Shown here: positions 1 through 64,000 of the stretch, piece by piece
How the letters are laid out: every line of letters starts with the position of its first letter
Position numbering within the stretch: the first letter of the stretch is position 1
NCBI GenBank assembly: GCA_023150555.1
Contig: JAKLKQ010000006.1
Coordinates: 51,726 to 115,725, forward strand
Source: Planctomycetota bacterium
Lineage (GTDB): Bacteria > Planctomycetota > SZUA-567 > H5-PLA8
DNA: 64,000 nt
Reading direction: 5' to 3'
The notes under the pieces: generated by a model
What the model saw: the letters and a program-made list of their open reading frames with translations, nothing else
Told to the model about the DNA's origin: nothing
Databases searched by the model: none
Translations under genes and position numbers: made by a program

Positions 1-1886
1 TCGCGCGCCAGCAGTTCCTCGTGCGTGCCGGACTCGACGATCTGCCCTGCATCCAGGACCAGGATGCGGTCGGCGTTGACGATGGTGCTGAGGCGGTGGG
101 CAATGATGAAGGTGGTGCGGCCCCTCATCAGTTCGTCCATGGCCCTCTGGATCTTGGCCTCGGCCTCGCTGTCCAGCGCGCTGGTGGCCTCGTCGAGGAT
201 CAGGATGCGCGGGTCGGCCAGGATGGCGCGTGCGATGCTGATGCGCTGCTTCTGGCCGCCGCTCAGTTTCACGCCGCGCTCGCCGCAGCGCGCGTCCAAG
301 CCGCCGTCGGACTCCTGAATGAATTCCCACGCGCCGGCCATCTGCGCCGCGCGGACGATCTCTTCTTCAGTGGCGTCGTTGCGCGAGTAGGCGATGTTCT
401 CGCGGATGGTGCCGCGGAAGAGGAAGCTGTCCTGCAGGACCATGCCGATGTTGCGGCGGTAGCTTTCCAGGCGGTAATCGCGGATGTCGACGCCGTCGAC
501 GAGCACGCGGCCGCTGTCGACGTCGTACAGCCGCGCGAGCAGGTTGGTGACGGTGGTCTTGCCGCTGCCGCTGGCACCGACCAGCGCGATGCACTCGCCG
601 GGGGCGACGCGGAAGGAGACCTTGCTGAGCGTCGTGGCGCGGGCCTTGGGCGCTTCCGGCGCGTCGGCGGCGTCGGGGCGTTCGCTCTTGTAGCTGAAGC
701 TCACGTCCTCGAAGACGACGGCGCCGGACAGGCGGCCGGCTTCCTTGGCGCCGGGGCGGTCGGCGATCTCGGGGTTGACCGAGAGGATCTCGTCCACGCG
801 TTCGACGCTGGCCATCGCGGCCTGCACGACCTCGGTGAAGTTGATCAGTTCGGCGATAGGCTGGTGCAGCAGGCCCAGCAGGCCGTAGAAGGCGAAGAGT
901 TCACCGACGGTCATCGCGCCGGTGATGACGCGGTAGCCGCCGAACCAGATCAGCGCGATCACGCCCAGGGTGGCGGTGAGCTGCCAGAAGATCTGCACGC
1001 CGTAATGCGTGCGGCGGATCAGCAGGCTCTTGCGCACCATTTCGTGGACCATCTGCATGAAGGTCAGGTCCTCGCGGCGCTCGCGCGCGTAGGTCTTCAC
1101 CACGCGCACGCCGTTGAAGGTCTCGCCTGTCTTGGCCCACATGCGGGCGTTGTCCTCGCTGAGTTCCTTGTGCGCGGGGCGCAGGCGGCGGACGAACTGC
1201 CAGAAGCCGTAGCCGAAGACCGGCAGCACGAAGCTGCTGACCAGGGTCAGCTGCCAATCGATGTACAGCAGCGTGCCGGCGGCGAAGATTAGGCGCACGG
1301 CGCTGCTGGCGGAGTTGATGAAGCCGCCGAAGAGCAGTTCGCGGATCTGAGCTGTGTCGTTCATGATGCGCGAGCAGATGCGGCCGACCTGGTAGTTCTC
1401 CAGCCAGCACAGCGACATCGTCTGCATGTGGAAGTGCACGCGTATGCGCAGGTCGCGGATGATGCGCAGTGCCAGGTGCGTGATCGCCTCGTTGGTGACC
1501 CACAGGAACAGCGCGCGGACGATCATGAACGCGATCAGGCCGATGGAGACCCACGTCAGCAGTGAGAAGTCCTTCTGCGGCAGGATGATGTCCATCGTCC
1601 AGCCGATGGCCAGCGGCAGCACCACCATCATGCCCTGGTTGATCATGGTGAAGACCACCGCGACCGCGACCAGGATCTTGTGCGGGCGCACGAACTCCCA
1701 GAAGCGCTCCAGGCTTTTCCGGGTGACGGAGCCTTCGCGCTTGTCCTCGGGATTCTCGTCCGGGTCGATCTCGCCGCGCTCGTAGCGGAACAGGTGCTTC
1801 CATTGCCGCCGCTCGCGCAGCGTTTCGGGTTTCTTGTAGGCGTCGCTACTGGGAGGCTCCTGGGTCTTGGTCGTGTCGGTACTCAT
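1..1886 (-). CDS. ABC transporter permease/ATP-binding fusion protein (type I exporter, MsbA-like); C-terminus runs off the window start
   Basis: Minus-strand translation gives a multi-TM exporter domain followed by an NBD with Walker A GASGSGKTT, ABC signature LSGGQKQR and Walker B ILILDEATSALD. The start ATG is at 1884-1886. It is absent from the ORF track because it leaves the window. The + ORF 21..1292 is its antisense shadow. Confidence 0.85.
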   Translation of the reverse strand, partial: MSTDTTKTQEPPSSDAYKKPETLRERRQWKHLFRYERGEIDPDENPEDKREGSVTRKSLERFWEFVRPHKILVAVAVVFTMINQGMMVVLPLAIGWTMDIILPQKDFSLLTWVSIGLIAFMIVRALFLWVTNEAITHLALRIIRDLRIRVHFHMQTMSLCWLENYQVGRICSRIMNDTAQIRELLFGGFINSASSAVRLIFAAGTLLYIDWQLTLVSSFVLPVFGYGFWQFVRRLRPAHKELSEDNARMWAKTGETFNGVRVVKTYARERREDLTFMQMVHEMVRKSLLIRRTHYGVQIFWQLTATLGVIALIWFGGYRVITGAMTVGELFAFYGLLGLLHQPIAELINFTEVVQAAMASVERVDEILSVNPEIADRPGAKEAGRLSGAVVFEDVSFSYKSERPDAADAPEAPKARATTLSKVSFRVAPGECIALVGASGSGKTTVTNLLARLYDVDSGRVLVDGVDIRDYRLESYRRNIGMVLQDSFLFRGTIRENIAYSRNDATEEEIVRAAQMAGAWEFIQESDGGLDARCGERGVKLSGGQKQRISIARAILADPRILILDEATSALDSEAEAKIQRAMDELMRGRTTFIIAHRLSTIVNADRILVLDAGQIVESGTHEELLAR

Positions 1887-2077
1887 GGCGTGGTGAACAC
1901 CCCTCGTTGCGGTGCGGTCGGACAAACCGATTCGCGGACCGGCCGGCACCGGCCTGATTCCGCGCTTCGCTGTCCCGAGTCTCCGCCGGGCCCATTCGTG
2001 TGTTCCGGCGGCGGTAAGGCACTCTTCCCGCGTCCCTGCCCTTCCCCCTGCTACGGCGCTGCGCGTCGCAGAGGCCC

Positions 2078-3025
2078 TCAGGCCAACTGCTCCCCCGTCT
2101 CAAAGCCGTACGACTCGTCCTGCTGTGGCCACTTCTTCTCGGTGCTGTCTTTGGAAGGCTTTTCCGGCGTCATCTCGGCGCCCATCTCCATCAGCGAGGC
2201 CAGCGGATCGACGCGCGCCAGATGGTCCGGGTACAGGGCCGGCGCGGTCGGCGGCATGCTCTCGGCGGCGGCGCCGGCGGTCAGCGCGGCGCCATCGAGG
2301 AAGATCGAGAGGATCTGCTCGGCGATCTGCTCGCTACTGCGCATCCCGCCGAAGTTGCGGAGCGCTCCGCGGATGGTGGCCATCAGCATCACGCCGCCAA
2401 AGGCCGGCTCCAGGTCGCTGCGCACGCTGCCCTCGGCGATGCCCTCGGCCAGCAGGCGGATGAAGTACCCGCGCAGCTCGGCGCGCTTCTTCTCGAGATC
2501 CTCGCGCTCCTTGCAGCAGCGGAAGACCTTGTCGTGGTACAGGATCGCCAGCAGAGGCTCGTTACGGCGGAAGTACTCCAGCGTCATCGTCACCGCGCGG
2601 CGCAAGCGTATCATCGCCGAATCGCGCGTCTCGACGCCCGCGCGGATCACTTCGCCGGCGCGGTCCACGGCCAGGTGGACCAGCTCCATGAAGAGCGCTT
2701 CCTTCGTCGGGAAGTAGCGGTAGACGGTGCCCTTGCCCACGCCGGCCTGCTCGGCGATGTGATCGACCAGGACCTCGTGGTAGTCGCGCGTGGTGAAGAG
2801 CCGCACCGCGGCTTCGAGGATGCGCAGGCGCTTCTCGGGCGAGGGCTTGCGGCCGCAGCGGCGCGGCGCGGTGGTGGCGCCGGCACGCATCGGCGTCAGG
2901 CGCGAACCTTCCATCTCGCTCAGCGGAACATCATGGGCGGATTCGGCCAGTCTGACCTTGGTGGAGCCCTCCGGCGAGGGCATCTTGCCGCTCGAATATC
3001 GCTCGTCGCTCATCATAAAACGCAA
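2078..3025 (-). CDS. TetR/AcrR family transcriptional regulator (probable TTG start at 3025, or ATG at 3016)
   Basis: N-terminal HTH RILEAAVRLFTTRDYHEVLVDHIAEQAGVGKGTVYRYFPTKEALF is a classic TetR signature. It lies directly upstream of, and co-directional with, the ABC exporter. Confidence 0.85.
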   Translation of the reverse strand: MRFMMSDERYSSGKMPSPEGSTKVRLAESAHDVPLSEMEGSRLTPMRAGATTAPRRCGRKPSPEKRLRILEAAVRLFTTRDYHEVLVDHIAEQAGVGKGTVYRYFPTKEALFMELVHLAVDRAGEVIRAGVETRDSAMIRLRRAVTMTLEYFRRNEPLLAILYHDKVFRCCKEREDLEKKRAELRGYFIRLLAEGIAEGSVRSDLEPAFGGVMLMATIRGALRNFGGMRSSEQIAEQILSIFLDGAALTAGAAAESMPPTAPALYPDHLARVDPLASLMEMGAEMTPEKPSKDSTEKKWPQQDESYGFETGEQLA

Positions 3026-3052
3026 CCCAGCCCCCTAGAGGATCAATTCGGA

Positions 3053-3064
3053 CTGACCAGTCAG
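3053..3064. promoter_or_regulatory. Candidate TetR operator palindrome CTGAC-ca-GTCAG
   Basis: A perfect 5-2-5 inverted repeat sits about 35-40 bp upstream of the TetR start, at the edge of an AT-rich 460-bp divergent intergenic region. Confidence 0.4.
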
Positions 3065-3585
3065 TTTCAAGTATTACACTCCGATTATCGTCTTGGGTCA
3101 AGAGCGTTTTTATCGATTTCCTTTCCCGCTCAGTATGAGAATGCCGCGAACCATAGTTCATTTTACAGTCATAAATCGTTTGTTTACTTGAGTTAAAATA
3201 CATAGCTAATGAACATAGAACTAGGTCGAGAAATTATTTTCACGCACGCTGGCCACCAGCTGATAGTGGTTTCTCGGGCCGAAGAGGGGGTGAAAAAAAT
3301 TTCGAGGTGCGCTGGTTCCGTTAATTTCATGCCCTCAAAGGACTTTGGACCTATTAAAATAAGAATTGATATGGCTCGGACGTAAAAAAACATTGTGCAG
3401 ATGTTGACTCCTCGCGAAACTCGGTTTTTATAGGCTGATCGGGCGCTCGAGGGCCGGGTGGAAGCTCATGTCGGAATGCATCCTACAAGGTGCATGCCTA
3501 ATAAATACTTACTTTGGGGTCTCCCATTCTGCCTCGGCGCAGGCTCCCGCTGTGGGATTTGCGCCACGCCCAAATTACGCGGAGG

Positions 3586-4395
3586 ATGGTGGTCATGTTA
3601 CTTTCGTATGCGCAACGGCGCCACATGTACGAGCACGGCTATGTCAGCGTGCCCGGCGTCGTGCCCAAGGTGATGGTCGATGCCGCCTTGCGGGCCATAA
3701 ATCACTCGCTCGGCGAAGGCCTGCCTCAGGAAGAGATCCTCAAGCTGCGCGCCCAGTCGTACTGCCGCGAACTCCAGACCGATCCTGTCGTCACCGACCT
3801 GCTCAACAAGACCCCCGCCTGGACCCTGGGCGAGGAGATGATCGGCCAGCTTAAACCGCGCAAGAGCGCCCAGATCGCGTTGCGCTTCCCCGGGAAGGTG
3901 GGTCCACCGGGCAAGCTCGGCGGGCACCTCGACGGCCTGCCGACCAAGGACAACGGCGTCCCCGTCGACGGGAAATACCACAACTTCACGGCGCTCTGCG
4001 TGATCCTGCTCAGCCGCCTCGACGGTCCCTTCGCGGGAAACTTCACCGTCTGGCCGAGCAGCCACCGCAAGAACGAGCAGTACTTCCGCGAGCGCGGCCC
4101 CGAGTCGTTTCTCAACGACGGCATGCCGAAACTCGACTACGGCGAGCCCGTGCAGATCACCGGCGAGCCCGGCGACGTCGTCTTCGCGCATTACTCGACG
4201 GTCCACACCGCCGCGCCGAACTTCAGCCCGCACGTGCGCTACGCTGCGATCTACCGGCTCGAGCACAACCGCCGCGCCAACGGCGAAAACAGCTACGGGG
4301 ACGTGCTGACGAACATCTGGAAGGAATGGCCCGGCATGCGCGAGTTCGCCCCGGAGGCGGGCTTGCTGGAAGAGGCCAGGGTATCTAGCCCTTGA
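3586..4395 (+). CDS. Phytanoyl-CoA dioxygenase (PhyH) family Fe(II)/2-oxoglutarate oxygenase
   Basis: HLDG...HYSTVHTAAPN-type His/Asp/His facial-triad spacing and PhyH-like length. The ORF track starts at 3514, but the ggagga RBS followed by ATG at 3586 is the better start. Confidence 0.7.
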   Translation: MVVMLLSYAQRRHMYEHGYVSVPGVVPKVMVDAALRAINHSLGEGLPQEEILKLRAQSYCRELQTDPVVTDLLNKTPAWTLGEEMIGQLKPRKSAQIALRFPGKVGPPGKLGGHLDGLPTKDNGVPVDGKYHNFTALCVILLSRLDGPFAGNFTVWPSSHRKNEQYFRERGPESFLNDGMPKLDYGEPVQITGEPGDVVFAHYSTVHTAAPNFSPHVRYAAIYRLEHNRRANGENSYGDVLTNIWKEWPGMREFAPEAGLLEEARVSSP

Positions 4396-4432
4396 TCGAT
4401 AGGCGACTGGTCCTCTCCTGTCGATCTACCCC

Positions 4433-4467
4433 GGGGGCGCGTCGAAAGGCGCGCCCCCAACCTTTTG
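4433..4467 (+). terminator. Rho-independent terminator after the PhyH gene
   Basis: 9-bp GC stem GGGGGCGCG/CGCGCCCCC with a 7-8 nt loop, followed by aaCCTTTTg. Confidence 0.5.
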
Positions 4468-4590
4468 AAAGCATCGCAACCTGTTGTAAATAAATATGTT
4501 ATGTATGAATTTTAGCCTCGTTTTCCCACACCCTTTGGGCCCTTTCGCGCCACTGTCTTATGCAGGTGCGCTTTGCTATAAGGGCATGCC

Positions 4591-5133
4591 GTGACGACGA
4601 TGAGCCGCGACGAACTCGAAGCCCTGGTCCTGGCCCACCAGGCCGAGCTCTACCGCTACGTCCGCTACCTGGGCGCCGCCGACGCCACCGCCGCCGAGGA
4701 CCTCGTCCAGGAATCCTTCCTCGCCGCCTTCAAGAGCGAGAACGCGCCGGCCGCTTCGGAGCCCGCACGGCGCGCCGCCTGGCTGCGCGGCATCGCGCGC
4801 AACCTCTTCCTGCAGTACTGCCGCAGCCGCCGCACCAGCCCCGTGCAGGTCGATACGCAGGCGCTGGAAGCCGGCGAGCGCTTCTGGGCCGAGGACTTCC
4901 TGCGCGGCAGCGACGGCTTCGAGTACATCGAGGCCCTGCGCGGCTGCATGGAGCGCCTGGAAGAGAAGCCCCGCCGCGCGCTGGACCTCTTCTACAAGCA
5001 GAAGCTCTCGCGCACCGACGTCGCCGCGGCCTTCCAGATGACCGAGAACGGCATCAAGTCCTTCCTCCAGCGCGTCCGCGCGGCGCTGGGCGACTGCATT
5101 GAACGGCGCGTCAAGACGGAGCACGGCGGATGA
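4591..5133 (+). CDS. ECF (sigma-70 family) RNA polymerase sigma factor
   Basis: Sigma70 region 2 (ELYRYVRYL...DLVQESFL) and region 4 (ALDLFYKQKLSRTDVAAAFQMTENGIKSFLQRVR). GTG start. The stop overlaps the next gene by 4 nt. Confidence 0.85.
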   Translation: MTTMSRDELEALVLAHQAELYRYVRYLGAADATAAEDLVQESFLAAFKSENAPAASEPARRAAWLRGIARNLFLQYCRSRRTSPVQVDTQALEAGERFWAEDFLRGSDGFEYIEALRGCMERLEEKPRRALDLFYKQKLSRTDVAAAFQMTENGIKSFLQRVRAALGDCIERRVKTEHGG

Positions 5134-6512
5134 ACCGCGACGAAGCCCGCGACCGCCTCGTCGACACGCTCCTGCACGAGGCCTGCGGCGGCGAAGAGCC
5201 CCCGGATCTAAGCGCCCGCGTGCTGAGCCGCGCTTTCCCCAATCAATCCATCTTCGCGCGCGGCAAATCGAAGCGCGTCGACTGGCGCCTGTGGGGCCCG
5301 GCCTTCGGCGCCGCCGCGCTGATGGGCATCGTAGTCGGCCTGTGGCTGGTGCTGGCCAATCGCCCGGCTGCGCCCATCGTGGAGAACAATCCTCCGGAGA
5401 AGAAGGCGCCCGCGCGGCAGCCGCAGGACCGCAAACCCGCGCCGCAACCTGAAGTCGCACCGCAGCCCGAAGTCCCCGAGGTGGAGGATCCCTTCCGCCC
5501 CGGCACCATCGTGCAGACCCACGGCGAGCCCAGAAAGATCGAACTGGCCGGCTACTGCGCGCTGGAACTCATGCCCCACAGCACGCTGAAGATCGAACAG
5601 GCCAAGGGCACCGGCGACGCCCACACCACCCAGGTCGCGCTGCATGCCGGCGCCCTGGAATCGTCGGTCGAACCCGGCCAGGGCGGCTTCGCCGTCACGA
5701 CCGAACTCGGCGCCGTCGCGGTGCTGGGCACGCGCTTCATGGTCAAGCTCGCGCATACCGACGGGCCGCGCGGCGAGGGCAATCGCAAGGGCGAGGGCCG
5801 GCGCCTCGAAATCAAGGTCGCCGAAGGCAAGGTCAAACTCGACGCGCCGATGGGCGACCTCATCCTGAACACCGAACAGAAGGAAGGCGGCATCTTCACC
5901 GGCCTGCTGGTGGGGAAGGACCGCGAGAACAAGAATATCGAAGTCAAGGCCGACTACGACGACGGCGTGCTGAAGCTGGGCCCGCGCTGGATCGGCGGCA
6001 TGCCCGACGCCGGCGGCGGCCCGGACAAGGAAGCGCAGGAGCGCATCGCCAGGGTCTATCCCAGCCACCGCGTGCGCGTGCTGTGGGTGCGCGCCGAAGG
6101 CCCGCGCGTGGCCGGCGTCGAACTGCTGCCGCCCGAAGCCAAGGAAGGCACGGACGAAGGCCGCGTCACCTTTATCGGCGACGCGATGATCGAACTGCGC
6201 ACGACCGCCGGCACCTGGGAGCGCTACATGGCGCGGCAGGTGAAGGGCGACGGCGGGCGCTGGCGCCCCGATGGCGAGATCCTGCACCAGATCGAGCGCC
6301 TGAAGAAGGGCGACCGCGTACGCGTCAGTTGGAAGTACAACGAGCGCAAGCAGATCGGGCGCATCGAGATGCTCGACGGGCCGCGCGAGGGCGCGAAGGA
6401 ACGCGAGGGGCGGGACGCTCCGGTCGAACGGGAAGGCCGGGAAGGAAAGGACCGCAAGGAAGGCGACCGGCCGGCGCAGCCCGACCGCCCCAAAAAAGAT
6501 CGTGACTTCTAA
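5130..6512 (+). CDS. FecR-domain transmembrane anti-sigma factor with a C-terminal tandem-repeat domain
   Basis: Short cytoplasmic N-terminus, one TM helix (GPAFGAAALMGIVVGLWLVLA), a FecR-like segment (AVLGTRFMVKL), then two ~65-aa repeats carrying PRW-x-GG and RVRV-x-W motifs. The gene overlaps the sigma gene by ATGA. Confidence 0.75.
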   Translation: MNRDEARDRLVDTLLHEACGGEEPPDLSARVLSRAFPNQSIFARGKSKRVDWRLWGPAFGAAALMGIVVGLWLVLANRPAAPIVENNPPEKKAPARQPQDRKPAPQPEVAPQPEVPEVEDPFRPGTIVQTHGEPRKIELAGYCALELMPHSTLKIEQAKGTGDAHTTQVALHAGALESSVEPGQGGFAVTTELGAVAVLGTRFMVKLAHTDGPRGEGNRKGEGRRLEIKVAEGKVKLDAPMGDLILNTEQKEGGIFTGLLVGKDRENKNIEVKADYDDGVLKLGPRWIGGMPDAGGGPDKEAQERIARVYPSHRVRVLWVRAEGPRVAGVELLPPEAKEGTDEGRVTFIGDAMIELRTTAGTWERYMARQVKGDGGRWRPDGEILHQIERLKKGDRVRVSWKYNERKQIGRIEMLDGPREGAKEREGRDAPVEREGREGKDRKEGDRPAQPDRPKKDRDF

Positions 6513-6557
6513 GGCGAGCGCATTTTCCGCAACCGCAATGAAAGGGGAACGACGACA

Positions 6558-7115
6558 ATGAAGACGAATGCTTGGACGCTGGGCGTGCTGCTGCTGGGCG
6601 TGGTGGCGTGGGGCGCGCGCGCCGAAGGCGATGGAGCCGAAGGCGGAACCGTCAGCGGCGTGCTGGTCAAGAAGGACGGCGCGACGATCTTCGTGAAGAC
6701 CGACGGGACCGAAGAGGCCGTGAAGTACCGCCCGCGCTGGACCGGCGGGAACCCCGACCAGGGCGGCGGCTTCGACAAGGCGATCGAAGAGCAGATCAAG
6801 AAGATCCCCGTCACCAACCGCGTGCGCGTGACGTGGGTGCTCGAGGAAGGCCGCCGCGTCACCGCCATCGAGTGCGTGAAGCCCGAAGGCGAGAAGGGCG
6901 TCGACGAAGGCACCGTGACGGAAGCCGGCGAGAACTTCATCGAAATCCGCACCGCGGCGGGGACTTTCGAACGCTACCTGCCGCGCTGGCAGGAGGGCGG
7001 GCTCGACAAGGAGATGCTCGCGAAGATCAAGACGTTCAAGGCCGGCCAGAAGGTCCGCGTGGAATGGGTCTACGACGAACGCAAGCGCGTCGTCGGCATC
7101 AGCGGGCAGGAATAA
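6558..7115 (+). CDS. Secreted protein made of two copies of the PRW-GG / RVRV-W repeat (paralogous to the anti-sigma C-terminus)
   Basis: Signal peptide MKTNAWTLGVLLLGVVAWGARA. Two internal repeats (KYRPRWTGGNPDQGGG...RVRVTWV and FERYLPRWQEGG...KVRVEWV) align to the C-terminal half of the upstream anti-sigma factor. Confidence 0.7.
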   Translation: MKTNAWTLGVLLLGVVAWGARAEGDGAEGGTVSGVLVKKDGATIFVKTDGTEEAVKYRPRWTGGNPDQGGGFDKAIEEQIKKIPVTNRVRVTWVLEEGRRVTAIECVKPEGEKGVDEGTVTEAGENFIEIRTAAGTFERYLPRWQEGGLDKEMLAKIKTFKAGQKVRVEWVYDERKRVVGISGQE

Positions 7116-7146
7116 CGCGCCACTATTTTGGGATGCGGAGACAACC

Positions 7147-8196
7147 ATGAACAGCGATCGCAGACGCTTTCTGCTCCTGACTCTCGGCGCCGGAGGCGGC
7201 GCACTGCTGGGCCTCTCCCGGGGCCTGCGCGGTGACGCCGGGCACGCGGCCATCGCGACACCTGCGCCCGTTCCGGCGCCGGCGGACCTCGTCGCCGCCG
7301 AACGCAGCGGCCACGCGCTGGGCGCGAAGGTGGCGATCCGCGCGCTGCACGCCGACGGCGTTACGGCGCAGGCGGCTGCCGACGCGGCCTGGCGCGAACT
7401 CGAGACCGTCGAGGCGCTGATGAGCATCTACCGGCCCTCGAGCGAAGTCTCGCGCCTCAACCGCGACGGCGTCCTGACGGACCCGCATCCTTATACGGTG
7501 GCGGTCCTCACGACGGCGCAGGAACTCGCCGCTCAGAGCGACGGGGCCTTCGACGTCACCGTCCAGCCGCTGTGGGCGCTGTACAGCGCGCACCGCAAGC
7601 TTGGCGGCCTGCCGTCCGAAGATGAAGTCGCCGCCGCTCGAAAGTTCGTCGACTGGCACAAGCTCGAGGTGAACGCCAAGCGCATCCGCCTGGGCGCGCC
7701 CGGCATGGCCGTGACGCTGAACGGCATCGCGCAGGGCTACGCCGCCGACCGCGTGCGCGCCGCGCTTGCGGCGCACGGCATCGAACACGCGCTGATCGAC
7801 ACCGGCGAGATCGGGACCTTGGGCGACAAGGGCGCAGGCACGGATGCGCCGTGGAAGGTCGGCATCCAGCACCCGCGCGAGGAGAACCAGTACATCGCGC
7901 TGGCCGCGCTGCAGGGGCGCTGCCTGGCGACCAGCGGCGACTACGAGACGTTCTTCACTCCCGACCGCGTGAACAACCACATCTTCGATCCGCGCACGGG
8001 GCATTCGCCGCGCGACCTCAGCAGCGTCACCGTCGTGGCCGCCGACGCCACCCGCGCCGACGCGCTCTCGACCGCCGTCTTCGTCGCGGGTCCCGAGCGC
8101 GGGCAAGCGCTGCTGGAAGCGGCGCCCGGCGCCGAGGCCCTGCTGGTGCGCAAGGACGGCAGCATCCTGGCGACCAAGGGCTTCCCGAAGGCCTGA
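7147..8196 (+). CDS. apbE: FAD:protein FMN transferase ApbE (flavin transferase), Tat-exported
   Basis: Twin-arginine signal SDRRRFLLLTLGAGG. ApbE family motifs SRLN, GIAQGYA and TSGDYE. About 350 aa. Confidence 0.85.
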   Translation: MNSDRRRFLLLTLGAGGGALLGLSRGLRGDAGHAAIATPAPVPAPADLVAAERSGHALGAKVAIRALHADGVTAQAAADAAWRELETVEALMSIYRPSSEVSRLNRDGVLTDPHPYTVAVLTTAQELAAQSDGAFDVTVQPLWALYSAHRKLGGLPSEDEVAAARKFVDWHKLEVNAKRIRLGAPGMAVTLNGIAQGYAADRVRAALAAHGIEHALIDTGEIGTLGDKGAGTDAPWKVGIQHPREENQYIALAALQGRCLATSGDYETFFTPDRVNNHIFDPRTGHSPRDLSSVTVVAADATRADALSTAVFVAGPERGQALLEAAPGAEALLVRKDGSILATKGFPKA

Positions 8197-8224
8197 CCGC
8201 GCGGAAACGAAGAGGAGATTCCGA

Positions 8225-9595
8225 ATGCGCTCGAGCGTTTCGTCCCGCACGTTGCTTGCCGCCGCGCTGCTCGCCTGCTGCGCGGGCTCGGCCTGGTCGG
8301 CGGAGCTGGTCCTGACCAACGGCATCCGCGTGAAGGGTACCATCGCGAAAGAAGACGCCAACGGCTTCGACGTCGACGTCGGCGGCGCGCAGATGCACTT
8401 CGACCGCGCGAAAGTCTACACCGTCAGCGACCAGGGCAAGGTGCGCGTGATCACGCCCAAGGAGGTGGCCGTGCCCCCGCCTCCACCTCCGCCGCCGCCA
8501 ACAGCGACGAAGGCCGAACCGCCTGCGACGCCCGCAAAGAGCGAACCGCCGCCGCCCGCGCAAACACAAACCGCGCCACCCAGCGCGACAAAGACCGTCA
8601 CACGCACGCGCGCCGAAGTCGAGGCGCTGATCAAGAAGGAGGGCACCAGCAAGCCGCCCTGGTGGGACCAGTCGAGACTCAACTACCCGCAATCGCTGGA
8701 CATGACATGGCCCTTGAAGCCCAACGGCGGCTGGAACAACCAGGTCAACGTCGGGCAGTACATCTGGGACATCGTCAATCCGAACCCCGACCGCTGGCTG
8801 GAAGGCCTGCGCCTGGTCCACCACCTCATGCAGACCCACGCCAACGACGCCGAACTGCTCAAGCGCGACCTGCGCACCCTCGGCAGCATGTACCACAACC
8901 TGATGGAAGACTACCCGCGCGCGGCCTGGTTCTGGCGCAACGCCGGCGCAAATCACGAAGGCGTCGCCGATTGCTACTGGAAGATGGGCTGCAAGGAGAT
9001 GGCCGTCGAACTGCTCAAGCAGCTCGGCAACGACGACACGCGCCACGGCACGATCATCAAGCTCTGGGCCGACATGGGCGAACTGGACACGGCTCTGCGC
9101 CTGGCCGAAGCGAAAGCCAAGGACGGCCGCCCCGAGGTTGCCTACCTGGCCGCCGGCGAGGCCTGCCGCAAAGCCGGCCAGTTCAAGCGCGCGCTCGATT
9201 TCTTCCAGCGCGTCCTGGCCGTGCAGCAGAACGACACGCAGACCCGACAGAACGACTTCAAGCAGACCTACGAACGCGCGAAGGCCAGCATCGAAGCCAT
9301 CCAGGTCTACGAGATGCTCGACCTCGCGAAAGTCCGCGACGGCACCTACTCCAGCGACAGCTACGGTTACTCGGGGCAGGTCTTCGTCGACGTGACCGTC
9401 CAGCGCGGGAAGATCACCGACGTGAAGGTGCCGCGCCATACCGAGCGTCAATTCTACGGCGCCCTCGACAACACGACGAAGCAGATTCTGGACAAGCAGA
9501 GCGTGAAGGACATCGACACCTTCTCCTCCGCGACGATCACCAGCGAAGCCATCGTCAACGCGGCCGCCAAGGCCCTGGCCAGCGGCATGAAATAG
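8225..9595 (+). CDS. Secreted FMN-binding-domain protein (probable ApbE flavinylation substrate) with a Pro-rich linker and helical middle domain
   Basis: Signal peptide, a 10-proline run, and a C-terminal FMN_bind-like domain (YSGQVFVDVTVQRGKITDVKV...SVKDIDTFSSATITSEAI) with the D-x-x-S-S-A-T flavinylation-like motif. Confidence 0.75.
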   Translation: MRSSVSSRTLLAAALLACCAGSAWSAELVLTNGIRVKGTIAKEDANGFDVDVGGAQMHFDRAKVYTVSDQGKVRVITPKEVAVPPPPPPPPPTATKAEPPATPAKSEPPPPAQTQTAPPSATKTVTRTRAEVEALIKKEGTSKPPWWDQSRLNYPQSLDMTWPLKPNGGWNNQVNVGQYIWDIVNPNPDRWLEGLRLVHHLMQTHANDAELLKRDLRTLGSMYHNLMEDYPRAAWFWRNAGANHEGVADCYWKMGCKEMAVELLKQLGNDDTRHGTIIKLWADMGELDTALRLAEAKAKDGRPEVAYLAAGEACRKAGQFKRALDFFQRVLAVQQNDTQTRQNDFKQTYERAKASIEAIQVYEMLDLAKVRDGTYSSDSYGYSGQVFVDVTVQRGKITDVKVPRHTERQFYGALDNTTKQILDKQSVKDIDTFSSATITSEAIVNAAAKALASGMK

Positions 9596-9624
9596 GCTGC
9601 GCAGGCGCGCTACGGACGGGATAG

Positions 9625-11517
9625 ATGTTCCGACTCGATTTTTTCCTTCCGTTCCTCGCGCGCCCGCGGAAGGGCGAGGCGCCCCGCGCGCCGGGGCGCC
9701 TGGCCCGCGTCGCGCGCGTCGTGCTGCCCGCCGCGCTCTTCTCCGATCCGGCCGCCGCGAAGCCCGGGCTGGTCCGCCGCGCGCTCAAGAAGATCGGACC
9801 CATCACCGCGTATTCCCCGTTGCGCCGCGCGGTGCAGGCGCTCTGCTTCGTGCTCTTTCTCGTGCTTTTCTTCCACGTCTGCTGGCCGTACAGCGCGCAG
9901 CCCGGCGGGAAGCTGGAGCTGGATAGCGGCGCGTGGCCCGCGCACTACGCGATCGACCTCGACGCGAAGGAGTGGACCGAGGCGGAGCTCTTCCTGGTGC
10001 TCGACCCGCTGGTGGCGCTCTCGACGGCCGTCGCCGCGAAGGCGTGGGTCTGGTCGCTCGCCTGGGCGGGCGGCATCCTCCTTATATGCGTGCTCTTTCC
10101 GCGCGGCTTCTGCGGGTACCTCTGCCCGCTCGGCACGCTGATCGATTTCTTCGACTGGGCGATCGGCAACCGGGTGCAGCGCTTCAAGATCGAAGGCGAC
10201 GGCTGGTGGGTGCACTTTAAGTACTACCTGCTCGCGGGAATCTTCCTCGCGGGGTTCTTCGGCGTGCTGCTGTCGGGCATCTTCGCGGCGATCCCGGTGA
10301 TCACGCGCGGCTTCCTCTTTATCTTCGGCCTGCTGCAGATGGGCCTTCTGCGGGGCTGGCACCAGGTCCCGCCGCTGAACGCCGGGCATTACGTCTCGAT
10401 CGCGCTCTTCCTGGGCGTGCTCGGCCTGGGTCTGCTGCGCAAACGCTTCTGGTGCCGCTACGTCTGCCCGTCGGGCGCGGTCTTCAGCGTCTTCAACCGC
10501 TTCCGCGCCAGCGAGCGCAAGGTCGAGTCGAGCTGCATCCACTGCGACAAATGCATCGAGGTCTGTCCTTTCGACGCGATCAAGGCCGACTTCACCACGC
10601 GCACGCCCGACTGCACGCTCTGCCAGACCTGCGGCGGCGTCTGCCCCACGCACTCGATCAAGTTCGTCGAACGCTGGAACGTGCAGGACCTCAAGCCCCA
10701 GAACGATCCGCCCACGATGGAAGTGCCGCTCAGCCGCCGCAACTTCCTCTACGGCGCGCTGGGGTCGCTCGCCGCTGTCAGCGGCATGCGCAACGTTTTC
10801 GGCGCGGATCTCGGGAGCTCCAACGCTTTCCTACCCGTGCGCCCGCCCGGCAGCGTGCCCGAGCCCGAATTCCTGCAGCTCTGCATCCGCTGCGGCGAAT
10901 GCTTCAAGGCCTGCCCAAACAACGTGCTTCAGCCGCTGGGCTTCGAGCAGGGCTTGGAAGGTCTCTGGACGCCGCAGGTCGTCGCCGACTGGTCGGGCTG
11001 CGAGACCAGCTGCAACAACTGCGGCCAGGTCTGCCCTACGGGCGCGATCCACGCACTGTCGCTGGAAGAGAAGAAGGTCGCGCGCATGGGCCTGGCCATC
11101 GTCAACCGCGAGACGTGCCTGCCGTGGGCCGGCAAGGAAGCCTGCCAGCTCTGCTTCGACGAATGCAATGCCGCGGGTTACCGCGCGATTGAGTTCCAGA
11201 ACGTCGGCACGCAGGTCGACGAGGAAGGCCTGCCCATCGACGGCAGCGGCTTCCTGGCGCCGGTGGTGAAACCCGAACTCTGCGTCGGCTGCGGCCTGTG
11301 CCAATCGCGCTGCCACCACGCCGTCGTGCAGCTGAAGAAACTCGAAGAGAGCGCCATCGTCGTCGAAGCCGGCGCCGGCAAGGAAGACCGTTTCATGCAG
11401 GGCAATTACCTGGAACTGCGCGCGCAGGAAGCCGCCGAGCGCCGCCGAAAGCAGGAAGAGTTCGAGAAGGCGCACGGCGCGGCCGGCGACGGCTACCTGC
11501 CGGAGTTCCTGAAATAA
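9625..11517 (+). CDS. NapH/MauN/NosR-type membrane polyferredoxin (multiple 4Fe-4S clusters)
   Basis: Membrane CGYLCPLG and CRYVCPSG motifs typical of NapH/MauN/NosR, followed by several CxxCxxCxxxCP ferredoxin motifs (CIHCDKCIEVCP, CTLCQTCGGVCP, CIRCGECFKACP, CNNCGQVCP, CVGCGLCQSRC). Confidence 0.8.
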   Translation: MFRLDFFLPFLARPRKGEAPRAPGRLARVARVVLPAALFSDPAAAKPGLVRRALKKIGPITAYSPLRRAVQALCFVLFLVLFFHVCWPYSAQPGGKLELDSGAWPAHYAIDLDAKEWTEAELFLVLDPLVALSTAVAAKAWVWSLAWAGGILLICVLFPRGFCGYLCPLGTLIDFFDWAIGNRVQRFKIEGDGWWVHFKYYLLAGIFLAGFFGVLLSGIFAAIPVITRGFLFIFGLLQMGLLRGWHQVPPLNAGHYVSIALFLGVLGLGLLRKRFWCRYVCPSGAVFSVFNRFRASERKVESSCIHCDKCIEVCPFDAIKADFTTRTPDCTLCQTCGGVCPTHSIKFVERWNVQDLKPQNDPPTMEVPLSRRNFLYGALGSLAAVSGMRNVFGADLGSSNAFLPVRPPGSVPEPEFLQLCIRCGECFKACPNNVLQPLGFEQGLEGLWTPQVVADWSGCETSCNNCGQVCPTGAIHALSLEEKKVARMGLAIVNRETCLPWAGKEACQLCFDECNAAGYRAIEFQNVGTQVDEEGLPIDGSGFLAPVVKPELCVGCGLCQSRCHHAVVQLKKLEESAIVVEAGAGKEDRFMQGNYLELRAQEAAERRRKQEEFEKAHGAAGDGYLPEFLK

Positions 11518-11795
11518 CCTACCCGCCCTTTCCCTCCCGCTTGACCCGGCCCTCTTCGTGGCGTATCTTTAGTAACTGCCTACGCTTGGGAGATTTGAAC
11601 GCTTTGTCTTATCCGACGCGAACGCACGCCTACGCTCCCTTCCCCACGGGAGCGCTCCTGCGCGCCCCGGGCGTTCTGCCCGGTCCCTGGCGCTCGATGC
11701 CGGGCTGTTGTCGCTTCGCCTGTTGTTGACGGCGAGGCGGGCCGGCGGTCGGCCCGCTCGAAAAGCGACCCGGTTCGACAAGGAAATCTTCGATC

Positions 11796-13382
11796 ATGGC
11801 ACTCCTGGAACAGATTCTCTCGTACAGCGGCATGCTCGTGGGCGGCGCGGTGCTGCTGGTGCTTGCGGCGCTGCTGCTGGTCTCCCTGCTCAGCGCGTTT
11901 CTGCGGCCCGCGTCGGTGAGCGAGGTCCTCAGCGACCTGCGCGCGATCCGCGAACGCGACCCGGCGGCCGAAGGCTGGATCGCGGCGATGTTCTATCCCG
12001 GCTGGTGGGCGCTCTCGGGGCACCGCCTGGTGGCCAACCCGCTCTACCGCATCGGGCTGCGCACGCCCGCGCGGCTGGTGAACTTTCTGCTGCGCCTGCT
12101 GACCGGCACGGACATCCATCCCGGCGCGAAGTTCGGGCGCGGGATCTTCATCGACCACGCGCACGGCGTGGTCATCGGCGAGACGGCCATCGTCGGCGAC
12201 AACGTCACCATCCTGCACCAGGTCACGCTGGGCGGCACCGGCAAACAGACTGGCAAGCGCCACCCGACCGTCGAGGAAGGCGTGCTGATCTCGGCGGGCG
12301 CGAAGGTGCTGGGCAACATCGTCGTCGGCAGGAACGCGAAGATCGGCGCGGGCTCGGTGGTCGTGCGCGAGGTCCCGCCCGAAAGCACCGTCGTCGGCGT
12401 GCCAGGCCGCGTGGTCGTCAGCGCCGGCAAGCGCATCCCCAGCGTGACGCTGGACCAGACCGACCTGCCGGACCCCATCGTCGAGCGCCTGATGGCCCTG
12501 CAGGAGGAGCTGAAGAGCTGGGAGAAGAAACTCGAGGAAGACGAAGTTGAGCTGCATCGCATCGGCGGGCGCGCCAGGCGCGACGTGCTGGCCGAGATCG
12601 TCGAGCACAAGAAGACCGAGGTCGCCGCCGCGAAGGGTCTTTGTCCGCTGGATGCACTCCGCGGCACGCCGGGCAAGCGCGGCGCTGCGCGGAGTTTTCA
12701 TGCCGCACTGAAGGCCGAGGGCCTCTCGCTGATCGCCGAGATCAAGAAGGCCAGCCCCAGCGGCGGCCTGCTGCGCGCCGACTTCGATCCGAAGGCGATC
12801 GCGAAGATCTACGAGCATGCGCACGCCGCGGCGCTGAGCGTGTTGACCGACGAGAAATATTTCCAGGGGAAGCTGGATTACCTGGCCGAGGTTCGCGCGG
12901 CCGCGGCGCTGCCGCTGCTGCGGAAGGATTTCATCATCGACGAGTACCAGGTCGTCGAGGCCGCGCGCGCGGGCGCCGACGCCGTGCTGCTGATCGCCGC
13001 GTGCCTGAACGATTCGCAGCTGAAGGGCTATCGCGAGCTGGCCGAACGCGAGGGCCTGGACGCCCTGGTGGAAGTCCACGACGAGGCGGAACTCGAGCGC
13101 GCGCTCGCCAGCGGCGCGAAGATCCTGGGCATCAACAACCGCAACCTGAAGACGCTCAAGACCGACCTCGAGACGACCTTCCGGCTGCTCGACAAGCTCG
13201 ACCCGAAGACCCGCGCCGGCCTGGCCGTCGTCAGCGAGTCGGGCATCAAGACCCACGCCGACATCGAGCGCCTGCTGCACGCGGGCGTCGACGCGGTGCT
13301 GATCGGCGAAACCTTCATGCGCGCGCCCGATATCGGCGCAAAGGTCCGTGAGCTGCTCGGCGTGGGCCAGTATTCGATCTGA
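11796..13382 (+). CDS. Serine O-acetyltransferase (CysE) fused to indole-3-glycerol-phosphate synthase (TrpC); start uncertain (possible GTG near 11915)
   Basis: N-terminal half has the CysE hexapeptide core DIHPGAKFGRGIFIDHAHGVVIGETAIVGDNVTILHQVTLGG. C-terminal half has IGPS motifs LIAEIKKASPS, SVLTD..YFQG, LRKDFI, LGINNRNL and SESGI. One uninterrupted 528-codon ORF. Confidence 0.75.
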   Translation: MALLEQILSYSGMLVGGAVLLVLAALLLVSLLSAFLRPASVSEVLSDLRAIRERDPAAEGWIAAMFYPGWWALSGHRLVANPLYRIGLRTPARLVNFLLRLLTGTDIHPGAKFGRGIFIDHAHGVVIGETAIVGDNVTILHQVTLGGTGKQTGKRHPTVEEGVLISAGAKVLGNIVVGRNAKIGAGSVVVREVPPESTVVGVPGRVVVSAGKRIPSVTLDQTDLPDPIVERLMALQEELKSWEKKLEEDEVELHRIGGRARRDVLAEIVEHKKTEVAAAKGLCPLDALRGTPGKRGAARSFHAALKAEGLSLIAEIKKASPSGGLLRADFDPKAIAKIYEHAHAAALSVLTDEKYFQGKLDYLAEVRAAAALPLLRKDFIIDEYQVVEAARAGADAVLLIAACLNDSQLKGYRELAEREGLDALVEVHDEAELERALASGAKILGINNRNLKTLKTDLETTFRLLDKLDPKTRAGLAVVSESGIKTHADIERLLHAGVDAVLIGETFMRAPDIGAKVRELLGVGQYSI

Positions 13383-13420
13383 GAGAATGGCGTGCCGGTG
13401 CTTTCGGCCGGCGCCCTGGC

Positions 13421-16414
13421 GTGATACTTTACCTTCTTACAACCTATTCGAAACCGGAGGGTGCCGCCGTGGCCGAAGAGCGCGAGATCAACCTGTCCGA
13501 GAAGTTCCCCGACATGACGCCGCTACGCGGCGCGCCGTCGCTGGGCACCATCAACGGCATCGGCGTGACGCTGACCGGCCGGCGCGACTTCGACGCCGAG
13601 ACCGGCACCTACGTGAAGACCCGCAGCCTCTGCTTCCTGTTCATCCCGCTGGTCCCCATGGACGCTTATCGCGTCGCCGACGCACGCGGCGGCGGCTGGT
13701 ATTTCATCGGCAAGGTGCCCCTCTCGGGCTTCTGCAAGATCTGGAACCTCTGCATCCTGGGCCTGATCCTGGCGTGCATCGGCGCCGGCTACATCAACAG
13801 CTACTACGCCAGCCCCGAGTACGTGAACGGCCAGCGCCTGACCGAAGCCCGAAACCTGAGCGGCAACGGAAAGACGGAGGAGGCGCTGGGCAGGTACGAG
13901 GCCGTCGCCGCCAGCGGCACCAGCCACGCCAGCACCGCGAAGGCCGAAGCTCTGGAACTCTTCCAGGAACGCGTTGGCCAGTGCGACGCCGCCGAGGCCA
14001 AACGCCTGTTCGCTTTCCTCGCCGCGCGCCGCAACGCGCCGGCGCATCTGGTACCCGACCCGACGGCCGCCGAAGCCGCCGCTGCCGCCGTGGCGCGATA
14101 TAAGGAGCAGGACCCGCTGGCCGCGTTCGAGATCCACCGCCTGGCGCGCGTCTTCACGCCCAACCCGCCGGATCCCGACCCGGACTACGAGCCCCTGCTG
14201 GAGGCCGCGCGCGCCGCGCACCCCGAGAACAACGAGCTCGCCATCGAGGCCGCCGCGAATTTCGAGAAACTCGGCCAGCTGGACAAGGCCAAGGCCACTC
14301 TGGAACCCCTGGCCGGGAAGCTGGGCGCCACCGAAGGCGCGCGCATCCTGGGGCAGCTCTACGCGCGGGAGGAGCAGCACGAAAAGGCCTTCGCGCTGCT
14401 GGAACCCTACGCGCAGCAGCACCTGAGCGCCCTGCACGCGGCCGACGACGCCTATGAGAAAGCGCTGAAGGCCAGCAACGACCGCGCCATCGACGAACTC
14501 AACCGCAAACTGACCACCGACCCGTGGGTGCGGCAGTACCAGAAGCAGGACAAGGCGGGCCAGGAGAAGATGGTCAGCGAATACGTCCTGGAACGCATGA
14601 AGGTGGACTCCGCGCTCCATGCGGTTCAGGAGAAACTGGCCCAGGCAGCTTCGACCGTCCCGGTCGCGCTGGATCTGGGCATCGTCCGCCTGTACCGCGG
14701 GCGCGAGATAAAGGATCCCGAGGCCAAGAAGAAGGAGCTCGAGGCCGCCGAGAAGGTCTTCCTCTCCATCCGCAACGTCGCGGGCGAGTCCGACGCCTAC
14801 CGCATGTACTACGGACAAGTCCTGTACTGGCTCGGGAAGCACGAGGAAGGAAAGGCGGCCTTCGACGAATTGCTCGCCTCCAAGAACCGCAACCACGAGA
14901 CGCTGCTGGGCGTCGGCAATACCCTGCGCGAAATTGGCGCGCATTCCGAAGCCAACGTGTTGTTCGAGGAAGCCTACAACCAAGCTACGAAGGTGGAGGA
15001 GAAGCAGCAGGCCGCCGCCATGCGCCGCCTTTCCGCCAACGACATGGACGACCACATCCTCTGGCTGGGGCGCTGCGACACCAGCAAGCCGCACGTCCAG
15101 GCAAGCCTCGAGGCCGCCAAGGGCAAGAAGATGCTCAGCGACGGCGACCGCGCGGGCGCCATACCGCACCTGAAGGCGAGCATCGCGGCGTGGGAGAAGC
15201 TCCCCCGCAGCGACGGCTCCCTGAACGAGATCGCGCTTGCCCAATCCTCGCTCTTCTATGCCAGCGGCGACCCCGAAGCGTTCCGCCAGGGCGCAAAGCT
15301 GCTGCGCGAGGCCGTGGGCCTGAATCCCAGCGACAGCATTCTGGTCCTGAACGCGGCGTCCAGCCTGCTCGAGGCATCCGTCCTGGACGAGGTGTCCGGA
15401 AAGCTCAATTTCACGCACGGCGGCATCTCCATCGACCTGGATCTCCTCGACTATTTCGCCGGCGAACAGAAGGACGAGCAGGCGCTGCGCGCGCGGATGC
15501 AGGCGCGCACCGACTTTAAGGACGCCAAGAGCCTGTATCGCAAGGCGATTCTGCTGGCACCCCGGAATGCCGGCGGGTACGGCACCTTGCGCGAAATCTA
15601 TGCGTGGGAAGACGATCTCGACGCGCTCAAGGAACTAAAGACTGCGCTCAAGGGCATCGAACTGGTCGGCGAGGACCAAAAGGCGAAGACGCTGGCGTTC
15701 TACGCGGGTTCGAACGACCCCGCCATCATTGGCGATTGGGACAAGGCGCTCGCTACGGGACGCACGCAGCTCGCCTCGGTTCCTAAGGATAAGGAAGCGA
15801 TGACCTGGGTCGTCACGGCCGGCACCTACATCCAGACGTGCCTGGCCGCGCACGCGATAGGCAATCCCATCGAACTGGAGCCGCTGTTCCGGATGGCCCA
15901 ACAGGCCTACGCCATGGCGCCCAGCAACGGCACCTCCAGCATCCTTTCCACCATGCACCTTTACCGCGCCTTCGAACGCCTGGCGGCCGCCAACCCGGCC
16001 TTCAAGGAGGGGCAGGAGCGGAACAGCCGCGTGATGAGCCGGACGCAGTACTTCGCGCTGGCCCTGGAACAGATACCGGCACTGCGCGATCCGGCCCGTC
16101 AGGACCCCGACGTGAAGGCAGCCCTGGACCTGATGCGCGAGCAGGACAGGAAGTTCCCGAAGCACCCCAGCGCGTGGAAGTGGGCGGTCTGCAAATACCT
16201 CGATCCAGAGGAAGCCGAAGTCATCGCCAAGGACCTGCACGCGGATCCGATTTCGCCGATCGCGCAGGACGTCCGCGAGATGATCTATCCCATGTCCGGA
16301 AACCATGCCCTGTACGGCCTCTGGCTGCGGCGCGTGCTGGGGCAGGAAGGCGAAGGCCTGGCGCTGTACGAAGCCTGCCGCAAGCGCGGCGTGCCTTTAC
16401 CCGAAAAGCCGTAG
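13421..16414 (+). CDS. Large TPR-like repeat protein with N-terminal membrane anchors (hypothetical)
   Basis: Two hydrophobic helices near the N-terminus, followed by ~850 aa of alpha-helical repeat sequence. Protein-like composition throughout. Start codon uncertain. Confidence 0.6.
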   Translation: MILYLLTTYSKPEGAAVAEEREINLSEKFPDMTPLRGAPSLGTINGIGVTLTGRRDFDAETGTYVKTRSLCFLFIPLVPMDAYRVADARGGGWYFIGKVPLSGFCKIWNLCILGLILACIGAGYINSYYASPEYVNGQRLTEARNLSGNGKTEEALGRYEAVAASGTSHASTAKAEALELFQERVGQCDAAEAKRLFAFLAARRNAPAHLVPDPTAAEAAAAAVARYKEQDPLAAFEIHRLARVFTPNPPDPDPDYEPLLEAARAAHPENNELAIEAAANFEKLGQLDKAKATLEPLAGKLGATEGARILGQLYAREEQHEKAFALLEPYAQQHLSALHAADDAYEKALKASNDRAIDELNRKLTTDPWVRQYQKQDKAGQEKMVSEYVLERMKVDSALHAVQEKLAQAASTVPVALDLGIVRLYRGREIKDPEAKKKELEAAEKVFLSIRNVAGESDAYRMYYGQVLYWLGKHEEGKAAFDELLASKNRNHETLLGVGNTLREIGAHSEANVLFEEAYNQATKVEEKQQAAAMRRLSANDMDDHILWLGRCDTSKPHVQASLEAAKGKKMLSDGDRAGAIPHLKASIAAWEKLPRSDGSLNEIALAQSSLFYASGDPEAFRQGAKLLREAVGLNPSDSILVLNAASSLLEASVLDEVSGKLNFTHGGISIDLDLLDYFAGEQKDEQALRARMQARTDFKDAKSLYRKAILLAPRNAGGYGTLREIYAWEDDLDALKELKTALKGIELVGEDQKAKTLAFYAGSNDPAIIGDWDKALATGRTQLASVPKDKEAMTWVVTAGTYIQTCLAAHAIGNPIELEPLFRMAQQAYAMAPSNGTSSILSTMHLYRAFERLAAANPAFKEGQERNSRVMSRTQYFALALEQIPALRDPARQDPDVKAALDLMREQDRKFPKHPSAWKWAVCKYLDPEEAEVIAKDLHADPISPIAQDVREMIYPMSGNHALYGLWLRRVLGQEGEGLALYEACRKRGVPLPEKP

Positions 16415-16444
16415 CGCATGGCAATTGGCTGCCGGGCCGGTACA

Positions 16445-16481
16445 ATTTCCCGCATCGGTACACGCGCCCTTTGCGGGAAAT
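16445..16481. promoter_or_regulatory. 10-bp inverted repeat ATTTCCCGCA-N17-TGCGGGAAAT immediately upstream of larC
   Basis: Perfect inverted repeat ending 7 nt before the larC ATG (16488). Flanked by a CGGTACA direct repeat. Confidence 0.3.
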
Positions 16482-16487
16482 GATTAG

Positions 16488-17924
16488 ATGAGCAAATCCG
16501 AAAGTCAAAAATTGCTGTACTTGGATCCGTTCAGCGGGATCGCCGGCGACATGCTCGTCGGCGCGCTGCTGGACCTGGGCCTGAATCTCGAGTTCCTCGA
16601 GGCCGAGCTGAAGAAGCTGAAGCTCGATGGGTATACCCTTTTCTCCGGACCCGTCCTGCGCGGCGCGATCGCCAGCACCAAGTTCGACGTGCTCATCAAC
16701 GGCCAGACCGAAGCCCAGCACGGTCACGCGCACTGCGGCTGCGATCATGATCATGCCCATTCGCACGACCACGAGCACGAGCACGGCCATTCGCACGAGC
16801 ACGAACATCATCACGATCACAGTCACGACCACGACCATAAGCACGATCATGGGCATCATGATCACGGCCACGGCCATCACCATCATCACCAGCACGGCCA
16901 TGACCACAATCACGAGCATCGCCACGCGCACGACCACCGGCACTTCGGCGACATCAAGAAGATGATCGAAACGAGCGGGCTCAGCGCGGGCGTTAAGGCG
17001 CGGAGCCTGCGCGCGTTCGAACTGCTTGCCGAAGCCGAGGGCCGCATGCACGGCCAGGCGCCGGAGCAGGTCGCCTTCCACGAAGTCGGCGCCGTCGACA
17101 GCATCGTGGACTTCGTCGGCGCGTGCATCGGGCTCGAAGCGCTGGGCATCACCGAAGTCCTCTGCGGGCCCATCGCGCTGGGCGGCGAAGGCGGCGGCTA
17201 CGTCGACTGCGCGCACGGCAAGCTTCCCGTCCCGGCCTTCGCCACGCTGGAGCTGATGAAGGGCCTTCCAGTGCGCCCCTGCGCCGTGAACAAGGAACTC
17301 ACCACGCCCACCGGCGCCGCGCTGCTGAAGGCGCTGGTCACCGACTTCGGCCCGCTGCCGCCGATGCGCATCGAGAAGATCGGCTACGGCGCGGGCACGC
17401 GCAACGATCCGAACATCCCCGTGCCGAACGTCCTGCGCGCCGTACTGGGCACGTTGGACGCGAAGGCTTCCGGCGACGACGCGGAGTCCGACACCATCGT
17501 CGAGATCCAGGCCAATGTCGACGACGCCGCACCCGAAGTGCTGGGCTACCTCAGCGAGAAGCTGCTGGCGGCCGGTGCGCTGGATGTGTTCTTCACGCCG
17601 GTGCAGATGAAGAAGTCGCGCCCCGGCACGCTGGTGACGGTGCTCGCCGACGCCGCGCACTTCGACGCGCTCGCCGAAGCGCTCTTCCGCGAGACGCCCA
17701 CCTTCGGGCTGCGCTACGAGCACAAGCAGCGCCGCAAACTCGCGCGCGAGACCGTGACCGTCGAGACGCCCTGGGGTACGGTGCGCGTGAAGCTGGGCCG
17801 CTGGCGTGGCGCGTTCATGAGCGCGCACCCCGAGTACGAGGACTGCAAGGCGCTGGCCGAGCAGAAGGGCGTGCCGCTGCGCCAGGTCATCGACGCCGCG
17901 CGCGCGGCCGCCCCGAATGCGTAA
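16488..17924 (+). CDS. larC: LarC (nickel-pincer cofactor nickel-insertion protein, DUF111 family) with a ~75-residue His/Asp/Glu-rich insertion
   Basis: N-terminus LLYLDPFSGIAGDMLVGALLDLG and a conserved C-terminal domain. The insertion runs HGHAHCGCDHDHAHSHDHEHEHGHSHEHEHHHDHSHDHDHKHDHGHHDHGHGHHHHHQHGHDHNHEHRHAHDHRH. Confidence 0.85.
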   Translation: MSKSESQKLLYLDPFSGIAGDMLVGALLDLGLNLEFLEAELKKLKLDGYTLFSGPVLRGAIASTKFDVLINGQTEAQHGHAHCGCDHDHAHSHDHEHEHGHSHEHEHHHDHSHDHDHKHDHGHHDHGHGHHHHHQHGHDHNHEHRHAHDHRHFGDIKKMIETSGLSAGVKARSLRAFELLAEAEGRMHGQAPEQVAFHEVGAVDSIVDFVGACIGLEALGITEVLCGPIALGGEGGGYVDCAHGKLPVPAFATLELMKGLPVRPCAVNKELTTPTGAALLKALVTDFGPLPPMRIEKIGYGAGTRNDPNIPVPNVLRAVLGTLDAKASGDDAESDTIVEIQANVDDAAPEVLGYLSEKLLAAGALDVFFTPVQMKKSRPGTLVTVLADAAHFDALAEALFRETPTFGLRYEHKQRRKLARETVTVETPWGTVRVKLGRWRGAFMSAHPEYEDCKALAEQKGVPLRQVIDAARAAAPNA

Positions 17925-18155
17925 CGCCTCCTTATATGGGCCCGAGGCAGGCAGCATGCACATCGAGCATTCACGGTCCGAATAAATCGGCACTTTGCGC
18001 CCGGAATTATCCGCACCGCCGCGGATGAAAACTCGTAACTCCCTTGTTTCGCAGAGTCTTAGGAGGCGAAGACGACTCCGCACCTTGCGGCGTTCCTCTC
18101 GCATAACGGTTGTCTTTGCGCGTCCCATAGGTTAGAGAGAGGCACCGTTTTCGCT

Positions 18156-19391
18156 GTGGTCAACGCCTGGGAGTTTTCGATGCGCTGGTACTCTGCGGTG
18201 AGTGAGGAGATCGGACCGTCCGCGGCGGTGAAGGAATGCGTCGCGCAGTTGCGCCTGGGCCTGGGCGACGCGCGCCCCGACGTGCTCTTCGCCTTCGTCT
18301 CCTCCTTTTATCAGGAAGCGTATCCCCTGCTGGCGGCGGCGTTGCGCGAGCAGCTAAAGCCCGCCCACCTGCTGGGCTGCACGGCCGGCGGCGTGCTGGG
18401 CAGCGGGCGCGAGATCGAAGACGCGCCGGGTCTGGCGCTGGCTGCCGCGGTGATGCCCGGCGTCGAGATCCATCCCTTCCACTTCCGCAACGACGAGCTT
18501 CCGGACCTCGACGGCGGCCCGCGCGCATGGGAGCAGGCCGTGGGCGTGAAGGCAGCGGCGCAGCCCGAGTTCGTCGTGCTGGCCGACCCGTGGTCGATCC
18601 GCGCGGAGGAACTGCTGAGCGGCCTCGACTTCGCGTTCCCGAACTCGGCGAAGATCGGCGGGCTGGCCAGCGGTGCACGCCAGCCGGGGCACAACGTGCT
18701 GTGGCTCGACGACGTCGACCACCTGCAGGGCGCCGCGGGCCTGGCCTTCACCGGCAACGTGCGCATCCAGCCGCTGGTCGCGCAGGGATGCAAGCCGCTC
18801 GGAAAGCCGATGCGGATCACCGACGCCGAGAAGAACGTGCTCTACGCGCTGGACGGCAAGCCCGTGATGGAAGTCCTCGCGGAGCTGGTCGAATCGAGCA
18901 GCGCGGATGACCGCGAACTGATCCGCACCGCGCTGTTTCTGGGCATCGTGATGGACCCGCTGAAGTCCGGCGCGCCGGGCGCGGGCGACTTCCTGATCCG
19001 CAACCCGCTGGGCCGCGAGCCGTCCCGCGACGGCCTGGTGGTCGGCGCGCTGCTGCGCAAGGGCATGACCGTGCAGTTCCACGTGCGCGACGCCAACGCC
19101 GCGCGCGCGGACCTGGCCGCCGTGCTGCGCGGCTACACCACCGCCCTGCTGCAGGAGGGCCGGGGCGAGGCGCTGAGCCAGCCGCCGGCCGGCGCGCTGC
19201 TGTTCTCGTGCCTCGGCCGAGGCCAGCACATGTACGGCGAGAAGGACCACGACTCGAAGGCCTTCCACGCGTTGGTCGGCGACGTGCCGCTGGCCGGCTT
19301 CTTCTGCAACGGCGAGATTGGGCCCGTCGGCGGGACGACCTACGTGCACGGCTTCACCAGCTGCTTCGGCTGCTTCCGCGCGAAGAGCTGA
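18156..19391 (+). CDS. FIST (N and C) domain sensory protein
   Basis: FIST_C-like C-terminus FFCNGEIGPVGGTTYVHGFTS. About 400 aa. Alternative start MRWYS at 18180. Confidence 0.7.
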   Translation: MVNAWEFSMRWYSAVSEEIGPSAAVKECVAQLRLGLGDARPDVLFAFVSSFYQEAYPLLAAALREQLKPAHLLGCTAGGVLGSGREIEDAPGLALAAAVMPGVEIHPFHFRNDELPDLDGGPRAWEQAVGVKAAAQPEFVVLADPWSIRAEELLSGLDFAFPNSAKIGGLASGARQPGHNVLWLDDVDHLQGAAGLAFTGNVRIQPLVAQGCKPLGKPMRITDAEKNVLYALDGKPVMEVLAELVESSSADDRELIRTALFLGIVMDPLKSGAPGAGDFLIRNPLGREPSRDGLVVGALLRKGMTVQFHVRDANAARADLAAVLRGYTTALLQEGRGEALSQPPAGALLFSCLGRGQHMYGEKDHDSKAFHALVGDVPLAGFFCNGEIGPVGGTTYVHGFTSCFGCFRAKS

Positions 19392-19413
19392 GAGCGCGCC
19401 GCATCAATCCGAT

Positions 19414-20691
19414 TTACGAGGTCTTTGCCGAAGGCGCCTGCCGGATCAGCTCGATTGCGGTCTCGGCGAGTTGCTCGCCGCCGCCCGCCGCCAGCACGGT
19501 GCCGGGGAAGGTGGCCTCGTAGCCGCCGCGCTCGTAGGCCTCGCGGTGCGGAATATACCCCAGCGCGCCGTTGGCATACGCGACCACCAGCGCCTTGCGC
19601 GGATGCGCGCCTTCCTTGACCGCCAGCCCCAGTTCCACGAAGAACTCGCCGGGGATGGTCGCGATCGAGCATTCGTCGAGGTCGAAGATCTGGACCTCCG
19701 CGCGCGCACAGCCATTCCGCTCCATCTTCGCCAAAACCGACGGGATGGCCTGGTCGTACAGCGCCGGATTGATGAAGCGCTGCGTGCCGCGCGAGGTCCC
19801 GGCGATCTGCTCCGCGCTGGCCCGGAAGTACGGCAACTCGACGGTGCGCGCGCGCGCCGCGAGGACCGCCTCCTTGCGCCACGTCATCTTCTCCAGGGCC
19901 TGCTGCACGTCGGCGGCCAACATCGCGCCGATCTCGCCGATGCCCAGCTTGCGGCCGTCGTTCGCCGGATCCGACGTGGCGATGTTCCCGGCGGCGCCGT
20001 TCAGGAAGACGGCGTCGGGCACGCCGCGTTCCGCCAGGAGCTTCGCCATCGCGCCGGGCCAGCCGGCGCTGATCTTTCCGTTGATCCCGTTGTCCGCCGG
20101 GTGGCAGGCGTAGTTCACCCAGACGCCGAGCACCTTGCCGCGCGCGTTGCGGAAGCCCAGCACCGCCACCTCGGGGTCGACGGGCCCCTCGTAGCAGAGC
20201 GCTCCGGGATCGCTGAACTTCCCGTGCGTCCGGGTCGTGCCGTCGCGCTGCCGCACGCGGCGGTTGTGCGCGAAACGGAATTCGGGCACAGACGCGAGGC
20301 CCCACTCGACCGGCTCAAGGCGCTCCAGGGCCTGCCCGAACGCGGAGACCAGCGCGTCCCGTACGGTGGCGGCGTAGGCCGGATCGGGCTTCGCCTCGAA
20401 CGATTCGGAGATCGCGCCGCTGGCGTGGTTGTGCGTGGCGGCGACCACCAGGCGCCCGCCCGGCAGGCCGTAGCGTTCCTCGATGGCGCGCCGCACGGCG
20501 CAGACCATCGTCCAGGGCGCCCGCACGCCGTCGATCTGCAGCAGGCCCAAGCGCTCGCGCCCGCTTTCCAGCACGCAAGCGCGCACAAAGACCGGATCCA
20601 GGACCTCGGTCCCCGAAACGTGCTTGATCCAGCCCCCGAGGCAGATACCCAGCGGCGGCGTCACGTCAATCGCGGCAAATCCGGCTTTCAT
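19414..20691 (-). CDS. Neutral/alkaline ceramidase-like hydrolase (N-terminal domain family)
   Basis: Start MKAGFAAIDVTPPLG...ATHNHASGAI matches the neutral ceramidase N-terminal signature. The ORF track extends to 20940, but the ATG at 20689-20691 overlaps the upstream DegT stop (ATGA). Confidence 0.6.
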   Translation of the reverse strand: MKAGFAAIDVTPPLGICLGGWIKHVSGTEVLDPVFVRACVLESGRERLGLLQIDGVRAPWTMVCAVRRAIEERYGLPGGRLVVAATHNHASGAISESFEAKPDPAYAATVRDALVSAFGQALERLEPVEWGLASVPEFRFAHNRRVRQRDGTTRTHGKFSDPGALCYEGPVDPEVAVLGFRNARGKVLGVWVNYACHPADNGINGKISAGWPGAMAKLLAERGVPDAVFLNGAAGNIATSDPANDGRKLGIGEIGAMLAADVQQALEKMTWRKEAVLAARARTVELPYFRASAEQIAGTSRGTQRFINPALYDQAIPSVLAKMERNGCARAEVQIFDLDECSIATIPGEFFVELGLAVKEGAHPRKALVVAYANGALGYIPHREAYERGGYEATFPGTVLAAGGGEQLAETAIELIRQAPSAKTS

Positions 20692-21950
20692 GACAGGCTC
20701 TCCAGATTCGACATCACCTTGCGGATGCCCTGCGCGGTGCGGTCCACCGCCTCGGCGCCGTTCGGGTACCGCAACGGCACCGTCATACCCGTGTGCGTGT
20801 CGCAGTGGCGCCGAGCGGAGGGGAAGTTCCCCATCTTGTAGTCCACGGACCGCGCGTGCGGGCTCGACCAGGGATGGCCGTGGCCGAAGCCGTCCTTGGC
20901 CTGGAAGATGGTCATCTCGGGCAGCGGGAACGACTGCCACACGCTCGTCTGGACGCCCTCCGCCTGCAGCGCCTTAACGATCCGGTCGCGCGCTTCCTTC
21001 GGCTTCGCGCCCAGCACGTCGGGCTCGAAGCGCAGCGTGTAATTATACCAGTTCGGCAGCGCGCCTTCGAAGCTCCGCGGCAGGATCAGCCCCGGCGTGC
21101 CTTCCAGCGCCGCGGCCAGGCGCGCCGCGTTCTCGCGCTGCCGCGCCAGGTTGCGGTCCAGGCGCTTGAGCTGGCTGCGGCCGAAGGCGGCGACCAGGTC
21201 GCTCATGCGGTACATCCAGCCCAGCGCGTAGACGTGGTAATCGCGGTCCTGGTGCGGCGTTCGCGATTCGCCGAAGGACCAGAGCTGCTTCGCCGTCGTC
21301 AGCATCGCCTCGTCGTTGGTGACGAACATGCCGCCTTCGCCGGCGCACAGGCACTTGTTCTGGTTGAAGCTGAAGGCCGCGCAGTCGCCCCAGGTGCCGA
21401 CCTTGCGCCCGCGGTACTCGGCGCCGTGCGCCTGGCAAGCGTCCTCGATGACCTTCAGGCCGCGGCGCCGCGCAATCTCGAGCACGCGATCCATCGCGAC
21501 GGGAAGCCCGTGCAGGTGCACCACCAGGATCGCCCTGGTCTTTTCGGTAATCGCGGCCTCGATCTTGTCCACGTCGATGTTCATCGTGTCGAAATCAATG
21601 TCGGCGAAGACCGGGACGCAGCTGTGGTGCAGGACGCAGGTGGCCGACGACGACCACGAGTACGCCGGCACGATCACTTCGTCGCCGGTGCGGCAGCCGC
21701 AGGCCGCGATACACATGTGAAGGGCGGCGGTGCCGGAGTTGGCGGCCACCGCGTGGCGGTTCCCGTTCCAGGCCGCGAATTCCCGCGCGAAGGCCTCGAC
21801 GTTGGGGCCACAGGCGTGCTTGCCGCCGTCCAGCGATGCCAGGACCATGCGGCGGTCCTCGTCGTCGATCTGGGGCCAATCCCGGATCAGGCCGTCCGTC
21901 ACGGCCTTGGGCCCACCGTCGATCGCCAGCCGTTCCTGTACGCCTTGCAT
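20688..21950 (-). CDS. DegT/DnrJ/EryC1/StrS-family PLP-dependent (sugar) aminotransferase
   Basis: Fold-type I aminotransferase motifs (GDEVIVPAYSW, AFSFNQNKCLCAGEGGM). About 420 aa. Confidence 0.85.
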   Translation of the reverse strand: MQGVQERLAIDGGPKAVTDGLIRDWPQIDDEDRRMVLASLDGGKHACGPNVEAFAREFAAWNGNRHAVAANSGTAALHMCIAACGCRTGDEVIVPAYSWSSSATCVLHHSCVPVFADIDFDTMNIDVDKIEAAITEKTRAILVVHLHGLPVAMDRVLEIARRRGLKVIEDACQAHGAEYRGRKVGTWGDCAAFSFNQNKCLCAGEGGMFVTNDEAMLTTAKQLWSFGESRTPHQDRDYHVYALGWMYRMSDLVAAFGRSQLKRLDRNLARQRENAARLAAALEGTPGLILPRSFEGALPNWYNYTLRFEPDVLGAKPKEARDRIVKALQAEGVQTSVWQSFPLPEMTIFQAKDGFGHGHPWSSPHARSVDYKMGNFPSARRHCDTHTGMTVPLRYPNGAEAVDRTAQGIRKVMSNLESLS

Positions 21951-22040
21951 GGTGCGCGTCCTCGCTTTTTGGGCATCTTTCGACCGCAGGGAAAACGTAC
22001 GTTACCGCAGGACGCGGGGACAAGATGACATTCTTGCCAA

Positions 22041-22949
22041 GTGGGGTACGATCTTGCGCGGTGCACCATGGCAACCAAGAAGACGCGAAGCAACCGGCGC
22101 GCCCCGCCGCCCTCGCCCTGGCTCCGGGAATGGCAGGACGCCCTGGCCGCGTGGCCCGCGATCCAGCGCCTGGACATCATTTCCGTCGGGGACGTGTGGG
22201 GCCACGCCTTCCACACGACGCCGCGCCACGAACTGCTACACGTGCTGGAAGGCCGCGCCGAGATCCAGTTCCGCGGGCGCCTCTTTCACGTCGCCACGGG
22301 CGACACCTTCGTGATTCCCCAAGGCACGCCGCACCGCGACATCCGCCAGGCCGGCGCCGACTACCGCGTGCTGTACGTCTTCTTCGAGTGGCCCAAGGGT
22401 GCGCGGCTGCTGCGCAGGCTGAAAGGCGAGACCCTGACGCGGCTGCCGCAGGCCGCCAAGGCGCACGTTCACGCGATGATGAACGAACTCGCCGACGAGT
22501 ACCAAGGCAAGGACCAGACTGCCGTCGAGCGCATGCACCTGCTGCTGCTCGAGATCCTGCTCGCGCTGGGACGCTACGCGCAGCCGGCGCCGCCGGCCGC
22601 CAGCAACGCGCGGCGCGCCGCCGCCGAACGGCAGCGCCGCCGTCTCGCGGAAGCCGCCTGCGAATACCTGAAGGCTCACTACGCGGAAGAGATCAGTCTG
22701 GAGGCGCTGGCCGAAAGCCACGGCGTCAGCCCGTTCAACCTCTCGCGCGGGTTCAGCCAGGAGTTCGGAACCTCGCTCTTCGCCATGCTGGCGCGCATCC
22801 GCATGGACCGCGCCCGCGAGCTGCTCGCGTCCGGGCACAGCGTGAAAGAGACCGCTGCCGCCGTCGGGTATGCCAACGGCAACTACTTCGCGAAGGTCTT
22901 CCGGCGCGTGACGGGGCGCTCGCCCAGCGAGTACTTGGCCGCGCGGTGA
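22041..22949 (+). CDS. AraC-family transcriptional regulator with N-terminal cupin domain
   Basis: C-terminal double HTH (GVSPFNLSRGFSQEFGTSLFAMLARIRMDRARELL...VGYANGNYFAKVFRRVTGRSPSEY). Divergent from the DegT operon. Alternative start at 22068. Confidence 0.8.
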   Translation: MGYDLARCTMATKKTRSNRRAPPPSPWLREWQDALAAWPAIQRLDIISVGDVWGHAFHTTPRHELLHVLEGRAEIQFRGRLFHVATGDTFVIPQGTPHRDIRQAGADYRVLYVFFEWPKGARLLRRLKGETLTRLPQAAKAHVHAMMNELADEYQGKDQTAVERMHLLLLEILLALGRYAQPAPPAASNARRAAAERQRRRLAEAACEYLKAHYAEEISLEALAESHGVSPFNLSRGFSQEFGTSLFAMLARIRMDRARELLASGHSVKETAAAVGYANGNYFAKVFRRVTGRSPSEYLAAR

Positions 22950-23029
22950 AGTTGCGCGCTCCTTCTTGTAAGTCCTTATTTGAGGATCCTAGATAGGGGA
23001 CGAAATTAGTGCTAATATTAAGGCAAGCT

Positions 23030-23130
23030 ACTTTGTGCTGTGTAACATTTTGCACGTAGAGAACATGTTTATTGAAAACGAGTTATGAAGTAAATTGGAA
23101 AAATGTTTCACGTGAAACATTATGTCAATA
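23030..23130 (+). repeat. AT-rich conserved non-coding element, copy 1 (candidate sRNA or regulatory repeat)
   Basis: Bipartite: TGTGTAACATTTTGCACGTAGAG, then ~45 nt, then AAAAATGTTTCACGTGAAACAT (a perfect 18-bp palindrome). About 70% identical over ~110 nt to the minus strand of 48395-48530. Confidence 0.5.
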
Positions 23131-23159
23131 TTAGGTATATCGCGTAGGTCGCACAGGAC

Positions 23160-23765
23160 TTACTTCAACGCCTTCTCAAGGTCCTTCAGCACCTCGTACG
23201 GCCCGCGGTAACTCTTGCCCGCGAAGCTGCTGCTGAGTACCTGCCCGGTCCCATCGAGCATCTCGAGATCGGGAATGCCGTTGCCCGCGTAGCGTTCCTG
23301 CAACCCGCTGGCCTTGATCTGGTCGTGCTTCACCGCCAGCCACGGCATCTTGTACTCGTCGATGTACTCCTGCATCTTTGCGGTGTCGGCATCGGAGCTG
23401 ACGAAGACGACCTCGAAATCCTTCCCGCCGCCATGCGCATTGTAGAACTCCACCAGCTTGGGCGTGAATTGGTGGCACGGCGGGCACCAGCCCGCGCTGA
23501 AGTACAGCAGCACGAAGCGCTTGTCCTTCAACGCATCGGTCGAAATCGCCGCACCGTGGGCGTCGGCCAGCTTGCCGTCGAGCATGGAGCGCAAGCCGGC
23601 GTGGTCGCCCGTAGCCTGAGTTTGCGCGCCGGCCTGGGTCTGCGCTGCGGGATCGACCGCCTTGCTCTCGCTCGCGGGAGTGCCGACGATGGCGCGTACC
23701 CCGAGGAAGATCAGGCCCGCCGCCAGCGCGAGAAAGAAGAGCGCCCAGGAAGTCTTCATGTGCAA
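23160..23765 (-). CDS. TlpA-like thioredoxin-fold thiol-disulfide oxidoreductase (membrane-anchored or secreted)
   Basis: N-terminal hydrophobic anchor, a WCPPC active-site motif, and a thioredoxin-like fold of ~200 aa. Confidence 0.8.
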   Translation of the reverse strand: MHMKTSWALFFLALAAGLIFLGVRAIVGTPASESKAVDPAAQTQAGAQTQATGDHAGLRSMLDGKLADAHGAAISTDALKDKRFVLLYFSAGWCPPCHQFTPKLVEFYNAHGGGKDFEVVFVSSDADTAKMQEYIDEYKMPWLAVKHDQIKASGLQERYAGNGIPDLEMLDGTGQVLSSSFAGKSYRGPYEVLKDLEKALK

Positions 23766-23965
23766 AACTCCTTTCAGAACCCCAACGCCATAAACACCTT
23801 ACCGCATCTCCCCTGCCTTCTACATACCTTTGCCCCGCCAGGATATTCCGCTTCGCGGCGAATCCCTTTCGGGCCCGGGAATCTTCGCCTTTTCGGTCCC
23901 CAGGTTTCTGCTAGATTCGATTTCGACCGGAGAATGCCCTGCCTCTTCGTGACCATCCGGCAAGT

Positions 23966-23986
23966 CCGCCTCCTTTATAAGGAGGC
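23966..23986. promoter_or_regulatory. 21-bp palindrome CGCCTCCTTTATAAGGAGGCG (TATAAG -10-like core) 24 bp upstream of the aconitase start
   Basis: Perfect 9-bp arms around TATA. A near-identical copy (20/21) sits in reverse orientation at 60783-60804, and a degenerate relative (CGCCTCCTTATATGGG) at 17927. Confidence 0.35.
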
Positions 23987-24009
23987 GCACCCTCCACGGA
24001 GGAACCGCC

Positions 24010-26610
24010 ATGCTGGAACTCGACCGCGCCAAGACCTTCTACGCGACCCTGCCCGAACGCGTGCGCAACGTGCGCTCGAAGCTGGGCCGGCCGCTGACGA
24101 TGACCGAGAAGGTGCTGTACAGCCACCTCGAGGACATCGGCGGGCAGGCCATCGAGCGCGGCAAGAGCTTCCTGATGCTGAACCCCGACCGCGTCGCGAT
24201 GCAGGACGCCACCGCGCAGATGGCGATCCTGCAGTTCATCAGCTCCGGCCGCAAGGCCGTCGCCGTGCCGACCACCGTGCACTGCGACCACCTGATCCGC
24301 GCGCAGAAGGGCGTCGACCAGGACATGGCCGTCGCGCTGAAGGAGAACAAGGAAGTCTTCGAATTCCTCTCCAGCGCCGCGCGGAATTACGGCATGGGCT
24401 TCTGGAAACCCGGCGCGGGCATCATCCACCAGGTGGTGCTCGAGAACTACGCCTTCCCCGGCGGCCTGATGATCGGCACCGACAGCCACACGCCCAACGC
24501 CGGCGGCATGGGCATGCTCGCGGTCGGCGTTGGCGGCGCCGACGCGGTGGACGTGATGGTCGGAATGCCCTGGGAACTGCTCTGCCCGAAGCTGGTCGGC
24601 GTGCGCCTGACCGGCAAGCTCAGCGGCTGGACCAGCAGCAAGGACGTGATCCTGAAGATGCTCGAGCTGCTCACCTGCGCCGGCGGCACGAACAAGATCA
24701 TCGAGTACTTCGGGCCGGGCGTCGAGAGCATCAGCCTGACCGGGCGCGGCACCGTCACCAACATGGGCGCCGAACTGGGCGCGACGACGAGCGTCTTCCC
24801 CTGCGACGAACGCACCGCCGCGTACCTGCGCGCTACGCGCCGCAAGGACGTCGCCGAATGGGCGCTGGCGAATCGCGGGTCGATCAACGCCGACCCCGAG
24901 GTCCACAAGGATCCGAAACAGTTCTTCGACGAGTTCATCGAGATCGACCTCGACAAGCTCAAGCCGCGCATCACCGGACCGCACACGCCCGACAAGGTGC
25001 GCCCGGTCTCGCAGATGCAGGCCGACATCGAGAAGGAAGGTTACCCGCGGGAGCTGAAGGTCGGCCTGATCGGCAGCTGCACCAACAGCAGCTACGAGGA
25101 CATTGGCCGCGCCGCGCACGTCGCGCGCCAGGCGCTGGCGAAGGGCCTGAAGTCCAAGGTTCCGCTGCTGATCACGCCCGGCAGCGACCAGGTCTACGAC
25201 ACGCTCGAGCGCGACGGATTGCTGAAGCCCTTGCGCGAGATCGGCGGCACGATCCTCGCCAACGCCTGCGGCCCGTGCATCGGGCAGTGGAAGCGCGAGG
25301 ACGTCCAGATGGACGCGCCCAAGTCCGGCGACCAGGGCGAAGGCACCGCCATCGTCACCAGCTTCAACCGGAATTTCCGCGGCCGCAACGACGGCCTTAA
25401 GCAGACGCTCGCCTTCATCACCAGCCCCGAACTGGTCGTCGCGATGAGCCTCAGCGGCAAGCTCGGCTTCGACCCCGAACGCGACGCCGTCAACGGCGGC
25501 GGCGTGAAACTCGAGGCGCCCTACGGCGACGACCTGCCCGCGAAGGGCTTCCAGTTCAACGACAGCGGTTTCCAGGCCCCGGCCGCCAAGGGCGGCGGCG
25601 CCGTCGCGGTGAAGCGCGGCAGCGACCGGCTGCAGCTGCTCGAGCCCTTCGCGCCCTGGGAAGGCAGCGACCTCTCCGGCCTGCGCGTGCTGGTGAAGGC
25701 GCAGGGCAAGTGCACCACCGACCACATCTCCGCCGCGGGCAAGTGGCTGACCTACCGCGGGCACCTGGACAACATCTCCAACAACCTCTTCCTCGGCGCG
25801 GTGAACGCCTTCACCGGCGAGACCGGCGCGGGGACCAACCAGCGCAGCGGCGAGAAGGGCAAGTCCTTCCCCGAGATCGCGCGCGACTACAAGGCGCACG
25901 GCATCGGCTGGGTGGCCTTCGGCGACCACAACTACGGCGAAGGCAGCAGCCGCGAGCACGCCGCGCTGGAACCGCGCCACCTGGGCGGGCGCGCTGTTGT
26001 CGTGCGCAGCTTCGCGCGCATCCACGAGACGAACCTCAAGAAGCAGGGCATGCTCGCGCTGACCTTCGCCGACCCCGCCAACTACGACAAGGTCCGCGAA
26101 GGCGACACCGTCGCGATCTCTGGGCTAAAGACCTTCGCGCCCGGCAAGCCGTTGACCCTGACCTTGACGCACACCGACGGCACAAGCGATTCGTTCCGCG
26201 TCCTGCACAGCTACAACGCCGAACAGATCGCGTGGTTCAAAGCCGGCAGCGCGCTGAACATCATCCGCAAGAATTTCTCCGCAGCCGCCGGCGCCGCGCC
26301 CGCTGGTAAAGCCGCCGCCAAGCCGAAGGCCGCCAAGAAGAAAGCGAAGGCAGCCGCAAAGAAGACGGTCGCGACGAAGAAGAAGCCCGGGAATCACAAG
26401 GGCGGCTACGGTCGCGGCACCGACACCAAGAAGCGCCGCAAGCCCATCGGCAACGGCACCCAGCGCGGGAAGAAGGGCCGCAGCCTGAACGCGAAGGCCG
26501 CCGCCCGCGCGCGCCGCTACAAGTCCAAGCCAAAGGGCAAGACCGCGAAGGTGCTGCCGCGCGGCAAGAAGACGCCGTCGAACGTCAAGCGCGCGCGCTA
26601 CAAGCGCTGA
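24010..26610 (+). CDS. acn: Aconitate hydratase (mitochondrial-type aconitase family) with a ~105-aa Lys/Ala/Pro/Arg-rich C-terminal tail
   Basis: Aconitase motifs across ~760 aa, including the domain-4 [34 protein letters not shown], and the cluster-ligand region IGSCTNSS...[10 protein letters not shown]. The tail runs [26 protein letters not shown]...RARYKR. Confidence 0.9.
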
Positions 26611-26638
26611 GACCCACCAGAGCCCCGTCGAAAGCGCG

Positions 26639-26675
26639 AACCGGCGGCACCCGTGCCGCCGGTTCGATTTTTTCA
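26639..26675 (+). terminator. Rho-independent terminator after the aconitase gene
   Basis: Stem AACCGGCGGCA/TGCCGCCGGTT with loop CCCG, followed by cgaTTTTTTc. Confidence 0.65.
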
Positions 26676-26750
26676 CCGCCATGTTGTATTATCGATTCGA
26701 ACGCATCCCATCGCGCTCTATCGCGTTTCACTTCAGACGTTGGAGGTTTC

Positions 26751-28331
26751 ATGGCCGAGGAAATGCCCGTCCGCCGCAACAAGATCAACCTGAAGGACTT
26801 CGAGAAGAAGGTCCGCCTGCGCAGGCTGCGCCTGAAGGACCACGACGACATCGTGAAGCTGCAGCTCATCTGCTTCCCCACGATGCCGCCGTGGACGAAG
26901 GATCAGTTCGAAAGCATGCTCAAGCACTTCCCGCAGGGGCAGCTCTGCGTGGAGTTTAACGGCAAGATCGTCGCCTCGTCCAGCAGCCTGATCCTGGACT
27001 TCGACGAGTACCAGGACTGGCACGACTGGCGCCTGATCGCCGACAGCGGCTACATCCGCAACCACGACCCCGACGGCGACACGCTGTACGGCATCGAGAT
27101 CATGGTCGATCCCAAGTTCCGCGGCATGCGCCTGGCGCGGCGCCTGTACGAGGCCCGCAAACGCCTCTGCCGCGAGAACAACCTGCAGCGCATCGTCATC
27201 GGCGGGCGCATCCCCGGCTACAACAAGCACCGCAGCAAGATGACCGCGGAACAATACGTCGAGAAGGTCCGCAACCACGACCTGTACGACATGGTCCTGA
27301 CCACGCAGCTCGCCAACGGCTTCGCGCTGCGCAAGCTGATTCCCGAGTACCTGCCCAGCGACGAGGATTCGGCCGGCTACGCCACGCAGATGGAATGGAC
27401 CAACGCGGACTACCAGCCCGACGAGAAGGCCTGGCACGCGACGCCGCGCAGCGTGCGCATCTGCACCGTCCAGTACCAGATGCGGCCGGTGAGGAACTTC
27501 GCCGAGTTCGCGCAGCAGGTCGAGTTCTTCGTGGACGCCGCCAGCGACGACCGCGCGGACTTCGTGCTCTTCCCGGAACTCTTCACGCTGCAGCTGCTCA
27601 GCTTTACGCCGACCAAGCGCCCCGGCGAGGCCGCGCGCAAGCTCGCCGAGTTCACGCCGCAGTACATCGAACTCTTCAACCGCCTGGCCGTGAAGTACAA
27701 CGTCAACATCGTCGGCGGCAGCCACTTCACATTGGAGGACGACCACCTGCGCAACGTCGCGTACCTGTTCCGCCGCGACGGCACGCTGGGCAAGCAGGAC
27801 AAGCTTCACGTCACGCCCAGCGAGCGCAAATGGTGGGGCGTCGAAGGCGGCGATTCCATCCGCGTCTTTGGCACCGACAGCGGCAAGATCGCGATTCCGG
27901 TCTGCTACGACATCGAGTTCCCCGAGCTGATCCGCGTCGCCGTGCAGAAGGGCGCGCAGATCCTCTTCTGCCCCTTCAACACCGACAGCGAGCACGGCTA
28001 CCTGCGCATCCGCTGCTGCGCGCAGGCGCGCTGCGTCGAGAACCACGTCTACGCGGCCATCGCCGGCTGCACCGGAAACCTGCCGATGGTCGAGAACGCC
28101 GACATCCACTACGCGCAGTCCGGCATCTTCACGCCCTGCGACTACCCGTTTACGCGCGGGGGCATCGGCGCCGAATGCAACGCAAACATCGAGACCATCG
28201 TCACCCACGACGTGAACCTCGACACGCTCCGCCGCCACCGCTTCACCGGTTCCACGCGCAACTGGAACGACCGCCGCACGGACCTGTATCACGTCAGCTA
28301 CCAGGATCCCGACGGCAAACTGAAAATCTGA
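26751..28331 (+). CDS. Bifunctional GNAT N-acetyltransferase / carbon-nitrogen hydrolase (nitrilase superfamily) protein
   Basis: N-terminal GNAT fold, then a CN-hydrolase domain with a Glu-Lys-Cys triad context (FPELF ... CYDIEFPE). Confidence 0.8.
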
Positions 28332-28531
28332 ACGACAGGAAAGTGATAAAAGTTGATAGATTATAGATGAGAGATAATTGACGAACAGCTTCCCGATCGG
28401 TTCTTAATGCATCTCGATGTTCGAATCTCTCCTCTCTAATCTATTACCTCAAATCTCGAGTCCATTGTTTCGCCGGCATCGCTTGAAATCTGCCCACGTC
28501 CCGGCATCCTAGCTTTCAAAGGAGGCCCCCC

Positions 28532-29125
28532 ATGGCCAACGAACTTGCCGACTTCGAGAAGTGCTACCGGGAAGGCTTCAAACCCTGGGACAGCGGCGTG
28601 GCCTGCCCCGAGCTTCTGCGCGCGCTCGATGCCGGCGTGCTGAAGGGCAAGTCGCTGCTCGAGATCGGCTGCGGGACCGGCACCAACGCGATCGAACTGG
28701 CGCGGCGCGGCTTCCAGGTCACCGCGACCGATTTCGTCAAGCAGGCCATCGACGCCGCGTGCGCGAAGGCCAAGACCGCGAAGGTGAAGATCGATTTCCG
28801 CGTCGGCGACGTGCTGAAGGACGACTTCGGCGGGCCATACGACGCGATCTTCGACCGCGGCGTCTACCACCACATCCGCAAGGTCAACCTGCCGCGCTTC
28901 ATCGAGACCATCACCAAGGTCACGCGCAAGGGCTCGCGCTGGCTGAGCCTGGCCGGCAACGCCAAGGAACAGCACGACCCCGGCCCGCCGACGGTGAGCG
29001 AAAAGGACCTGCGCAAGGAACTCTCGTCGCACTTCGAGATCCTGGAGCTGCGCGAGTTCCGCTTCGGCACCGACAGCGAGGAGTTCCGCCCGCTGGCGTG
29101 GTCGATCCTGATGGAAAGGAAGTAG
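28532..29125 (+). CDS. SAM-dependent methyltransferase (thiopurine S-methyltransferase/TehB-like)
   Basis: Motif I LEIGCGTGTNAIELA and a small ~197-aa class I MTase. Confidence 0.8.
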   Translation: MANELADFEKCYREGFKPWDSGVACPELLRALDAGVLKGKSLLEIGCGTGTNAIELARRGFQVTATDFVKQAIDAACAKAKTAKVKIDFRVGDVLKDDFGGPYDAIFDRGVYHHIRKVNLPRFIETITKVTRKGSRWLSLAGNAKEQHDPGPPTVSEKDLRKELSSHFEILELREFRFGTDSEEFRPLAWSILMERK

Positions 29126-29127
29126 CC

Positions 29128-29667
29128 GTGGCGATCGCGCTCGTCTTCATGCTCCCCGACGACCCCGAACAGGAGGTCGCCGTGCAGGAACGCCTGCGCG
29201 ACATCGTCGAACTGCTCAACCTGGACAAGGACGAGCAGGCCATCGATCCGGCCTTCTTCGCCGGCAACTTGGAAGACTATCCGGCGTGGCTGCGCGAGGC
29301 CTTTGGCAAGCCTGAGTTGCAGCGCCGCGCCGAAAAGCTGTGCGGGATGGAGGCGAACGAACTGAACGACTGGGAGCTCGAGGACTGGTACGAGGACCTC
29401 GTCAGCGGGCAGACCTGGAACTTCAAGCTCACCACCCGGGAGGACGCGCGCGGCTGGATGTTCGCGTACCAGACCGAGGGCGAACACTACGGCGGCGACC
29501 TGCCGCTGGTCTGGATCCTGCTGGCCGCCGGCGCCCAGGACCTGGAACGCATCGAGGCGCCCGAAGGCCCCTTCTCGAAGTCGATCACCGGCCCGCTCGT
29601 CGACGCGAAGGAGCTGGACGAGTTCCTGCGCCGCAAGGGCGAGGAGCCCAACGAAGACCTGCGCTGA
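29128..29667 (+). CDS. Hypothetical acidic protein (~179 aa, GTG start) immediately downstream of the methyltransferase
   Basis: Open frame with protein-like composition starting at a GTG 3 nt after the MTase stop. It is part of the spurious-looking 28561..29667 track ORF that reads through the MTase in another frame. Confidence 0.5.
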   Translation: MAIALVFMLPDDPEQEVAVQERLRDIVELLNLDKDEQAIDPAFFAGNLEDYPAWLREAFGKPELQRRAEKLCGMEANELNDWELEDWYEDLVSGQTWNFKLTTREDARGWMFAYQTEGEHYGGDLPLVWILLAAGAQDLERIEAPEGPFSKSITGPLVDAKELDEFLRRKGEEPNEDLR

Positions 29668-29827
29668 GCGGCGGAGAGGCCTATTGCTGTTTCGGCAGGA
29701 ATTTGTATCTCTTTTAAAATGTGTGAGTTACATTGTTTTTGCACGTTGTGCCTTGAAGGTGCCGTCGGCGCTTGCTACACTTATAAGGTTGCACGGGGCG
29801 CAACGCAGGCTTGCGGGGGAATATCGA

Positions 29828-31072
29828 ATGGATCTCGACCAACTCTTGATCGATCTCGGTCAGCGCGGCGGCTCGGACTTGCACCTCAAGACCGGGCGCC
29901 CGCCGCTGTTCCGCATCAGCGGCGACCTGATGCCGCAGACGACCTACCCGGTGATCAGCCCGGAAGAGATGCGCGAGACGCTCTACCGCCTGATGGGCCC
30001 GGAACGCAGCCGCATCTTCGAGCAGGAAATGGAGTGCGACTTTTCGTACGAGATTCCCGGCTACGCGCGCTTCCGCGTCAACGCCTTCATCCAGCGCGGC
30101 CAGATCGGCTCGGTGATGCGCTTGATCCCGCTGGAAGTGCCGACCATCGACGGCATGGGCCTGCCCAGCGTGCTGAAGGAGATCGCCGACCAACCCAACG
30201 GCTTGGTGATCGTCACCGGACCGACCGGCAGCGGTAAGTCCACCACGCTGGCCGCCATGATCCAGCACATCAACCAGAACAACCCGCTGCATATCATCAC
30301 GATCGAGGACCCGATTGAATTCGTGTACAGCGACGAACTGTCCACCATCAACCAGCGCGAACTGGGCCTGGACACCCACGAACTGCACCGCGCGCTGCGC
30401 GCCGCGCTGCGCCAGGACCCCGACGTGATCCTGATGGGCGAAATGCGCGATCCGGAAACGATCCACTTCGCCATCACGGCGGCCGAGACCGGCCACTTGG
30501 TCTTCTCGACGCTGCACACCAACGACGCCAAGCAGTCGCTGGACCGCATCCTCGGCACCTTTGAAGGCCCCGAAGCCAACCAGGTGCGCATGCAACTGGG
30601 CCTGGTGCTGCGCGGCGTATTCTGCCAGCGCCTGGTCAAGCGCGCCGACGGACAGGGGCGCTGCGCGGCGATCGAGATCATGATCAACAGCCCGCACATC
30701 AAGGAAGTCATCGAGACCGGCGCCACCCGCGACCTGGAAAAGGCGATCCAGGAAGGCGCGCACTACAAAATGCAGACCTTCAACCTGTCGCTGTACAACC
30801 TCTTTAAGGCCGGCGCGATCGGCGAGGAAGAGGCCCTGGCCAGCAGCAGCGCGCCGGAAGACCTGATGCTGATGATGCGCGGCATCCAGCGCGGCACTAC
30901 TGCCGACGAGATGGCCGCCACCGGCTTCGCCGCGCCCGCCAAGGGCGCCACCACCACCAAGGGCGCTCCGGGCATGGCCACCAAGATCGGCGTGAACATC
31001 ACGCAGTCGGCGCCCACCAAGGGCGGCATGCCCGACAAGAAGAAGCCGCCGGGGCGCGGCTTCAACTTCTGA
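29828..31072 (+). CDS. pilT: Type IV pilus retraction ATPase PilT with a ~65-aa C-terminal extension
   Basis: Walker A GPTGSGKST, and Asp-box and His-box regions typical of PilT (VILMGEMRD, FSTLHTN). The ATG at 29828 (MDLDQLLIDLG) matches canonical PilT N-termini. The track ORF begins earlier, at 29684. Confidence 0.85.
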   Translation: MDLDQLLIDLGQRGGSDLHLKTGRPPLFRISGDLMPQTTYPVISPEEMRETLYRLMGPERSRIFEQEMECDFSYEIPGYARFRVNAFIQRGQIGSVMRLIPLEVPTIDGMGLPSVLKEIADQPNGLVIVTGPTGSGKSTTLAAMIQHINQNNPLHIITIEDPIEFVYSDELSTINQRELGLDTHELHRALRAALRQDPDVILMGEMRDPETIHFAITAAETGHLVFSTLHTNDAKQSLDRILGTFEGPEANQVRMQLGLVLRGVFCQRLVKRADGQGRCAAIEIMINSPHIKEVIETGATRDLEKAIQEGAHYKMQTFNLSLYNLFKAGAIGEEEALASSSAPEDLMLMMRGIQRGTTADEMAATGFAAPAKGATTTKGAPGMATKIGVNITQSAPTKGGMPDKKKPPGRGFNF

Positions 31073-31102
31073 TCCGGTTTCGCGGAAGAATCACGAACGA
31101 AC

Positions 31103-31129
31103 AGAGGCGGGCCCGAACGGCCCGCCTCT
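31103..31129. terminator. Bidirectional terminator hairpin between convergent pilT and the secreted paralog gene
   Basis: 11-bp stem AGAGGCGGGCC/GGCCCGCCTCT with loop CGAAC, flanked by T-rich sequence. Confidence 0.5.
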
Positions 31130-31130
31130 T

Positions 31131-32063
31131 TCATTTGCCGGATTGCGCGGATCCGGCGGGCTCAATGGCAATTTTCACGTCGTTCGAGCGCAATTCGCCG
31201 GACCAAGCCTCCAGGCCTTCGAGATCCTTCGCCTCTACCTTCTGGCGGAAGATGCCGTCGATCGAGCAATCATCGCCGTTATCGATGGCCAGGCCGCGCT
31301 TGTCCGCCACGACCGAATGGATGACGCTCAACCGCACGGTCCCTTCCATCGGAGCGGCCAGGAACGCACCACGATCGTCCCCCAGACTCAAGCCAGGTTC
31401 GCTGCCGCGCTTTTCGCCGTTACTGCCGACATACGCCTGGTCGAAGTGGACTTTGCAGCGGTAGCTCTTCGTCTCGCCGGCAGGCAATCGCGCGTAGAGT
31501 CTGTGGTTGCCAAATTTGCAGGACATTAACATGTCCACAGACGCCAGGTAGACCAATTCGCGTTCCGCGCCAACGCCTTTCGTTGTTACGCGACATACCG
31601 CGTAGCCGCATTCAAACTTGTTCCCCCAATTGCTTTCGCCGACGTACAGCAGCAGGTCTCTTTCGCCTCGATTGGCCAGCGAGACGGTCAGCACGACGCT
31701 TTCGCCCGGTTTGACCGCCTTGCGGTCGGCCTCGAGCGCGCAGACGATGCCGTTGGTTTCGGGCGAGCTGAGTTCGTACAGTTCGACCACCTTCAGCGCC
31801 CGCGCGGCGAATTCGGGGCTGCGCTCCTTTTCCTTCAACGCCTGTTTCAGAGGCGCGACGGCGGGCTCGCCGGTCTCGATCAACCCTTTCACGGCCTCCT
31901 CGCGCTTCACGAAGTCGTCGCTGTCCAGGTCGGCGATGTATGCCGCGATCTTACGTGTGGTGGCCTCGCTGTTTTCGTTCGGCTTGAGCGGGGCGTCGGA
32001 GGCGCAGGCCGCGCAGGCTAGCGCCAGCAGGGGGACAAACAAGGGCCTTCGCGCCGATTTCAT
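31131..32063 (-). CDS. Secreted/lipoprotein hypothetical protein, paralog A
   Basis: Signal/lipobox-like N-terminus MKSARRPLFVPLLALACAACAS. Shares a helical N-domain (KIAAYIADLDSDDFVKREEAVKGLIETGEPA) with the upstream paralog. The track ORF extends to 32393, but the start at 32063 is ATGA-coupled to the upstream gene. Confidence 0.6.
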   Translation of the reverse strand: MKSARRPLFVPLLALACAACASDAPLKPNENSEATTRKIAAYIADLDSDDFVKREEAVKGLIETGEPAVAPLKQALKEKERSPEFAARALKVVELYELSSPETNGIVCALEADRKAVKPGESVVLTVSLANRGERDLLLYVGESNWGNKFECGYAVCRVTTKGVGAERELVYLASVDMLMSCKFGNHRLYARLPAGETKSYRCKVHFDQAYVGSNGEKRGSEPGLSLGDDRGAFLAAPMEGTVRLSVIHSVVADKRGLAIDNGDDCSIDGIFRQKVEAKDLEGLEAWSGELRSNDVKIAIEPAGSAQSGK

Positions 32064-32890
32064 GGTTTGCCCTCTGCTTTTTCGGATTCCAACACGCTGC
32101 CGAGCACGCGAATACGCAAGACGTTGCTGCTGACGTCCGCTTCCAGGCCCGGCGCAAGCTTCTTGGACTGCGCGAAATAGTCGATCTGCAGGTCGTAGGT
32201 ACCGGGTCCCAGGGCACCTCGAAGAAGCTCGCTCAGGTCGTAGACGGTCTTCACGGTCGCCCCCGGCTTCAACGGTTGCGTCGCAGTGTCGGGTCCACTT
32301 CCGCAGGCCTCCAAGCCATTTCCTTTCTGCTTCTCGCCGGATACCTGGGTGATCCTGAGTATGCCGGTGCAGGAAGTGTACGCCATGTACCAACCGGCGC
32401 CTTCGACGGTCAGGCGCTTCTGCGGCGCGACGGCGAGGTCCTTCTCGCCGACGTTCGCGAGTTCGAACTCGAGTTCGATGCGCTCTCCGGCACGGTAGTC
32501 TTCTTTTTCCGTGCGCAGGGTCGCCTGCAATCCGCCGACGGCCTTGCCGCCCTTGATCGATGCCTGCCGCATTCGTTGGCGGATTCCGGCGGCCGCCGCC
32601 TGGGCGCGGGACTTCGCTTCCAGGCTGGGCGTTCGCGCCAGGAAGTCCTCGATGGGCTTCAGTGCCGGTTCGCCGCTCTCGACGAGCTGCTTCTGAGCCA
32701 GCTCGCGCGCGGCAGCTTCCTCGTGGTCGAGATTCTTCAGGTTCGCGGCGATGGCGGCGGCCTGGGTCTTCTGCGTTTCTTCGACCGTAAGGCTGCCTTC
32801 CCTGGCGCCGGCCGCGGCGGCCACGGCGACAAAAAGGAGCGGCAGCAGCAGGGCCGCGGTCGGGGCGTGCAGCGGAACCGTCTTCGTCAT
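32060..32890 (-). CDS. Secreted hypothetical protein, paralog B
   Basis: Signal peptide MTKTVPLHAPTAALLLPLLFVAVAAAAGA. The segment AIAANLKNLDHEEAAARELAQKQLVESGEPA is homologous to paralog A. Confidence 0.6.
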   Translation of the reverse strand: MTKTVPLHAPTAALLLPLLFVAVAAAAGAREGSLTVEETQKTQAAAIAANLKNLDHEEAAARELAQKQLVESGEPALKPIEDFLARTPSLEAKSRAQAAAAGIRQRMRQASIKGGKAVGGLQATLRTEKEDYRAGERIELEFELANVGEKDLAVAPQKRLTVEGAGWYMAYTSCTGILRITQVSGEKQKGNGLEACGSGPDTATQPLKPGATVKTVYDLSELLRGALGPGTYDLQIDYFAQSKKLAPGLEADVSSNVLRIRVLGSVLESEKAEGKP

Positions 32891-32964
32891 GGCGCCTCCA
32901 GCTAAAGTAAGGGAGGCGCGGGTGTACCCGCGCCTCCGGAAACGTCCAGGATCCGGCGACGGCG

Positions 32965-34239
32965 TCACTTGGCTTCGTTGTACTCGATGCCCTTCTTGCC
33001 AGCCTGAGCCTTGAGCATCTTCATCACCTCGCCGTCGAAGCTCTTGTCGCCGCTGCCCTTCTTGGCCAACTCATCCTTGATGAATTCGGCGCGCTTCTTG
33101 CCCAGATCCTCGATCTTGGCCTGGATCTCCTTGCGCTCGGCGGCCTTCTTTTCCAGGAACGCCTTGCGCTCCTCTTCGCTCATCTTCTGCATCTCGTCCG
33201 GCAGTTCCTCGGCCTTGGTGTTGGCCAGCGCCTTTTCTCCGCCGGCTTCGAAAGCAGCCACCAGGTCGGCTTTGCCGACTTCGCCGCCCAGGCCCATGCC
33301 GGCCATCTCGGCCGGGGGCGCACCGCTGGGACCGGCGGCAGCGGGAGCGGCGGCGCTGGTCTTGGCGCGGAATTCGCTCTTGTCGGCGGCGACGGCCAGC
33401 TTGGCGCCGTCCCCACCCTCAGCCGCATCCTTGGCTTCGGCCTCGGCCTTGCGGGCTGCGCCGCGGGCCATTTCACGCCGCTTGGCGTCGCCGTAGTAGA
33501 CACCGGTGCCGACCAGCTTGCCGGACAACTCGGCCATCTCCTTGTCGTAGGGCGTCGCCACGACCTGCACCCCGCCGCTCTGTGCGATCGACGTGTAGCT
33601 GCCTTCGGCCTTGGCGGCGATTTCCTTCCAGGTCGTTTCGGTCTCGGCGTTGCCGCCGCAGCGGACCGTGTTGATGACGATGTCCTTCAGCACGGCGGCC
33701 TTGCAGAGTTCCGGGTACTTGGTGTCGTCGGTGTAGTCCATGTGCGGCGGCGCGTCGCCGACCAGGAAGATCACGCGGTAGACCTTCTCGCCCTTCGGCG
33801 ACCAGCCGATGCGATTGACCGCATCGCCCAGGCCCTGGTTGACGGACTCGGGCGTGTCGCCGCCGCCCTTGGCGCTGAGCGCGAAGAGCTTCTGGTGGAT
33901 CTCGTCCAGGTTCGCGGTGAGGTCCGTCACCTGCGTGACGTACTCTTCCTTCTTGTCGCGGTAGGCGACCAGGCCCACCTTCACCTCGGGCACCGGCTTG
34001 CCGCTGACGATGCCGTTGACGATGCTCCAGATCTTCTGCTGCGCGCCGGCGATCAGGCCGGACATGCTGCCGGTGGTGTCGATCACAAAGACGACCTCGA
34101 CGCGCGCGCGGGCGGCCGGTGCGTCGGGTTTCTTGCCGCCGTCGGCCAGCAGGTCTGCGGCGGATGCGGTGAAGGTGCAGAAGGCAGCGAGCGCCAAAAG
34201 CGCGGCCAGCTTGGGAAGGGTCTTCGTCTTCGCGTACAT
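32965..34239 (-). CDS. Secreted von Willebrand factor type A (vWA) domain protein with a Lys/Glu/Ala-rich helical C-terminus
   Basis: Signal peptide, plus a MIDAS motif VVFVIDTTGSMSG with downstream T and D residues. Confidence 0.75.
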   Translation of the reverse strand: MYAKTKTLPKLAALLALAAFCTFTASAADLLADGGKKPDAPAARARVEVVFVIDTTGSMSGLIAGAQQKIWSIVNGIVSGKPVPEVKVGLVAYRDKKEEYVTQVTDLTANLDEIHQKLFALSAKGGGDTPESVNQGLGDAVNRIGWSPKGEKVYRVIFLVGDAPPHMDYTDDTKYPELCKAAVLKDIVINTVRCGGNAETETTWKEIAAKAEGSYTSIAQSGGVQVVATPYDKEMAELSGKLVGTGVYYGDAKRREMARGAARKAEAEAKDAAEGGDGAKLAVAADKSEFRAKTSAAAPAAAGPSGAPPAEMAGMGLGGEVGKADLVAAFEAGGEKALANTKAEELPDEMQKMSEEERKAFLEKKAAERKEIQAKIEDLGKKRAEFIKDELAKKGSGDKSFDGEVMKMLKAQAGKKGIEYNEAK

Positions 34240-34265
34240 CGTGGGATCTCCTCGTTCGGTTCCGG

Positions 34266-36839
34266 TTACTTGGCCTTCGGTGCGCCGGCGTCGCCGGTCT
34301 TGGCCGGTTCGATCTGGTACGCCTGGCCATCGACGACGACCAGGATGGTGCCGCCCAGCGCCATGACTGCGCCGAGCTTCGGATTCTTGGTCAGGAGCTG
34401 GAAGTACTCCTTGCTGAAGGTCTCGATCTTCTTCGGCTCGGCCTTCTCGTCGTGCTTGAACGTCGAGTCGATCCAGACGCCGTGGCGCAGGTAGAAGGTG
34501 TGCCCGGCGGCGTGCTTGATGGTCAGTTCCTGCGCGACGGCGACTGCGTCGGCCATTTCTTCGGCCTTTTCGCCGTTCTCGGCACCGGGCTCGCCGGCCG
34601 GTCCGAAGTTTCCGTTGCCGCCGGCCAGGAAGGCCTGGTTGCGCAGGCGGCGCGCGGCCTCGGCGTTCTTGTCCCTCTTCCCGTCGGCAGCCAATTCGAG
34701 CCCCGCATCGGCGTTGGGGTCGATGCTCTTGGCTTCCTTGAAGCGCTCCTCGAACTCGCTCAGGCCCACCGCCACGCCGCCGGACTGTCTGGTCTGCGCA
34801 GCCTGGGCGGCCATCTTCGCCACGTCCTTGGCTTCGCCTTCGGCGTCGGACATGGCCTTGGTGGCTTCTTCCGGTTTGGCAGCCGGGGCGGCGGCGGCAA
34901 GGCGATCGGCCATGTCCTTGCGCAAGGCCTCCCTGCGTTCCGCGCCCTTCAGGTTCGCGCGGTCGTCGCCGCGAAAGTGTCCGCCGCCCAGCATGATGCC
35001 GGGCTGCATGCCGGGTTCGAGCACCAACTGGCTGGTATAAGGCGTCACGATGCCGTGCTGCTGGCTCAGGGCGACGATCTCGTCGATGGTCTCCTTGTTG
35101 GCGCCGTGCAGGCGCACGTCTTCAAGCAGGTGGCCGATCTTGCGCATGGCCCAGACGCGCGGCAGGAAGGCGTTGTCGGTCTCCTTGTCGGGCCAGGCGA
35201 CGCTGACGCTGATGGTGCGCTGTTCGCCGCCGATGTAGCCGGTAAGCGTGACGGGGCCCGAGCCGGCGCCCTTGTAGCGGCCGAAGGCAAGGATCTCGCT
35301 GCCCTTGAACAACGCCGGGATACGGCGCGGATACATGCTGTGCGCGCGGGCGTCCGGGCCGAAGTCGAAGGCCAGGTCGGTCATGACCGGGTTCTTGATC
35401 TTGCCGTAGAAGTCGCTGAGCTTCAGCTCCAGGTCTTCCTTCATCGCGACGTAGCTGCTGGCGCCGTCGTAGTCGGCAGCGATCTTGTCGAGCAGGTGCG
35501 TGTTGACGTCGGTGCCGACGCCGAAGTTGAAGATGCGCGCGCCGTGCGCGTTGGCGCCGGCGACGTCCTTCAGGATCTCCGGGATGTCGGTGATGCCGAC
35601 GCTGGGCAGGCCGTCGGTGAGGAAGATGACGAGCTTGGCCTTGCCCTTGCCTTCGGAGAAGTCGTTGGCGAGCGCCTCGCGCAGGGCGCCGTCGATGTTC
35701 GTGCCGCCGGTGGCTTCCAGCAATTCGACGGCCTTGATCGCCTTGCCGACGTTCTCTTTGGTCGCATCGAGCAGTTTCTGCGGGCTGAGCGTGCGGACGT
35801 CGGTGGAGAACGTGACGAGGTTGAAGCGGTCCTTCTCATTGAGCTGCCCCAGGCAGAAGGTAAGGGCCTTCTGCGCCTGGACCATTTTGTTCTCCTGCAA
35901 CATGCTGCCGCTGGTGTCGAGGACGAAGACGATCTCCTTGGGCAGGATGCGCGCCTTGGCCAGCTCGTCGTCGGGGCGGCCCACGAGCATGAAATAGCCG
36001 TCCTCGTCGGAGTTCGGGCGGTGCGCGATCACGCGCAGCGCGACGTCTTCGGTGCTGGGCGCGTAGTACAGGTTGAAGTCGCGATCGCTGGACAGGTTCG
36101 CCTGCGACAGTTTCACCACCGCGGTGTGCTCGTCGGGGCGCGTCACCGTGACGGTGTGGCTGGGGCTGTAGACCGGACCGATGCTGTCCTTGCTGCGGAT
36201 CACGCACTCGAAGCTGAACGACTCGAGGCCCGCCGGGTACAGCTGGCTGCCGGCCAGGATGTGGCGGAAGTCGTAGAGGCCGTTGACCGGCGCGAGCACG
36301 GTGTCGTAAGTGAACTTCAGGCGCCGCTCCTCGTTCGGCGGCACGGGGAAGATGCGCGCTTCGTACAGGTTCTCGCCGACGAAGCGCAGCAGCGCCGGGT
36401 CCCGGCGCTGCTGGACGATCGAGGTATAGATGCGTTCGGCTTCCTCGGCGGTGTGCAGGTTGCCGGTGACCATCGTGTCGTTCATCGAGAGCGCCGACTT
36501 GTTGATCGTCGCGCCCTTGGGCAGTGGGATCATCACGCGCACTTCCAGATTGCCGCCGGTCAGGTTCAAAAAGCTCTGCTCGATGGTGGTGCTCGCGACG
36601 TTCTCCTGGATGCGCACGTCCACGCGGCTGCTCGTCACGCGGAAGGGCAGGTCGCCGGGCTGCGGCGGGCGAATGGGGCGCCAGCCGGGCGGCATCGGCG
36701 CAATCGCCGCGACCTTTGCGACCGCTTCGTCCCTTTCGACGGGCACCAGCAGCCCCGACGCGTGCGCCGGGCCGGTGACCGCCAGCGCCAGGAGCGTGAT
36801 CGCCGAAAGAACCAGGAACTCGAATCGTCCGAACTTCAT
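34266..36839 (-). CDS. Secreted VIT (vault protein inter-alpha-trypsin) + vWA domain protein
   Basis: Signal peptide MKFGRFEFLVLSAITLLALAVTGPAHA, an N-terminal VIT-like domain, and a vWA MIDAS motif IVFVLDTSGSM. About 857 aa. Confidence 0.75.
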   Translation of the reverse strand: MKFGRFEFLVLSAITLLALAVTGPAHASGLLVPVERDEAVAKVAAIAPMPPGWRPIRPPQPGDLPFRVTSSRVDVRIQENVASTTIEQSFLNLTGGNLEVRVMIPLPKGATINKSALSMNDTMVTGNLHTAEEAERIYTSIVQQRRDPALLRFVGENLYEARIFPVPPNEERRLKFTYDTVLAPVNGLYDFRHILAGSQLYPAGLESFSFECVIRSKDSIGPVYSPSHTVTVTRPDEHTAVVKLSQANLSSDRDFNLYYAPSTEDVALRVIAHRPNSDEDGYFMLVGRPDDELAKARILPKEIVFVLDTSGSMLQENKMVQAQKALTFCLGQLNEKDRFNLVTFSTDVRTLSPQKLLDATKENVGKAIKAVELLEATGGTNIDGALREALANDFSEGKGKAKLVIFLTDGLPSVGITDIPEILKDVAGANAHGARIFNFGVGTDVNTHLLDKIAADYDGASSYVAMKEDLELKLSDFYGKIKNPVMTDLAFDFGPDARAHSMYPRRIPALFKGSEILAFGRYKGAGSGPVTLTGYIGGEQRTISVSVAWPDKETDNAFLPRVWAMRKIGHLLEDVRLHGANKETIDEIVALSQQHGIVTPYTSQLVLEPGMQPGIMLGGGHFRGDDRANLKGAERREALRKDMADRLAAAAPAAKPEEATKAMSDAEGEAKDVAKMAAQAAQTRQSGGVAVGLSEFEERFKEAKSIDPNADAGLELAADGKRDKNAEAARRLRNQAFLAGGNGNFGPAGEPGAENGEKAEEMADAVAVAQELTIKHAAGHTFYLRHGVWIDSTFKHDEKAEPKKIETFSKEYFQLLTKNPKLGAVMALGGTILVVVDGQAYQIEPAKTGDAGAPKAK

Positions 36840-37771
36840 GATGGATACCTCCAGGTCTCGTGCCGTCTTCTTCGCCCGATTCGACGCGATCCGTGCGTGG
36901 CGGTTTCGGTGAATCCCGGAATTCACGGAGACTACGTACACAAAGGAGGCGCGTGCTATTTAGTAGTGTATTAGGATATGGAATCCACCGGGACTAGGTC
37001 GCACTTCTCATGTAACTTGTTTATAGTAAATTACTTATAGTACCAGGCTCTGCCGGTTCGCCGAAAAGTCCACGCCTTTCGCCGACAATCCCAGCCATCC
37101 CCCGTTCGAGCTTGACCGGCCGATGCTACAAACGGAATGCCGGCTGAGCCGACGTCAGAAAGAAGGGAGAAAAGCCCGTGACAAACGCGCATGCGCGCCT
37201 TGGCCTTGCCTTGGCGATTCTCACGTTGTCCGCCGCGGCGAACTCGAACTCGGCGAAGACATAAAGGAAGGACGCTGGGTCGTCGCCGAACGCCACGAGA
37301 AGGCGCCGGTGGACGGCGTGCTGCAGACCCGCTTGAGGTGCATGCTTGTCGTGCGGACCGAGTCCGGCCACCTGAAGCCCATCCCGAACGCGGAGATCGA
37401 TCACGTCCGCTTGATCTATCCGAACGACGTGATGGTCGAGACCGCGCGCGTCCGAAGCTCTTCGGCGAGCGCCGTAGGTCCTCACAAATCTCCGAATTGT
37501 CATCCTTGCGCCGGAACGCATTCCGGCCTCTAAAGGCACCGGTTTTGCCTTGAAACAGCACTGCGCATGGCGCAATTTTTCTCGCTTCCGGGGCGCACAA
37601 TGTGCTTTCCCCGCAAATGCAGCTTTCGAGCGAATTTCACGTCCGTTTAGAGGGACCGGAAGGAACTTTGGTGTAAGAACAGAGTGTATAAAACGTTGCT
37701 AATAGAGAGGTTGCCTTCGCGTCGAAAGTCCGGCTTGTCAGCCCGAAAGCCGCAGCATTAGGAGCCGCACC

Positions 37772-39907
37772 GTGGCGATTCTCTTCCAGTGTTCCTCCTG
37801 CAATTCCAAGATGCGCGTCCCCGATGCGCACGCGGGCAAGAAAGCCAAGTGCCCCAGCTGCAAGCAGGTCGTCAACATTCCGGCCCAAAGCACCTTGAAG
37901 GATGCCACCAAGTCCACGCTCGACCTGCAGGCCACCGAAGACGACCTGGCGCTTCAGGATCCGAACGCACCGGCCGGCGCGCCCGAAGCCGCCAAGCCCA
38001 AGTTCATCACCTTCGACTGCCCCTCGTGCGGCAAGAAGACTGGATTTCCCAGCGAGAAGGCCGGTCAGCCGGCCACCTGCCCCAGCTGCAAGGCCACGCT
38101 GATGGTCCCCGATGCGGCTGGCGGCGAGGCCTTCATCATCGGCGAACTGCCTCCCGGCGCGCCCGCACCCGCGAAGCAGGGCAGCGCGCGCAGCGGCATG
38201 GCGCCGAAGGTTCAGGTGCGCCGCGACCTGCTGGCCAAGAAGAGCAACGCCGCCGCGCCCGCGGTGAAGAGGACCCAGGCGCTGGTGGTCCTCGGCGGCG
38301 TGCTGGCGGCCGGCCTAGTCACCGGACTGCTGCTGATGTGGGCGCTGAACGGGGGCAACGCCGAGAACACCGCGGCCAACACGCCCGCGTCCGGCAACAA
38401 CGCGCCCGCCGTCAACGGTTCGGCCACGAACGATGCCACGCCTGCCGCCTTGGGCCAGAGCGACCATGCGTCCGAACCGAGCGGCAAGACCGGCGCCGCC
38501 GTCACCCCGCGCCCCGATGAGATCGGCGGAAACCCTGCGGCAACGCCTAAGGAAACCAAAAACGGTCCTTCCGACGAGCCCCTGCTGATCTCCCGCCAGC
38601 CCAGAACCGAGGAGAGCACCGCACCCATCACGCCGCAGCCCGCCGAAGAGACGCCTGCCACCCAGGCCGCCACCGAGACGCCCGCCACTCCAGCCACCAA
38701 AACCGACGAGGACGACCTGGACCTCGATAAGCTGCAGAAGGAGAACGCGGACAAGGAGAAGCCGCCGGAAGTCGCCCAGGAGAACCCCGAAGGGGAAAAG
38801 ACCTCCCTCGGCTTCCTCAAGAAGGACGATCCCGCCAAAGCCGAAGATCCGGCCGCACAGCCTGCGCAACCCGCCCAGCCCGCCAATCCGGAACCGGAGA
38901 AGCCCAAGGAGCCGGACCCGGAGCTCTACGCCAACAAGTTCGCGCCGCTGCCCACGCTGCGCCCGCTGGTGCACCTCGGCGACGCGCCGCCCGCGCAGGA
39001 CTGGGTCCTGGTGCCCTGGCAGTACAGCCCGACCTACAAGGGCGACAAGGATAACGAAAAGCTGATCACCGACGCCAAGCTGCGCTTTATGGAAGCCCGC
39101 AAGCGCTACCTCGCGTGGGTCGAGATGACCAAACTCAAGCTGCTGATGGTCAACACGCACCACGTTACGCTGTACTGCGAGCTGCCCGAGACGCTGGCGC
39201 GCAGCGTAGGCGACGCCTGCGAGAAGCTGACCGCGCACCTGCAGAAGGTCACCAAGAGCGTCGCGTTGACGCCCGCGCTGCCGGCCCAGCAGGAGATCAT
39301 GATCTTCTGGGAAGACTTCAGCTACCAGAACTTCATCAACGTGCTGGCCCAGAAGAACCCCGGCGTCGATTACACGCTGGCCCGCGCCGCCAGCGGCAGC
39401 AGCGACAGCCGCCACTTCGGCTTCTTCAACTCGAAGAAGGCCGCCGGCGCCCCGCCCGAACACATGACCCTTCACCAGTTCGGCAAGTTCATGATCATGG
39501 AAGCCACCGACGGCAAGGCGCCGCCCTGGCTGGCCGAAGGCTTCGCGTCATACAGCGAGAACGCGGTGTTGAACAAGAACCTGGTCTACTCGTTCCGCTA
39601 CGAAATGAACGACGTGAAGTTCTCGCCCAACTGGAACGAGGACCTGCGCAAGCTGGCCGAACAGCGCAAGCTGAAGGAGTGGAAGTTCATCTTCCAGCTC
39701 GACCTCATCGGCATGGGCAGCCTGGACTACTTCACCTGCTACTCGATGGTCAGCTTCTTCATGAAGAGCGACCCGCAGCGCTTCGTGACGTTCGTGCAGT
39801 ACCTGCGCGACGGGATGGAGCAGAATGCCGCGCTCACCAAGGCCTTCGGCCGCCCCGTCGAGGACCTGCAGAAGATGTGGGGACAGTGGGCCCTGCGCCA
39901 GCGCTAG
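37772..39907 (+). CDS. Membrane protein with two N-terminal zinc-ribbon modules, a Pro/Thr/Ala-rich linker and a conserved C-terminal globular domain (hypothetical; possibly DUF1570-like)
   Basis: Two CxxC...CxxC zinc ribbons (CSSC..CPSC and CPSC..CPSC), a TM helix ALVVLGGVLAAGLVTGLLLMWAL, and a ~330-aa conserved C-terminus. GTG start with an aggag RBS. Confidence 0.65.
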   Translation: MAILFQCSSCNSKMRVPDAHAGKKAKCPSCKQVVNIPAQSTLKDATKSTLDLQATEDDLALQDPNAPAGAPEAAKPKFITFDCPSCGKKTGFPSEKAGQPATCPSCKATLMVPDAAGGEAFIIGELPPGAPAPAKQGSARSGMAPKVQVRRDLLAKKSNAAAPAVKRTQALVVLGGVLAAGLVTGLLLMWALNGGNAENTAANTPASGNNAPAVNGSATNDATPAALGQSDHASEPSGKTGAAVTPRPDEIGGNPAATPKETKNGPSDEPLLISRQPRTEESTAPITPQPAEETPATQAATETPATPATKTDEDDLDLDKLQKENADKEKPPEVAQENPEGEKTSLGFLKKDDPAKAEDPAAQPAQPAQPANPEPEKPKEPDPELYANKFAPLPTLRPLVHLGDAPPAQDWVLVPWQYSPTYKGDKDNEKLITDAKLRFMEARKRYLAWVEMTKLKLLMVNTHHVTLYCELPETLARSVGDACEKLTAHLQKVTKSVALTPALPAQQEIMIFWEDFSYQNFINVLAQKNPGVDYTLARAASGSSDSRHFGFFNSKKAAGAPPEHMTLHQFGKFMIMEATDGKAPPWLAEGFASYSENAVLNKNLVYSFRYEMNDVKFSPNWNEDLRKLAEQRKLKEWKFIFQLDLIGMGSLDYFTCYSMVSFFMKSDPQRFVTFVQYLRDGMEQNAALTKAFGRPVEDLQKMWGQWALRQR

Positions 39908-39925
39908 CAGCCGCGCGAGATCAAC

Positions 39926-40780
39926 TCACTTCGCCAGCGCCTTCTCCAGCGCGCGAGCCTTGCCGCGCAGCACCACCGCCCATTCCGCCGCGCGCCGTTC
40001 GTCGACTTCCTCCGCGCCGCACGCGATGCCCAGCGCCGCCGCCAGCCGTCCGCCCTTCGCGTGCGGGTCGTACACCGGAACGCTGACGCGCGCGTTCTGC
40101 GCCTGCGCGCCTTCCTGCCGGCACCACGCGTAGCCCAGCTTGCGCCAGCGCGCGCACTGTTCTTCAAGAAGATTGAGCTTCGCAGGCGGAGCGCGCCGTT
40201 CGGGAAAGTCCGGCGGCGCGGACTTTCCCTTCGCGTAGTTGATGAACGTCTTCAGCCGCCGCGCACCGTCGAAGCTCAGGTATACCAGGCCCGGCGCGGT
40301 GTTCGTGTTGAGCGCGAAGACCAGGCCCGGCCGCGCCATTATCCGCACCGGCGTGCCTTCCACCTGCCACACGTCCAGCATCGTCAGTTCCCACGGACCC
40401 ACGGTCACCGCCAGCTCGGCCATGCGGTGCGTCAGCTGCGCGACTTCGCGCAACAGCGGCTGCGCGGCTTCCACCAGCGGCGAAGCCCGGCGCGCGAGAA
40501 AGCCCATCGCCACCAGCCCCGGCCCCGCGCGGTAGCGCCCGCTCGCCGGATCCTGCACCGCCAGCCGCCGCTCCAGAAGCGGCTTGAGGATGCGGTACAG
40601 CGACGCGCGCGGCACGCCCAGCGCCGCGTGCAGTTCGTGCGCCGCCAGGCCCTCCGTTCCGGCCCGGTTGAGCCTATCGAGCAGGGCCAGGCCGCGTTCC
40701 AGGGCGGGCGCACTTAACTCCTTTGAAAGCAACAGGTTCTGAGGTGGCCTTTGAGCGCGGTTCGGGCGTGAGTGTCTCAT
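39926..40780 (-). CDS. IclR-family transcriptional regulator
   Basis: N-terminal wHTH (LERGLALLDRL...LHAALGVPRASLYRILKPL) and an IclR effector domain. Divergent from the PhyH/sulfatase genes. Confidence 0.8.
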   Translation of the reverse strand: MRHSRPNRAQRPPQNLLLSKELSAPALERGLALLDRLNRAGTEGLAAHELHAALGVPRASLYRILKPLLERRLAVQDPASGRYRAGPGLVAMGFLARRASPLVEAAQPLLREVAQLTHRMAELAVTVGPWELTMLDVWQVEGTPVRIMARPGLVFALNTNTAPGLVYLSFDGARRLKTFINYAKGKSAPPDFPERRAPPAKLNLLEEQCARWRKLGYAWCRQEGAQAQNARVSVPVYDPHAKGGRLAAALGIACGAEEVDERRAAEWAVVLRGKARALEKALAK

Positions 40781-40894
40781 ATGCGAGACAGTCTACCGGC
40801 GCCCCGTTTCTCCGTCCAGCGCGCGCGGGTATCTCCATTCATGCCGGGCGCGCACGCGCGCGCCGCCGATTCGATAGATGATGAGGAGCCGACC

Positions 40895-41710
40895 ATGCCA
40901 ACCGCAGCCCCCGAGATCGCCCCCTTCGCACTGACGCAGGAAGAGATCGACCGCTTCGAACGCGACGGGTTCCTGGGCCCGTACGCGATCTGCACGCCCG
41001 AAGAGATGGCGCGGATCCGCCGCGACATCGAGACCCGCGTGCTGGCGAGCGAAAGCCCCTTCAAGTCGCACAACGGCCAGTCGCGCCACCTCGACTGCAA
41101 GGTCGTCTACGACCTGTGCGCGCATCCGGCGGTCACCGAGCGCATGGCGGGGATCGTCGGGCCCGACCTGGTGCTGTGGCGCAGCAACTTCTTCGTGAAG
41201 GAAGCCGGCGGCAGGGAGATCCCCTGGCACCAGGACCGCGCCTACTGGCCGCTGGACCCGGCGATCAACATCACCGCGTGGATCGCGATCGATCCGTGCA
41301 CGCGCGAGAACAGCTGCGTCGAGATCCTGCCCGGCTCGCACAAGAAGAACCTGCCCACGGTGCCCACGGGCGACGAGATGGCGTTCAGGCACATGTCCGA
41401 CACCCACGGCATCGACCTGGACAAGAAAGTCGAGATGGTGCTGAAGCCCGGCGAGTTCTTCCTCTTCAACGAGACCACGCTGCACCACAGCGAGCCCAAC
41501 CGCAGCGACAAGCGCCGCATCGGCCTGGCCGTGCGCGTGACCGTGCCGGCGGTGAAGGTCAAGCACGAGGACCTCTTTCCCGGCCACCGCTGCGTCCTCC
41601 TCCGCGGCTGCGACACGCACCACCGCAACGAGATACAGGCGCCGCCGGCGGGCAATCCGCCCGTGCAGGCGATCGATTACCGCCAAGCCAAGAAGCACGC
41701 GGCCGTCTGA
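40895..41710 (+). CDS. Phytanoyl-CoA dioxygenase (PhyH) family oxygenase
   Basis: HQDRAYWPLDP and a downstream His. The PhyH-like start MPTAAPEIAPFALTQEEIDRFERDGFLGP is preferred over the upstream track start at 40772. Confidence 0.75.
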   Translation: MPTAAPEIAPFALTQEEIDRFERDGFLGPYAICTPEEMARIRRDIETRVLASESPFKSHNGQSRHLDCKVVYDLCAHPAVTERMAGIVGPDLVLWRSNFFVKEAGGREIPWHQDRAYWPLDPAINITAWIAIDPCTRENSCVEILPGSHKKNLPTVPTGDEMAFRHMSDTHGIDLDKKVEMVLKPGEFFLFNETTLHHSEPNRSDKRRIGLAVRVTVPAVKVKHEDLFPGHRCVLLRGCDTHHRNEIQAPPAGNPPVQAIDYRQAKKHAAV

Positions 41711-41744
41711 ACCCCGGCCTCCAATACATGGAGGGTAGTACACA

Positions 41745-43205
41745 ATGCGTATAATTATGCTCGACATCGATTCCCTGCGCCCCGACCATCTGGGTTGCTA
41801 CGGCTACCCCCGCAACACGTCGCCCACCATCGACGCGCTGGCCGCCGAGTCCGCGCGCTTCACTAACTGCCACGTCTCCGACGCGCCGTGCCTGCCGTCG
41901 CGCACGGCCTTCACCATGGGGCGCTCGGGCATCCACACCGGCGTTGTGAACCACGGCGGGACGATGTCCGAGCCCTTCCGCGAAGGCCCGTCGCGCGGCT
42001 TCCGCGGATCGAAGGATCGTTGGCACTTCTACGAATGCCTTGCCAACAACGGCTGGCACACAGCGAGCATCTCGCCGTTCCCCGCGCGCCATTCCGCCTG
42101 GCATTACCTCGCCGGCATCCGCGAGCACCACGATACCGGGCAGAACGGCCACGAGACCGCCGAACAGGTCAACGCCGCCGTCCTTCCCTGGCTGCAGCGC
42201 AACGCGCGCAACGACAAGTGGTGCCTGCACGTCAACTACTGGGACCCGCACCGCACGTACCGCACGCCAGCGTCGTACGGAAATCCATTCGAGAAAGATC
42301 CGCCGCCCGCGTGGATGACCGAAACGATCCGCGCGAAGCACTGGAACGGCTGCGGCTTGCAGTGTGCGCAGGATCCCAACGACGGCACCGGCAAGAGCGA
42401 CTGGCCGCGCATGCCGAAGACGATCTCGTCGATGGACGAGTACCGCCACTGGATCGACGGCTACGACACCGGCATCCGCTACATGGACGACCACCTGGAC
42501 CGCGTCTTCGATGCGCTGCGCGCCGAAGGCGTGTACGACGAAACCGCCATCGTACTGACCGCCGACCACGGCGAGAACCAGGGCGAACTCAACTACTACG
42601 GAGCACACCGTACGGGCGATTCGATCACGCACCGCGTGCCGCTGCTGGTCAAGTGGCCCGGCGTCGCGAAGGCCGGCTGCGTGCAGGAAGGCCTGCATTA
42701 CCAGTACGACGTCGCCGCGACGATCCTCGACGTGTTGGGCATCGAACGCCCAGCGAGATGGCACGCGAAAAGCTTCGCGCCGGAACTGAACGGCGAAGGA
42801 CGCTGCCCCCGCGAGTACCTCGTGCTGAGCCAGCTCGCCTGCATGGCGCAGCGCAGCGTGCGCTTCGAGGACTGGATCTGGATGCGCACCTGGCACGACG
42901 GCTTCTCGCGCTTCCCCCGCGAGATGCTTTACAACCTCAAGGACGATCCGCACGAACTGAACGATCTCGCCGCCGCACGCCCCGAGATCGCCAGGCGCGG
43001 CGCGGCGCTGTACGCGCAGTGGCACGCCGAGATGATGAACACGCATCCGGGGCCCGAAAGAATTGATCCGCTCGATGTCGTCCTGTGCGAGCAGCCGCTG
43101 CACGCCAACGACGGCGTCCGCGAACGCTACAGCCAGCGCCTGCGCGCGACCGGGCGCGAGCACCACGCCGAGTACATCGAGAAGACCCGCGGCATCGTGC
43201 GTTGA
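41745..43205 (+). CDS. Cys-type sulfatase (arylsulfatase family)
   Basis: N-terminal sulfatase signature with the formylglycine motif CLPSRTA, and the metal-binding MLDIDSLRPDHLGCYG. Confidence 0.85.
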   Translation: MRIIMLDIDSLRPDHLGCYGYPRNTSPTIDALAAESARFTNCHVSDAPCLPSRTAFTMGRSGIHTGVVNHGGTMSEPFREGPSRGFRGSKDRWHFYECLANNGWHTASISPFPARHSAWHYLAGIREHHDTGQNGHETAEQVNAAVLPWLQRNARNDKWCLHVNYWDPHRTYRTPASYGNPFEKDPPPAWMTETIRAKHWNGCGLQCAQDPNDGTGKSDWPRMPKTISSMDEYRHWIDGYDTGIRYMDDHLDRVFDALRAEGVYDETAIVLTADHGENQGELNYYGAHRTGDSITHRVPLLVKWPGVAKAGCVQEGLHYQYDVAATILDVLGIERPARWHAKSFAPELNGEGRCPREYLVLSQLACMAQRSVRFEDWIWMRTWHDGFSRFPREMLYNLKDDPHELNDLAAARPEIARRGAALYAQWHAEMMNTHPGPERIDPLDVVLCEQPLHANDGVRERYSQRLRATGREHHAEYIEKTRGIVR

Positions 43206-43283
43206 AACCGGACAGCTCATAAAGGAAGGGAGCCCACGGATTTCTCCGTGACGGTGGGGCTGCGTGGTGGGTCGGCGAAGGTT

Positions 43284-46200
43284 CTACTTGCCGCTTAACG
43301 CCTTGGCTTTCTTCGCAAGGTCGATGAACTCGGCGCGCTGGCCTTCCGCGTCGGCGCCCTTGCTCTCGCCGGCCAGCTCCAGCACGAAGTCCCAGTTCAA
43401 ATTCTTCGCGTAGACGCTGCCGCGCAGCAGCATGCCGAAGGCGGCGACCGAGGACGCGAAGCGGAAGTCCGGGCTGCTCTGTTCGAGCTTCTTTCCGCCG
43501 TCGCGCACCGGGACGCTCAGTTCCGTGCTCTTGTCTTCCTCGGGCTGCTTGTAGCGCAGCCACACGGTCAGCAGCTCGCCGCTGGTCTTCGCGTCTTCCT
43601 TGACCTTGGCTTCCTCGAGGTACCGCGACGCGCGTTCGGCGGGCGCCTTGGGCGCGGCCAGCTCGGCAAGTTTGACGGTGCGCTTGACCGTCGTCTTGAT
43701 CACGTTCGCGTCGGCGACGGCGCTGACTTCGAACTCGTACTCGCCGTCGGCCGTGGGCAGGAAGTACGCGTTCGGGCGGTCGGCGTCGCGCAGGTCGGCC
43801 TTGGGGCCGCCCGTCTGCTTCCAGATGAAGGTCAGCTTCGCGACTTCTTCGGGCTTGGCGTTCAGCAGCAGCACGTCCAGAGGCACGCGCACGGGCTGCA
43901 CGGCTTCCTCGGTGCCGGCTGGAATCACCTCATACAGCGCGGTGACGGCGTGGCCCGCGCCGATCTCGCCGGCGTCCTTCGTGTCGTCGGCGAAGTCTTC
44001 CTTGCGCATCAGGCGGTTCTCGTAGCCGATCAGGCGGTAACTGTGCGCCGTCGCGGGATTGAATTCGACCTGCACCTTCACGTCCTTGGCGATGGTCACC
44101 AGCGTGCCGGCCAGCTCCTGCCCGAAGACCTTCTTCGCTTCCTGGAACGAGTCGATGTACGCGTAATGGCCGTTGCCCTTGTCGGCGATGGCTTCGAGCT
44201 TGTCGTCCTTATAGTTGCCCATGCCGAAGCCGAGCACGCTCAGGAAGACACCGCTCTTGGCCTGTTTCTCGATCAGCTTCACCAGTTCGTCGTTGCTGGT
44301 GGTGCCGACGTTGAAGTCGCCGTCGGTGCAGAGGATCACGCGGTTGGTGCCGCCGGCAATGTGGTTCTTCGCCGCGATCGCGTAGGCCTTCTGGATTCCG
44401 TCGCCGCCATTGGTGCTGCCGCCGGCGTTCAGCGCGTTGATGCGTTCGAGGATGCGGCGCTTCTGGTCGCAGGGCGTGCTCTCCAGCTCGACCTTGATCG
44501 TGTCGCTGTAGGTCACGATGGCAACGCGGTCGCGGGCGTTGAGGTTGTCGACGAGCAGGTTCAGGCCCTGGCGCACGAGGTCCAGCTTGTTCGCGTCGCC
44601 CATCGAGCCGCTGACGTCGACGAGGAAGACCAGGTTGCTGCTGGGTCGGCTGTTCGGATCGATCTCGCGGCCCTTCAAGGCGATGCGTACCAGGCGGTGC
44701 GCGGCGTTCCACGGGCAGGTGGCGACCTCGATGTGCGTGGCGAAGGGCTCCTTCGCGTCGCTGGGCGGCGGCTCGTACGCATAGCGGAAGTAGTTGATCA
44801 ACTCCTCGTAGCGCACCGCGCCGAGCGGCGGAAGCTGGTTGTCGTTTAGCCAGCGGCGCACGTTCGAGTACGACGCGGTGTCCACGTCGATGGAGAAGGT
44901 GCTGATCGTGCGGGCCTTCTCGAAGGGATTCTCGTTCACCACCGCGTAGGATTCGGTCTGGCGGCCTTCGTCGGGGTGCGGTGCAACGTAGCCCATGCGC
45001 CCGTGGTCGAACTCGCCGTCGACGCCCAGCAGCGCGAGGCCGCCGTCCTTGAACGCGCCGCCGATGCGGTAGTCGTCAAGGGAGCTCATCATATCGCTGA
45101 AGCGCCCGCCGATGCGCGTGAGGCGCCACCTGTCGTTGTTTTGTCCGCGCGCGGGATCCGCCGCGTTGAAGTGCCAGATGACCATCCCGCCGGGCGCTTC
45201 CGGTGCGGGCGTTGCAGGCGAGCGAGCGCCGGACCATTCGCCGCGGGTCCACAGTCCGCGCGTCGAGCCGCGGTCGGCCCAGAGGTTGTCGGTCAAGCGG
45301 TAGCCGGTGGCGACGTAGAAATCGCTAACAGCGGAAATTTCTTCGAGCACGCCAGCCGGATGATACGCGCGGAACTGGTCGGCCCAGTGCTGCTGCGTCG
45401 AACGGTATCCGGTGTCGAAGTTGAATCCTTGAAAATTGAAGTCGTGATGCGGGGTGACGCCGTGGTACTGCGCGTAGGCGTCTTCAATCGAAACCTTTGA
45501 CACCGAAAGGAAGTAATCTGGCGACGGCAGACCGTGAAGCGAATGAGGAACGATCTCTTGGTGCCGCGAACTACCGCGCGTATTACGCCAAGCATCTTCC
45601 TTGCTCATCAGTCCATAGGCGACGGCCCAATTGGCGTTGTTGATATCACGCGCATTGTACCAGCGGTCGCGGATGCCTTCCTCGCCGATGATCACGCTGT
45701 CGGCGATTCGTTTCTGCGTCTCCATATCAAACCTAAGCTGCCCGCGGCGGATGGCGAAGCCGTCGTTGTCTTCCTGCGGGGCATACACATCGTTGAGATT
45801 GATGCCGCTGTCCCGCGAAATGCCTACGGCAACGTTGTCGTTCTGGATGGTGTAGAACCACGTCTGCACCAGCCCGCCCATGGTGAGCTTGCCTTCTTTC
45901 GTCGTCACGCCGGCGTTGGGGCCATACTTGTCCTCGACGACAGTGTCAGCGGAGCCGATGGACGCAACGGCAGGAGCGTTCGTCTTCTGTTCTTTGGCCA
46001 ATTGCTCGCGCAGCTGCCTTAAATCTTCGCGAAGCTGCCTGATCTCTGCGGTCTCCGAGTTTTCGCCACCTTGTATTGTTGGGGCCTTTTTTACCGTCTC
46101 TTTCTTCTGTGCAATCTGGCCTTCAAGCTTCGCGATTTCGGTCTTGATTATCCCCTCGGGACTCGTGATTTCCCAGACCGGAAAGCCCTTTTCGAGGATG

Positions 46201-47618
46201 CCGGGCTTCGGCGCGTCGGTCGTCTTCTTCGTCTCCGCGATCTCGGCCTCGGGCTTCGCGTCGGCGGTGGCCGTCGAGTCTGCAAGCGGCGGGCCCGGTC
46301 GGCGCGAAGCATCGCCGTAGCGAATGCCAAGATCCAGTTGTCTGAAGCTACCGTCGGACCTGGACGCCACTTCGCGCGAAAGACCTTGGATCAATTGGGG
46401 ATGCTCTGCCCAACGGTACCAACCACTGGCAATTGCGGCCTCCGTGCGCTCCGGGGGAGGCGGCGGTCCTGGCGAATACGTCAGCTCAGGCGAGGCCGGA
46501 TGATACGGCGCAACCGGATCCGCTTCTTCCTCCAGCCGCTCCTTACCCAATTCTTCGTTCATCAGGTGCCAGGTGCCTTCGATGGTGTTCGGCGAACTGT
46601 TAATCTGAAGATCAACCGCATCCTCGGTCCTGTATTTCTCCGGCGCCCAAGCGAGCGACGTCTGAAGCCGCTCCTCGCCGATCTTCAGATTCTCGTCCGT
46701 AACTCGGTCGACTTCTTCGAGAAGCTCGGAGATCTTTTGGTTGTGGCGCTGGATTACCGCGGCGCGCGGCGCGACGGCAGTCTCCATGTTCACTTCCGCG
46801 CCCATCCAGCCCGCACCGCTACTGGTCCCGCCTGAACTGGACGTGGCGCTGCCGCTGCCCGGCTGGGCGTCTGCGGCATCCGTTACAGAGGCAATAAAGG
46901 CCCCCAGCTTCTCATGCTGCACACTCAGGTTCTCCTGGACGTCGGCCGACAAATTCGCATCGTTGTGTACGCCGTCGATAGTGATGCCGTTGCCCGCCTT
47001 GAACTTCCCGATCTGAAATTCGAGCGCGGTGTCCAGGTCCAAAGTATTCGACGCGGCCTGGTCTTGCGCCGGCGTCGGCATGTCCACCGCAACGGACGAG
47101 GACGGACTCATCTGTCCGTACGAAGCCACCAGCAGGCCCACCAGCACGGAGATGACCAGCGTCGCGGCGACGGCGCCGAGCGCGAAGTAGCGCCGGAAGG
47201 GTGACGGCGCGGGCCGCGTGGCTTCCCGCGCGCGGCGCCCGCTGCCGGCGGCGGCGTGCGGTTTTTCCGATACGGTGCTTACGGTTTGTGTAGGAGCTTC
47301 GTCCTCGAATGCGGCGGCCATGAGGGCTTCGGCGCTCAGAGCACTGGCTAGCCGGCCGCCTTTCACCGAGGAGGACTCCGTGGCGCCCAGCCCAACGCAG
47401 AGCGTTTCGCCCGTCGCGCGCAGGTCTTCGACGTACTGGCGCAGTTCGGGGTCGCGCGCGATCGCTCCGGCGATGGCCGCGATGCTTTCCTCGTCGAGCG
47501 CCTCGAGTTCGCCCAGCGCGTAGGCGGTGACGCGCGGGTCGTCCCGCCAGCCGCCGTTCGCGGCTTCGGCGCCGTTCTTCCAGGCGATCGTTTCGTTGTT
47601 CTGGTCGTGCTCGCTCAT
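43284..47618 (-). CDS. Giant anti-sigma-factor::YfbK-type vWA fusion protein (1444 aa)
   Basis: N-terminal anti-sigma-like cytoplasmic domain (RVTAYALGELEALDEESIAAIAGAIARDPELRQYVEDL), one TM helix, a large periplasmic region, and a C-terminal vWA (LVFLVDVSGSMGD) + DUF3520-like module as in YfbK. It starts 27 bp after the ECF sigma gene. Confidence 0.75.
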   Translation of the reverse strand: MSEHDQNNETIAWKNGAEAANGGWRDDPRVTAYALGELEALDEESIAAIAGAIARDPELRQYVEDLRATGETLCVGLGATESSSVKGGRLASALSAEALMAAAFEDEAPTQTVSTVSEKPHAAAGSGRRAREATRPAPSPFRRYFALGAVAATLVISVLVGLLVASYGQMSPSSSVAVDMPTPAQDQAASNTLDLDTALEFQIGKFKAGNGITIDGVHNDANLSADVQENLSVQHEKLGAFIASVTDAADAQPGSGSATSSSGGTSSGAGWMGAEVNMETAVAPRAAVIQRHNQKISELLEEVDRVTDENLKIGEERLQTSLAWAPEKYRTEDAVDLQINSSPNTIEGTWHLMNEELGKERLEEEADPVAPYHPASPELTYSPGPPPPPERTEAAIASGWYRWAEHPQLIQGLSREVASRSDGSFRQLDLGIRYGDASRRPGPPLADSTATADAKPEAEIAETKKTTDAPKPGILEKGFPVWEITSPEGIIKTEIAKLEGQIAQKKETVKKAPTIQGGENSETAEIRQLREDLRQLREQLAKEQKTNAPAVASIGSADTVVEDKYGPNAGVTTKEGKLTMGGLVQTWFYTIQNDNVAVGISRDSGINLNDVYAPQEDNDGFAIRRGQLRFDMETQKRIADSVIIGEEGIRDRWYNARDINNANWAVAYGLMSKEDAWRNTRGSSRHQEIVPHSLHGLPSPDYFLSVSKVSIEDAYAQYHGVTPHHDFNFQGFNFDTGYRSTQQHWADQFRAYHPAGVLEEISAVSDFYVATGYRLTDNLWADRGSTRGLWTRGEWSGARSPATPAPEAPGGMVIWHFNAADPARGQNNDRWRLTRIGGRFSDMMSSLDDYRIGGAFKDGGLALLGVDGEFDHGRMGYVAPHPDEGRQTESYAVVNENPFEKARTISTFSIDVDTASYSNVRRWLNDNQLPPLGAVRYEELINYFRYAYEPPPSDAKEPFATHIEVATCPWNAAHRLVRIALKGREIDPNSRPSSNLVFLVDVSGSMGDANKLDLVRQGLNLLVDNLNARDRVAIVTYSDTIKVELESTPCDQKRRILERINALNAGGSTNGGDGIQKAYAIAAKNHIAGGTNRVILCTDGDFNVGTTSNDELVKLIEKQAKSGVFLSVLGFGMGNYKDDKLEAIADKGNGHYAYIDSFQEAKKVFGQELAGTLVTIAKDVKVQVEFNPATAHSYRLIGYENRLMRKEDFADDTKDAGEIGAGHAVTALYEVIPAGTEEAVQPVRVPLDVLLLNAKPEEVAKLTFIWKQTGGPKADLRDADRPNAYFLPTADGEYEFEVSAVADANVIKTTVKRTVKLAELAAPKAPAERASRYLEEAKVKEDAKTSGELLTVWLRYKQPEEDKSTELSVPVRDGGKKLEQSSPDFRFASSVAAFGMLLRGSVYAKNLNWDFVLELAGESKGADAEGQRAEFIDLAKKAKALSGK

Positions 47619-47645
47619 CGTCTTGCTCCGGCTTTCGGCGCCTGC

Positions 47646-48266
47646 TTACGCGCGCGCCGCGTTGCTCTCTCCGTCCTCCGCTACGCGCCGCGCTGCCATG
47701 CGTCCCGAATTATCCGTCGAATTCGCATCGAAATTCGCCGCTTCCTTCGCGCCGTCCGCCTTCATTTCCGTGCGCATCGCCTGCATGGCCTTGTGAAGGA
47801 GGAAGCCGACGTTGGTGACGCTGCGCCCGGTGACGCGCGCGATCTCGCGGTAGCTCAGGCCGTGCTGGAACTTCAGCCGCACCACTTCCTGCTGCAGCGC
47901 AGGCAATTTGACGAGCGCCTCGCGCATGCGCGCGCCGTCTTCGCGGTGCTCGGCGAGGGCGTTCGGTTCGGGCGTGAGGGCTTCCTTCTGCGCGAGCGCC
48001 ACTGAGGCGCTGCGCAGCCGGCGGTCCTTGCGGTGGGCGTCGATGGCGCGGCTGCGGCAGACGGTGTAGAGGCGTTCGCGGAGGTTGCCGTTCAGCGAAC
48101 CGGGGTCCTGGCGGCAGAGCCAGAGGAAGGTCTCCTGCACGGCGTCGCGCGCGCGGTCGGGATCGCCGGTCAGGCGCTGGGCGTAGTGCTCCAGCGGCCC
48201 CCCGAAGCGTTCGAGGGCCTCGCCGACCCAGCGGGTCGCATCGGCCTGGCTATCCACCGCGCTCAT
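47646..48266 (-). CDS. ECF RNA polymerase sigma factor
   Basis: Sigma70 region 2 (ERFGGPLEHYAQRLTGDPDRARDAVQETFLWL) and region 4 (LQQEVVRLKFQHGLSYREIARVTGRSVTNVGFLLHKAM). The track ORF extends to 48320. Confidence 0.8.
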   Translation of the reverse strand: MSAVDSQADATRWVGEALERFGGPLEHYAQRLTGDPDRARDAVQETFLWLCRQDPGSLNGNLRERLYTVCRSRAIDAHRKDRRLRSASVALAQKEALTPEPNALAEHREDGARMREALVKLPALQQEVVRLKFQHGLSYREIARVTGRSVTNVGFLLHKAMQAMRTEMKADGAKEAANFDANSTDNSGRMAARRVAEDGESNAARA

Positions 48267-48394
48267 TTCGATTCGCTCGGGCTCCGCTCCCCTGCGCCCG
48301 CCACCGCTTTCGCCCCCCACTACGGATGAGAGCGACTTTTCTTAGCGCCTCCGGACCGAATTCCGAGAATTCCGGCGTCGCGAAAGGCTTGCCA

Positions 48395-48530
48395 TGGCCT
48401 GTTCCGGAACCCTAATGAGAGTCTAATAGTTCACGTGAAACTTTTTTGCGATTATCTGCATAACGCCTTTACAGAAAAGGACTGCTCTGTGTGCAAAGCG
48501 TTACACTGCACGAAGTAGGCTAGGGAATTG
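48395..48530 (-). repeat. AT-rich conserved non-coding element, copy 2 (homolog of 23030-23130)
   Basis: The minus strand reads CTTCGTGCAGTGTAACGCTTTGCACACAGAG ... AAAAAAGTTTCACGTGAACTATT, collinear with copy 1. It lies between the dciA-like gene and the ECF sigma gene, next to a GTTCCGGAAC palindrome. Confidence 0.5.
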
Positions 48531-48551
48531 TTATCCTTACTCCGGTAACGG

Positions 48552-48878
48552 TTACGCGTCGCCGCTCGCCAGCTTTACGCGGACCTCGCGCACGGCCAAC
48601 CCGGCGGCGCGGAAGGCGTCGAGCAGTTCTTGGCGGCGGTAGCCTTCGAGTTCCTGAAAGAGCGCCGCGCTGTCGGCTTCGACGGTCACGACGCCGGTCT
48701 TGACACTCAGCACGTCGGCGTGCGGCGCGAGTTTCTCGCCGAGGATCTCGGCGAGGACCTTGCGCGCGAGGCGGCGGCCCTGGAGCTGGCGCTTGCCCAG
48801 GCCTTCCTTGCGCACGACGCCCTTAAGGATGTCGCCGAGGCCCTGCGCGGGAGCGGGTTTCTTGCGTTCGCTGGCCAT
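48552..48878 (-). CDS. dciA: DUF721 / DciA-like small protein
   Basis: About 108 aa with GLGDILKG...LAPHADVLSVKTGVVTVEADSAALFQELEGYRRQELLDAF, matching the DUF721 pattern. Same operon as dnaN. The upstream Arg-rich part of the 48552..49307 track ORF is rejected. Confidence 0.55.
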   Translation of the reverse strand: MASERKKPAPAQGLGDILKGVVRKEGLGKRQLQGRRLARKVLAEILGEKLAPHADVLSVKTGVVTVEADSAALFQELEGYRRQELLDAFRAAGLAVREVRVKLASGDA

Positions 48879-48888
48879 GCGCGTGCGC

Positions 48889-50025
48889 CTACCGGACCGA
48901 GAACTCCTGCGTGCTGGACGGCACCACCTGCCATACCTGGATGCTCTCGTCCTGCCCGCCGCTGGCGACGCGCGTGCCGTCGGAGCTGAACGCCAGCGCG
49001 GTGACCCAGCCGATGTGGGGCTCGAGCGTGAAGCGGCAGCCGCCGCTGGCGGTGTCCCACGCCTGGATCTGGCGCAGGCTGCCGGCGAGTACGAACTTGC
49101 CGTCGGGCGTAAAGGCCAGCGCCGTGACGCGCACCTTCGCGCCCTTGAGTTCGAACGCGACGCCCTTCTTCGCGACGCTCCAGAGCTGAAAAATGGGCTG
49201 CTGCCCGCCCACGGCGAGGAAGCGGCCGTCGCCCGAGTACGCCAGCGCCGCGATGCCCGGGCCGCCGTCCTTGAAGTTCGGCGCAGCCTGGCAGAGCACC
49301 TGCCCATCGGCGAGCGTCACGACCGCGAAGGCTTCGGTCGCGTCGCCGATGCCCATGCCGGGGTTGATGGCGTGCAGGGCGGCGGACTTCCCGTCGTGCG
49401 ACGGCAGGATCGCGCTCACGGCGGGCAAAGGCAGCGCGCAGGCGTGCAGGGGTTTGCCCGTGGCGGCGGCGAGCACGCGCAGCTGCTTGGGCACGGCCAG
49501 CACCAGGGCCTGGCCGCCGGGCGAGTAGGCGCCCAGCGTGGCGCCGCTGCAGTCGAAGCCCGGCACCGCAGTCTTGGAGGCTACGTCGAGCAGTTCGGCC
49601 TTGCGCCCCAGCAGGTCGACCAGCAGCAGGCGCTTGCCGTCGGGCGAGAGCGCGCCGCTTTTGCCGGAGAACTCGCCGGCCAATTTGGGTTCGGCGCCGG
49701 GGCTTTTGGGCAGCTCCCAGACCTTCACGTGCCCGCCGCCGGCGCTGAGCAACCGCGGCGAGGCCGCGGCGAACTGCAGGCGCTCGACGCCCTTGCCGTG
49801 CTTGAATACGTAGCCGCCTCCCTTGGGTGCGGCGGGCGCGGCTGCCTTGGGCGCGCCGGACGCCTTGGACGGCTGCGCGGTTTCGAGGGCGGCGTTATCG
49901 GTCTTCAGGCTGGCTTTGGAATCGCTCTTGGCGGGCGCCTTGGGCATTCCGCCGCCGCCGGCCGCGAAGTAGAAGATGCCGCCGATGGCCAGCGCCACCG
50001 CCGCGAGCAAAATGGCCGTGCGCAT
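48889..50025 (-). CDS. WD40-repeat protein with N-terminal membrane anchor
   Basis: TM helix TAILLAAVALAIGGIFYF, an Ala/Pro/Lys-rich linker, then repeated beta-propeller blades (GHVKVWEL, QIQAWDT, SIQVWQV). Confidence 0.7.
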   Translation of the reverse strand: MRTAILLAAVALAIGGIFYFAAGGGGMPKAPAKSDSKASLKTDNAALETAQPSKASGAPKAAAPAAPKGGGYVFKHGKGVERLQFAAASPRLLSAGGGHVKVWELPKSPGAEPKLAGEFSGKSGALSPDGKRLLLVDLLGRKAELLDVASKTAVPGFDCSGATLGAYSPGGQALVLAVPKQLRVLAAATGKPLHACALPLPAVSAILPSHDGKSAALHAINPGMGIGDATEAFAVVTLADGQVLCQAAPNFKDGGPGIAALAYSGDGRFLAVGGQQPIFQLWSVAKKGVAFELKGAKVRVTALAFTPDGKFVLAGSLRQIQAWDTASGGCRFTLEPHIGWVTALAFSSDGTRVASGGQDESIQVWQVVPSSTQEFSVR

Positions 50026-50038
50026 GGCCGCCGCCGCG

Positions 50039-51148
50039 CTAGTCCTTCCCGCTGACGGGCATCAGGACGTAGAGGTAGTCGGTGCCTTCGCGGATCACGC
50101 CGGGGCGCGCGCCGTCCTTCATCTCGATGCGCACGGTCTCGGCGTCGAGGGCCTTCAGACAGTCCTGCACGAACTGCGGGTTGAATCCGATGGTCAGGGC
50201 CTCGCCTTCGTATTCGACCTCGACGGTGACGGCGGCGACGCCCTTGTCGGGGCTGCGCGCCTCGATCAGGCACGTGCCGGGGCTGAAGGTCATGTTGACG
50301 GTGCGGGTGTCGTCGCTGGTTAGGAAGACGGCCTTGCGCAGGGCGTGCTGCATGGCCTCGCGCTTGAAGGTGGCTTCGTGGTCGCTGTCCTTCGGGATGA
50401 CCTGCTGGTACTTGGGGAAGATGCCTTCGACAAGCAGGCTGCTGAGCGTCACGTCGCCGCCTCGCACCAGGAAGTTGCGCCCGCGCACGGCCAGTTCGAC
50501 GTTCTCGCCTTCGGCGATCGGATCGCAGAGCTTGCGTACTTCCTGCATCATCTTGACGGGCACGATCACGCCGTCTTCCAGCGTTCCGCTGCCCTTCAGC
50601 TTGCGCTTGCAGTAGGCCAGGCGGCGGCCGTCGGTAGCGACGACTTCCAGCGTCTTGTCCTTGAACTGCATGTACACGCCGTTGATCGCGAAGCGGCCCT
50701 GTTCGCGCGCGGCGGCAAAGAGCGTGCGGTCAATGATGCGGGCGATCTCGCTGGCGGGCACCGGCAGCGTGGCGCCGTCGCCCAGGTCCGGAACGTCCGG
50801 GAAGTCGCTCGACTCCTGCCCGACGATCTCGAAGCGGTCGCGCCCGACGGTAAGGATGCCCTTGGCGCCCTCGGTCTCCAGCGTGACCACGTCCTCGGTG
50901 CATTCCTTTAGCAGGCCGGCCAGCGTGGTGCAGGGCAGGCACAGCGAGGCGGGATTCTTGACGGACTCGGCCTTGAGCTTGTAGCGCAGGCCCACTTCCA
51001 GGTCCGTGGCCTGGATCTCGAGGTTGCCGTCTTTGTCGGCGACCAGCAGCGCATTCTTGAGATTCTGGCGCACGCCGCGCAGCGGGACGACGGCGGCGGC
51101 CGCCGAAAGAGCAGCGGTGAAGGGTTCGCGCTTGACGACGAGTTTCAT
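50039..51148 (-). CDS. dnaN: DNA polymerase III beta subunit (sliding clamp)
   Basis: About 370 aa. The start MKLVVKREPF and a three-domain beta-clamp pattern (LEIQATDLEVGLRY, FAINGVYMQFKDKTLEVVATDGRRLA, IGFNPQFVQDCLKAL). Confidence 0.85.
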   Translation of the reverse strand: MKLVVKREPFTAALSAAAAVVPLRGVRQNLKNALLVADKDGNLEIQATDLEVGLRYKLKAESVKNPASLCLPCTTLAGLLKECTEDVVTLETEGAKGILTVGRDRFEIVGQESSDFPDVPDLGDGATLPVPASEIARIIDRTLFAAAREQGRFAINGVYMQFKDKTLEVVATDGRRLAYCKRKLKGSGTLEDGVIVPVKMMQEVRKLCDPIAEGENVELAVRGRNFLVRGGDVTLSSLLVEGIFPKYQQVIPKDSDHEATFKREAMQHALRKAVFLTSDDTRTVNMTFSPGTCLIEARSPDKGVAAVTVEVEYEGEALTIGFNPQFVQDCLKALDAETVRIEMKDGARPGVIREGTDYLYVLMPVSGKD

Positions 51149-51909
51149 GGCTTGCTTCTCCTTAACGCCGTCGCTGTTCATACGCAAGCTTGGGCGGTTT
51201 CTTGATCTTGTCCGTGCTGTTCTTGCCGTTCCTTTATAGTAATTAATCTATTCCCTCTTACCTCTTATAGGGCCGCTCCGGATGTGGATAAGTCCGTCGG
51301 CTTCGAGGCAAGCGGTTCATGCCAAAGGAATTGTACCTTTCAACCTCACCCGGTGCACATGTGAAAAGAGCCGGGGCCTTCTTCGCGCCGACTGTTCATC
51401 CCGGAGAACAATCCACACGGCCCTTTTCGCGCGCGCGCGGGAAGATATTGGAGCCGGCGTGAAGCCGGACACCAGCGCTTGCGTTCGCGGGGCTTTCCAC
51501 GGCTGCGAAAGCCCCAACGCCCAAGCGCGCCTGGGCGTGGACGAATCTGGAAAAGAGCAGAGGCTTTCCCGAACTCTTCCACGGCCTGCATCGCGTCCGC
51601 AGCATTCGTTCCGCCGCCGATCCTTCCGCGATTCACGGGTTTTCAACAGCGCCAAATGGCGCGCATGTCGAAGATCCCGGCGTGCTGCGCTCAACGGCAC
51701 GGGCAGTCTATGCCAAACAAGGCTCGGGTCAAAGTCTTTAGGGTAAGAAACGTCAGCTATAAGGGCTAAGGAGCAAACGGTTTTAGGGCTTCCGATGCAC
51801 CATGTTCCGTGCTACTCTAAAGGCTGCACTTCGGCGGGATTACCGAAAAATAGGGGCCTAAAAGCGTTCGCCGCGACGTCTATGGAGAGGCTTTAAGGAC
51901 GAAGCCGCA
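51149..51909. other. Candidate chromosomal replication origin region (oriC) upstream of dnaN
   Basis: A 760-bp non-coding gap with a perfect DnaA box TGTGGATAA (51283-51291), a weaker box cAATCCACA (51409-51417), and an AT-rich stretch CCTTTATAGTAATTAATCTATT (51231-51252). Confidence 0.35.
51283..51291. promoter_or_regulatory. Perfect DnaA box (TTATCCACA, on the complementary strand)
   Basis: An exact 9-mer consensus 30 bp from an AT-rich tract, upstream of dnaN. Confidence 0.45.
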
Positions 51910-53112
51910 TTGCCATACCGCTTTCAGGAGGACGTTTCCTTGGTAGCACGTCGTTTCTGGTTCATTGCCGTTGCGGCGCTGCTGCTGGCCGGAGGCCTGG
52001 GCCGCGCGGCGCGCGCGTCGGAAGTATTCGACGACGAGAAGCTGATCAAGCTGCTCGAGGCGGGCCTGAGTTGGACCGTGATCCAGCGCAAGATCGACGT
52101 ATCGGAAAGCTTCCTGACCGACAGCACCGAGCAGATGATGAGGATCCAGCAGACGGCCAAGAAGGCCGGCGTGCTGACCGAAGGCGACATCAACAACCTG
52201 CAGCTGAAGATCCTCGAGGTCGCCAGCAAGCAGAAGGATCTGGTCAAGAACGGCGTCACCAAGTTCATGAACGCCGCGGTGAACAGCAAGCCCGGCGAAC
52301 AGGAATACGACGCGGCCATGCGCGACGTCCTGCGCGTGGGGCCCGCGTGTGTTCCCGAACTGCGCACGTACCTGCAGAGCGAGAACGAACTGAAGCGCAT
52401 CGCCGCGCTGCACGCCTACGAGAAGATCGCCGACAAGAGCGCCCCCGTCGTGCAGGACGCCTGGATGATGCTCACCGACCGCATCCCCGCCGTGCGTGCC
52501 CAGGCCGCCAAGGCCTTCGCCGCGCTGGCCGACGAGAAGTCCGTCGCCGGCTGCATCGAGGCCCTGCAGGCGCCCAAGACGAACCTGCTCGACGGCTACG
52601 CCCTCTCGCTGGGCTACGTGCGCAGCAAGTCCGCGCTGCCGGTGCTGGTCAAGACGCTCTCGGCCCGCGAGAACGGCAAGGAAGCGCGCTTCGCCGCGGC
52701 CTTCGCGCTGGGCGAGTTGGGCGTGAAGGACGACGGCGCCAAGGCCGCGCTGCTCGAAGCCGTGCTGGACGAATCCGATGATGCGCTGCGCGCCGCCGCC
52801 GCGCAGGCCCTGGGCAAGCTGGGCGTGATGGAAGCGCTGGCGCACATCAAGCGCGCCTACGACCGATTCGGGAAGGGCCGCGAGGCCCTGGTGTACGAAC
52901 TCAGCAACTTCCGCTCGCGCGAGACGATGGAGTTCCTGATCTACACCTGCCTCGACAGCGACAAGAACGACGTGCGCATCAGCACCGTGCACGCGCTGAA
53001 CAAGCTCACCGGCGAAGACTACAAGAACCCCGAGGACTGGAAGATCTGGTGGGAAGCCAACAAGGAGACCCCCGAGTGGGTCGCCACCGGGAAGACGACG
53101 AAGGCGCCGTAG
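51910..53112 (+). CDS. HEAT/PBS-lyase-like repeat protein, secreted or membrane-anchored (hypothetical)
   Basis: N-terminal hydrophobic segment, then repeated AxxAAxALGxLG HEAT-like units. Non-ATG (TTG) start. A possible alternative TTG at 51940 is preceded by an aggagga RBS. Confidence 0.65.
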   Translation: MPYRFQEDVSLVARRFWFIAVAALLLAGGLGRAARASEVFDDEKLIKLLEAGLSWTVIQRKIDVSESFLTDSTEQMMRIQQTAKKAGVLTEGDINNLQLKILEVASKQKDLVKNGVTKFMNAAVNSKPGEQEYDAAMRDVLRVGPACVPELRTYLQSENELKRIAALHAYEKIADKSAPVVQDAWMMLTDRIPAVRAQAAKAFAALADEKSVAGCIEALQAPKTNLLDGYALSLGYVRSKSALPVLVKTLSARENGKEARFAAAFALGELGVKDDGAKAALLEAVLDESDDALRAAAAQALGKLGVMEALAHIKRAYDRFGKGREALVYELSNFRSRETMEFLIYTCLDSDKNDVRISTVHALNKLTGEDYKNPEDWKIWWEANKETPEWVATGKTTKAP

Positions 53113-53181
53113 GACGGCAGCGTTTAGCTATCGGCTTTCAGCTAAAACAACGGCTCAGTTGTCAATTGTCATCTACAGGTG

Positions 53182-53505
53182 TCATTTTTCATTGAGCGCA
53201 GGCGAGTTTCCTTTCCTTAACAGCCATTCCATGATCCGCGCAATGCCGATCATGATCAGCAAGCCGATTATGACGTTCCCAAAAACAAAGAAGGGATCGA
53301 AGCATATACCCGCACCCAGTTCCAGTCCTCGTTTGTAAACGGGCAGCGGGAAGCCCCAATTATGAACGCATTCGCCGTCCACCGTTATCATTTCTCCCGA
53401 AACCATGTTCGCCCAGATCAAGAGCCCGGCGACAAACATCAGCACGATGCACGTCAGCAGCCGAAGCTGGAACCAGGGGCGTTTGGTTTGTGGTTCGTCG
53501 CTCAT
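53182..53505 (-). CDS. Small membrane protein (hypothetical) in a low-GC island
   Basis: Two predicted TM helices (LLTCIVLMFVAGLLIW, VFGNVIIGLLIMIGIA). Local GC is markedly lower than the flanks. The track ORF extends to 53562. Confidence 0.5.
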   Translation of the reverse strand: MSDEPQTKRPWFQLRLLTCIVLMFVAGLLIWANMVSGEMITVDGECVHNWGFPLPVYKRGLELGAGICFDPFFVFGNVIIGLLIMIGIARIMEWLLRKGNSPALNEK

Positions 53506-53533
53506 GCTCTTCTCAATGACAAATGAAAGGTGA

Positions 53534-54490
53534 TCAGCTCCACGCCGCGCGCAATCCATCAAACAGCGCCGCGAAGGCGCGCGACTCCTCCGTGCCCGAG
53601 CGGTAGACGACGCCGAACGAGAGCGCCCCGCCTTTCAGCCGCTCGCTGACGTCGAAGGCCACGGTGTTCGGTTCGCGCGGCAGCGCGGCTTCGGTCTCCT
53701 CGGTATCGTTGCGCTTTGCTTTCCCGTCCTTCGCATTCTTCGTCCAATGCAGGTACGGCACGAAGGCCGGCGCCACGCCCTGCCGCACCAGCGCGCGCAT
53801 CGTCTGCGCGAAGGTCACTTCCGCCGCGATCTTCAGGCGCCCACCGGCTTCCTGCAGCAGGCGTTCGGTCAGCACGCGCCCCGGCGAGTCGCCCTCGTAG
53901 GCGATCAGCCCGTGCGGCGCCAGTTCCTGCGGCGTGGGCTTGCGCCCCAGCGCCGCCAGCGGGTGGTTGCGCGGCACCAGCAGCGCAGCGCCGATGCGCC
54001 CCAGCGGCTTCCAGTTCAGGCCCGGCGGGCCTTTCAGCAGCAGCACCAGCCCCGCGTCGGCGTGCCCGCTGCGCACGCGTTCGACGATCTCCGCCGTGGC
54101 GAGTTCCTCGACGCGGACCACCAGGCCCGGGCACTTCTTCTGCGCGTGCCGCAGCGCCGGCGGCAGCGCTTCCATCGCCAGGAACTGGTCCGACGCGAGC
54201 ACCAGCGGCGCGGCGCCGCCGGTCGCGACGCGTTCCAGCACCTTCGGCAGGCCCTCGAAGAACGGCGCGACGAACGCGAACAGCGCGCGGCCTTCGGGCG
54301 TCAGCTCGGTGCGCCGCGGCCCCGCCTGCCGCACCAGCGCCACGCCCAGGGCCTCCTGCAGGCCCTTCACCTGCTGGTAGACCGCCGGCTGCCCGATGGG
54401 GTACGGGAAGGCCTGCGCCGCCTTCGTGTAGCCGCCCTCGCGCGCGACGTGAAAGAAGCCTTCGAGCTGGTGGATGCGGACGTCGGGCAT
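53534..54490 (-). CDS. LysR-family transcriptional regulator
   Basis: N-terminal HTH (IHQLEGFFHVAREGGYTKAAQAF...QVKGLQEALGVALV) and a LysR substrate-binding domain. Confidence 0.8.
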   Translation of the reverse strand: MPDVRIHQLEGFFHVAREGGYTKAAQAFPYPIGQPAVYQQVKGLQEALGVALVRQAGPRRTELTPEGRALFAFVAPFFEGLPKVLERVATGGAAPLVLASDQFLAMEALPPALRHAQKKCPGLVVRVEELATAEIVERVRSGHADAGLVLLLKGPPGLNWKPLGRIGAALLVPRNHPLAALGRKPTPQELAPHGLIAYEGDSPGRVLTERLLQEAGGRLKIAAEVTFAQTMRALVRQGVAPAFVPYLHWTKNAKDGKAKRNDTEETEAALPREPNTVAFDVSERLKGGALSFGVVYRSGTEESRAFAALFDGLRAAWS

Positions 54491-54514
54491 GGCCGGTTCT
54501 CCTATCAACTGCAT

Positions 54515-54532
54515 TGATACTACTTTTAATCA
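54515..54532. promoter_or_regulatory. LysR-type box TGAT-N10-ATCA in the divergent promoter region
   Basis: An inverted-repeat T-N11-A motif 25 bp upstream of the LysR start, inside an AT-rich 127-bp divergent region. Confidence 0.4.
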
Positions 54533-54617
54533 CTATTGTTTTAAAGAATATTTTGCTTTGCGTAAGAATCGCCCCGAACGGGAGCGCAGGCCGCGCCCCG
54601 CCCCGGAGGACCGAGCC

Positions 54618-57600
54618 ATGCTGATCGTGATAGCGCTCTTGATGCTGGTGGTGGTCGGCGCGATCACCGTGATCTGGCTGGGCCTGAAGGGTTTGTCCTG
54701 GCTGCTGGGCGTCGGCGACCAGCCCAAGCCGCGCGGCAGCTACCACTACACCGCCTATCGAAGCGAACCGGCGGGCTCGCCGATCGGTCTGAACGCGCAC
54801 GGGGAAGCCGCGCGGGACCGGGAGGACCCGCGCCCCATCCCCGCCGTTCGGCCCGATCCCGCGCCGCCCGCCGCAGGCATCAAAGCTGTTCCGCTCGACG
54901 AGTACGCGCACTACGGCGTGCTGCGCATTCCGGGCGGCGAAGCGCACCTGGAAGGCGCGCTGCCGCGCAGTCCGGAAAAGATCCGCGCCGCCGCCGAGAA
55001 GCTGCACCGCGACGAGACCGCCCCCGAGACGCCGGGCATTCCCGAGACCCCCGATGGAGCCTCCGCCCAGGAGGCTCCCCCTGTTCCTCCTTCCCTGGCT
55101 GCGTCGATGGCCACGGCAGCGGACAACCGAAAGGAGCCGCACGCGTCCGCATCGGCCGTCCGCCAGGGAAAGGAGGACCCCACCCTTTCGGAGATCCTGC
55201 AGCGCGCGTCGCAGCAGGTGGAAGCCGGCCGCGCGCGGGGAAGCGTCGTTCCGTTGATGCGCAGGCCCTCGCCGCCCGAATCCAAGCGGCCCTGGACCGA
55301 GCGCCTCTTCACGCCGGAGAACATCCGCATCCTGCAGAGCTTGGGCATCGGCATCATCTTCATCTCCGCGGTGGCCTTCGTGCGCGGGCAGATGTGGGAC
55401 GCCGCCGGCCCCTGGGAGCAGCTGGGCATCCTGCTGGGCGGCACGCTCTTCTGCGGCCTCGCGGGCTTCGCGCTGCACCGCTGGACGTCGCTGCGCATCA
55501 CCGGCCTGGGCTTCCTGCTGCTGGGGCATCTCTCGCTGCTGCTCGATACGTACGCTTCCGTGCTGAACACCGCCAGCGGACCGGCGCTGTATCCGTTCGC
55601 GCCGGCCTCGCTGTGGACGGCGATGTTCGCGGCCTTCGCGGGCAGTTCGCTGTGGCACGCGCGCAAGCTTAAGGAACCGCTCTTCGAGGCCTTCGCCGTC
55701 TTCGGCGCGCTCTGTTCGTGGGGCAGCGCCGCGTACTGGTTCGGATTTCCGTGGGCAATGATGCCGGCGGCCATGGTTCCCGCGCTGCTTTTGTGCGCCA
55801 TCGGCGCGCGGGCCCTCGCCAAGGACGGCGAGCCCGTGCGGCGCTGGTCGGTGGCGTGGTGGCTGGGCGCGATCTGGGACCTGGGCGGGCTGCTGATGGC
55901 GCTCGCGCTGCCCGCGGTGGCGGTCTTCGACGCGAACCTGAAACTCGAATCGCACCTCGTCCTGCACGTGGCCGTGCTGCTGGGCTTGGCGCTCGCGCTG
56001 CTGGCGCAGGCCTGGCGCGCCGCGGGCCCGCAGGGCGAAAAGAAGAGTTCGACCAGCCTGTTGGGCCGCGTGGACGCCGCCGCAGTGCTGCTCCTGGCGC
56101 CGCTGCCGCTGGTCTTCTTCGCGCGTGGGGCGGAATGGTACCAGTACCTCACGGCCTTTGCGCTGCCGGCGGCGCTGCTGGGCGGCGTGGCCTTCGCGCT
56201 GCGCCGCGCGCTGGCCGGCACCGGCTGGGCGCGCGAGTGCCTGGTCGAACGCCTGGGCCACTGGGGCATCGGCGTGGCGCTCTTCGCCGTGCCCTTCGCG
56301 CTGCTGGTCGCGGTGGACGGCGCGATGACGCCCGCGCAGGCGGCGCTGCCCGTCGCCGCGGCGCTCTTTGCGTCGCTGGTCGCGGCGGTCTTCGGCAGGC
56401 AGGCCTGGGCCGCGGGCACGGCGACGCTGCTGGCGGCGGCCGTCAGCGGGCTGCTGCTGGCCGAACACCGCGCGGCGGCGGAAGCCTGGCCGGCGGTCTG
56501 GCTGGGCGGCGCGCTGCTGCTTCAGGCGGCGTGGGCGCTGCTGGGTTCGCGCGCGCCGGAATTCGCGGGCGAAGCGCCGACGGTGGGCACGCGGAGCGCC
56601 GACCTGTGGGCGCTGCTGGCCGCCGCGCTGCTGGTAACGCTGAACCCGGCGGTGCCGCTGGGCTTGGCGGCGAAGGCGGCCTCTACGGAACTCCTCTACG
56701 GCTGGCTGGCGCTGCTGGGCTACGCGGCATGCGCGGCGTTGCTGCGGCGCGGCAACGCGCGCTGGAGCGTCGTCTTCTACGCGGGCGTGCCGGCGCTGCT
56801 GGGGCTGACGGGCTGCGCCTACGCATTGTGGAAGTGGCCGGCGGAGAGTTTCCCGCTGGCCTGCTCGGGTCTTGCGCTTGGGGCGTGGTGGCTGGCCGGT
56901 TGGGCGCGGCAATCGGGCATGGGGCTCGATGCCGGCCGGCGCCACGCCCTGAGCATGCCTACCTTTGCGGTCGCGCTGCTGGGCGCGGGCCAAGCGCTGC
57001 ACGGCCTGTACGCCTGGCCCGACGGCCCCAAGCACCTATACGCCGTCGCGACGTGGGCCGGCTACGCGCTGCTGGGCTGGCGCGCGAGCACCGGGACGCG
57101 GCGCGCGCACTGGAACACCGGCACCTTCTTCGGCCTGGTCTGCGGGAGCTTGATCGCGCTGGCCGCGCTGCACGGAATGCGCGCGGCCTCGCTGCCCGCC
57201 GCGCAGATCGGCCCGGTGCTGATGCTGGTCGCGCTGGTCTTGCAGGCGCTGTGCGAGTTGAGCCTGCGCATCGCGCGATCGGAGACGGACGGCGAAGCGG
57301 CGGCGGAAACCGGCGCGCCCTTGTCCGGGGCGCCGCTTTCCGGCCGGGCGATGGGCCTGCGCGTCTCTTCGGCGCTGGCGGGCTTCGGCGCGCTTTCGCT
57401 CGGCTGGATCGCCGCCGCGGGCACGCATCCGTGGTGCTGGGCCTCGACGCTGCTGATGGGCGCGGTGCTTATGGCAACGGAGGCGGTGCTGGGCCGGCGC
57501 GGCAAGGCGAAGATCCACGCGCCGCGCTTCATGCTGCTGGAACTCGCGGGCTTCGCGCTGCTGGCGTGGTCGGCGCGCGAGGCGCTGCTGGCGCTGAACT

Positions 57601-59177
57601 TCCAAATGATTCCTCAATTGTGGCCGCTGGGCGGCGCGCTGCTGCTGCTGGCGGGCATGGCCTGCGAGTCGCTCGCCGGCGCGGTGCTGGGCATCGAGAA
57701 GGCCCGCGAGACGCCCAGCCCCTTCCTGGAGTCGCGCATGATCGCGGCGCTGGGCCTGGGCACGCTCGGTCTGGCGCAGGCGCTGCTGGGGCGGCAGCCC
57801 TTCGGGCTGTTCATCGAACCGACGTGGCGAACGATCTTCGCCTGCGCGGCGCTAGCCGTGTACGGTTCGATGGCGCGCTGGAGCGCCGAAGACGCCTGGA
57901 CGCGCCTGGCGCAGTGGGGCAGCGGGCTCACGGCGTACGTGCTGCTGCCGCTGGGCTACCTGGCCTTCCTGGAAGCGCATTCGACCGGCAGCAGCTACGG
58001 CGGCGCGTGGTTCATGCTGCTGGCGCCGCTGATGCTGGCCACCGCGTACGTGCTGAAGCGCAACGGCCAGGGCGCGCAGGTGGCGCTGGCCGCCGCCGGG
58101 GCGATGTTTGTCAACGCGGGCGCGCTGGTGCTGGCCTTCGCGAAGAACGCCGGAAACCTGCCCGAGGTTCCGATGCTCGTCTTCGCGGGGATCGGCGCAC
58201 AGCTGGTTGCCGCGCGCGCTTACTTTAAGTCGTCGGCCTTCACCTACGCGGCGTGCGCGGCCTGGACGGGCTTCGCGCTCTTCGCCGAACGCCTCGCCTT
58301 CGGACTCGGCGCGTGGAACCCCGCGCCGCCGGTCTGGGAGCCGCTGGCGATGCTGGCCCTGGGCGCCGGGCTGCTGCTGGCCTTCAGCTCGAAGCAGGCG
58401 GCGAAGCGCATCCAGGAGCACCAGCACGTGGCGCTGTACGGCTTCTGGCTCGCGACGGGCATGGCGGTGTGGTCGTTCCTCGTGTGGGGCATGTACGCGC
58501 CGCACGGCGCGCGCGCCTCGGCTTCGGGACTGCTGCGCTACGAGGTCCTGATCGCGTGCCTGGCGTTGTACGGCTGGGTCTGCACGCACGCGCGGCGGGC
58601 GCTGAGCTTCGAACCCGGCGCGTGGCTGGGCCCGGCGCTGACGATGCTCGCCTACATGCTCTATGTCTGGAAGATGCGCCCCGACGCCTGGGAATGGTTC
58701 ATGCTGCCGCCGGCGGTCTTCTGCTTCGGCTGGGCGTACCACCTGGCGAAAGAAAGTGGCCTGGGCGCGCGCGGCGAGGACCGCGAGCCCGTCAACGCGG
58801 TGCTGGGCGCGGCCAGCCTGCTGGCGCTGGCGCCGAGTTTCCTGCAAGCGATGCCGTACGAGCCCGGCCTGAGCAGTTCGACGTACCACTACTTCGCGCT
58901 GGTGGTGCTGGGCTTCGCGCTGGTGGGTGGTGCGATGGTCGCGCGGCGCAAGGTGCCGCTGCTGGCCGGCAGCGGCGCGATACTGCTCGGCACGCTGGTG
59001 AAGGCGGTGCAGTGGATCGCGGACAAGAGTGTGGCCCTGCCGGTGGCGGGCATCGTGATCGGGTTCTTCGTCCTGATGGTGGGCTGCTTCTTCGAGTCGC
59101 GCATGAACGCGGCGCTGAAGCTGGCCGTCGACCGCGCCAAGGCCGAAGCCAAGCTCTTCTGGATTTCGTGGCAGTGA
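54618..59177 (+). CDS. Giant polytopic membrane protein (~1520 aa, >35 predicted TM helices; unknown function)
   Basis: ggagga RBS plus ATG at 54618. Almost entirely hydrophobic Ala/Leu/Gly/Trp-rich helices with short loops. Divergent from the LysR gene. Confidence 0.7.
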   Translation: MLIVIALLMLVVVGAITVIWLGLKGLSWLLGVGDQPKPRGSYHYTAYRSEPAGSPIGLNAHGEAARDREDPRPIPAVRPDPAPPAAGIKAVPLDEYAHYGVLRIPGGEAHLEGALPRSPEKIRAAAEKLHRDETAPETPGIPETPDGASAQEAPPVPPSLAASMATAADNRKEPHASASAVRQGKEDPTLSEILQRASQQVEAGRARGSVVPLMRRPSPPESKRPWTERLFTPENIRILQSLGIGIIFISAVAFVRGQMWDAAGPWEQLGILLGGTLFCGLAGFALHRWTSLRITGLGFLLLGHLSLLLDTYASVLNTASGPALYPFAPASLWTAMFAAFAGSSLWHARKLKEPLFEAFAVFGALCSWGSAAYWFGFPWAMMPAAMVPALLLCAIGARALAKDGEPVRRWSVAWWLGAIWDLGGLLMALALPAVAVFDANLKLESHLVLHVAVLLGLALALLAQAWRAAGPQGEKKSSTSLLGRVDAAAVLLLAPLPLVFFARGAEWYQYLTAFALPAALLGGVAFALRRALAGTGWARECLVERLGHWGIGVALFAVPFALLVAVDGAMTPAQAALPVAAALFASLVAAVFGRQAWAAGTATLLAAAVSGLLLAEHRAAAEAWPAVWLGGALLLQAAWALLGSRAPEFAGEAPTVGTRSADLWALLAAALLVTLNPAVPLGLAAKAASTELLYGWLALLGYAACAALLRRGNARWSVVFYAGVPALLGLTGCAYALWKWPAESFPLACSGLALGAWWLAGWARQSGMGLDAGRRHALSMPTFAVALLGAGQALHGLYAWPDGPKHLYAVATWAGYALLGWRASTGTRRAHWNTGTFFGLVCGSLIALAALHGMRAASLPAAQIGPVLMLVALVLQALCELSLRIARSETDGEAAAETGAPLSGAPLSGRAMGLRVSSALAGFGALSLGWIAAAGTHPWCWASTLLMGAVLMATEAVLGRRGKAKIHAPRFMLLELAGFALLAWSAREALLALNFQMIPQLWPLGGALLLLAGMACESLAGAVLGIEKARETPSPFLESRMIAALGLGTLGLAQALLGRQPFGLFIEPTWRTIFACAALAVYGSMARWSAEDAWTRLAQWGSGLTAYVLLPLGYLAFLEAHSTGSSYGGAWFMLLAPLMLATAYVLKRNGQGAQVALAAAGAMFVNAGALVLAFAKNAGNLPEVPMLVFAGIGAQLVAARAYFKSSAFTYAACAAWTGFALFAERLAFGLGAWNPAPPVWEPLAMLALGAGLLLAFSSKQAAKRIQEHQHVALYGFWLATGMAVWSFLVWGMYAPHGARASASGLLRYEVLIACLALYGWVCTHARRALSFEPGAWLGPALTMLAYMLYVWKMRPDAWEWFMLPPAVFCFGWAYHLAKESGLGARGEDREPVNAVLGAASLLALAPSFLQAMPYEPGLSSSTYHYFALVVLGFALVGGAMVARRKVPLLAGSGAILLGTLVKAVQWIADKSVALPVAGIVIGFFVLMVGCFFESRMNAALKLAVDRAKAEAKLFWISWQ

Positions 59178-59309
59178 GGCATCCCCCAGTGCACCTTGCG
59201 CATTTCCGGGCTAACGCGTGACTAGTTCGCGGTTTCCCGTCCGTTGATTGCGCCGTGCGCGCGTCTAGAATGATGGTCTTGCGTCCCTTCCACGCCCGAG
59301 GTCCCTACC

Positions 59310-60626
59310 GTGAATCGCTTGACGTCCGTGCTGCTCGCATCGTTCTGCTGCGCCTGTTTCTGCGCGGCGGCTGAAGAGGGCGCCAAGCCCGCTCCGAAGC
59401 CCGCGCCCAAGGCCGGCAGCGAAGCCGCCGACCTGCCCGAGATCTACACGCTCGCCGAGTTGCTCGAGAAGGCCGACCTGATCGTGCTGGGCGAAGTCTC
59501 CGATGCGGACGGCATCGGTTCGCGCATCAAGGTCCTGGACCTGCTCAAGCAGCCCGAAGATCCCGCGGTGAAGAAGATGACCGAACCCGCGCGCGAGAAA
59601 CTCGCCGAGGAACGCCTCGCGCTGCTGGCCGCCGGCAAGGAGCCCAAGGCCGAGGACGAGCAGAAGGAAGAGAAGCTCAAGGCCGCCACCGTGCTCCCGG
59701 CGCTGGCCGTCGAGGCCGCCGGGCGCATGCGCGTGCCGGCCGCCGGCACGCAGGGCCTGTTCTTCCTGTGGGAGCGCATCGACGGCAGCAAGGAAGTCCC
59801 GCTGCGCTACCGTCTCGCGCACCCGCAGTGCCTGTACGACCCCAGCTACGCGGCGACCGCGAAGGTGGCGCTCGCGCGCGGGCGCTTCCTGGACCGCACC
59901 GTGTACCTGCGCGACTGGGACGAGAAGATGGCGCGCCGCGGCGCCGAGGCCAGCGCCGACGACGCGATCCGCGCGCACGCCGCCGGCGCCGACGAGAACG
60001 GCATGCGCCTGAAGGCGCTCAGCCCCCGGCGCAGCGTGCACCGCAACGACAACAGCTTCAGCGTGGTCGTGGAGTTCGAGAACCTGCTCGGCCGCGACGT
60101 CTACTTCTTCGACGGCATGCAGAGCAACTTCGGGGTGCGCCTGCGCAAGAAGGACGCCGCGCCCGAGACCGCTGTGGTGCTGCGCGTGAAGATGAAGAAC
60201 GTCACCGAAGGCGTCGACGGCGGCACGCTGGAACTGCTCGACTACGGCGACTTCGCGCTGCTGGCCAAGGGCAAGACCTGCACCCGCACGCTCTACTTCG
60301 ACGCCCCCGACCACCTCGGCGTGAAAGAACTCGACGGCGAGTACCTCGTCGCGGGCTTCTACGCCAGCACCGTCGAAGGCAAGGGCGTGAAGAACCTCAA
60401 CACGCTGGCCTGGACCGGCACGCTGCTGACGCAGGAAGTCCCGCTGGCCTTCAGCAAGGACGGCACCCAGCCCGTGCAGCGCCGCTACACGCCGCCCAAG
60501 CGCGCCGCGAAGTCCGAAGGCGAAGGCGAAAAAGACAACGCCGCCGCGAAGACCGAGCCCGCGCCCGCCGCGCCCGCCGCGCAAGTCGTGCCGGTCGAAC
60601 CCGCGGAAGCCAAGGCCGAAAAGTAG
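59310..60626 (+). CDS. Secreted hypothetical protein with an Ala/Pro/Lys-rich C-terminal tail
   Basis: GTG start, signal peptide MNRLTSVLLASFCCACFCAAA, and protein-like composition. Confidence 0.6.
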   Translation: MNRLTSVLLASFCCACFCAAAEEGAKPAPKPAPKAGSEAADLPEIYTLAELLEKADLIVLGEVSDADGIGSRIKVLDLLKQPEDPAVKKMTEPAREKLAEERLALLAAGKEPKAEDEQKEEKLKAATVLPALAVEAAGRMRVPAAGTQGLFFLWERIDGSKEVPLRYRLAHPQCLYDPSYAATAKVALARGRFLDRTVYLRDWDEKMARRGAEASADDAIRAHAAGADENGMRLKALSPRRSVHRNDNSFSVVVEFENLLGRDVYFFDGMQSNFGVRLRKKDAAPETAVVLRVKMKNVTEGVDGGTLELLDYGDFALLAKGKTCTRTLYFDAPDHLGVKELDGEYLVAGFYASTVEGKGVKNLNTLAWTGTLLTQEVPLAFSKDGTQPVQRRYTPPKRAAKSEGEGEKDNAAAKTEPAPAAPAAQVVPVEPAEAKAEK

Positions 60627-60737
60627 CCTGCCCGCCGTAACTTTAGCCATTCAGGTAACCCCGGAAACCGGTGAACCCGCGCGCCTCCGCTGCGTTCCCT
60701 TGCCCGTCGGCAAGGACCGCATGCGGAGGCACCGGCT

Positions 60738-63700
60738 ATGAACGCGAACGAAGGCAGTCCCGGCGCGAGCACCCCTTCCGAGCGCCCCCTTATAAAGGAG
60801 GCGGCCCCGTCTGCGCCCGGCGCTCTCGCGGCGCGCGGCTGGCTGCGCGGCCTGGTCGAGTACCTGGCGCAGACGCGCTGGTGGGCGGTGGCCGCGGCCT
60901 TCCACGTGCTGCTGCTGGCGCTCTCCGGCGTTGTGGCGATGGTCGCGCTGCCGTACTTTGGCCAGGGCGAAACGTACAGCACGCTCTCCCTCGTCCATCC
61001 CCCGGCGCCCGAGTACGACGAGAAGCCCGCGCGCGACGTCTTCCTGAAGCCCATGCCGGTCGACGCGAACAGCGCACCCATCGAGAACCCCATGGTCACG
61101 CACGAGACCATCGAGTTCGGCGACCACAGCGAGACCGAGGTCTCGAACAGCTTCGACACGCAGATGCTGCGCGGAGCGGCAGGCATGAGCGACATGCCGA
61201 TGGGCGGCAGCGGCACCGTTGCGGCCATCGGCTTCGGCGGCGGCGGGGGCGGCGCGTACGGCTGCTCAAGCTACGCCGGTGCCGGCGGACGCCGGCGCCT
61301 GGCCATGCGCGGCGGCGGCGCATTGGCGACGACCGAGCGCGAACGCCGCGCGTATGCCGTCGATCCGCGCGTCGCGGCCGCGGTGCGCTGGCTGGCGCAG
61401 AACCAGGACGCCGACGGCGGCTGGGACTGCAAGGCCTTCGGCGGCAAGGAGCACGACGTCGCGGTCACCGGCATGGCGCTGCTCGCGTTCCTCAGCGCCG
61501 GCAGTACCGAGATGGAAGGCCCCTACCGCGACCAGGTCCGCCGCGCGGTTACGTACCTCAAGCAGCACCAGCTCCCCGATGGGCGGCTCGCCGGAGCCGG
61601 CGGCGAAGGCGATGGCTACGCGCACGCAATCGCGGGGATGAGCCTGGCCGAGGCCGCGGGCCAGGGCCGCGTCAGCGATACGATCCGCGCCGCGCAGCAG
61701 GCCGCCTTCTGGAGTGCCGCGCTGCCGGACGTGCCGGACGCCGCGTGGCGTTACCGCGGGCCGGGAGGTGAGGGCGACCTCTCCGTCACCGGCTGGTACG
61801 TCCTGCAGCTCGACGCCGCGCGCGCCAACGGCCTGCGGGTCTCAGACCATGCGCTCGACCAGGCCCGCGCGTTCCTCGACCGCGTGTCGGTGAAGGAGAA
61901 GGGCGCGGCTGCCACGAAATATCTTTACAGACCCGGCGGCAAGGAGAGCGTGCGCCTGGACGCCATCGGCGCGGCCTGTGACCTGCTGCTGGGCGACGGG
62001 CGCAGCCCCGCGCACGGCCTGCGCGCGCTGCCCGACGCGCGCACGCCCGATCTGTACTACTGGTACTACGGCACGCTGGCCGCGTTCCAGGCCGGCGGGC
62101 ATCCGTGGAAGCAGTGGCACGGCGCGCTGTACCGCACGCTGGCCAGCACGCAGCGGCGGGGCGGCGCGGAGACCGGAAGCTGGGACCCCGCGGGCGACTA
62201 CGCCGACCACTGGGGCCGCGTGGGCCAGACCGCGCTGAGCGCCCTGTGCCTGAACGTCTACAACCGCAACCTGCCCGCCGCGCCCGACAGCACCGCCGGC
62301 CTGGCGCCGGCCCCCGCGCCCGAACCCAAGCCGCAGGCGCTCGAGAACCCGCAGGATGCCGTCGATCCGGTCGCGAACACCGAAAGCTACGATCCGATCG
62401 ACGAAGCGACCTTCACGAAGGTCATCGGCGCCGACGCGCTCTCGACCTTCGACATCGACGTCGACACCGCGTCGTACTCGAACGTGCGCCGCTTCATCCA
62501 GGGCGGGGACCTGCCGCCCGCCGGCGCGGTCCGCATCGAGGAGCTGGTCAACTACTTCGACTACGATTACCGGGCGCCGGACAACGGCGACGCCTTCGCC
62601 GTGCGCACGGAGATCAACGAGTGCCCGTGGAGCCCCGCGCACCGCCTGGCCCTGGTGGCGCTGAAGGGCCGCGAACTCGAACGAGCGAAGCCCGAGGCGC
62701 GGCCGTCGAGCAACCTCGTTTTCCTCGTCGACGTCAGCGGCTCGATGAGCGCCGACAACAAGCTGCCGCTGGTGCAGCAGGGCCTGCGCCTATTGGTCGA
62801 CAACCTCAACGCGAAGGACCGCGTCGCCATCGTCACCTACGCCGGCCACGCGGGCGTGGCGCTGGAGAGCACGCCCTGCGGCGACAAGCGCGGCATTCTG
62901 AACGCGATCAACAGCCTGGGCGCCGGCGGCGGCACCAACGGCGCGCAGGGCATCCTGACCGCGTACGAACTGGCGAAGAAGGGCTTCATCCCCGGCGGCG
63001 CCAACCGCGTGATCCTGTGCACCGACGGAGACTTCAACGTCGGCGTCACCAGCCGCGACGAGCTGCTGGACCTGATCAAGGAGCAGGCGAGGAGCAACGT
63101 CTTTTTGACCGTGCTGGGCTTCGGCATGGGCAACTACAAGGACAGCACGCTCGAACTGCTCGCCGACAAGGGCAACGGCACCTACGGCTACATCGACACC
63201 TTTACGGAGGCGAAGAAGGTTTTCCAGAACGATCTCGACGCGACGCTGGTCACCATCGCCAAGGACGTGAAGATCCAGGTCGAGTTCAACCCCGCCAAGG
63301 TCGCCGCCTACCGCCTGATCGGCTACGAGAACCGCGTGATGGCCGCCAAGGACTTCCGCGACGACACCAAGGACGGCGGCGAGATCGGCGCCGGCCACCG
63401 CGTCACCGCGCTGTACGAGCTGATTCCCTTTGGCGACCCGGGCGCCTCCGCCGTGCGCGGCGCCGGCCCGCTGAAGTACCAGGAAACCGCCAAGTCCAGC
63501 GCCGCCGCGCAGAACGGAGAACTCTTCACCGTCTACCTGCGCCACAAGCAGCCCGAAGGCGATTCGGCCACCGAGCGCGACGTCGCGGTGCGCGACGCGG
63601 GACTCGGGTGGAAGGACGCTAGCGCCAACCTGCGCTGGGCCAGCGCGGTGGCCATGTTCGGCTTCCAGTTGCGCGGCAGCGCGCACAAGGGCCGCACCGG

Positions 63701-63812
63701 CTGGGACCTGATCGAGAAGACCGCCGCGGACGCCAAGGGCAAGGACGAGCTGGGCTACCGCGCCGAATTCCTGGACCTGGTTGCGAAGGCCCGCGCGCTG
63801 CCGAAGCGCTGA
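60738..63812 (+). CDS. Membrane-anchored prenyltransferase/terpene-cyclase-like alpha-toroid repeat + YfbK-type vWA/DUF3520 protein (true start probably ~60870-60940)
   Basis: TM helix VAAAFHVLLLALSGVVAMVALPYF, repeat motifs QNQDADGGWD / KQHQLPDGRLAG, and a C-terminal ~480 aa about 65% identical to the C-terminus of the 43284-47618 protein (LVFLVDVSGSMSAD MIDAS). Confidence 0.75.
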   Translation: MNANEGSPGASTPSERPLIKEAAPSAPGALAARGWLRGLVEYLAQTRWWAVAAAFHVLLLALSGVVAMVALPYFGQGETYSTLSLVHPPAPEYDEKPARDVFLKPMPVDANSAPIENPMVTHETIEFGDHSETEVSNSFDTQMLRGAAGMSDMPMGGSGTVAAIGFGGGGGGAYGCSSYAGAGGRRRLAMRGGGALATTERERRAYAVDPRVAAAVRWLAQNQDADGGWDCKAFGGKEHDVAVTGMALLAFLSAGSTEMEGPYRDQVRRAVTYLKQHQLPDGRLAGAGGEGDGYAHAIAGMSLAEAAGQGRVSDTIRAAQQAAFWSAALPDVPDAAWRYRGPGGEGDLSVTGWYVLQLDAARANGLRVSDHALDQARAFLDRVSVKEKGAAATKYLYRPGGKESVRLDAIGAACDLLLGDGRSPAHGLRALPDARTPDLYYWYYGTLAAFQAGGHPWKQWHGALYRTLASTQRRGGAETGSWDPAGDYADHWGRVGQTALSALCLNVYNRNLPAAPDSTAGLAPAPAPEPKPQALENPQDAVDPVANTESYDPIDEATFTKVIGADALSTFDIDVDTASYSNVRRFIQGGDLPPAGAVRIEELVNYFDYDYRAPDNGDAFAVRTEINECPWSPAHRLALVALKGRELERAKPEARPSSNLVFLVDVSGSMSADNKLPLVQQGLRLLVDNLNAKDRVAIVTYAGHAGVALESTPCGDKRGILNAINSLGAGGGTNGAQGILTAYELAKKGFIPGGANRVILCTDGDFNVGVTSRDELLDLIKEQARSNVFLTVLGFGMGNYKDSTLELLADKGNGTYGYIDTFTEAKKVFQNDLDATLVTIAKDVKIQVEFNPAKVAAYRLIGYENRVMAAKDFRDDTKDGGEIGAGHRVTALYELIPFGDPGASAVRGAGPLKYQETAKSSAAAQNGELFTVYLRHKQPEGDSATERDVAVRDAGLGWKDASANLRWASAVAMFGFQLRGSAHKGRTGWDLIEKTAADAKGKDELGYRAEFLDLVAKARALPKR
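60783..60804. promoter_or_regulatory. Second copy (reverse orientation, 20/21) of the CGCCTCCTTTATAAGGAGGCG palindrome
   Basis: CGCCCCCTTATAAAGGAGGCGG lies inside the annotated 5' end of the vWA ORF. This argues that the real start codon is downstream and that the motif is a promoter/operator. Confidence 0.3.
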
Positions 63813-63917
63813 AACTCCGGCACTTGCCACGCTTCCTCACCCGACTAGCGTGAACGGTGTACGCATCCCACGTACGCCGCTTTCGCCGTTGAACCGCTTT
63901 CGCAGGAGAGAAGCGCC

Positions 63918-64000
63918 ATGGCCGATGCCAAAATCCGCGTCACCGTCTGGAATGAGTTCCGCCACGAGAAGAAGGCCGGCAAGCCCGCCGAGATCTACCC
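63918..64000 (+). CDS. ThuA-like (trehalose utilization / class-I glutamine amidotransferase-like) protein, 5' fragment running off the window
   Basis: MADAKIRVTVWNEFRHEKKAGKPAEIYP matches the conserved ThuA N-terminus (VxVWNExxHE...YP). Confidence 0.45.
   Translation, partial: MADAKIRVTVWNEFRHEKKAGKPAEIY

Follow-up and report, generated by a model that had tools for sequence, protein, structure and literature searches.

NosR and NirI, like PceC/RdhC, combine an ApbE-flavinylated periplasmic FMN domain with a membrane polyferredoxin that is marked by a pair of CX3CP motifs and by [4Fe-4S] motifs on the cytoplasmic side. A regulatory role has long been ascribed to NosR/NirI and PceC-type proteins, and the annotation 'transcriptional regulator NosR' persists. 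In the Listeria FmnB/PplA system, the FMN_bind protein is secreted or lipid-anchored; it receives its flavin from an ApbE-type enzyme and delivers electrons drawn from the membrane to external acceptors. Meheust 2021 (PMC8238504) described 539 'NapH-like' flavinylation clusters in which the FMN-binding protein is encoded separately; Planctomycetes, sigma factors and TPR are not mentioned in the main text of that study. A dual Sec/Tat NapH-NapG polyferredoxin, MLMS-1 PFD, has been tested experimentally (Tooke 2017, PMC5449189), and the discussion of the same paper describes the characterised NapGH proteins as quinol dehydrogenases, which donate electrons to the periplasm.

The locus that is compared with these systems here lies in a window of 64,000 nucleotides, the whole stretch of DNA that was analysed, from a Planctomycetota bacterium. 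Domains were searched with Pfam and NCBIfam profiles, and scores are given in bits together with the model cutoffs. The features are:

4520..4554, + strand: candidate ECF-type promoter or cis-element, GTTTTCCCA-CACCCTTT-N13-CCACT, 46 nt 5' of the sigma ATG at 4600
4591..5133, + strand: ECF sigma factor (Sigma70_r2 and r4_2; TIGR02937 53.8, cutoff 42.9)
5130..6512, + strand: single-pass FecR-type anti-sigma factor (Pfam FecR 38, cutoff 24)
6558..7115, + strand: secreted 185-aa protein with two OB-fold repeats, paralogue of the anti-sigma periplasmic domain
7147..8196, + strand: Tat-exported ApbE, FAD:protein FMN transferase (Pfam ApbE 256, cutoff 25.6)
8225..9595, + strand: periplasmic flavoprotein of 456 aa, possibly lipid-anchored (FMN_bind 50.5, cutoff 22)
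9625..11517, + strand: NapH-NapG fusion polyferredoxin of 630 aa (NCBIfam NapG/NapH matches, Cys and RR motifs)

A reading made earlier from the sequence alone had proposed six co-directional, tightly packed genes, and the coordinates and junctions of the six ORFs bear this out: the first two genes share a 4-bp ATGA overlap, the following gaps measure 45, 31, 28 and 29 bp, no terminator-like site is present between the operon genes, and 278 bp separate the last of them from the next gene. GC3 is 0.87-0.93 in each ORF, as in real genes of this genome (67% GC). The predicted ApbE, FMN_bind, NapH-type Fer4_5 and ECF/FecR domains were all recovered with the Pfam and NCBIfam models. The absence of nosZ and nap genes from the neighbourhood was likewise confirmed, as Pfam scans that covered nearly all of the larger candidate ORFs of the window (64 kb) gave no hit to a nos, nap or nir gene.

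The polyferredoxin had been described as a NapH/MauN-type protein, which is correct for its NapH-like part; the protein as a whole, however, is not a plain NapH or MauN, but a fusion of a NapH-like segment (aa 65-354) and a NapG-like segment (aa 369-598), joined by an internal twin-arginine helix. The N-terminal part contains four hydrophobic TM helices, the motifs CGYLCP and CRYVCP and two cytoplasmic [4Fe-4S] motifs, and matches Fer4_5 in two stretches (52 bits). The motif SRRNFL (aa 370-375; twin-arginine motif at nt 10735-10740) precedes a weakly hydrophobic TM5, whose mean hydropathy is 1.08 compared to 1.85-2.35 for TM1-4, and is followed by a periplasmic NapG-like domain with four Cys-cluster motifs. 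The RR motif is retained in nearly all of 65 polyferredoxin homologues. Judged by these features, which comprise all those of the dual Sec/Tat polytopic polyferredoxins (Tooke 2017), the protein is of this type; it shares with NapGH and MLMS-1 PFD the four-TM NapH-like part, the cytoplasmic clusters, the RR directly before a weakly hydrophobic TM5 and, in the periplasm, a NapG-like domain that carries four cluster motifs. Unlike these systems, the module is not part of a nap operon, the partner of the polyferredoxin is a predicted flavinylated TPR protein instead of NapAB or NapC, and the polyferredoxin scores under the NapG and NapH cutoffs and has a conserved C-terminal YLPDFLK tail. The NapG match at aa 369-598 reaches 110 bits and the NapH match to TIGR02163 at aa 125-347 reaches 72 bits, both under the equivalog cutoffs (72 against 213 for TIGR02163, 58 against 234 for NF007013, 110 against 269 for NF007012 and 82 against 179 for TIGR00397). 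Because of these scores and the absence of napA and napB, an assignment as NapH/NapG quinol dehydrogenase of nitrate reductase was rejected. The polyferredoxin is thus homologous, but not orthologous, to NapH and NapG, and since its scores are so far under the cutoffs, quinol dehydrogenase activity can be ascribed to it by analogy only. The C-terminal tail, which is described here for the first time, reads YLPEFLK in this protein (nt 11494-11514), and the pattern Y[LIVM]P[DEG]F[LFV] is found at the extreme C-terminus of 47 of the 65 polyferredoxins.

The two genes upstream encode the flavinylation components. ApbE lies far above its Pfam gathering score, carries the N-terminal twin-arginine signal DRRRFLL for extracytoplasmic targeting and is listed by NCBI as 'FAD:protein FMN transferase'; with the equivalog model of E. 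coli ApbE it reaches 118, under the cutoff of 498. The flavoprotein consists of a signal peptide, a small beta domain (aa 26-75), a Pro-rich linker, a TPR-like helical domain (aa 127-362) and the FMN_bind domain (aa 373-455; Pfam match aa 381-451). The TPR-like domain is highly conserved and present in every partner protein, and the YLPDFLK tail of the polyferredoxin may dock on it, as judged from the conservation of both. The residue predicted to be flavinylated is Thr437 (nt 9533-9535), which is part of the motif D431-T-F-S-S-A-T437. Here, a Ser replaces the canonical Gly of D-x-x-[S/T]-G-A-[S/T]; D, A and T are invariant among 26 homologues, about half of which have Gly at this position. 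In another protein, a Gly-to-Ala exchange in the flavinylation motif lowered flavinylation by around 50%. The flavoprotein is regarded as a candidate substrate of ApbE, against which the Ser-for-Gly replacement counts.

With a Fer4_5 protein containing at least four TM helices and with ApbE and FMN_bind genes immediately 5', the module belongs to the NapH-like flavinylation-associated class (Meheust 2021), of which it is a lineage-specific version; the class is defined by a multi-TM iron-sulfur protein of PF12801 or K19339 whose gene clusters with that of an ApbE or of an FMN_bind protein with signal peptide. It has the typical set of ApbE, an FMN_bind protein with signal peptide and a multi-TM PF12801 (Fer4_5) protein and falls into the sub-class of 539 clusters with a separate FMN-binding gene; it differs from the class by the large conserved TPR-like domain of its FMN protein, by the fusion of its Fe-S protein to a NapG-like periplasmic domain and by the ECF sigma/FecR anti-sigma pair that precedes it. 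The sequence-only reading had called the module a split NosR-like system. As a mechanistic analogy this is apt, given that both possess a periplasmic FMN domain and a polyferredoxin; membership of the NosR family, however, was rejected, as FMN_bind is encoded by a separate gene, NF046105 is matched with 30.2 bits at a cutoff of 1000 and nosZ is absent from the 64 kb, and the split itself is not novel (Meheust 2021). In contrast to NosR and NirI, the FMN domain is unfused and an additional periplasmic four-cluster domain, predicted to be Tat-dependent, is present; with this NapG-like 4x[4Fe-4S] domain, the wire would already reach the periplasm, which is not the case for NosR. Neither nosZ, nirS nor rdhA lies near the module. 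The pairing of an ApbE-type enzyme with an exported FMN_bind protein is shared with FmnB/PplA, but in place of Ndh2/DMK/EetAB a polyferredoxin serves as the feed from the membrane, and the host is a diderm.

The first two genes resemble FecI/FecR, in which translational coupling links an ECF sigma factor to an anti-sigma factor that crosses the membrane once and has a periplasmic FecR domain. The sigma factor contains regions 2 and 4 only and exceeds the TIGR02937 cutoff, as expected for an ECF member; the top subfamily model is TIGR02989 (Rhodopirellula/Verrucomicrobium type) with 106.6 bits, under the cutoff of 124.55. The anti-sigma gene, joined to the sigma gene by the ATGA overlap, encodes a short cytoplasmic N-terminus, a TM helix at aa 54-78 according to hydropathy, a Pro-rich linker, the FecR domain (aa 125-237) and, in the C-terminal half, a tandem OB-fold sensor-like domain (around aa 257-421) followed by a charged tail. 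Unlike in classical FecI/FecR, which signals through a TonB-dependent transducer, no such transducer is encoded at the locus, the sensor is a tandem OB-fold domain for which Pfam holds no model, and a soluble paralogue of this domain is encoded beside the anti-sigma gene. As no TonB-dependent receptor gene was found at the locus, FecA-type signalling is unlikely for this anti-sigma factor. The third gene had been read as encoding a secreted repeat protein; it is secreted, and the repeats can now be specified as two OB-fold domains with 47% identity to the C-terminal periplasmic region of the anti-sigma factor. Both this free-standing tandem OB-fold paralogue and the OB domain of the anti-sigma factor, which lacks a Pfam model, are new observations.

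Gene neighbourhoods were compared for 80 species-level homologous loci, in 57 of which adjacency of a sigma/anti-sigma pair could be assessed. In 68 of the 80 loci, the gene after that of the FMN protein encodes the polyferredoxin, with a gap of at most 400 bp in 57, and nearly all loci with this TPR-FMN_bind and NapHG pair are labelled Planctomycetota. ApbE lies directly 5' of the FMN-protein gene in 27/80 loci. No conserved neighbour other than the partner gene, and specifically no terminal reductase, oxidase or substrate-binding partner, was found around the pair in these 80 loci; the conserved core is thus the TPR-FMN_bind and NapHG gene pair only. The expectation that all genes of the unit are conserved together therefore holds for this pair, but neither for the sigma/anti-sigma genes, which adjoin the module in 3/57 assessable loci, nor for the secreted OB protein, which among the 80 loci is limited to the lineage of the window. 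It follows from these two distributions that ECF control is a trait of the sub-clade rather than of the module as such.

Within the sub-clade, the link to the sigma factor looks genuine from the recurrence of one anti-sigma subtype and a shared upstream motif, so that the earlier proposal of ECF control over the whole unit remains supported for this group of loci. The order sigma, OB-repeat anti-sigma and module recurs in L035, whose sigma factor is 57% identical, in L058 and in the sister species L090, and the anti-sigma factors of L035 and L058 are identical in architecture to that of the window; in L007/L010, a sigma/FecR pair is divergently oriented and adjoins ApbE. The motif at 4520..4554 occurs nowhere else in the 64-kb window, in which no match is expected by chance. 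Its exact core recurs in two distant relatives, in L035 5' of the sigma gene and also of the second FMN-protein gene, and in L008/L025 5' of the FMN-protein gene; L090 has one changed base (CGACT for CCACT). In three lineages, CACCCTTT-N13-CCACT thus lies 26-65 nt 5' of sigma or FMN-protein start codons, where around 0.04 matches would be expected by chance in the 2.5 Mb searched. It was not found 5' of the remaining approximately 75 modules, and a metagenome-wide scan returned the already known L008 contig and apparent chance matches only. Two lineages carry the motif 5' of the sigma gene and two carry it 5' of the FMN-protein gene, as an autoregulated ECF regulon would lead one to expect, and we infer that it acts as a promoter. 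The module may be inducible by stress or another signal, as had been suggested.

We consider it fairly probable that the locus is an ECF-regulated copy of a module of the NapH-like class that consists of two genes, serves extracytoplasmic electron transfer and is widespread in Planctomycetota. ApbE would be exported in the folded state via Tat and transfer FMN from FAD to Thr437 of the TPR-FMN_bind protein, and the polyferredoxin would depend on Sec for the insertion of TM1-4 and on Tat for TM5 and the NapG-like domain. Electrons from the quinol pool, as for NapGH, or from the polyferredoxin's own cytoplasmic clusters would run through its four [4Fe-4S] clusters in the periplasm, reach the FMN that is attached covalently to the flavoprotein and pass from there to a periplasmic or extracellular acceptor, for which the locus has no gene. 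The flavoprotein would stay bound to the polyferredoxin, with its TPR domain plausibly acting as a clamp for the C-terminal tail. In this lineage, a single autoregulated promoter 5' of the sigma gene would drive expression, the anti-sigma factor would release the sigma factor only once a signal reaches its tandem-OB domain in the periplasm, and the co-transcribed free OB-fold paralogue would most likely compete for the same ligand or partner and thereby provide feedback. A bolder version, which we hold with considerable doubt, is that the pair is a stand-alone periplasmic reductase that occurs throughout Planctomycetota and is functionally of a new type, with the TPR domain clamping YLPDFLK, and that the sub-clade has added a previously undescribed ECF circuit with a tandem-OB-sensing anti-sigma factor and a co-induced soluble sensor copy as decoy; such a reductase could serve envelope redox repair or the reduction of external acceptors.

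Electrons could also flow in the opposite direction: the flavoprotein would collect them when an unlinked oxidase works in the periplasm or a small-molecule donor is oxidised there, and NapHG would deliver them into the quinone pool. NapH-like flavinylated systems beside the alcohol oxidase ExaA, in which electrons would run inwards, are known (Meheust 2021), and a PQQ_2 beta-propeller gene lies directly 5' of the FMN-protein gene in 13 Phycisphaerae-type loci; however, this neighbour is lineage-restricted and missing from the window, and the characterised NapGH complexes donate quinol electrons to the periplasm (Tooke 2017), so we regard inward flow as unlikely. It is very unlikely, in our view, that the pair senses or regulates, much as has been ascribed to NosR/NirI and PceC-type proteins, instead of being a catalytic conduit, with its redox state feeding the adjacent sigma/anti-sigma switch. 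The weak similarity to NF046105, the lack of an enzyme partner at the locus and the fact that some lineages have a signalling pair next to it are compatible with such a role, but no regulator lies close to the majority of the 80 homologous pairs, six Fe-S cluster motifs and a covalent flavin would be a costly wire for sensing, and the NapH-like systems of nos and pce are viewed as electron-transfer components acting with flavinylated proteins (Meheust 2021).

The two halves of the operon might instead be independent neighbours, the sigma, anti-sigma and OB genes on one side and the ApbE, FMN and polyferredoxin genes on the other, with the module being constitutive or otherwise regulated and the motif serving a different transcription factor. 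The rarity of the adjacency, the motif in L008, where no sigma gene is adjacent, and an OB-bearing FecR anti-sigma factor with 29% identity that is not followed by the module (P0246) would fit this; nevertheless, gaps of 28-45 bp without terminator-like sites are too short for internal promoters, no fewer than three divergent lineages have the same anti-sigma subtype beside the module, and the motif precedes both sigma and FMN-protein genes, which makes independence quite improbable.

With regard to the gene models, the sigma factor probably starts at the ATG at 4600, giving a protein of 177 aa in agreement with independent gene calls. The hydrophobic stretch at aa 198-242 of the polyferredoxin has room for one or two helices and could form either number.

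Six open reading frames, all on the forward strand, occupy positions 4591-11517:

4591-5133 (+), ECF sigma factor (TIGR02937, 53.8 against a cutoff of 42.9)
5130-6512 (+), FecR-domain anti-sigma factor with one transmembrane helix (HMM search)
6558-7115 (+), secreted 185-aa protein without a family match in the HMM search
7147-8196 (+), ApbE (256 bits) with the twin-arginine signal DRRRFLL
8225-9595 (+), secreted 456-aa flavoprotein with TPR-like matches and, at the C-terminus, an FMN_bind domain (50.5 bits)
9625-11517 (+), 630-aa polyferredoxin (HMM search; accession MCK6470971.1)

The co-directional arrangement of these genes, as described in the sequence-only reading, is borne out by the ORF coordinates and by several further lines of evidence. 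The GC3 of the six ORFs ranges from 0.87 to 0.93, which fits real genes given the 67% GC genome, and the successive junctions consist of a 4-bp ATGA overlap and gaps of 45, 31, 28 and 29 bp. The gene order is identical in independent assemblies of the same organism and is also kept in the sister species, whose anti-sigma factor is 78% identical. In the HMM search, the closest subfamily of the sigma factor is the Rhodopirellula/Verrucomicrobium type, with a score under the cutoff of that subfamily. Upstream, a PhyH-like gene ends at a G+C-rich hairpin followed by T's, a terminator at about 4431-4468, and AT-rich DNA lies between this hairpin and the sigma gene. At the other end, the polyferredoxin gene is separated from an unrelated gene by 278 bp, within which there is a sigma-70-like promoter match.

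Both flanking genes have features of their own. The PhyH-family dioxygenase-like gene directly upstream of the sigma operon (3514-4395, +), next to which a TetR regulator and an ABC exporter are encoded, is one of two in the window, the other being located at 40772-41710 (+). The downstream gene (11796-13382, +) is one 528-aa ORF with a hydrophobic N-terminus, in which CysE (serine O-acetyltransferase; aa 46-205, TIGR01172 215 bits) is fused to TrpC (indole-3-glycerol-phosphate synthase; aa 263-521); independent assemblies and the sister species also have this fusion as a single gene call.

The AlphaFold model of the flavoprotein (pLDDT 84) comprises four parts, among them a small beta domain (aa 26-75), a linker that is Pro-rich and disordered, and an all-helical TPR-like domain (aa 129-362). 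In an alignment of 26 homologues, D431, A436, T437 and T439 are invariant within the motif D-x-x-[ST]-[SGA]-A-T-[IM]-T-S. Ser replaces the Gly of the canonical ApbE motif, D-x-x-[S/T]-G-A-[S/T] (PMC12052999), in the window flavoprotein and about half of its relatives. Although the helical domain yields generic TPR matches only, its conservation is very strong: numerous Trp, Asp, Arg and Gly positions are invariant, and so are two cysteines of this periplasmic domain, C250 (8972-8974) and C314 (9164-9166), across all 26 aligned proteins. Most aligned homologues have a Cys after their N-terminal hydrophobic run, so that lipid anchoring of the flavoprotein is possible.

The partner protein had been read as a NapH-type polyferredoxin, and a NapH-like part is indeed present (aa 65-354), with the motifs CGYLCP and CRYVCP and, on the cytoplasmic side, two CxxCxxCxxxC motifs; a plain NapH is, however, an incomplete description, as a NapG-like part with four more cluster motifs is fused to it (aa 369-598). 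The two parts are connected by SRRNFLYGALGSLAAVSGM, a twin-arginine motif preceding a weakly hydrophobic helix, whose mean hydropathy is 1.08 compared to 1.85-2.35 in the first four helices; the hydrophobic stretch at aa 198-242 could correspond to one helix or two, so that the topology is provisional. The same architecture is seen in the NapH-NapG fusion polyferredoxin that is inserted jointly by Sec and Tat (Tooke et al. 2017; PMC5449189). The internal RR motif is retained in nearly all of 65 homologues. In 47 of them, a variable charged linker leads to the C-terminal sequence Y[LIVM]P[DEG]F[LFV], mostly plus one final residue. The window protein terminates in ...GDGYLPEFLK, and ten Pirellulaceae-type polyferredoxins have [DN]PFG as their C-terminal end instead. 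C-terminal peptides are classically clamped by TPR domains, and in the partner it is the TPR-like domain that is invariant; we therefore propose that the C-terminal tail of the polyferredoxin might tether the flavoprotein via this domain.

More than 330 homologues of the flavoprotein were found, which are typically 50-56% identical across the TPR and FMN parts and, where named, nearly all labelled Planctomycetota, including Phycisphaerae and Sedimentisphaerales. A species scan with one genome per species gave 80 loci, almost all from Planctomycetota (Phycisphaerae, Sedimentisphaerales, Pirellulales, Planctomycetaceae and Thermoguttaceae) and a few from bins labelled Verrucomicrobiota, Lentisphaeria or Armatimonadetes; the cultured strain Novipirellula herctigrandis CA13 contributes one locus, with no sigma gene next to its module. 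A polyferredoxin homologue (49-71% identical) lies downstream of the FMN-protein gene on the same strand in 68 of the 80 loci, at a distance of at most 400 bp in 57 of these 68, and ApbE is encoded directly upstream in 27/80. All-against-all clustering of the neighbouring ORFs at the 80 loci revealed no other widely shared gene and no conserved terminal enzyme, but lineage-specific synteny only. Thus, the conserved unit is the two-gene pair, which no terminal enzyme accompanies. In 13 Phycisphaerae-type loci, a gene for a PQQ_2 beta-propeller of around 430 aa (for example at 8576-9853 of locus L009) is located directly upstream of the FMN-protein gene, and this protein is a possible lineage-specific redox partner.

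The locus was proposed to be under the control of the ECF sigma factor as a whole. All ORFs of the loci were screened for sigma and anti-sigma genes with an iterative HMM search, and adjacency was counted over the 57 species loci for which 3 kb or more of sequence is available upstream; an ECF sigma factor together with a FecR anti-sigma factor adjoins the module in just three of them:

L035: sigma factor (57% identical), anti-sigma factor with two OB repeats, ApbE, two FMN-protein genes, beta-propeller, polyferredoxin; the two FMN-protein genes and the secreted beta-propeller (336 aa, GPDGNLWFTE repeats) ahead of the polyferredoxin lie within 9884-15435
L058: sigma factor, anti-sigma factor with OB repeats, coiled-coil protein, FMN protein, polyferredoxin
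L010 (= L007): sigma factor and FecR protein divergent from ApbE, followed by the FMN-protein/polyferredoxin pair in tandem duplicate (6221-13279)

Furthermore, the module is absent after P0246, a distant OB-bearing anti-sigma factor. Thus, across the family as a whole, the pair is not conserved together with sigma and anti-sigma genes. The proposed link appears to hold for a sub-clade, in which adjacency is combined with a recurring anti-sigma subtype and a shared upstream motif. The bipartite motif GTTTTYCY-N-CACCCTTT-N13-CCACT is present once in the window (0 expected), at 4520-4554, 46 nt upstream of the sigma ATG. Its exact core recurs at two places in L035, 26 nt upstream of the sigma ATG and within the short spacer that precedes the second FMN-protein gene, and at one in L008/L025, 39 nt upstream of the FMN-protein ATG, where no sigma gene is adjacent. 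Every site is intergenic and on the coding strand, and about 0.04 matches are expected by chance (13 specified bases, approximately 2.5 Mb searched). The geometry of five bases, a 16-nt spacer and five bases fits a candidate ECF-type -35/-10 promoter, and its position upstream of both a sigma gene and a target gene is as an autoregulated ECF regulon would predict. Relaxed scoring upstream of all other modules gave nothing over background, and a metagenome-wide scan with the extended motif returned 18 stretches, among which the module occurs only on the already known L008 contig; the remaining ones are without sigma or module homologues and appear to be T-rich DNA that matches by chance. The small family-wide count would suit a coincidental adjacency of two separate units, the sigma/anti-sigma genes and the module, whereas the motif shared within the sub-clade speaks for a functional connection, and coincidence is considered improbable.

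The secreted 185-aa protein is a paralogue of the periplasmic OB domain of the anti-sigma factor. Word-indexed homologue searches retrieved four near-identical proteins only for the 185-aa protein and six matches for the anti-sigma factor, both numbers being limited by the method; the family of the former becomes visible only by an exhaustive profile search of 1.84 billion representative proteins, which yielded 473 clusters (50% identity) at E <= 1e-3. No Pfam model exists for this domain. Among the best 150 of the 473 clusters, a FecR domain is present in 31, sigma-70 regions in six and a Ser/Thr kinase domain in four, and many are short stand-alone proteins. Judging by this co-occurrence, the OB domain behaves as a part of signalling proteins that receives input or binds a partner outside the cytoplasm would do. 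A stand-alone OB-protein gene adjoining the module is confined to the lineage of the window.

The components are proposed to work together as follows. T437 would be flavinylated by ApbE, and electrons would enter the NapH-like part from quinol or cytoplasmic clusters and reach the FMN from the Tat-translocated NapG-like domain, with the polyferredoxin tail as the docking site for the TPR domain. The flavin would then reduce an acceptor, which may be encoded elsewhere or be a small molecule. The anti-sigma OB domain would receive the inducing signal, and the co-induced soluble OB paralogue could act as a competitor or feedback element. This overall picture, a NapHG wire to FMN and an acceptor governed by an ECF/OB circuit, is regarded as rather probable. 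The same carriers could also be traversed by electrons in the reverse direction, which seems unlikely, and a role of the flavoprotein/polyferredoxin pair as a sensor is given very little credence.

According to the operational definition of Meheust et al. (2021), a 'NapH-like' system consists of a PF12801 protein clustered with ApbE or a secreted FMN_bind protein, and separately encoded FMN proteins form a minority sub-class there (539/2465 clusters). By this definition, the window locus is a 'NapH-like' system of the separate-FMN-protein sub-class. An identity as NosR was rejected (30 bits versus 1000), and so was orthology of the polyferredoxin to NapH or NapG, because every score was under the cutoff. 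A literature search found, within the library covered, no paper linking an ECF sigma factor with ApbE or flavinylation, and the main text of Meheust et al. (2021) makes no mention of Planctomycetes, TPR or sigma factors. The TPR fusion, the NapG fusion with its conserved tail, the ECF/OB-sensor circuit with its soluble paralogue and the candidate promoter have not been described before; the locus is therefore a NapH-like flavinylated system in a clade-specific form, which extends a known class and does not overturn current understanding.

Most 'NapH-like' flavinylated systems lack a known function, and the locus offers unusually concrete handles on this orphan class. The first is the compact two-gene core, conserved at around 50% identity or more in many mostly uncultured Planctomycetota, with N. 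herctigrandis CA13 as a cultured carrier usable for genetics. The dedicated ECF switch of the sub-clade and its candidate promoter motif are a possible route to the inducing condition and hence to the physiological role. In addition, the locus draws attention to an unannotated OB-fold sensor domain on FecR anti-sigma factors and Ser/Thr kinases, and to a possible way of docking a flavoprotein to an Fe-S protein, in which a TPR domain would bind a C-terminal peptide.

Several other genes of the window deserve mention. Two proteins encoded at 54474-59177 (+, 1567 aa) and 13421-16414 (+, 997 aa) have coding-like GC3 and no significant Pfam family, and the sister species carries a different 467-aa gene in place of the latter. 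A LarC-type nickel-insertion protein (16488-17924, +; PF01969, 463 bits) contains a long His/Asp-rich insertion near its N-terminus (HGHAHCGCDHDHAHSHDHEHEHGH...). The region 32965-36941 (-) encodes an 891-aa VIT-VWA protein and a 424-aa VWA protein, and in L008 a MerR regulator and a VIT/VWA protein (7440-9845) lie directly upstream of the motif-bearing FMN-protein gene. At 43284-48320 (-), the gene for a second ECF sigma factor (47646-48320) precedes that for a 1444-aa protein bearing vWF_A/VWA/YfbK_C domains, and the two may constitute another sigma/giant anti-sigma-like pair; a 1024-aa VWA/YfbK_C protein at 60738-63812 (+) resembles this 1444-aa protein.

Follow-up and report, generated by a model that had tools for sequence, protein, structure and literature searches.

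A FecR-type anti-sigma factor of a Planctomycetota bacterium carries, as its extracytoplasmic C-terminal part, two copies of a domain of about 80 aa, and the neighbouring gene encodes a secreted protein built of the same two copies. According to our analysis this domain is a previously unnamed sequence family within the OB fold, found mainly in Planctomycetota, and it is predicted to be an extracytoplasmic binding module. The positions given below refer to the window, the 64-kb stretch of DNA that was analysed, and all described features lie on its plus strand.

Results

Architecture of the anti-sigma factor and of the secreted protein

The anti-sigma factor (5130..6512, 460 aa) begins with N-terminal cytoplasmic anti-sigma helices (5130..5249; model helices at aa 3-20 and 28-35) that bear the family-conserved motif DRLVDxLLxExxGGExPPDL. 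They are followed by a single transmembrane helix (5295..5357, aa 56-76), apparent both as a helix of the model and as hydrophobic sequence, and by a Pro-rich linker predicted to be disordered, with pLDDT <50 for stretches within aa 80-114. The next part is a FecR beta-sandwich domain (5508..5867, aa 127-246), recognised by Pfam (PF04773 at aa 130-236, E=2.3e-9, 38 bits against a cutoff of 24) and in the AF2 model, where Foldseek matched it to the putative anti-sigma factor 4m0h (E=2e-7) / 4m0n and to the C-terminal signalling domain of PupR, 6ovk_R (1.2e-5). The mean pLDDT of this model is 79, rising to >90 in the FecR and OB parts. With a FecR domain, an adjoining ECF sigma gene, an N-terminal anti-sigma region and one transmembrane helix, the protein has the features of a FecR-type anti-sigma factor, and binding of the sigma factor is predicted.

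The canonical C-terminal subdomain of cell-surface signalling was not found in this protein, and no TonB-dependent receptor was matched by Pfam or NCBIfam among the six proteins of the operon. The FecR domain is followed instead by unit A1 (5883..6125, aa 252-332), which has the canonical motif PRWIGGMPDAGGGPDKE and the modelled order strand-strand-strand-helix-strand-strand at pLDDT >90, by unit A2 (6144..6371, aa 339-414), with a degenerate loop ARQVKGDGGRWRPDGE and OB topology in the model, and by a charged low-complexity tail (R/E/K/G/D/P) of 46 aa (6372..6509), predicted to be disordered (pLDDT about 50). The sequence-only reading had described the C-terminal ~180 aa as two repeats of ~65 aa; two units do occupy aa 252-414, while the last 46 aa belong to the tail and the unit is longer, about 80 aa.

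The secreted protein (6558..7115, 185 aa; NCBI MCK6470968.1, a 'hypothetical protein' of a Planctomycetota MAG) is encoded by an open reading frame with a GGGGA ribosome-binding site about 9-10 nt upstream, and is also supported by BLASTP and a structural model. Its Sec-type signal peptide (6558..6623, aa 1-22; pLDDT <50), read from the sequence as ending in AWGARA and followed by EG, is kept in the orthologs P0001-P0004. Unit S1 (6642..6875, aa 29-106, pLDDT 90-95) has the motif PRWTGGNPDQGGGFDKA and is modelled with strands at 29-40, 43-48 and 54-59, a helix at 74-82 and strands at 88-95 and 99-106. Unit S2 (6894..7106, aa 113-183), with the shortened loop PRWQEGGLDKE, is modelled with strands at 113-123, 128-132 and 137-142, a helix at 151-158 and strands at 165-172 and 176-183. 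Both genes are under purifying selection, with dN/dS of 0.36 for the anti-sigma factor and 0.25 for the 6558 gene, the latter against the ortholog in the close relative L001.

Homology of the repeat units

In a single colinear BLASTP alignment aa 252-409 of the anti-sigma factor match aa 28-178 of the secreted protein with 46% identity, 63% positives and E=3e-40, and the internal duplication shows in weaker out-of-register matches between the two proteins (E=6e-5 and 8e-4). By unit, A1 and S1 are about 48-50% identical and A2 and S2 48%. For a non-circular test an HMM was built from 44 single-unit proteins of other organisms alone, with Z set to 1e6, and it recovered two units in the secreted protein (S1, E=1.6e-25; S2, E=6.6e-19) and two in the anti-sigma factor (A1, E=4.2e-17; A2, E=1.4e-8). 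Local-alignment z-scores against 500 shuffles were 30.9 for A1-S1, 24.5 for A2-S2, 13.4 for S1-S2 and 6.2 for A1-A2. Since the shuffled sequences are outscored (z 6-31) and a foreign-only profile finds all four units, the similarity is not a compositional artefact.

The repeat that had been noticed from the letters in both the anti-sigma C-terminus and the adjacent protein, in two copies each, is therefore genuine, and its quoted motifs (PRWIGGMPDAGGGPDKEA...HRVRVLWV; PRWTGGNPDQGGGFDKA...NRVRVTWV; PRWQEGG...KVRVEWV) were all found in place. The conserved motif is kept in A1. The Gly-rich loop of the second unit is degenerate in both proteins and differently in each: S2 has a deletion of 6 residues, and A2 has lost the Trp and the GG-P-GGG motif. 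We found no repeat at the DNA level, and tblastn detected no OB units in the window besides A1, A2, S1 and S2.

An unnamed sequence family within the OB fold

The modelled topology of the unit (strands 1, 2 and 3, a helix, strands 4 and 5) is that of the five-stranded closed or semi-open beta-barrel, so that each unit is, in the model, an OB fold. The family signature is W-x-GG-x-P-xx-GGG-x-D ... W-xxx-E-xx-R, and the consensus of the anti-sigma-borne units retains W..GG.P..GGG.D. This invariant stretch spans the end of strand 3 and the loop leading into the helix, the second Trp is placed in strand 4 and the Glu and Arg in the turn between strands 4 and 5; in the secreted protein the invariant residues are W61, G63, G64, P66, G69-71, D73, W93, E97 and R100. 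As judged by topology, from secondary structure and not from coordinates, these residues would lie on the canonical ligand face of OB folds.

The full secreted protein had no match in Pfam-A 2025 or NCBIfam 20.0 at E up to 0.1, periplasmic OB families like CusF_Ec and BOF being among those covered. Fifteen individual units compared with Pfam at E up to 10 yielded nothing beyond sporadic noise below threshold, with RodZ_C as the best match (0.035, in 3 of the 15), and no precomputed Pfam domain was present on the proteins that two word-indexed searches showed with Pfam annotation. Against PDB sequences the best values, 0.019 for the single sequence (phmmer) and 0.27 for the profile (hmmsearch), both belonged to unrelated proteins. 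A domain known by sequence is excluded by these searches, and the sequence-only reading was right that the repeat is not a named one; as a fold, it is recognisable. Full-text literature search returned general ECF classification and RsgI papers and no description of this OB-type domain.

Distribution and genomic contexts of the family

A word-indexed search with the secreted protein returned just 4 near-orthologs; the family surfaced through the anti-sigma C-terminus, a unit profile and an exhaustive HMM search, and amounts to about 600 clusters at 50% identity, mostly of Planctomycetota. Its members are single-domain secreted proteins, secreted proteins of 2-5 units, and C-terminal modules of FecR-type anti-sigma factors and Ser/Thr kinases. 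Among 48 long members the unit stands C-terminally on a FecR anti-sigma factor in 27, and it is also present on 3 Ser/Thr kinases, which agrees with the sensor role first suggested for it. A constant linkage of the repeat to ECF systems, raised at the same time, is rejected, because the genomic copies found are for the most part free secreted proteins, with surroundings that are unrelated, varied and mostly free of ECF genes. In 17 loci the single-unit proteins are accompanied by a conserved partner of another kind, a Trx-like/PDZ protein; tblastn found no such partner in the window.

Outside the window lineage, pairs of a sigma factor and a FecR-OB anti-sigma factor occur in L017, L018, L020, L023, L028, L030 and L034. 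This makes eight lineages, seven of which could be judged, the contig of L034 being too short. A free OB paralog adjoins the anti-sigma gene in two of the seven, the window lineage (with its close relative L001) and L017. The remaining five have no free OB gene nearby, and downstream they encode a GDSL lipase, a TPR kinase, a histidine kinase, an FGE-sulfatase or ThiD2/TMP-TENI thiamine-biosynthesis domains. It follows that a decoy or partner is not obligatory to the system and that the pairing of sensor and product is not general. In L017 the sigma gene is followed by an anti-sigma factor with one OB unit and, 6 nt on, by a free one-unit OB protein, which is an independent recurrence of the arrangement. 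This free protein is an ordinary single-unit member of the family, 74% identical to L022 and without special kinship to its anti-sigma neighbour.

A query of metagenomes with the N-terminal motif gave 9 loci, L038-L046, none of them with OB units. Here anti-sigma factors that share this motif and have a cognate sigma factor end in other C-termini, which suggests that the C-terminus is an exchangeable input module.

Sigma factor, promoter and gene order

The sigma gene (4591..5133, 180 aa), which shares its last 4 nt with the start of the anti-sigma gene, encodes an ECF sigma factor with regions 2 and 4 only (Pfam Sigma70_r2 and Sigma70_r4_2, PF04542 and PF08281; TIGR02937, the ECF superfamily, at 53.8 bits against a cutoff of 42.9). 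Among NCBIfam models the factor comes nearest to TIGR02989, the Rhodopirellula/Verrucomicrobium ECF family, with a score below the cutoff of that model. A putative ECF-type autoregulatory promoter (4521..4557) consists of a T-tract, CACACCC(TTT), 13 nt and GCGCCACTGT. The motif (T)GCACCC - 13 nt - GCGCAACT(A/G)T is conserved in L001, L017, L018 and L028, where it precedes the orthologous sigma gene by 30-60 nt, and recognisable variants (GAACCC/GACCCC; GCGATA/GCACT) occur before the sigma genes of L030, L038, L040-L043, L045 and L046. The site at 4521-4557 is the sole zero-mismatch match in the 64-kb window, and no second copy of the motif was found before the 6558 gene or elsewhere in it.

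The 6558 gene is followed by genes for an ApbE protein with a twin-arginine leader (7147-8196), a protein with TPR and FMN_bind domains (8225-9595) and a NapH/NapG-like fused polyferredoxin (9625-11517), all assigned by Pfam/NCBIfam. The intergenic gaps are 28-45 nt, and no terminator-like site was seen on the plus strand between 4300 and 9600. The genes for the sigma factor, the anti-sigma factor and the 2xOB protein and this redox set thus look like a single operon with a conserved ECF-type promoter in front; from gene order and motif conservation we infer the sigma dependence of the promoter and the co-transcription, and the ApbE, FMN_bind and NapHG genes (7147..11517) are probably in the same operon as the 6558 gene. 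The redox set is syntenic in L001 only and absent from the other OB-anti-sigma loci, and a conserved link of the OB system to it was rejected on this ground.

Discussion

Relation to known systems and probable origin of the sensor module

Like the FecR/PupR-type anti-sigma factors (PF04773; PupR 6ovk; BDI_1681 4m0h), the protein described here has an ECF sigma gene directly upstream, a short N-terminal cytoplasmic region, one transmembrane helix and a periplasmic FecR beta-sandwich. It differs in that the C-terminal subdomain, which in PupR/FecR contacts the TonB-dependent transducer, is replaced by two OB units and a charged disordered tail, and its sigma factor is of a planctomycete/verrucomicrobial type nearest TIGR02989, unlike the FecI-like sigma factors of those systems. 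The sigma-E system also has a gene for a soluble periplasmic protein, RseB, directly after that of the anti-sigma factor RseA in the sigma operon; RseB, however, is not homologous to the periplasmic domain of RseA, whereas the module and the free protein of the window are paralogs, between which binding is hypothetical.

A logic of this kind is known from Clostridium thermocellum, where the extracellular sensors of the RsgI anti-sigma-I factors (CBM3, PA14, GH-like) have homologues among the modules of the secreted, cellulosomal proteins under their control (PMC6852018, PMC10328401). There, too, the input module of the anti-sigma factor is a paralog of the binding module in secreted proteins of the regulon; the likeness is an analogy only and not homology, as sigma-I is not an ECF factor, the anti-sigma and sensor folds are others, the ligands are known polysaccharides and the hosts are Gram-positive. 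In the window, where the two are homologous and probably co-transcribed, such sensor-homologous-to-product logic may apply; sensor module and secreted protein would then bind the same ligand.

The sensor module was most probably made by duplication of a free 2xOB gene and fusion to the anti-sigma factor. The corresponding units A1-S1 and A2-S2 pair with z about 25-31 against 6-9 across units, which argues for duplication as a two-unit block. Orthologs aside, the anti-sigma units are most closely related to the neighbouring S units, and for these S units closer relatives exist among free proteins of 2 units (P0087, 60%/54%; P0069), which points to the free form as ancestral and to the sensor module as derived.

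Proposed mechanism and its alternatives

We propose, tentatively, that the double-OB module is the extracytoplasmic input of the anti-sigma factor and that the free paralog is a co-induced product with the same binding module, buffering the signal. The tandem OB pair would take the place of the usual C-terminal subdomain as signal input, and the neighbouring gene would supply the same pair as a free Sec-exported protein. If sigma, anti-sigma and 6558 genes, and probably the ApbE/FMN-binding/NapHG genes too, were driven by one autoregulated promoter that depends on the sigma factor, the switch would have as an output a free protein with the same binding module as its sensor; sharing this module, the induced protein would bind the same ligand or partner, and its binding would buffer or titrate the signal in a negative feedback.

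The two neighbours may also be uncoupled: the free 2xOB protein would serve a separate periplasmic function, for instance alongside the ApbE/FMN-binding/NapHG proteins, and the anti-sigma factor would have copied a local domain to sense something unrelated. We find this doubtful, while giving it some weight. It agrees with the prevalence of free OB proteins in varied contexts mostly without ECF genes, with the Trx-like/PDZ partner of the single-unit forms and with the rarity of the pairing among anti-sigma loci, but it sits poorly with the tight operon layout behind a single ECF-type promoter, with the recurrence in L017 and with the retention of the conserved motif in A1. OB domains often oligomerise, and RseB shields RseA from site-1 proteolysis; by the same token the free protein might bind the anti-sigma OB pair directly, as a partner or decoy, and block site-1 proteolysis or displace a self-interaction, which would make a periplasmic partner switch. 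The adjacency and probable co-transcription of the paralogs would fit such binding, as would the matching numbers of units in both paired lineages, 2+2 in the window and 1+1 in L017. We nevertheless regard it as unlikely, given that five of the seven judged lineages have no adjacent free paralog, that the free protein of L017 is no special relative of its anti-sigma factor, and that A and S are just 46% identical, with no sign of concerted evolution. Its broadest form, in which exchange of periplasmic paralogs between a secreted homotypic partner and the sensor sets ECF activity and OB units are a general ligand-sensing currency of planctomycete signalling, on anti-sigma factors and Ser/Thr kinases alike, seems to us decidedly unlikely.

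The OB superfamily itself, with the periplasmic CusF/SilF proteins and the nucleic-acid binders SSB/PriB, shares 5-20% sequence identity with the unit. A nucleic-acid role like that of SSB/PriB is not plausible, as the family is exported. A CusF/SilF-like pair of a metal-binding periplasmic chaperone and its sensor, both OB modules binding a metal ion, is very improbable: CusF/SilF hold metal in the OB barrel by Met/His (and Trp) ligands, whereas the unit has no metal-ligand residues, no Met, His or Cys being conserved in it and the invariant positions being Trp, Gly, Pro, Asp, Glu and Arg, and Pfam CusF_Ec was not matched even at E up to 10.

Significance

Planctomycetes are rich in ECF sigma factors, few of which have a known input. 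The uncatalogued extracytoplasmic OB domain defined here (W-GG-P-GGG-D...W...E..R), which is repeatedly the outer module of FecR anti-sigma factors and also of Ser/Thr kinases, appears to be a new kind of sensor in a signalling switch of well-known design. The free protein, being small and soluble, offers a way to the signal, since a ligand found for it could then be tested on the sensor, and the operon of the window is a conveniently small example for the study of a sensor made by copying a product of its own regulon. If there is no direct binding between the two, the module would be one more modular anti-sigma input, useful to know and no surprise; if the free paralog does bind the sensor directly, this would amount to a regulatory principle new to ECF systems.

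The repeated unit and its fold

The FecR-type anti-sigma factor (460 aa, window 5130-6512, FecR domain at aa 130-236) and the 185-aa protein with a Sec-type signal peptide encoded beside it (6558-7115; MCK6470968.1 of a Planctomycetota MAG, labelled "hypothetical" at NCBI) give a single colinear BLASTP alignment, aa 252-409 against aa 28-178, with 46% identity and E=3e-40, and out-of-register matches between the two (E=6e-5 and 8e-4) expose an internal duplication. The sequence-only reading, which had proposed a two-copy repeat common to the anti-sigma C-terminus and the adjacent secreted protein, is thereby borne out, with a unit of about 80 aa instead of the suggested 65 or so. Its description of the anti-sigma C-terminus as made of repeats holds for the two units and not for the 46-aa charged, disordered tail that follows them. 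The duplication is seen in protein sequence only, no repeat being present at the DNA level in the OB genes, which are under purifying selection against their counterparts in the close relative L001 (dN/dS 0.25 and 0.36).

The tail (aa 415-460, window 6372-6509) is of low complexity and rich in Arg, Glu, Gly, Asp, Lys and Pro (REGAKEREGRDAPVEREGREGKDRKEGDRP...). In the free protein P0006 a similar stretch (aa 22-70) comes ahead of the units, and the charged stretch beside OB units is predicted to be disordered.

In the AlphaFold2 models the mean pLDDT is 85.6 for the secreted protein, with 90-97 inside the units, and 79 for the full anti-sigma factor, whose FecR region and units exceed 90; in both proteins every unit runs in the order strand 1, 2, 3, helix, strand 4, 5. 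Single-sequence and profile searches found no match to the unit in Pfam-A, NCBIfam or PDB sequences, in agreement with the earlier failure to recognise it as a named domain, so that, going by the modelled topology, the unit is a new family, at sequence level, within the very familiar OB fold. Its nearly invariant residues, numbered as in the secreted protein, lie where strand 3 ends and in the loop leading to the helix (W61, G63, G64, P66, G69-71 and D73), within strand 4 (W93), and in the turn joining strands 4 and 5 (E97 and R100); the topology would put them on the canonical OB ligand face. There is no conserved Met, His or Cys in the unit, and a CusF-like metal site is therefore unlikely.

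Family and architectures

When 1.84 billion cluster representatives were searched exhaustively with the profile, 607 proteins matched at E<=1e-3 and 421 at E<=1e-10; their named sources are Planctomycetota (many of them Gemmataceae), some Opitutia/Verrucomicrobiota and one Armatimonadia MAG. The architectures include secreted proteins, either of one unit (110-125 aa) or of 2-5 units. To the question, raised earlier, whether the repeat is always ECF-linked, the answer is no; P0087 and P0069, which among free two-unit proteins are most closely related to the window's secreted protein, do not adjoin ECF genes. Among 48 long members, a FecR domain precedes 1-4 units in 27, sigma-70 regions share the polypeptide with OB units in five, a Ser/Thr kinase has units at its extreme C-terminus in three, and one is an EF-hand protein. 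The OB-unit domain thus recurs as the outer part of signalling proteins, without being confined to them.

P0180 (1380 aa), P0185 (1213 aa) and P0195 (1133 aa) carry the units at the extreme C-terminus, matching the three kinase hits of a Pfam summary that has no per-family member list. In P0068, P0107, P0148, P0186 and P0198 the units are joined to sigma-70 regions 2 and 4, with a recognisable sigma-like N-terminus in four of the five; these could be true sigma/anti-sigma fusions, or separate genes run together in gene calling.

Operon and promoter

The co-oriented row begins with an ECF sigma factor gene (4591-5133; Sigma70_r2 and r4_2, nearest family TIGR02989 of Rhodopirellula/Verrucomicrobium), which overlaps the anti-sigma gene by 4 nt. 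After the anti-sigma and secreted-protein genes come, by domain matches, ApbE (7147-8196), a TPR and FMN_bind protein (8225-9595) and a NapH/NapG-like polyferredoxin (9625-11517), with gaps of 28-45 nt after the anti-sigma gene and no plus-strand terminator-like site between 4300 and 9600. A conserved motif 5' of this family's sigma genes, consisting of a T-tract, (T)GCACCC(TTT), exactly 13 nt and GCGCAACT(A/G)T, forms a putative ECF promoter 30-60 nt before the sigma start. Its only exact copy in the 64-kb window lies at 4521-4557; among the compared loci the motif also precedes the sigma genes of L001, L017, L018 and L028 and, in recognisable variants, those of L030, L038, L040-L043, L045 and L046. 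From the sequence we infer one operon, sigma-dependent and autoregulated, of which the two-unit OB gene is a part; the redox genes probably belong to it, co-transcribed with the ECF genes.

ApbE bears a twin-arginine leader (RRRFLL), the TPR and FMN_bind protein a lipoprotein-like leader, and in the last gene a NapH-like membrane part and a NapG-like polyferredoxin are fused in a single 630-aa protein. The set (7147-11517), conserved only as far as L001, looks like a quinol-to-periplasmic-flavoprotein electron-transfer module. Upstream, 3' of a PhyH-like gene (3514-4395), a G+C-rich perfect hairpin (4425-4460; CCCCGGGGGCGCG...CGCGCCCCC), kept in L001, is probably a terminator or insulator separating two transcription units; an unusually A+T-rich stretch of 60 nt lies between it and the ECF promoter.

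Other loci and the origin of the sensor module

The whole operon is syntenic in L001. Sigma and FecR-OB anti-sigma pairs occur in L017, L018, L020, L023, L028 and L030, among 27 loci of species-representative genomes, and additionally on a short metagenomic contig (L034). The window's arrangement recurs in L017 only, where a one-unit anti-sigma gene is followed after 6 nt by a free one-unit secreted protein; the flanks of L018, L020, L023, L028 and L030 hold no free unit gene, their downstream genes being unrelated.

The anti-sigma N-terminus (aa 1-40, window 5130-5249) has a strongly conserved motif, DRL(V/I)DxLLxExLGGExPPDLxxR(I/V)LxRAF. Nine metagenomic loci (L038-L046) combine the same sigma factor and N-terminal motif (DRLVDxLLxExLGGExPPDL) with entirely different C-terminal regions, often much longer (up to ~900 aa), which argues that the C-terminus is, on these comparisons, an exchangeable input module and that input domains are modular. 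By unit-level identities, and orthologs aside, the anti-sigma units are nearest to the neighbouring secreted-protein units, in register, and the latter are in turn more closely matched by other free proteins. Such a pattern is consistent with an origin in which a free two-unit gene would have been block-duplicated and then fused to the anti-sigma gene.

A putative selenoprotein beside single-unit OB genes

Just 3' of single-unit OB genes, in 17 loci, lies a gene for a conserved protein of ~343 aa with two PDZ domains; it was not found in the 64-kb window. In the 16 of these loci that were examined (L002 8453-9676; L010 ~8290-9551; L008, L009, L011, L013-L017, L019, L021, L022, L024-L026) the PDZ frame extends upstream across an in-frame TGA into an ORF with a signal peptide. 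That ORF ends in ...LVFRC-E/D-P-[TGA]-x-D-C, a thioredoxin-like CxxU motif (16 loci examined, L017 deviating), and the stop is TGA in 16/16 loci examined. The order is signal peptide, thioredoxin-like region with CxxU, CIHCH and two PDZ domains, which gene callers break into ORFs of 63 and 334 aa. Starting 19 nt 3' of the TGA, 14 of these loci, when aligned, share a conserved 7-bp hairpin whose loop contains GGU; one of its pairs covaries (AU 7, GC 6, CG 1). The protein is probably a secreted selenoprotein and looks like a partner of the single-unit OB proteins. In L017 (~3560-3645) a further in-frame stop at the motif's Cys position (AFR*IP[TGA]) may stand for another Sec residue or mark a decaying gene.

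Discussion

We suggest that the tandem OB module would be the extracytoplasmic input of the anti-sigma factor, standing where canonical FecR/PupR proteins have a transducer-binding subdomain, and that the free paralog would be a co-induced product which, having the same binding module, probably has its ligand or partner in common with the sensor, buffering the signal. Taken as a whole this is a tentative, quite possible reading, and the one we favour. Its logic resembles that of the RsgI anti-sigma-I factors, by analogy and not homology: those factors sense through modules that have paralogs in the secreted proteins they regulate (PMC6852018, PMC10328401).

It might instead be supposed that sensor and free protein are neighbours without functional coupling, which we hold to be rather unlikely; the close packing of the operon, and the fact that L017 repeats the arrangement, speak against pure coincidence. 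The pairing is rare, being found in two of the seven anti-sigma lineages that can be judged, which argues against a free partner being obligatory. That the free protein binds the sensor module directly and homotypically, as a decoy or protector, appears unlikely to us, and periplasmic partner switching of paralog for paralog more doubtful again; a metal chaperone and sensor pair would be highly improbable for a unit lacking conserved Met, His and Cys. The OB-fold family is new and unnamed and supplies a known anti-sigma class with a new input module, and a paralogous free protein within the same operon is unusual, though the logic has precedent.

Follow-up and report, generated by a model that had tools for sequence, protein, structure and literature searches.

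A single gene of an uncultured planctomycete very probably encodes a membrane-tethered, bifunctional enzyme in which serine O-acetyltransferase (SAT, CysE) is joined to indole-3-glycerol-phosphate synthase (IGPS, TrpC), with a tail of the type that docks O-acetylserine sulfhydrylase (OASS, CysK) placed after the IGPS barrel; we infer the two activities, the trimeric state, the anchoring, and the docking. The gene lies in a window of 64,000 nucleotides, the whole stretch of DNA that was analysed, and is a genuine and vertically inherited fusion of an uncultured Planctomycetota lineage. It is intact, both of its domains are complete, their motifs are conserved, the fusion recurs in relatives, and the N-terminal transmembrane (TM) helix and the C-terminal tail are conserved and specific. 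The proposed order of parts is a putative membrane anchor, a short SAT, a linker made of an LPDP motif plus a helix, IGPS, and an aromatic-x-Ile tail, with the following coordinates.

11796..13382, + strand: whole fusion gene, comprising TM helix, short-type SAT, helical linker, IGPS (TrpC), and Ile tail (528 codons plus TGA)
11832..11900, + strand: predicted single N-terminal transmembrane anchor MLVGGAVLLVLAALLLVSLLSAF (residues 13-35)
11931..12410, + strand: serine O-acetyltransferase core, a short N-terminal helical stub followed by a left-handed β-helix (residues 46-205)
12426..12581, + strand: inter-domain linker, the native C-terminal extension of a short-type CysE (residues 211-262)
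12582..13358, + strand: complete IGPS, an N-terminal helical extension followed by a (β/α)8 barrel (residues 263-521)
13359..13379, + strand: flexible tail GVGQYSI-COOH, a candidate motif for docking in the CysK/OASS active site (residues 522-528)

The earlier note on this DNA had proposed a search for the same fusion in related genomes, and over 100 protein clusters, 47-72% identical, indeed combine Hexapep with IGPS; those that carry a name all come from uncultured Planctomycetota MAGs. Among the MAG assemblies with the fusion are GCA_038227875.1, GCA_016200135.1, and GCA_016307145.1, whose group A proteins have the C-terminal tail, and GCA_016930595.1; the fusion protein P0057 is tail-less. 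At 50% identity, the fusions form three clusters among 1.84 billion representatives. Subgroup A is the window's own, and the tail counts given below cover 59 proteins of this group and 45 of subgroups B and C. A genome-collection scan with the fusion alignment relied on the SAT-generic patterns GKRHPT.. and FIDH..GVV; among the matches listed, 79 of 80 loci are stand-alone short SATs and one is a fusion (L001). No description of a CysE-TrpC fusion was found in the literature, including a 2025 survey of CysE diversity.

The N-terminal half of the protein appears to be a serine O-acetyltransferase of the short isoform, which would form O-acetylserine from L-serine and acetyl-CoA. Residues 46-205 match the NCBIfam cysE model TIGR01172 (profile positions 3-162 of 162) at 214.8 bits, a narrow margin over the cutoff of 210.65, with a Pfam Hexapep match at residues 156-189 and matches to the PDB sequences 8i04/1t3d at ~1e-50. 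The motifs RDPA (D55), DIHP (D106), IDH (D120/H121), and GKRHP (R155/H156) align with the RDPA, DIHP, LDH, and DRHP motifs of the solved CysE 8i04, and these catalytic and binding residues are invariant in the 26 fusion proteins of alignment A1, except that position 106 may be D or E. In E. coli SAT, the catalytic Asp-His dyad and the Ser/Cys-binding residues are D92, D143, D157/H158, and R192/H193 in the established numbering. The short-strand ladder of the β-helix is predicted by AF2 at residues 105-209 (pLDDT ~85-94). A housekeeping CysE identity is further suggested because cysS adjoins the fusion gene in two loci, abutting it in L091 and lying directly upstream in L088, and because stand-alone relatives are found in ispF/gltX-cysE-cysS clusters.

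The linker is simply the native LPDP-plus-helix C terminus of such a short-type CysE. It pairs an LDxxxLPDP motif (L219-P227) with an amphipathic helix over residues ~227-255, with L224, P225, and D226 invariant in the fusion alignment, and stand-alone short SATs end with the same motif and helix. AF2 models helix 227-255 at low confidence and residues 252-261 at pLDDT below 50.

The C-terminal half is a complete TrpC by sequence and would catalyze conversion of CdRP to IGP, CO2, and H2O. It matches Pfam PF00218 at residues 265-520 over the entire profile (1-254 of 254; E 1.2e-86; 290.5 bits against a threshold of 27) and the NCBIfam TrpC model NF001377 at residues 263-521 (model positions 2-256 of 259; 324.8 bits against a cutoff of 260). 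The PDB sequence 3tsm is matched at 6e-64, and this half is ~50-55% identical to bona fide structures of IGPS. Its motifs are IAEIKKASPS (E315, K317), LRKDF (K377), VEVH (E426), NNRNL (N447, R449), and SESGI (E481, S482); the residues E315, K317, K377, E426, N447, E481, and S482, mapped by motif rather than by structure superposition, are aligned to 3tsm and invariant in alignment A1. The established catalytic and substrate-binding residues of S. solfataricus IGPS are E51, K53, K110, E159, N180, and E210/S211. In the AF2 model, helices at residues 264-305 precede eight β/α units, at pLDDT above 90. A separate IGPS translated from an internal in-frame GTG at V264 was considered and rejected, as homologs have I or F at this position and the start is not conserved.

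Residues 13-35 include no charged residue and reach a 19-residue Kyte-Doolittle mean of 2.9, so that the hydrophobic N-terminal stretch pointed out in the earlier note is real. In more than 50 group A homologs, the hydrophobicity of this TM helix is conserved while its sequence varies, and AF2 predicts an N-terminal helix at residues 2-36 with pLDDT ~90. The anchor is without a basic n-region, and a cytoplasmic location of the catalytic domains is suggested because the first basic residue, R37, sits on the C-terminal side of the helix. Membrane insertion in this topology is likely. An N-terminal hydrophobic helix is also present in L026, L032, and L021, stand-alone short SATs from MAGs of Planctomycetia and Omnitrophota, which argues that the TM-SAT module is older than the fusion; the helix is a trait already present in a short SAT of the PVC group.

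The other end of the protein offers a candidate for regulatory contact. In 53 of the 59 group A proteins, the tail ends in [YFW]xI, with [D/E][Y/F]x-Ile-COOH as its usual form, as in DYSI, DFSI, and DYVI, and an aromatic-x-Ile end is found in none of 142 stand-alone IGPS representatives and in none of the 45 group B and C fusions. Because it is absent from those 142 representatives, the tail is apparently not a structural element of IGPS; because six group A proteins and all proteins of groups B and C are missing it, it appears dispensable for the fusion as such. DFSI, with which eight fusion proteins of group A end, is identical to the end of M. tuberculosis CysE, for which docking to CysK/OASS has been experimentally validated (2Q3C), and DYVI is the Arabidopsis SAT tail, likewise validated in OASS docking with a Ki of 4 μM; both peptides are micromolar competitive ligands at OASS active sites. 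Among the matches listed, 22 of 75 stand-alone SATs have an Ile C terminus. The tail of the window's protein is QYSI, without the acidic residue at -4 that most relatives, as well as DFSI and DYVI, possess. AF2 leaves residues 524-528 disordered (pLDDT below 50). The spacer between the last IGPS helix and the motif is 2-6 residues long and ~2 in most members, while the motif itself, in the last four positions, is invariant; so short a spacer may be sterically tight for insertion of the tail into the CysK cleft. The chance that the Ile tail docks CysK falls slightly short of even.

In the mechanism proposed here, the left-handed β-helix would trimerize as in other short CysE isoforms, and such a trimer would face the membrane with its three TM helices and carry the three IGPS barrels at its opposite end. 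The barrels would act independently, with no predicted fixed interface between domains and no shared intermediate. In group A, the free Ile tail following IGPS may enter the active site of CysK, recreating at the new C terminus the docking site of the cysteine synthase complex.

A competing reading, possible though leaning toward the improbable, takes the fusion to be genuine and neutral, a frozen accident in which two housekeeping activities are co-expressed and the tail is unrelated to CysK. The C-terminal motif could then mark the protein for degradation, act as a PDZ-type signal, or cap the IGPS domain structurally; more generally, a hydrophobic-x-hydrophobic C terminus could be recognized by something other than CysK, for example a protease or a PDZ domain. 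Such neutrality would fit the members of groups A, B, and C that function without the tail, the short spacer ahead of it, and established biochemistry, in which SAT and IGPS have no pathway intermediate in common. In the AF2 model of the whole protein, likewise, both domains are confident, the linker has low confidence, and no inter-domain interface is predicted (pTM 0.53), and neither the 64-kb window nor the flanks (~20 kb) of seven fusion loci contain cysK, cysM, or another trp gene. However, the tail is absent from the 142 stand-alone IGPS representatives, it is disordered in the model, in many members it reproduces validated OASS-binding tetrapeptides residue for residue, and the other half of the protein that bears it is the natural partner of CysK.

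Genomic context provides few other clues to function. Neither in the window nor at group A and B loci does any trp or cys gene flank the fusion, with the exception of cysS in some group B loci, and no Rfam or tRNA match that would indicate an upstream regulatory RNA such as a T-box or riboswitch occurs anywhere in the window. Synteny of larC with the fusion gene is conserved in group A. This last observation, along with a membrane anchor unusual among enzymes of amino acid biosynthesis and the fact that the SAT half also passes the EpsC model NF041874 (189 against 150) while just barely passing TIGR01172, would suit a neofunctionalized protein, in which EpsC or another O-acetyltransferase and an IGPS paralog with a new substrate serve an unknown membrane-associated pathway outside Cys and Trp biosynthesis. 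This is highly improbable: the top-scoring models are the CysE and TrpC equivalogs, both enzymes keep all the residues that bind substrate or take part in catalysis (D106 again as D or E), relatives retain linkage to cysS, and the IGPS half is as close to authentic IGPS structures as noted above.

The earlier note had described one 528-codon open reading frame holding a complete CysE core followed by a complete IGPS with signature motifs in both halves, and had left two explanations, a true fusion with both functions or two genes run together after loss of a stop codon. The description holds in full, with both TIGR01172 and NF001377 above their cutoffs, and the PDB sequence matches to SAT and IGPS structures fall on non-overlapping halves. 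The frame starts with ATG, ends with TGA, and encodes 528 amino acids, as seen both in the open reading frame listing and in the sequence. GC at codon position 3 is 0.75-1.0 in this frame over the entire gene, including the SAT/IGPS junction, where the note had advised looking for a frameshift or stop; as this signal stays in frame throughout, nothing suggests a hidden frameshift. The identical protein is encoded on 12 contigs, each assembled independently, and five further 528-residue variants, 93-96% identical, differ by substitutions only, even in the linker. Errors of this kind do occur in the family: P0109 resembles a frameshifted fusion gene, and P0087, at first sight a “CysS-SAT-IGPS” triple fusion, results from a frameshift late in cysS, at its 3' end, with the real CysS C terminus and stop in another frame. 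For the gene in the window, the notion that adjacent cysE and trpC were joined through loss of a stop codon, contig chimerism, or a mistake in sequencing or assembly is almost inconceivable and already effectively refuted by the 12 contigs and the substitution-only variants, by the unbroken coding signal and a junction region kept at the protein level, and by an in-frame architecture that over 100 clusters share across many different samples and assemblers (NCBI, JGI, ENA, and Logan sources). These same observations, together with the completeness of both halves, favor the genuine fusion, in which bifunctionality at the enzymatic level is probable.

Another high-scoring candidate relative, P0129 (944 residues), was set aside because it is a scrambled, plant-like SAT in multiple copies and has no IGPS. 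Features of the protein that the earlier note had missed are the TM helix as an older trait of short SATs, the conserved Ile tail of CysK-docking type, and the linker as the native CysE C terminus.

Comparison with known systems shows what is familiar in this protein and what is not. Like the short (“truncated”) CysE of the B. subtilis, S. aureus, and M. tuberculosis type, it is without most of the SATase_N domain, and the two share the β-helix core, the catalytic motifs, the LDxxxLPDP-plus-helix C-terminal extension, and, in relatives, linkage to cysS. Unlike short CysE, the fusion carries a TM helix ahead of its SAT domain, and an entire IGPS barrel separates its Ile tail from the C-terminal helix of the SAT. 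With the CysE-CysK cysteine synthase complex and other CysK partners that end in Ile, it has in common a flexible aromatic-x-Ile tail with a free carboxylate, but its candidate tail hangs on the IGPS domain rather than on the SAT β-helix, and by a very short spacer. An IGPS barrel shares a polypeptide with another enzyme also in E. coli TrpC-TrpF (PRK09427) and actinobacterial IGPS-TrpB (PRK13802), models that the fusion matches over the IGPS region only (278 against 380 and 172.9 against 1386, both below cutoff). In contrast to these, its partner enzyme comes from outside the Trp pathway, and its IGPS is C-terminal, whereas that of TrpCF is N-terminal. The TM-anchored stand-alone SATs L026, L032, and L021 resemble the fusion in the hydrophobic helix, in an SAT core that is 44-51% identical, and in an end made of LPDP plus helix, but they have neither IGPS nor the Ile tail and are located in the ispF/gltX-cysE-cysS cluster.

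As both enzymes are textbook ones, joining them is in itself no more than a modest curiosity. Its practical consequence is that pipelines annotate the protein as “TrpC” only or as “serine O-acetyltransferase” only, and such one-sided annotation can give false predictions of Cys or Trp auxotrophy for Planctomycetota MAGs. Structurally, it is of interest as a biosynthetic SAT with a conserved membrane anchor, and for regulation the interest lies in a CysK-docking-type Ile tail kept or re-invented after addition of a 260-residue foreign domain: either trpC was inserted ahead of a tail that was ancestral, or the tail was gained later, following one fusion event. L-Serine is drained into Cys via SAT and into Trp via TrpB. 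A further and improbable proposal would make IGPS more than a passenger and build it into a membrane-tethered cysteine synthase complex, with CysK docked on the Ile tail behind the barrel, in which O-acetylserine/sulfide-controlled association of CysK also modulates IGPS, or the ligand state of IGPS modulates CysE/CysK; if true, this would directly link the regulation of the two main L-serine drains at the planctomycete membrane. If CysK does bind the tail, the fusion would show a C-terminal short linear motif both constraining and surviving domain fusion, and would represent a natural three-enzyme assembly joining cysteine and tryptophan synthesis.

The fusion gene is a single open reading frame of 528 codons (window 11796-13382, + strand), running from ATG to TGA in both the ORF listing and the sequence, as the earlier note had described it. 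The G+C content of the window is 66%, and third-codon-position GC in the gene's own frame stays at 0.75-1.0 throughout, including the junction at ~12540-12590, so that nothing suggests a concealed frameshift. Family matches within this frame agree with the reading of a complete CysE core followed by an IGPS (TrpC) barrel:

Residues 46-205: CysE (serine O-acetyltransferase, SAT) equivalog TIGR01172 (NCBIfam, model 3-162 of 162, 214.8 bits, cutoff 210.65)
Residues 156-189: hexapeptide-repeat segment (Pfam)
Residues 263-521: TrpC (indole-3-glycerol-phosphate synthase, IGPS) equivalog NF001377 (NCBIfam, 324.8 bits, cutoff 260)
Residues 265-520: full-length IGPS domain (Pfam, profile 1-254 of 254, E 1.2e-86)

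The protein is thus a member of both CysE, by a narrow margin on the HMM cutoff, and TrpC, and its halves match different solved structures without overlap (SAT, 8i04 and 1t3d at about 1e-50; IGPS, 3tsm at 6e-64).

Of the two origins proposed earlier, a genuine fusion gene and a pair joined by a lost stop codon, the first stands and the second is rejected. A full-length search of a 5.8-billion-protein collection recovers more than 100 clusters with Hexapep and IGPS domains, all source-named matches coming from uncultured Planctomycetota MAGs; 12 contigs of independent run assemblies encode the exact window protein, and five more 528-aa variants (93-96% identity) differ by substitutions only, several within the linker. 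These fusions form group A, which includes the window's protein (P0002-P0059; about 515-560 aa, 62-72% identity, query coverage 93-100%), group B (about 470 aa, 47-54% identity), and a small group C with a longer linker (P0099, P0103, P0105). Exhaustive HMMER searching of 1.84 billion representatives at 50% identity yields three true fusions (P0050, P0076, P0103), the remaining matches being stand-alone IGPS or SAT, and the family is real but phylogenetically narrow.

Some apparent variants of this architecture do not survive inspection. P0087 (L088 22-2187), ostensibly a CysS-SAT-IGPS triple fusion, reflects a frameshift joining cysS to the downstream fusion gene, since the true CysS C-terminus (...DRVRSELARLGYEIEDAPGG...) and its stop lie in another frame; P0129 is a scrambled plant-like SAT. 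"Split" group A versions in metagenome assemblies, P0109 (323 aa; TM-SAT, then out-of-frame sequence) and P0130 (281 aa; the IGPS half, from within the linker to a terminal DYMI), are probably frameshift or contig-edge artefacts, real secondary fission being the less probable reading. A conserved internal start giving a separate IGPS at the in-frame GTG (V264) is unlikely because that column is I or F in homologs.

Five parts of the protein emerge from A1, in which 26 fusion proteins are aligned, from an AlphaFold2 model based on that alignment (mean pLDDT 85.5, pTM 0.53), and from the family matches:

Residues 2-36: long hydrophobic helix (A1, AlphaFold2)
Residues 38-210: short-isoform SAT, a four-helix stub and then a left-handed β-helix (A1, AlphaFold2)
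Residues 211-262: LDxxxLPDP motif and amphipathic helix at ~227-255 (A1; helix modelled with low confidence)
Residues 263-521: complete IGPS with N-terminal helical extension (AlphaFold2 pLDDT > 90)
Residues 522-528: C-terminal tail GVGQYSI-COOH (pLDDT < 50)

The hydrophobic N-terminus already seen in the sequence is borne out, residues 13-35 containing no charged residue and scoring 2.9 on the Kyte-Doolittle scale (19-residue mean). Across group A hydrophobicity is kept while sequence varies, which is the signature expected of a membrane anchor rather than of a folded core element. The helix is without a basic n-region and exceeds a signal-peptide h-region in length; the first basic residue, R37, comes after it, so that the positive-inside rule predicts cytoplasmic catalytic domains.

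Catalytic residues are present in both halves. The SAT motifs RDPA (D55), DIHP (D106), IDH (D120/H121), and GKRHP (R155/H156) align with enterobacterial CysE, and their residues, which correspond to E. coli CysE D92, D143, D157/H158, and R192/H193, are invariant in A1 with the sole exception of D106, which is D or E. The canonical IGPS motifs are all found (IAEIKKASPS, LRKDF, VEVH, NNRNL, SESGI), with E315, K317, K377, E426, N447, R449, E481, and S482 invariant. Residues 211-262, in which L224/P225/D226 are invariant in A1, do not constitute a novel linker: the same LDxxxLPDP motif and helix form the C-terminus of stand-alone short SATs, so that IGPS was appended at the extreme end of a complete short CysE.

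Most of the matches listed in a scan of a reference-genome collection were stand-alone short SATs, including TM-like forms at the following loci:

L026 9926-10621: TM-like stand-alone SAT, "uncultured Planctomycetia" MAG
L032 9917-10648: TM-like stand-alone SAT, "uncultured Planctomycetia" MAG
L021 864-1586: TM-like stand-alone SAT, Omnitrophota MAG

These proteins (231-243 aa) have the N-terminal hydrophobic helix and the LPDP-plus-helix end without IGPS, and thus the TM-anchored short CysE is an older module of the PVC group to which IGPS was added later. We know of no previous description of a membrane-anchored biosynthetic SAT. Upstream of their genes is ispF or gltX, and downstream is cysS. 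Linkage to cysS persists in some fusion loci, which supports the SAT half as the housekeeping CysE: in L091 the fusion gene (10001-11539) starts where cysS (8568-10001) ends, the two adjoining but unfused, and in L088 cysS immediately precedes the fusion gene.

Apart from cysS, no trp or cys neighbours occur at the fusion loci of other assemblies. In the 64-kb window the fusion gene is the only cys or trp gene, and tRNAs and Rfam matches are absent. The window's genes include ECF sigma/FecR, sulfatase, large VWA/YfbK proteins, dnaN, and aconitase, a scattered order typical of planctomycetes. The sole recurrent group A neighbour, treated here as conserved synteny, is a nickel-insertion gene of the larC type (PF01969, E 8e-139):

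Window 16488-17924, + strand: LarC-type gene, one gene away from the fusion gene
L081 11646-12947: LarC-type gene, directly downstream of the fusion gene
L082 11912-13399: LarC-type gene, directly downstream of the fusion gene
L089 11713-12903: LarC-type gene, directly downstream of the fusion gene

The window's LarC copy carries an unusually long His/Asp-rich insert at about residues 75-150 (HGHAHCGCDHDHAHSHDHEHEHGH...). In the window genome only, larC is separated from the fusion gene by a 997-aa ORF (13421-16414, + strand), whose start lies 39 bp beyond the end of the fusion gene. Pfam gives no match to it at E <= 1e-5; by eye it appears helical-repeat-like, and it has an N-terminal hydrophobic segment. 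A pair of + strand genes (8225-9595 and 9625-11517) directly precedes the fusion gene. One encodes a secreted or lipoprotein-like protein that combines a Pro-rich linker with an FMN_bind domain at the C-terminus; the product of the other is a membrane polyferredoxin of 630 aa with several 4Fe-4S motifs and Fer4_5, which recalls electron-transfer modules of the NosR/NapH/Rnf type. Two large vWF_A/VWA/YfbK_C paralogs lie farther along (43284-47618, - strand, 1444 aa; 60738-63812, + strand, 1024 aa), the first adjoining an ECF sigma factor gene (47646-48320).

The C-terminal tail is specific to group A: the last four residues are [D/E/Q/H][Y/F/W]x-Ile in 53 of its 59 proteins (DYSI 14, DYAI 8, DFSI 8, DYVI 5, EFAI 4, plus others; QYSI in the window protein), and the other six end directly after the last IGPS helix. 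The spacer that separates this helix from the motif is 2, 3, 5, or 6 residues long, yet the motif itself stays the same, so that the tail appears to behave as a tethered short linear motif. It is not an IGPS feature, since none of 142 stand-alone IGPS representatives carries it (only five are Ile-terminal); nor does any of 45 group B/C fusions.

SAT docks on CysK (O-acetylserine sulfhydrylase) through its C-terminal Ile, which anchors it in the CysK active site and in H. influenzae accounts for some 80% of the interaction energy. M. tuberculosis CysE natively ends in DFSI, a tail that has been crystallised in CysK1 (2Q3C), and Arabidopsis SAT ends in DYVI, which inhibits competitively (Ki 4 uM) and binds even heterologous enzymes (PMC9547175, PMC3388911). 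Among the matches listed, 22 of 75 stand-alone short SATs are Ile-terminal, e.g. cyanobacterial ...FLDGAGI. Because an ancestral SAT tail would become buried and lose its free carboxylate on end-to-end fusion, and because no such tail occurs in the PVC stand-alone SATs (L026, L032, L021) or in groups B and C, the most economical reading is that group A gained a CysK-docking-type motif at its new C-terminus; alternatively, trpC may have been inserted just upstream of an ancestral SAT tail. Whichever its origin, conservation of the tail argues for function.

Among candidate roles, CysK docking has the best support, at slightly less than even odds. Against it, the window tail has Q at -4 in place of the usual acidic residue, the spacer is short, cysK was not found within the 64-kb window or the flanks of fusion loci, and a hydrophobic-x-hydrophobic C-terminus could suit other readers. 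That the tail is unrelated to CysK, in a neutral fusion that became fixed, is a somewhat less likely account.

In the proposed mechanism the SAT β-helix would form a trimer, an arrangement already suggested for short CysE isoforms (PMC13040420). Three TM helices would then lie at one end and three independently acting IGPS barrels at the other, and the C-terminal tails would recruit CysK. The AlphaFold2 model has no confident inter-domain interface. SAT and IGPS have no intermediate in common, and the sole metabolic link between SAT and the Trp pathway is L-serine, used by SAT and by the tryptophan synthase beta reaction. The joining is not explained by pathway logic, and its neutral origin and later fixation are fully viable.

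The protein, tail included, resembles the M. tuberculosis-type short CysE, from which it differs in its interposed IGPS and added membrane anchor; it falls outside the bifunctional TrpC fusions described so far (TrpCF, IGPS-TrpB). Full-text literature searches and a 2025 survey of CysE diversity gave no description of a SAT-IGPS fusion; public databases already list the sequences under names for one function only, the NCBI pipeline calling them "TrpC" or, once, "serine O-acetyltransferase". The fusion as such is unsurprising in kind. The noteworthy features are the membrane-anchored SAT and the relocated CysK-docking-type tail, and the mis-annotation of these proteins bears on metabolic reconstruction of Planctomycetota MAGs.
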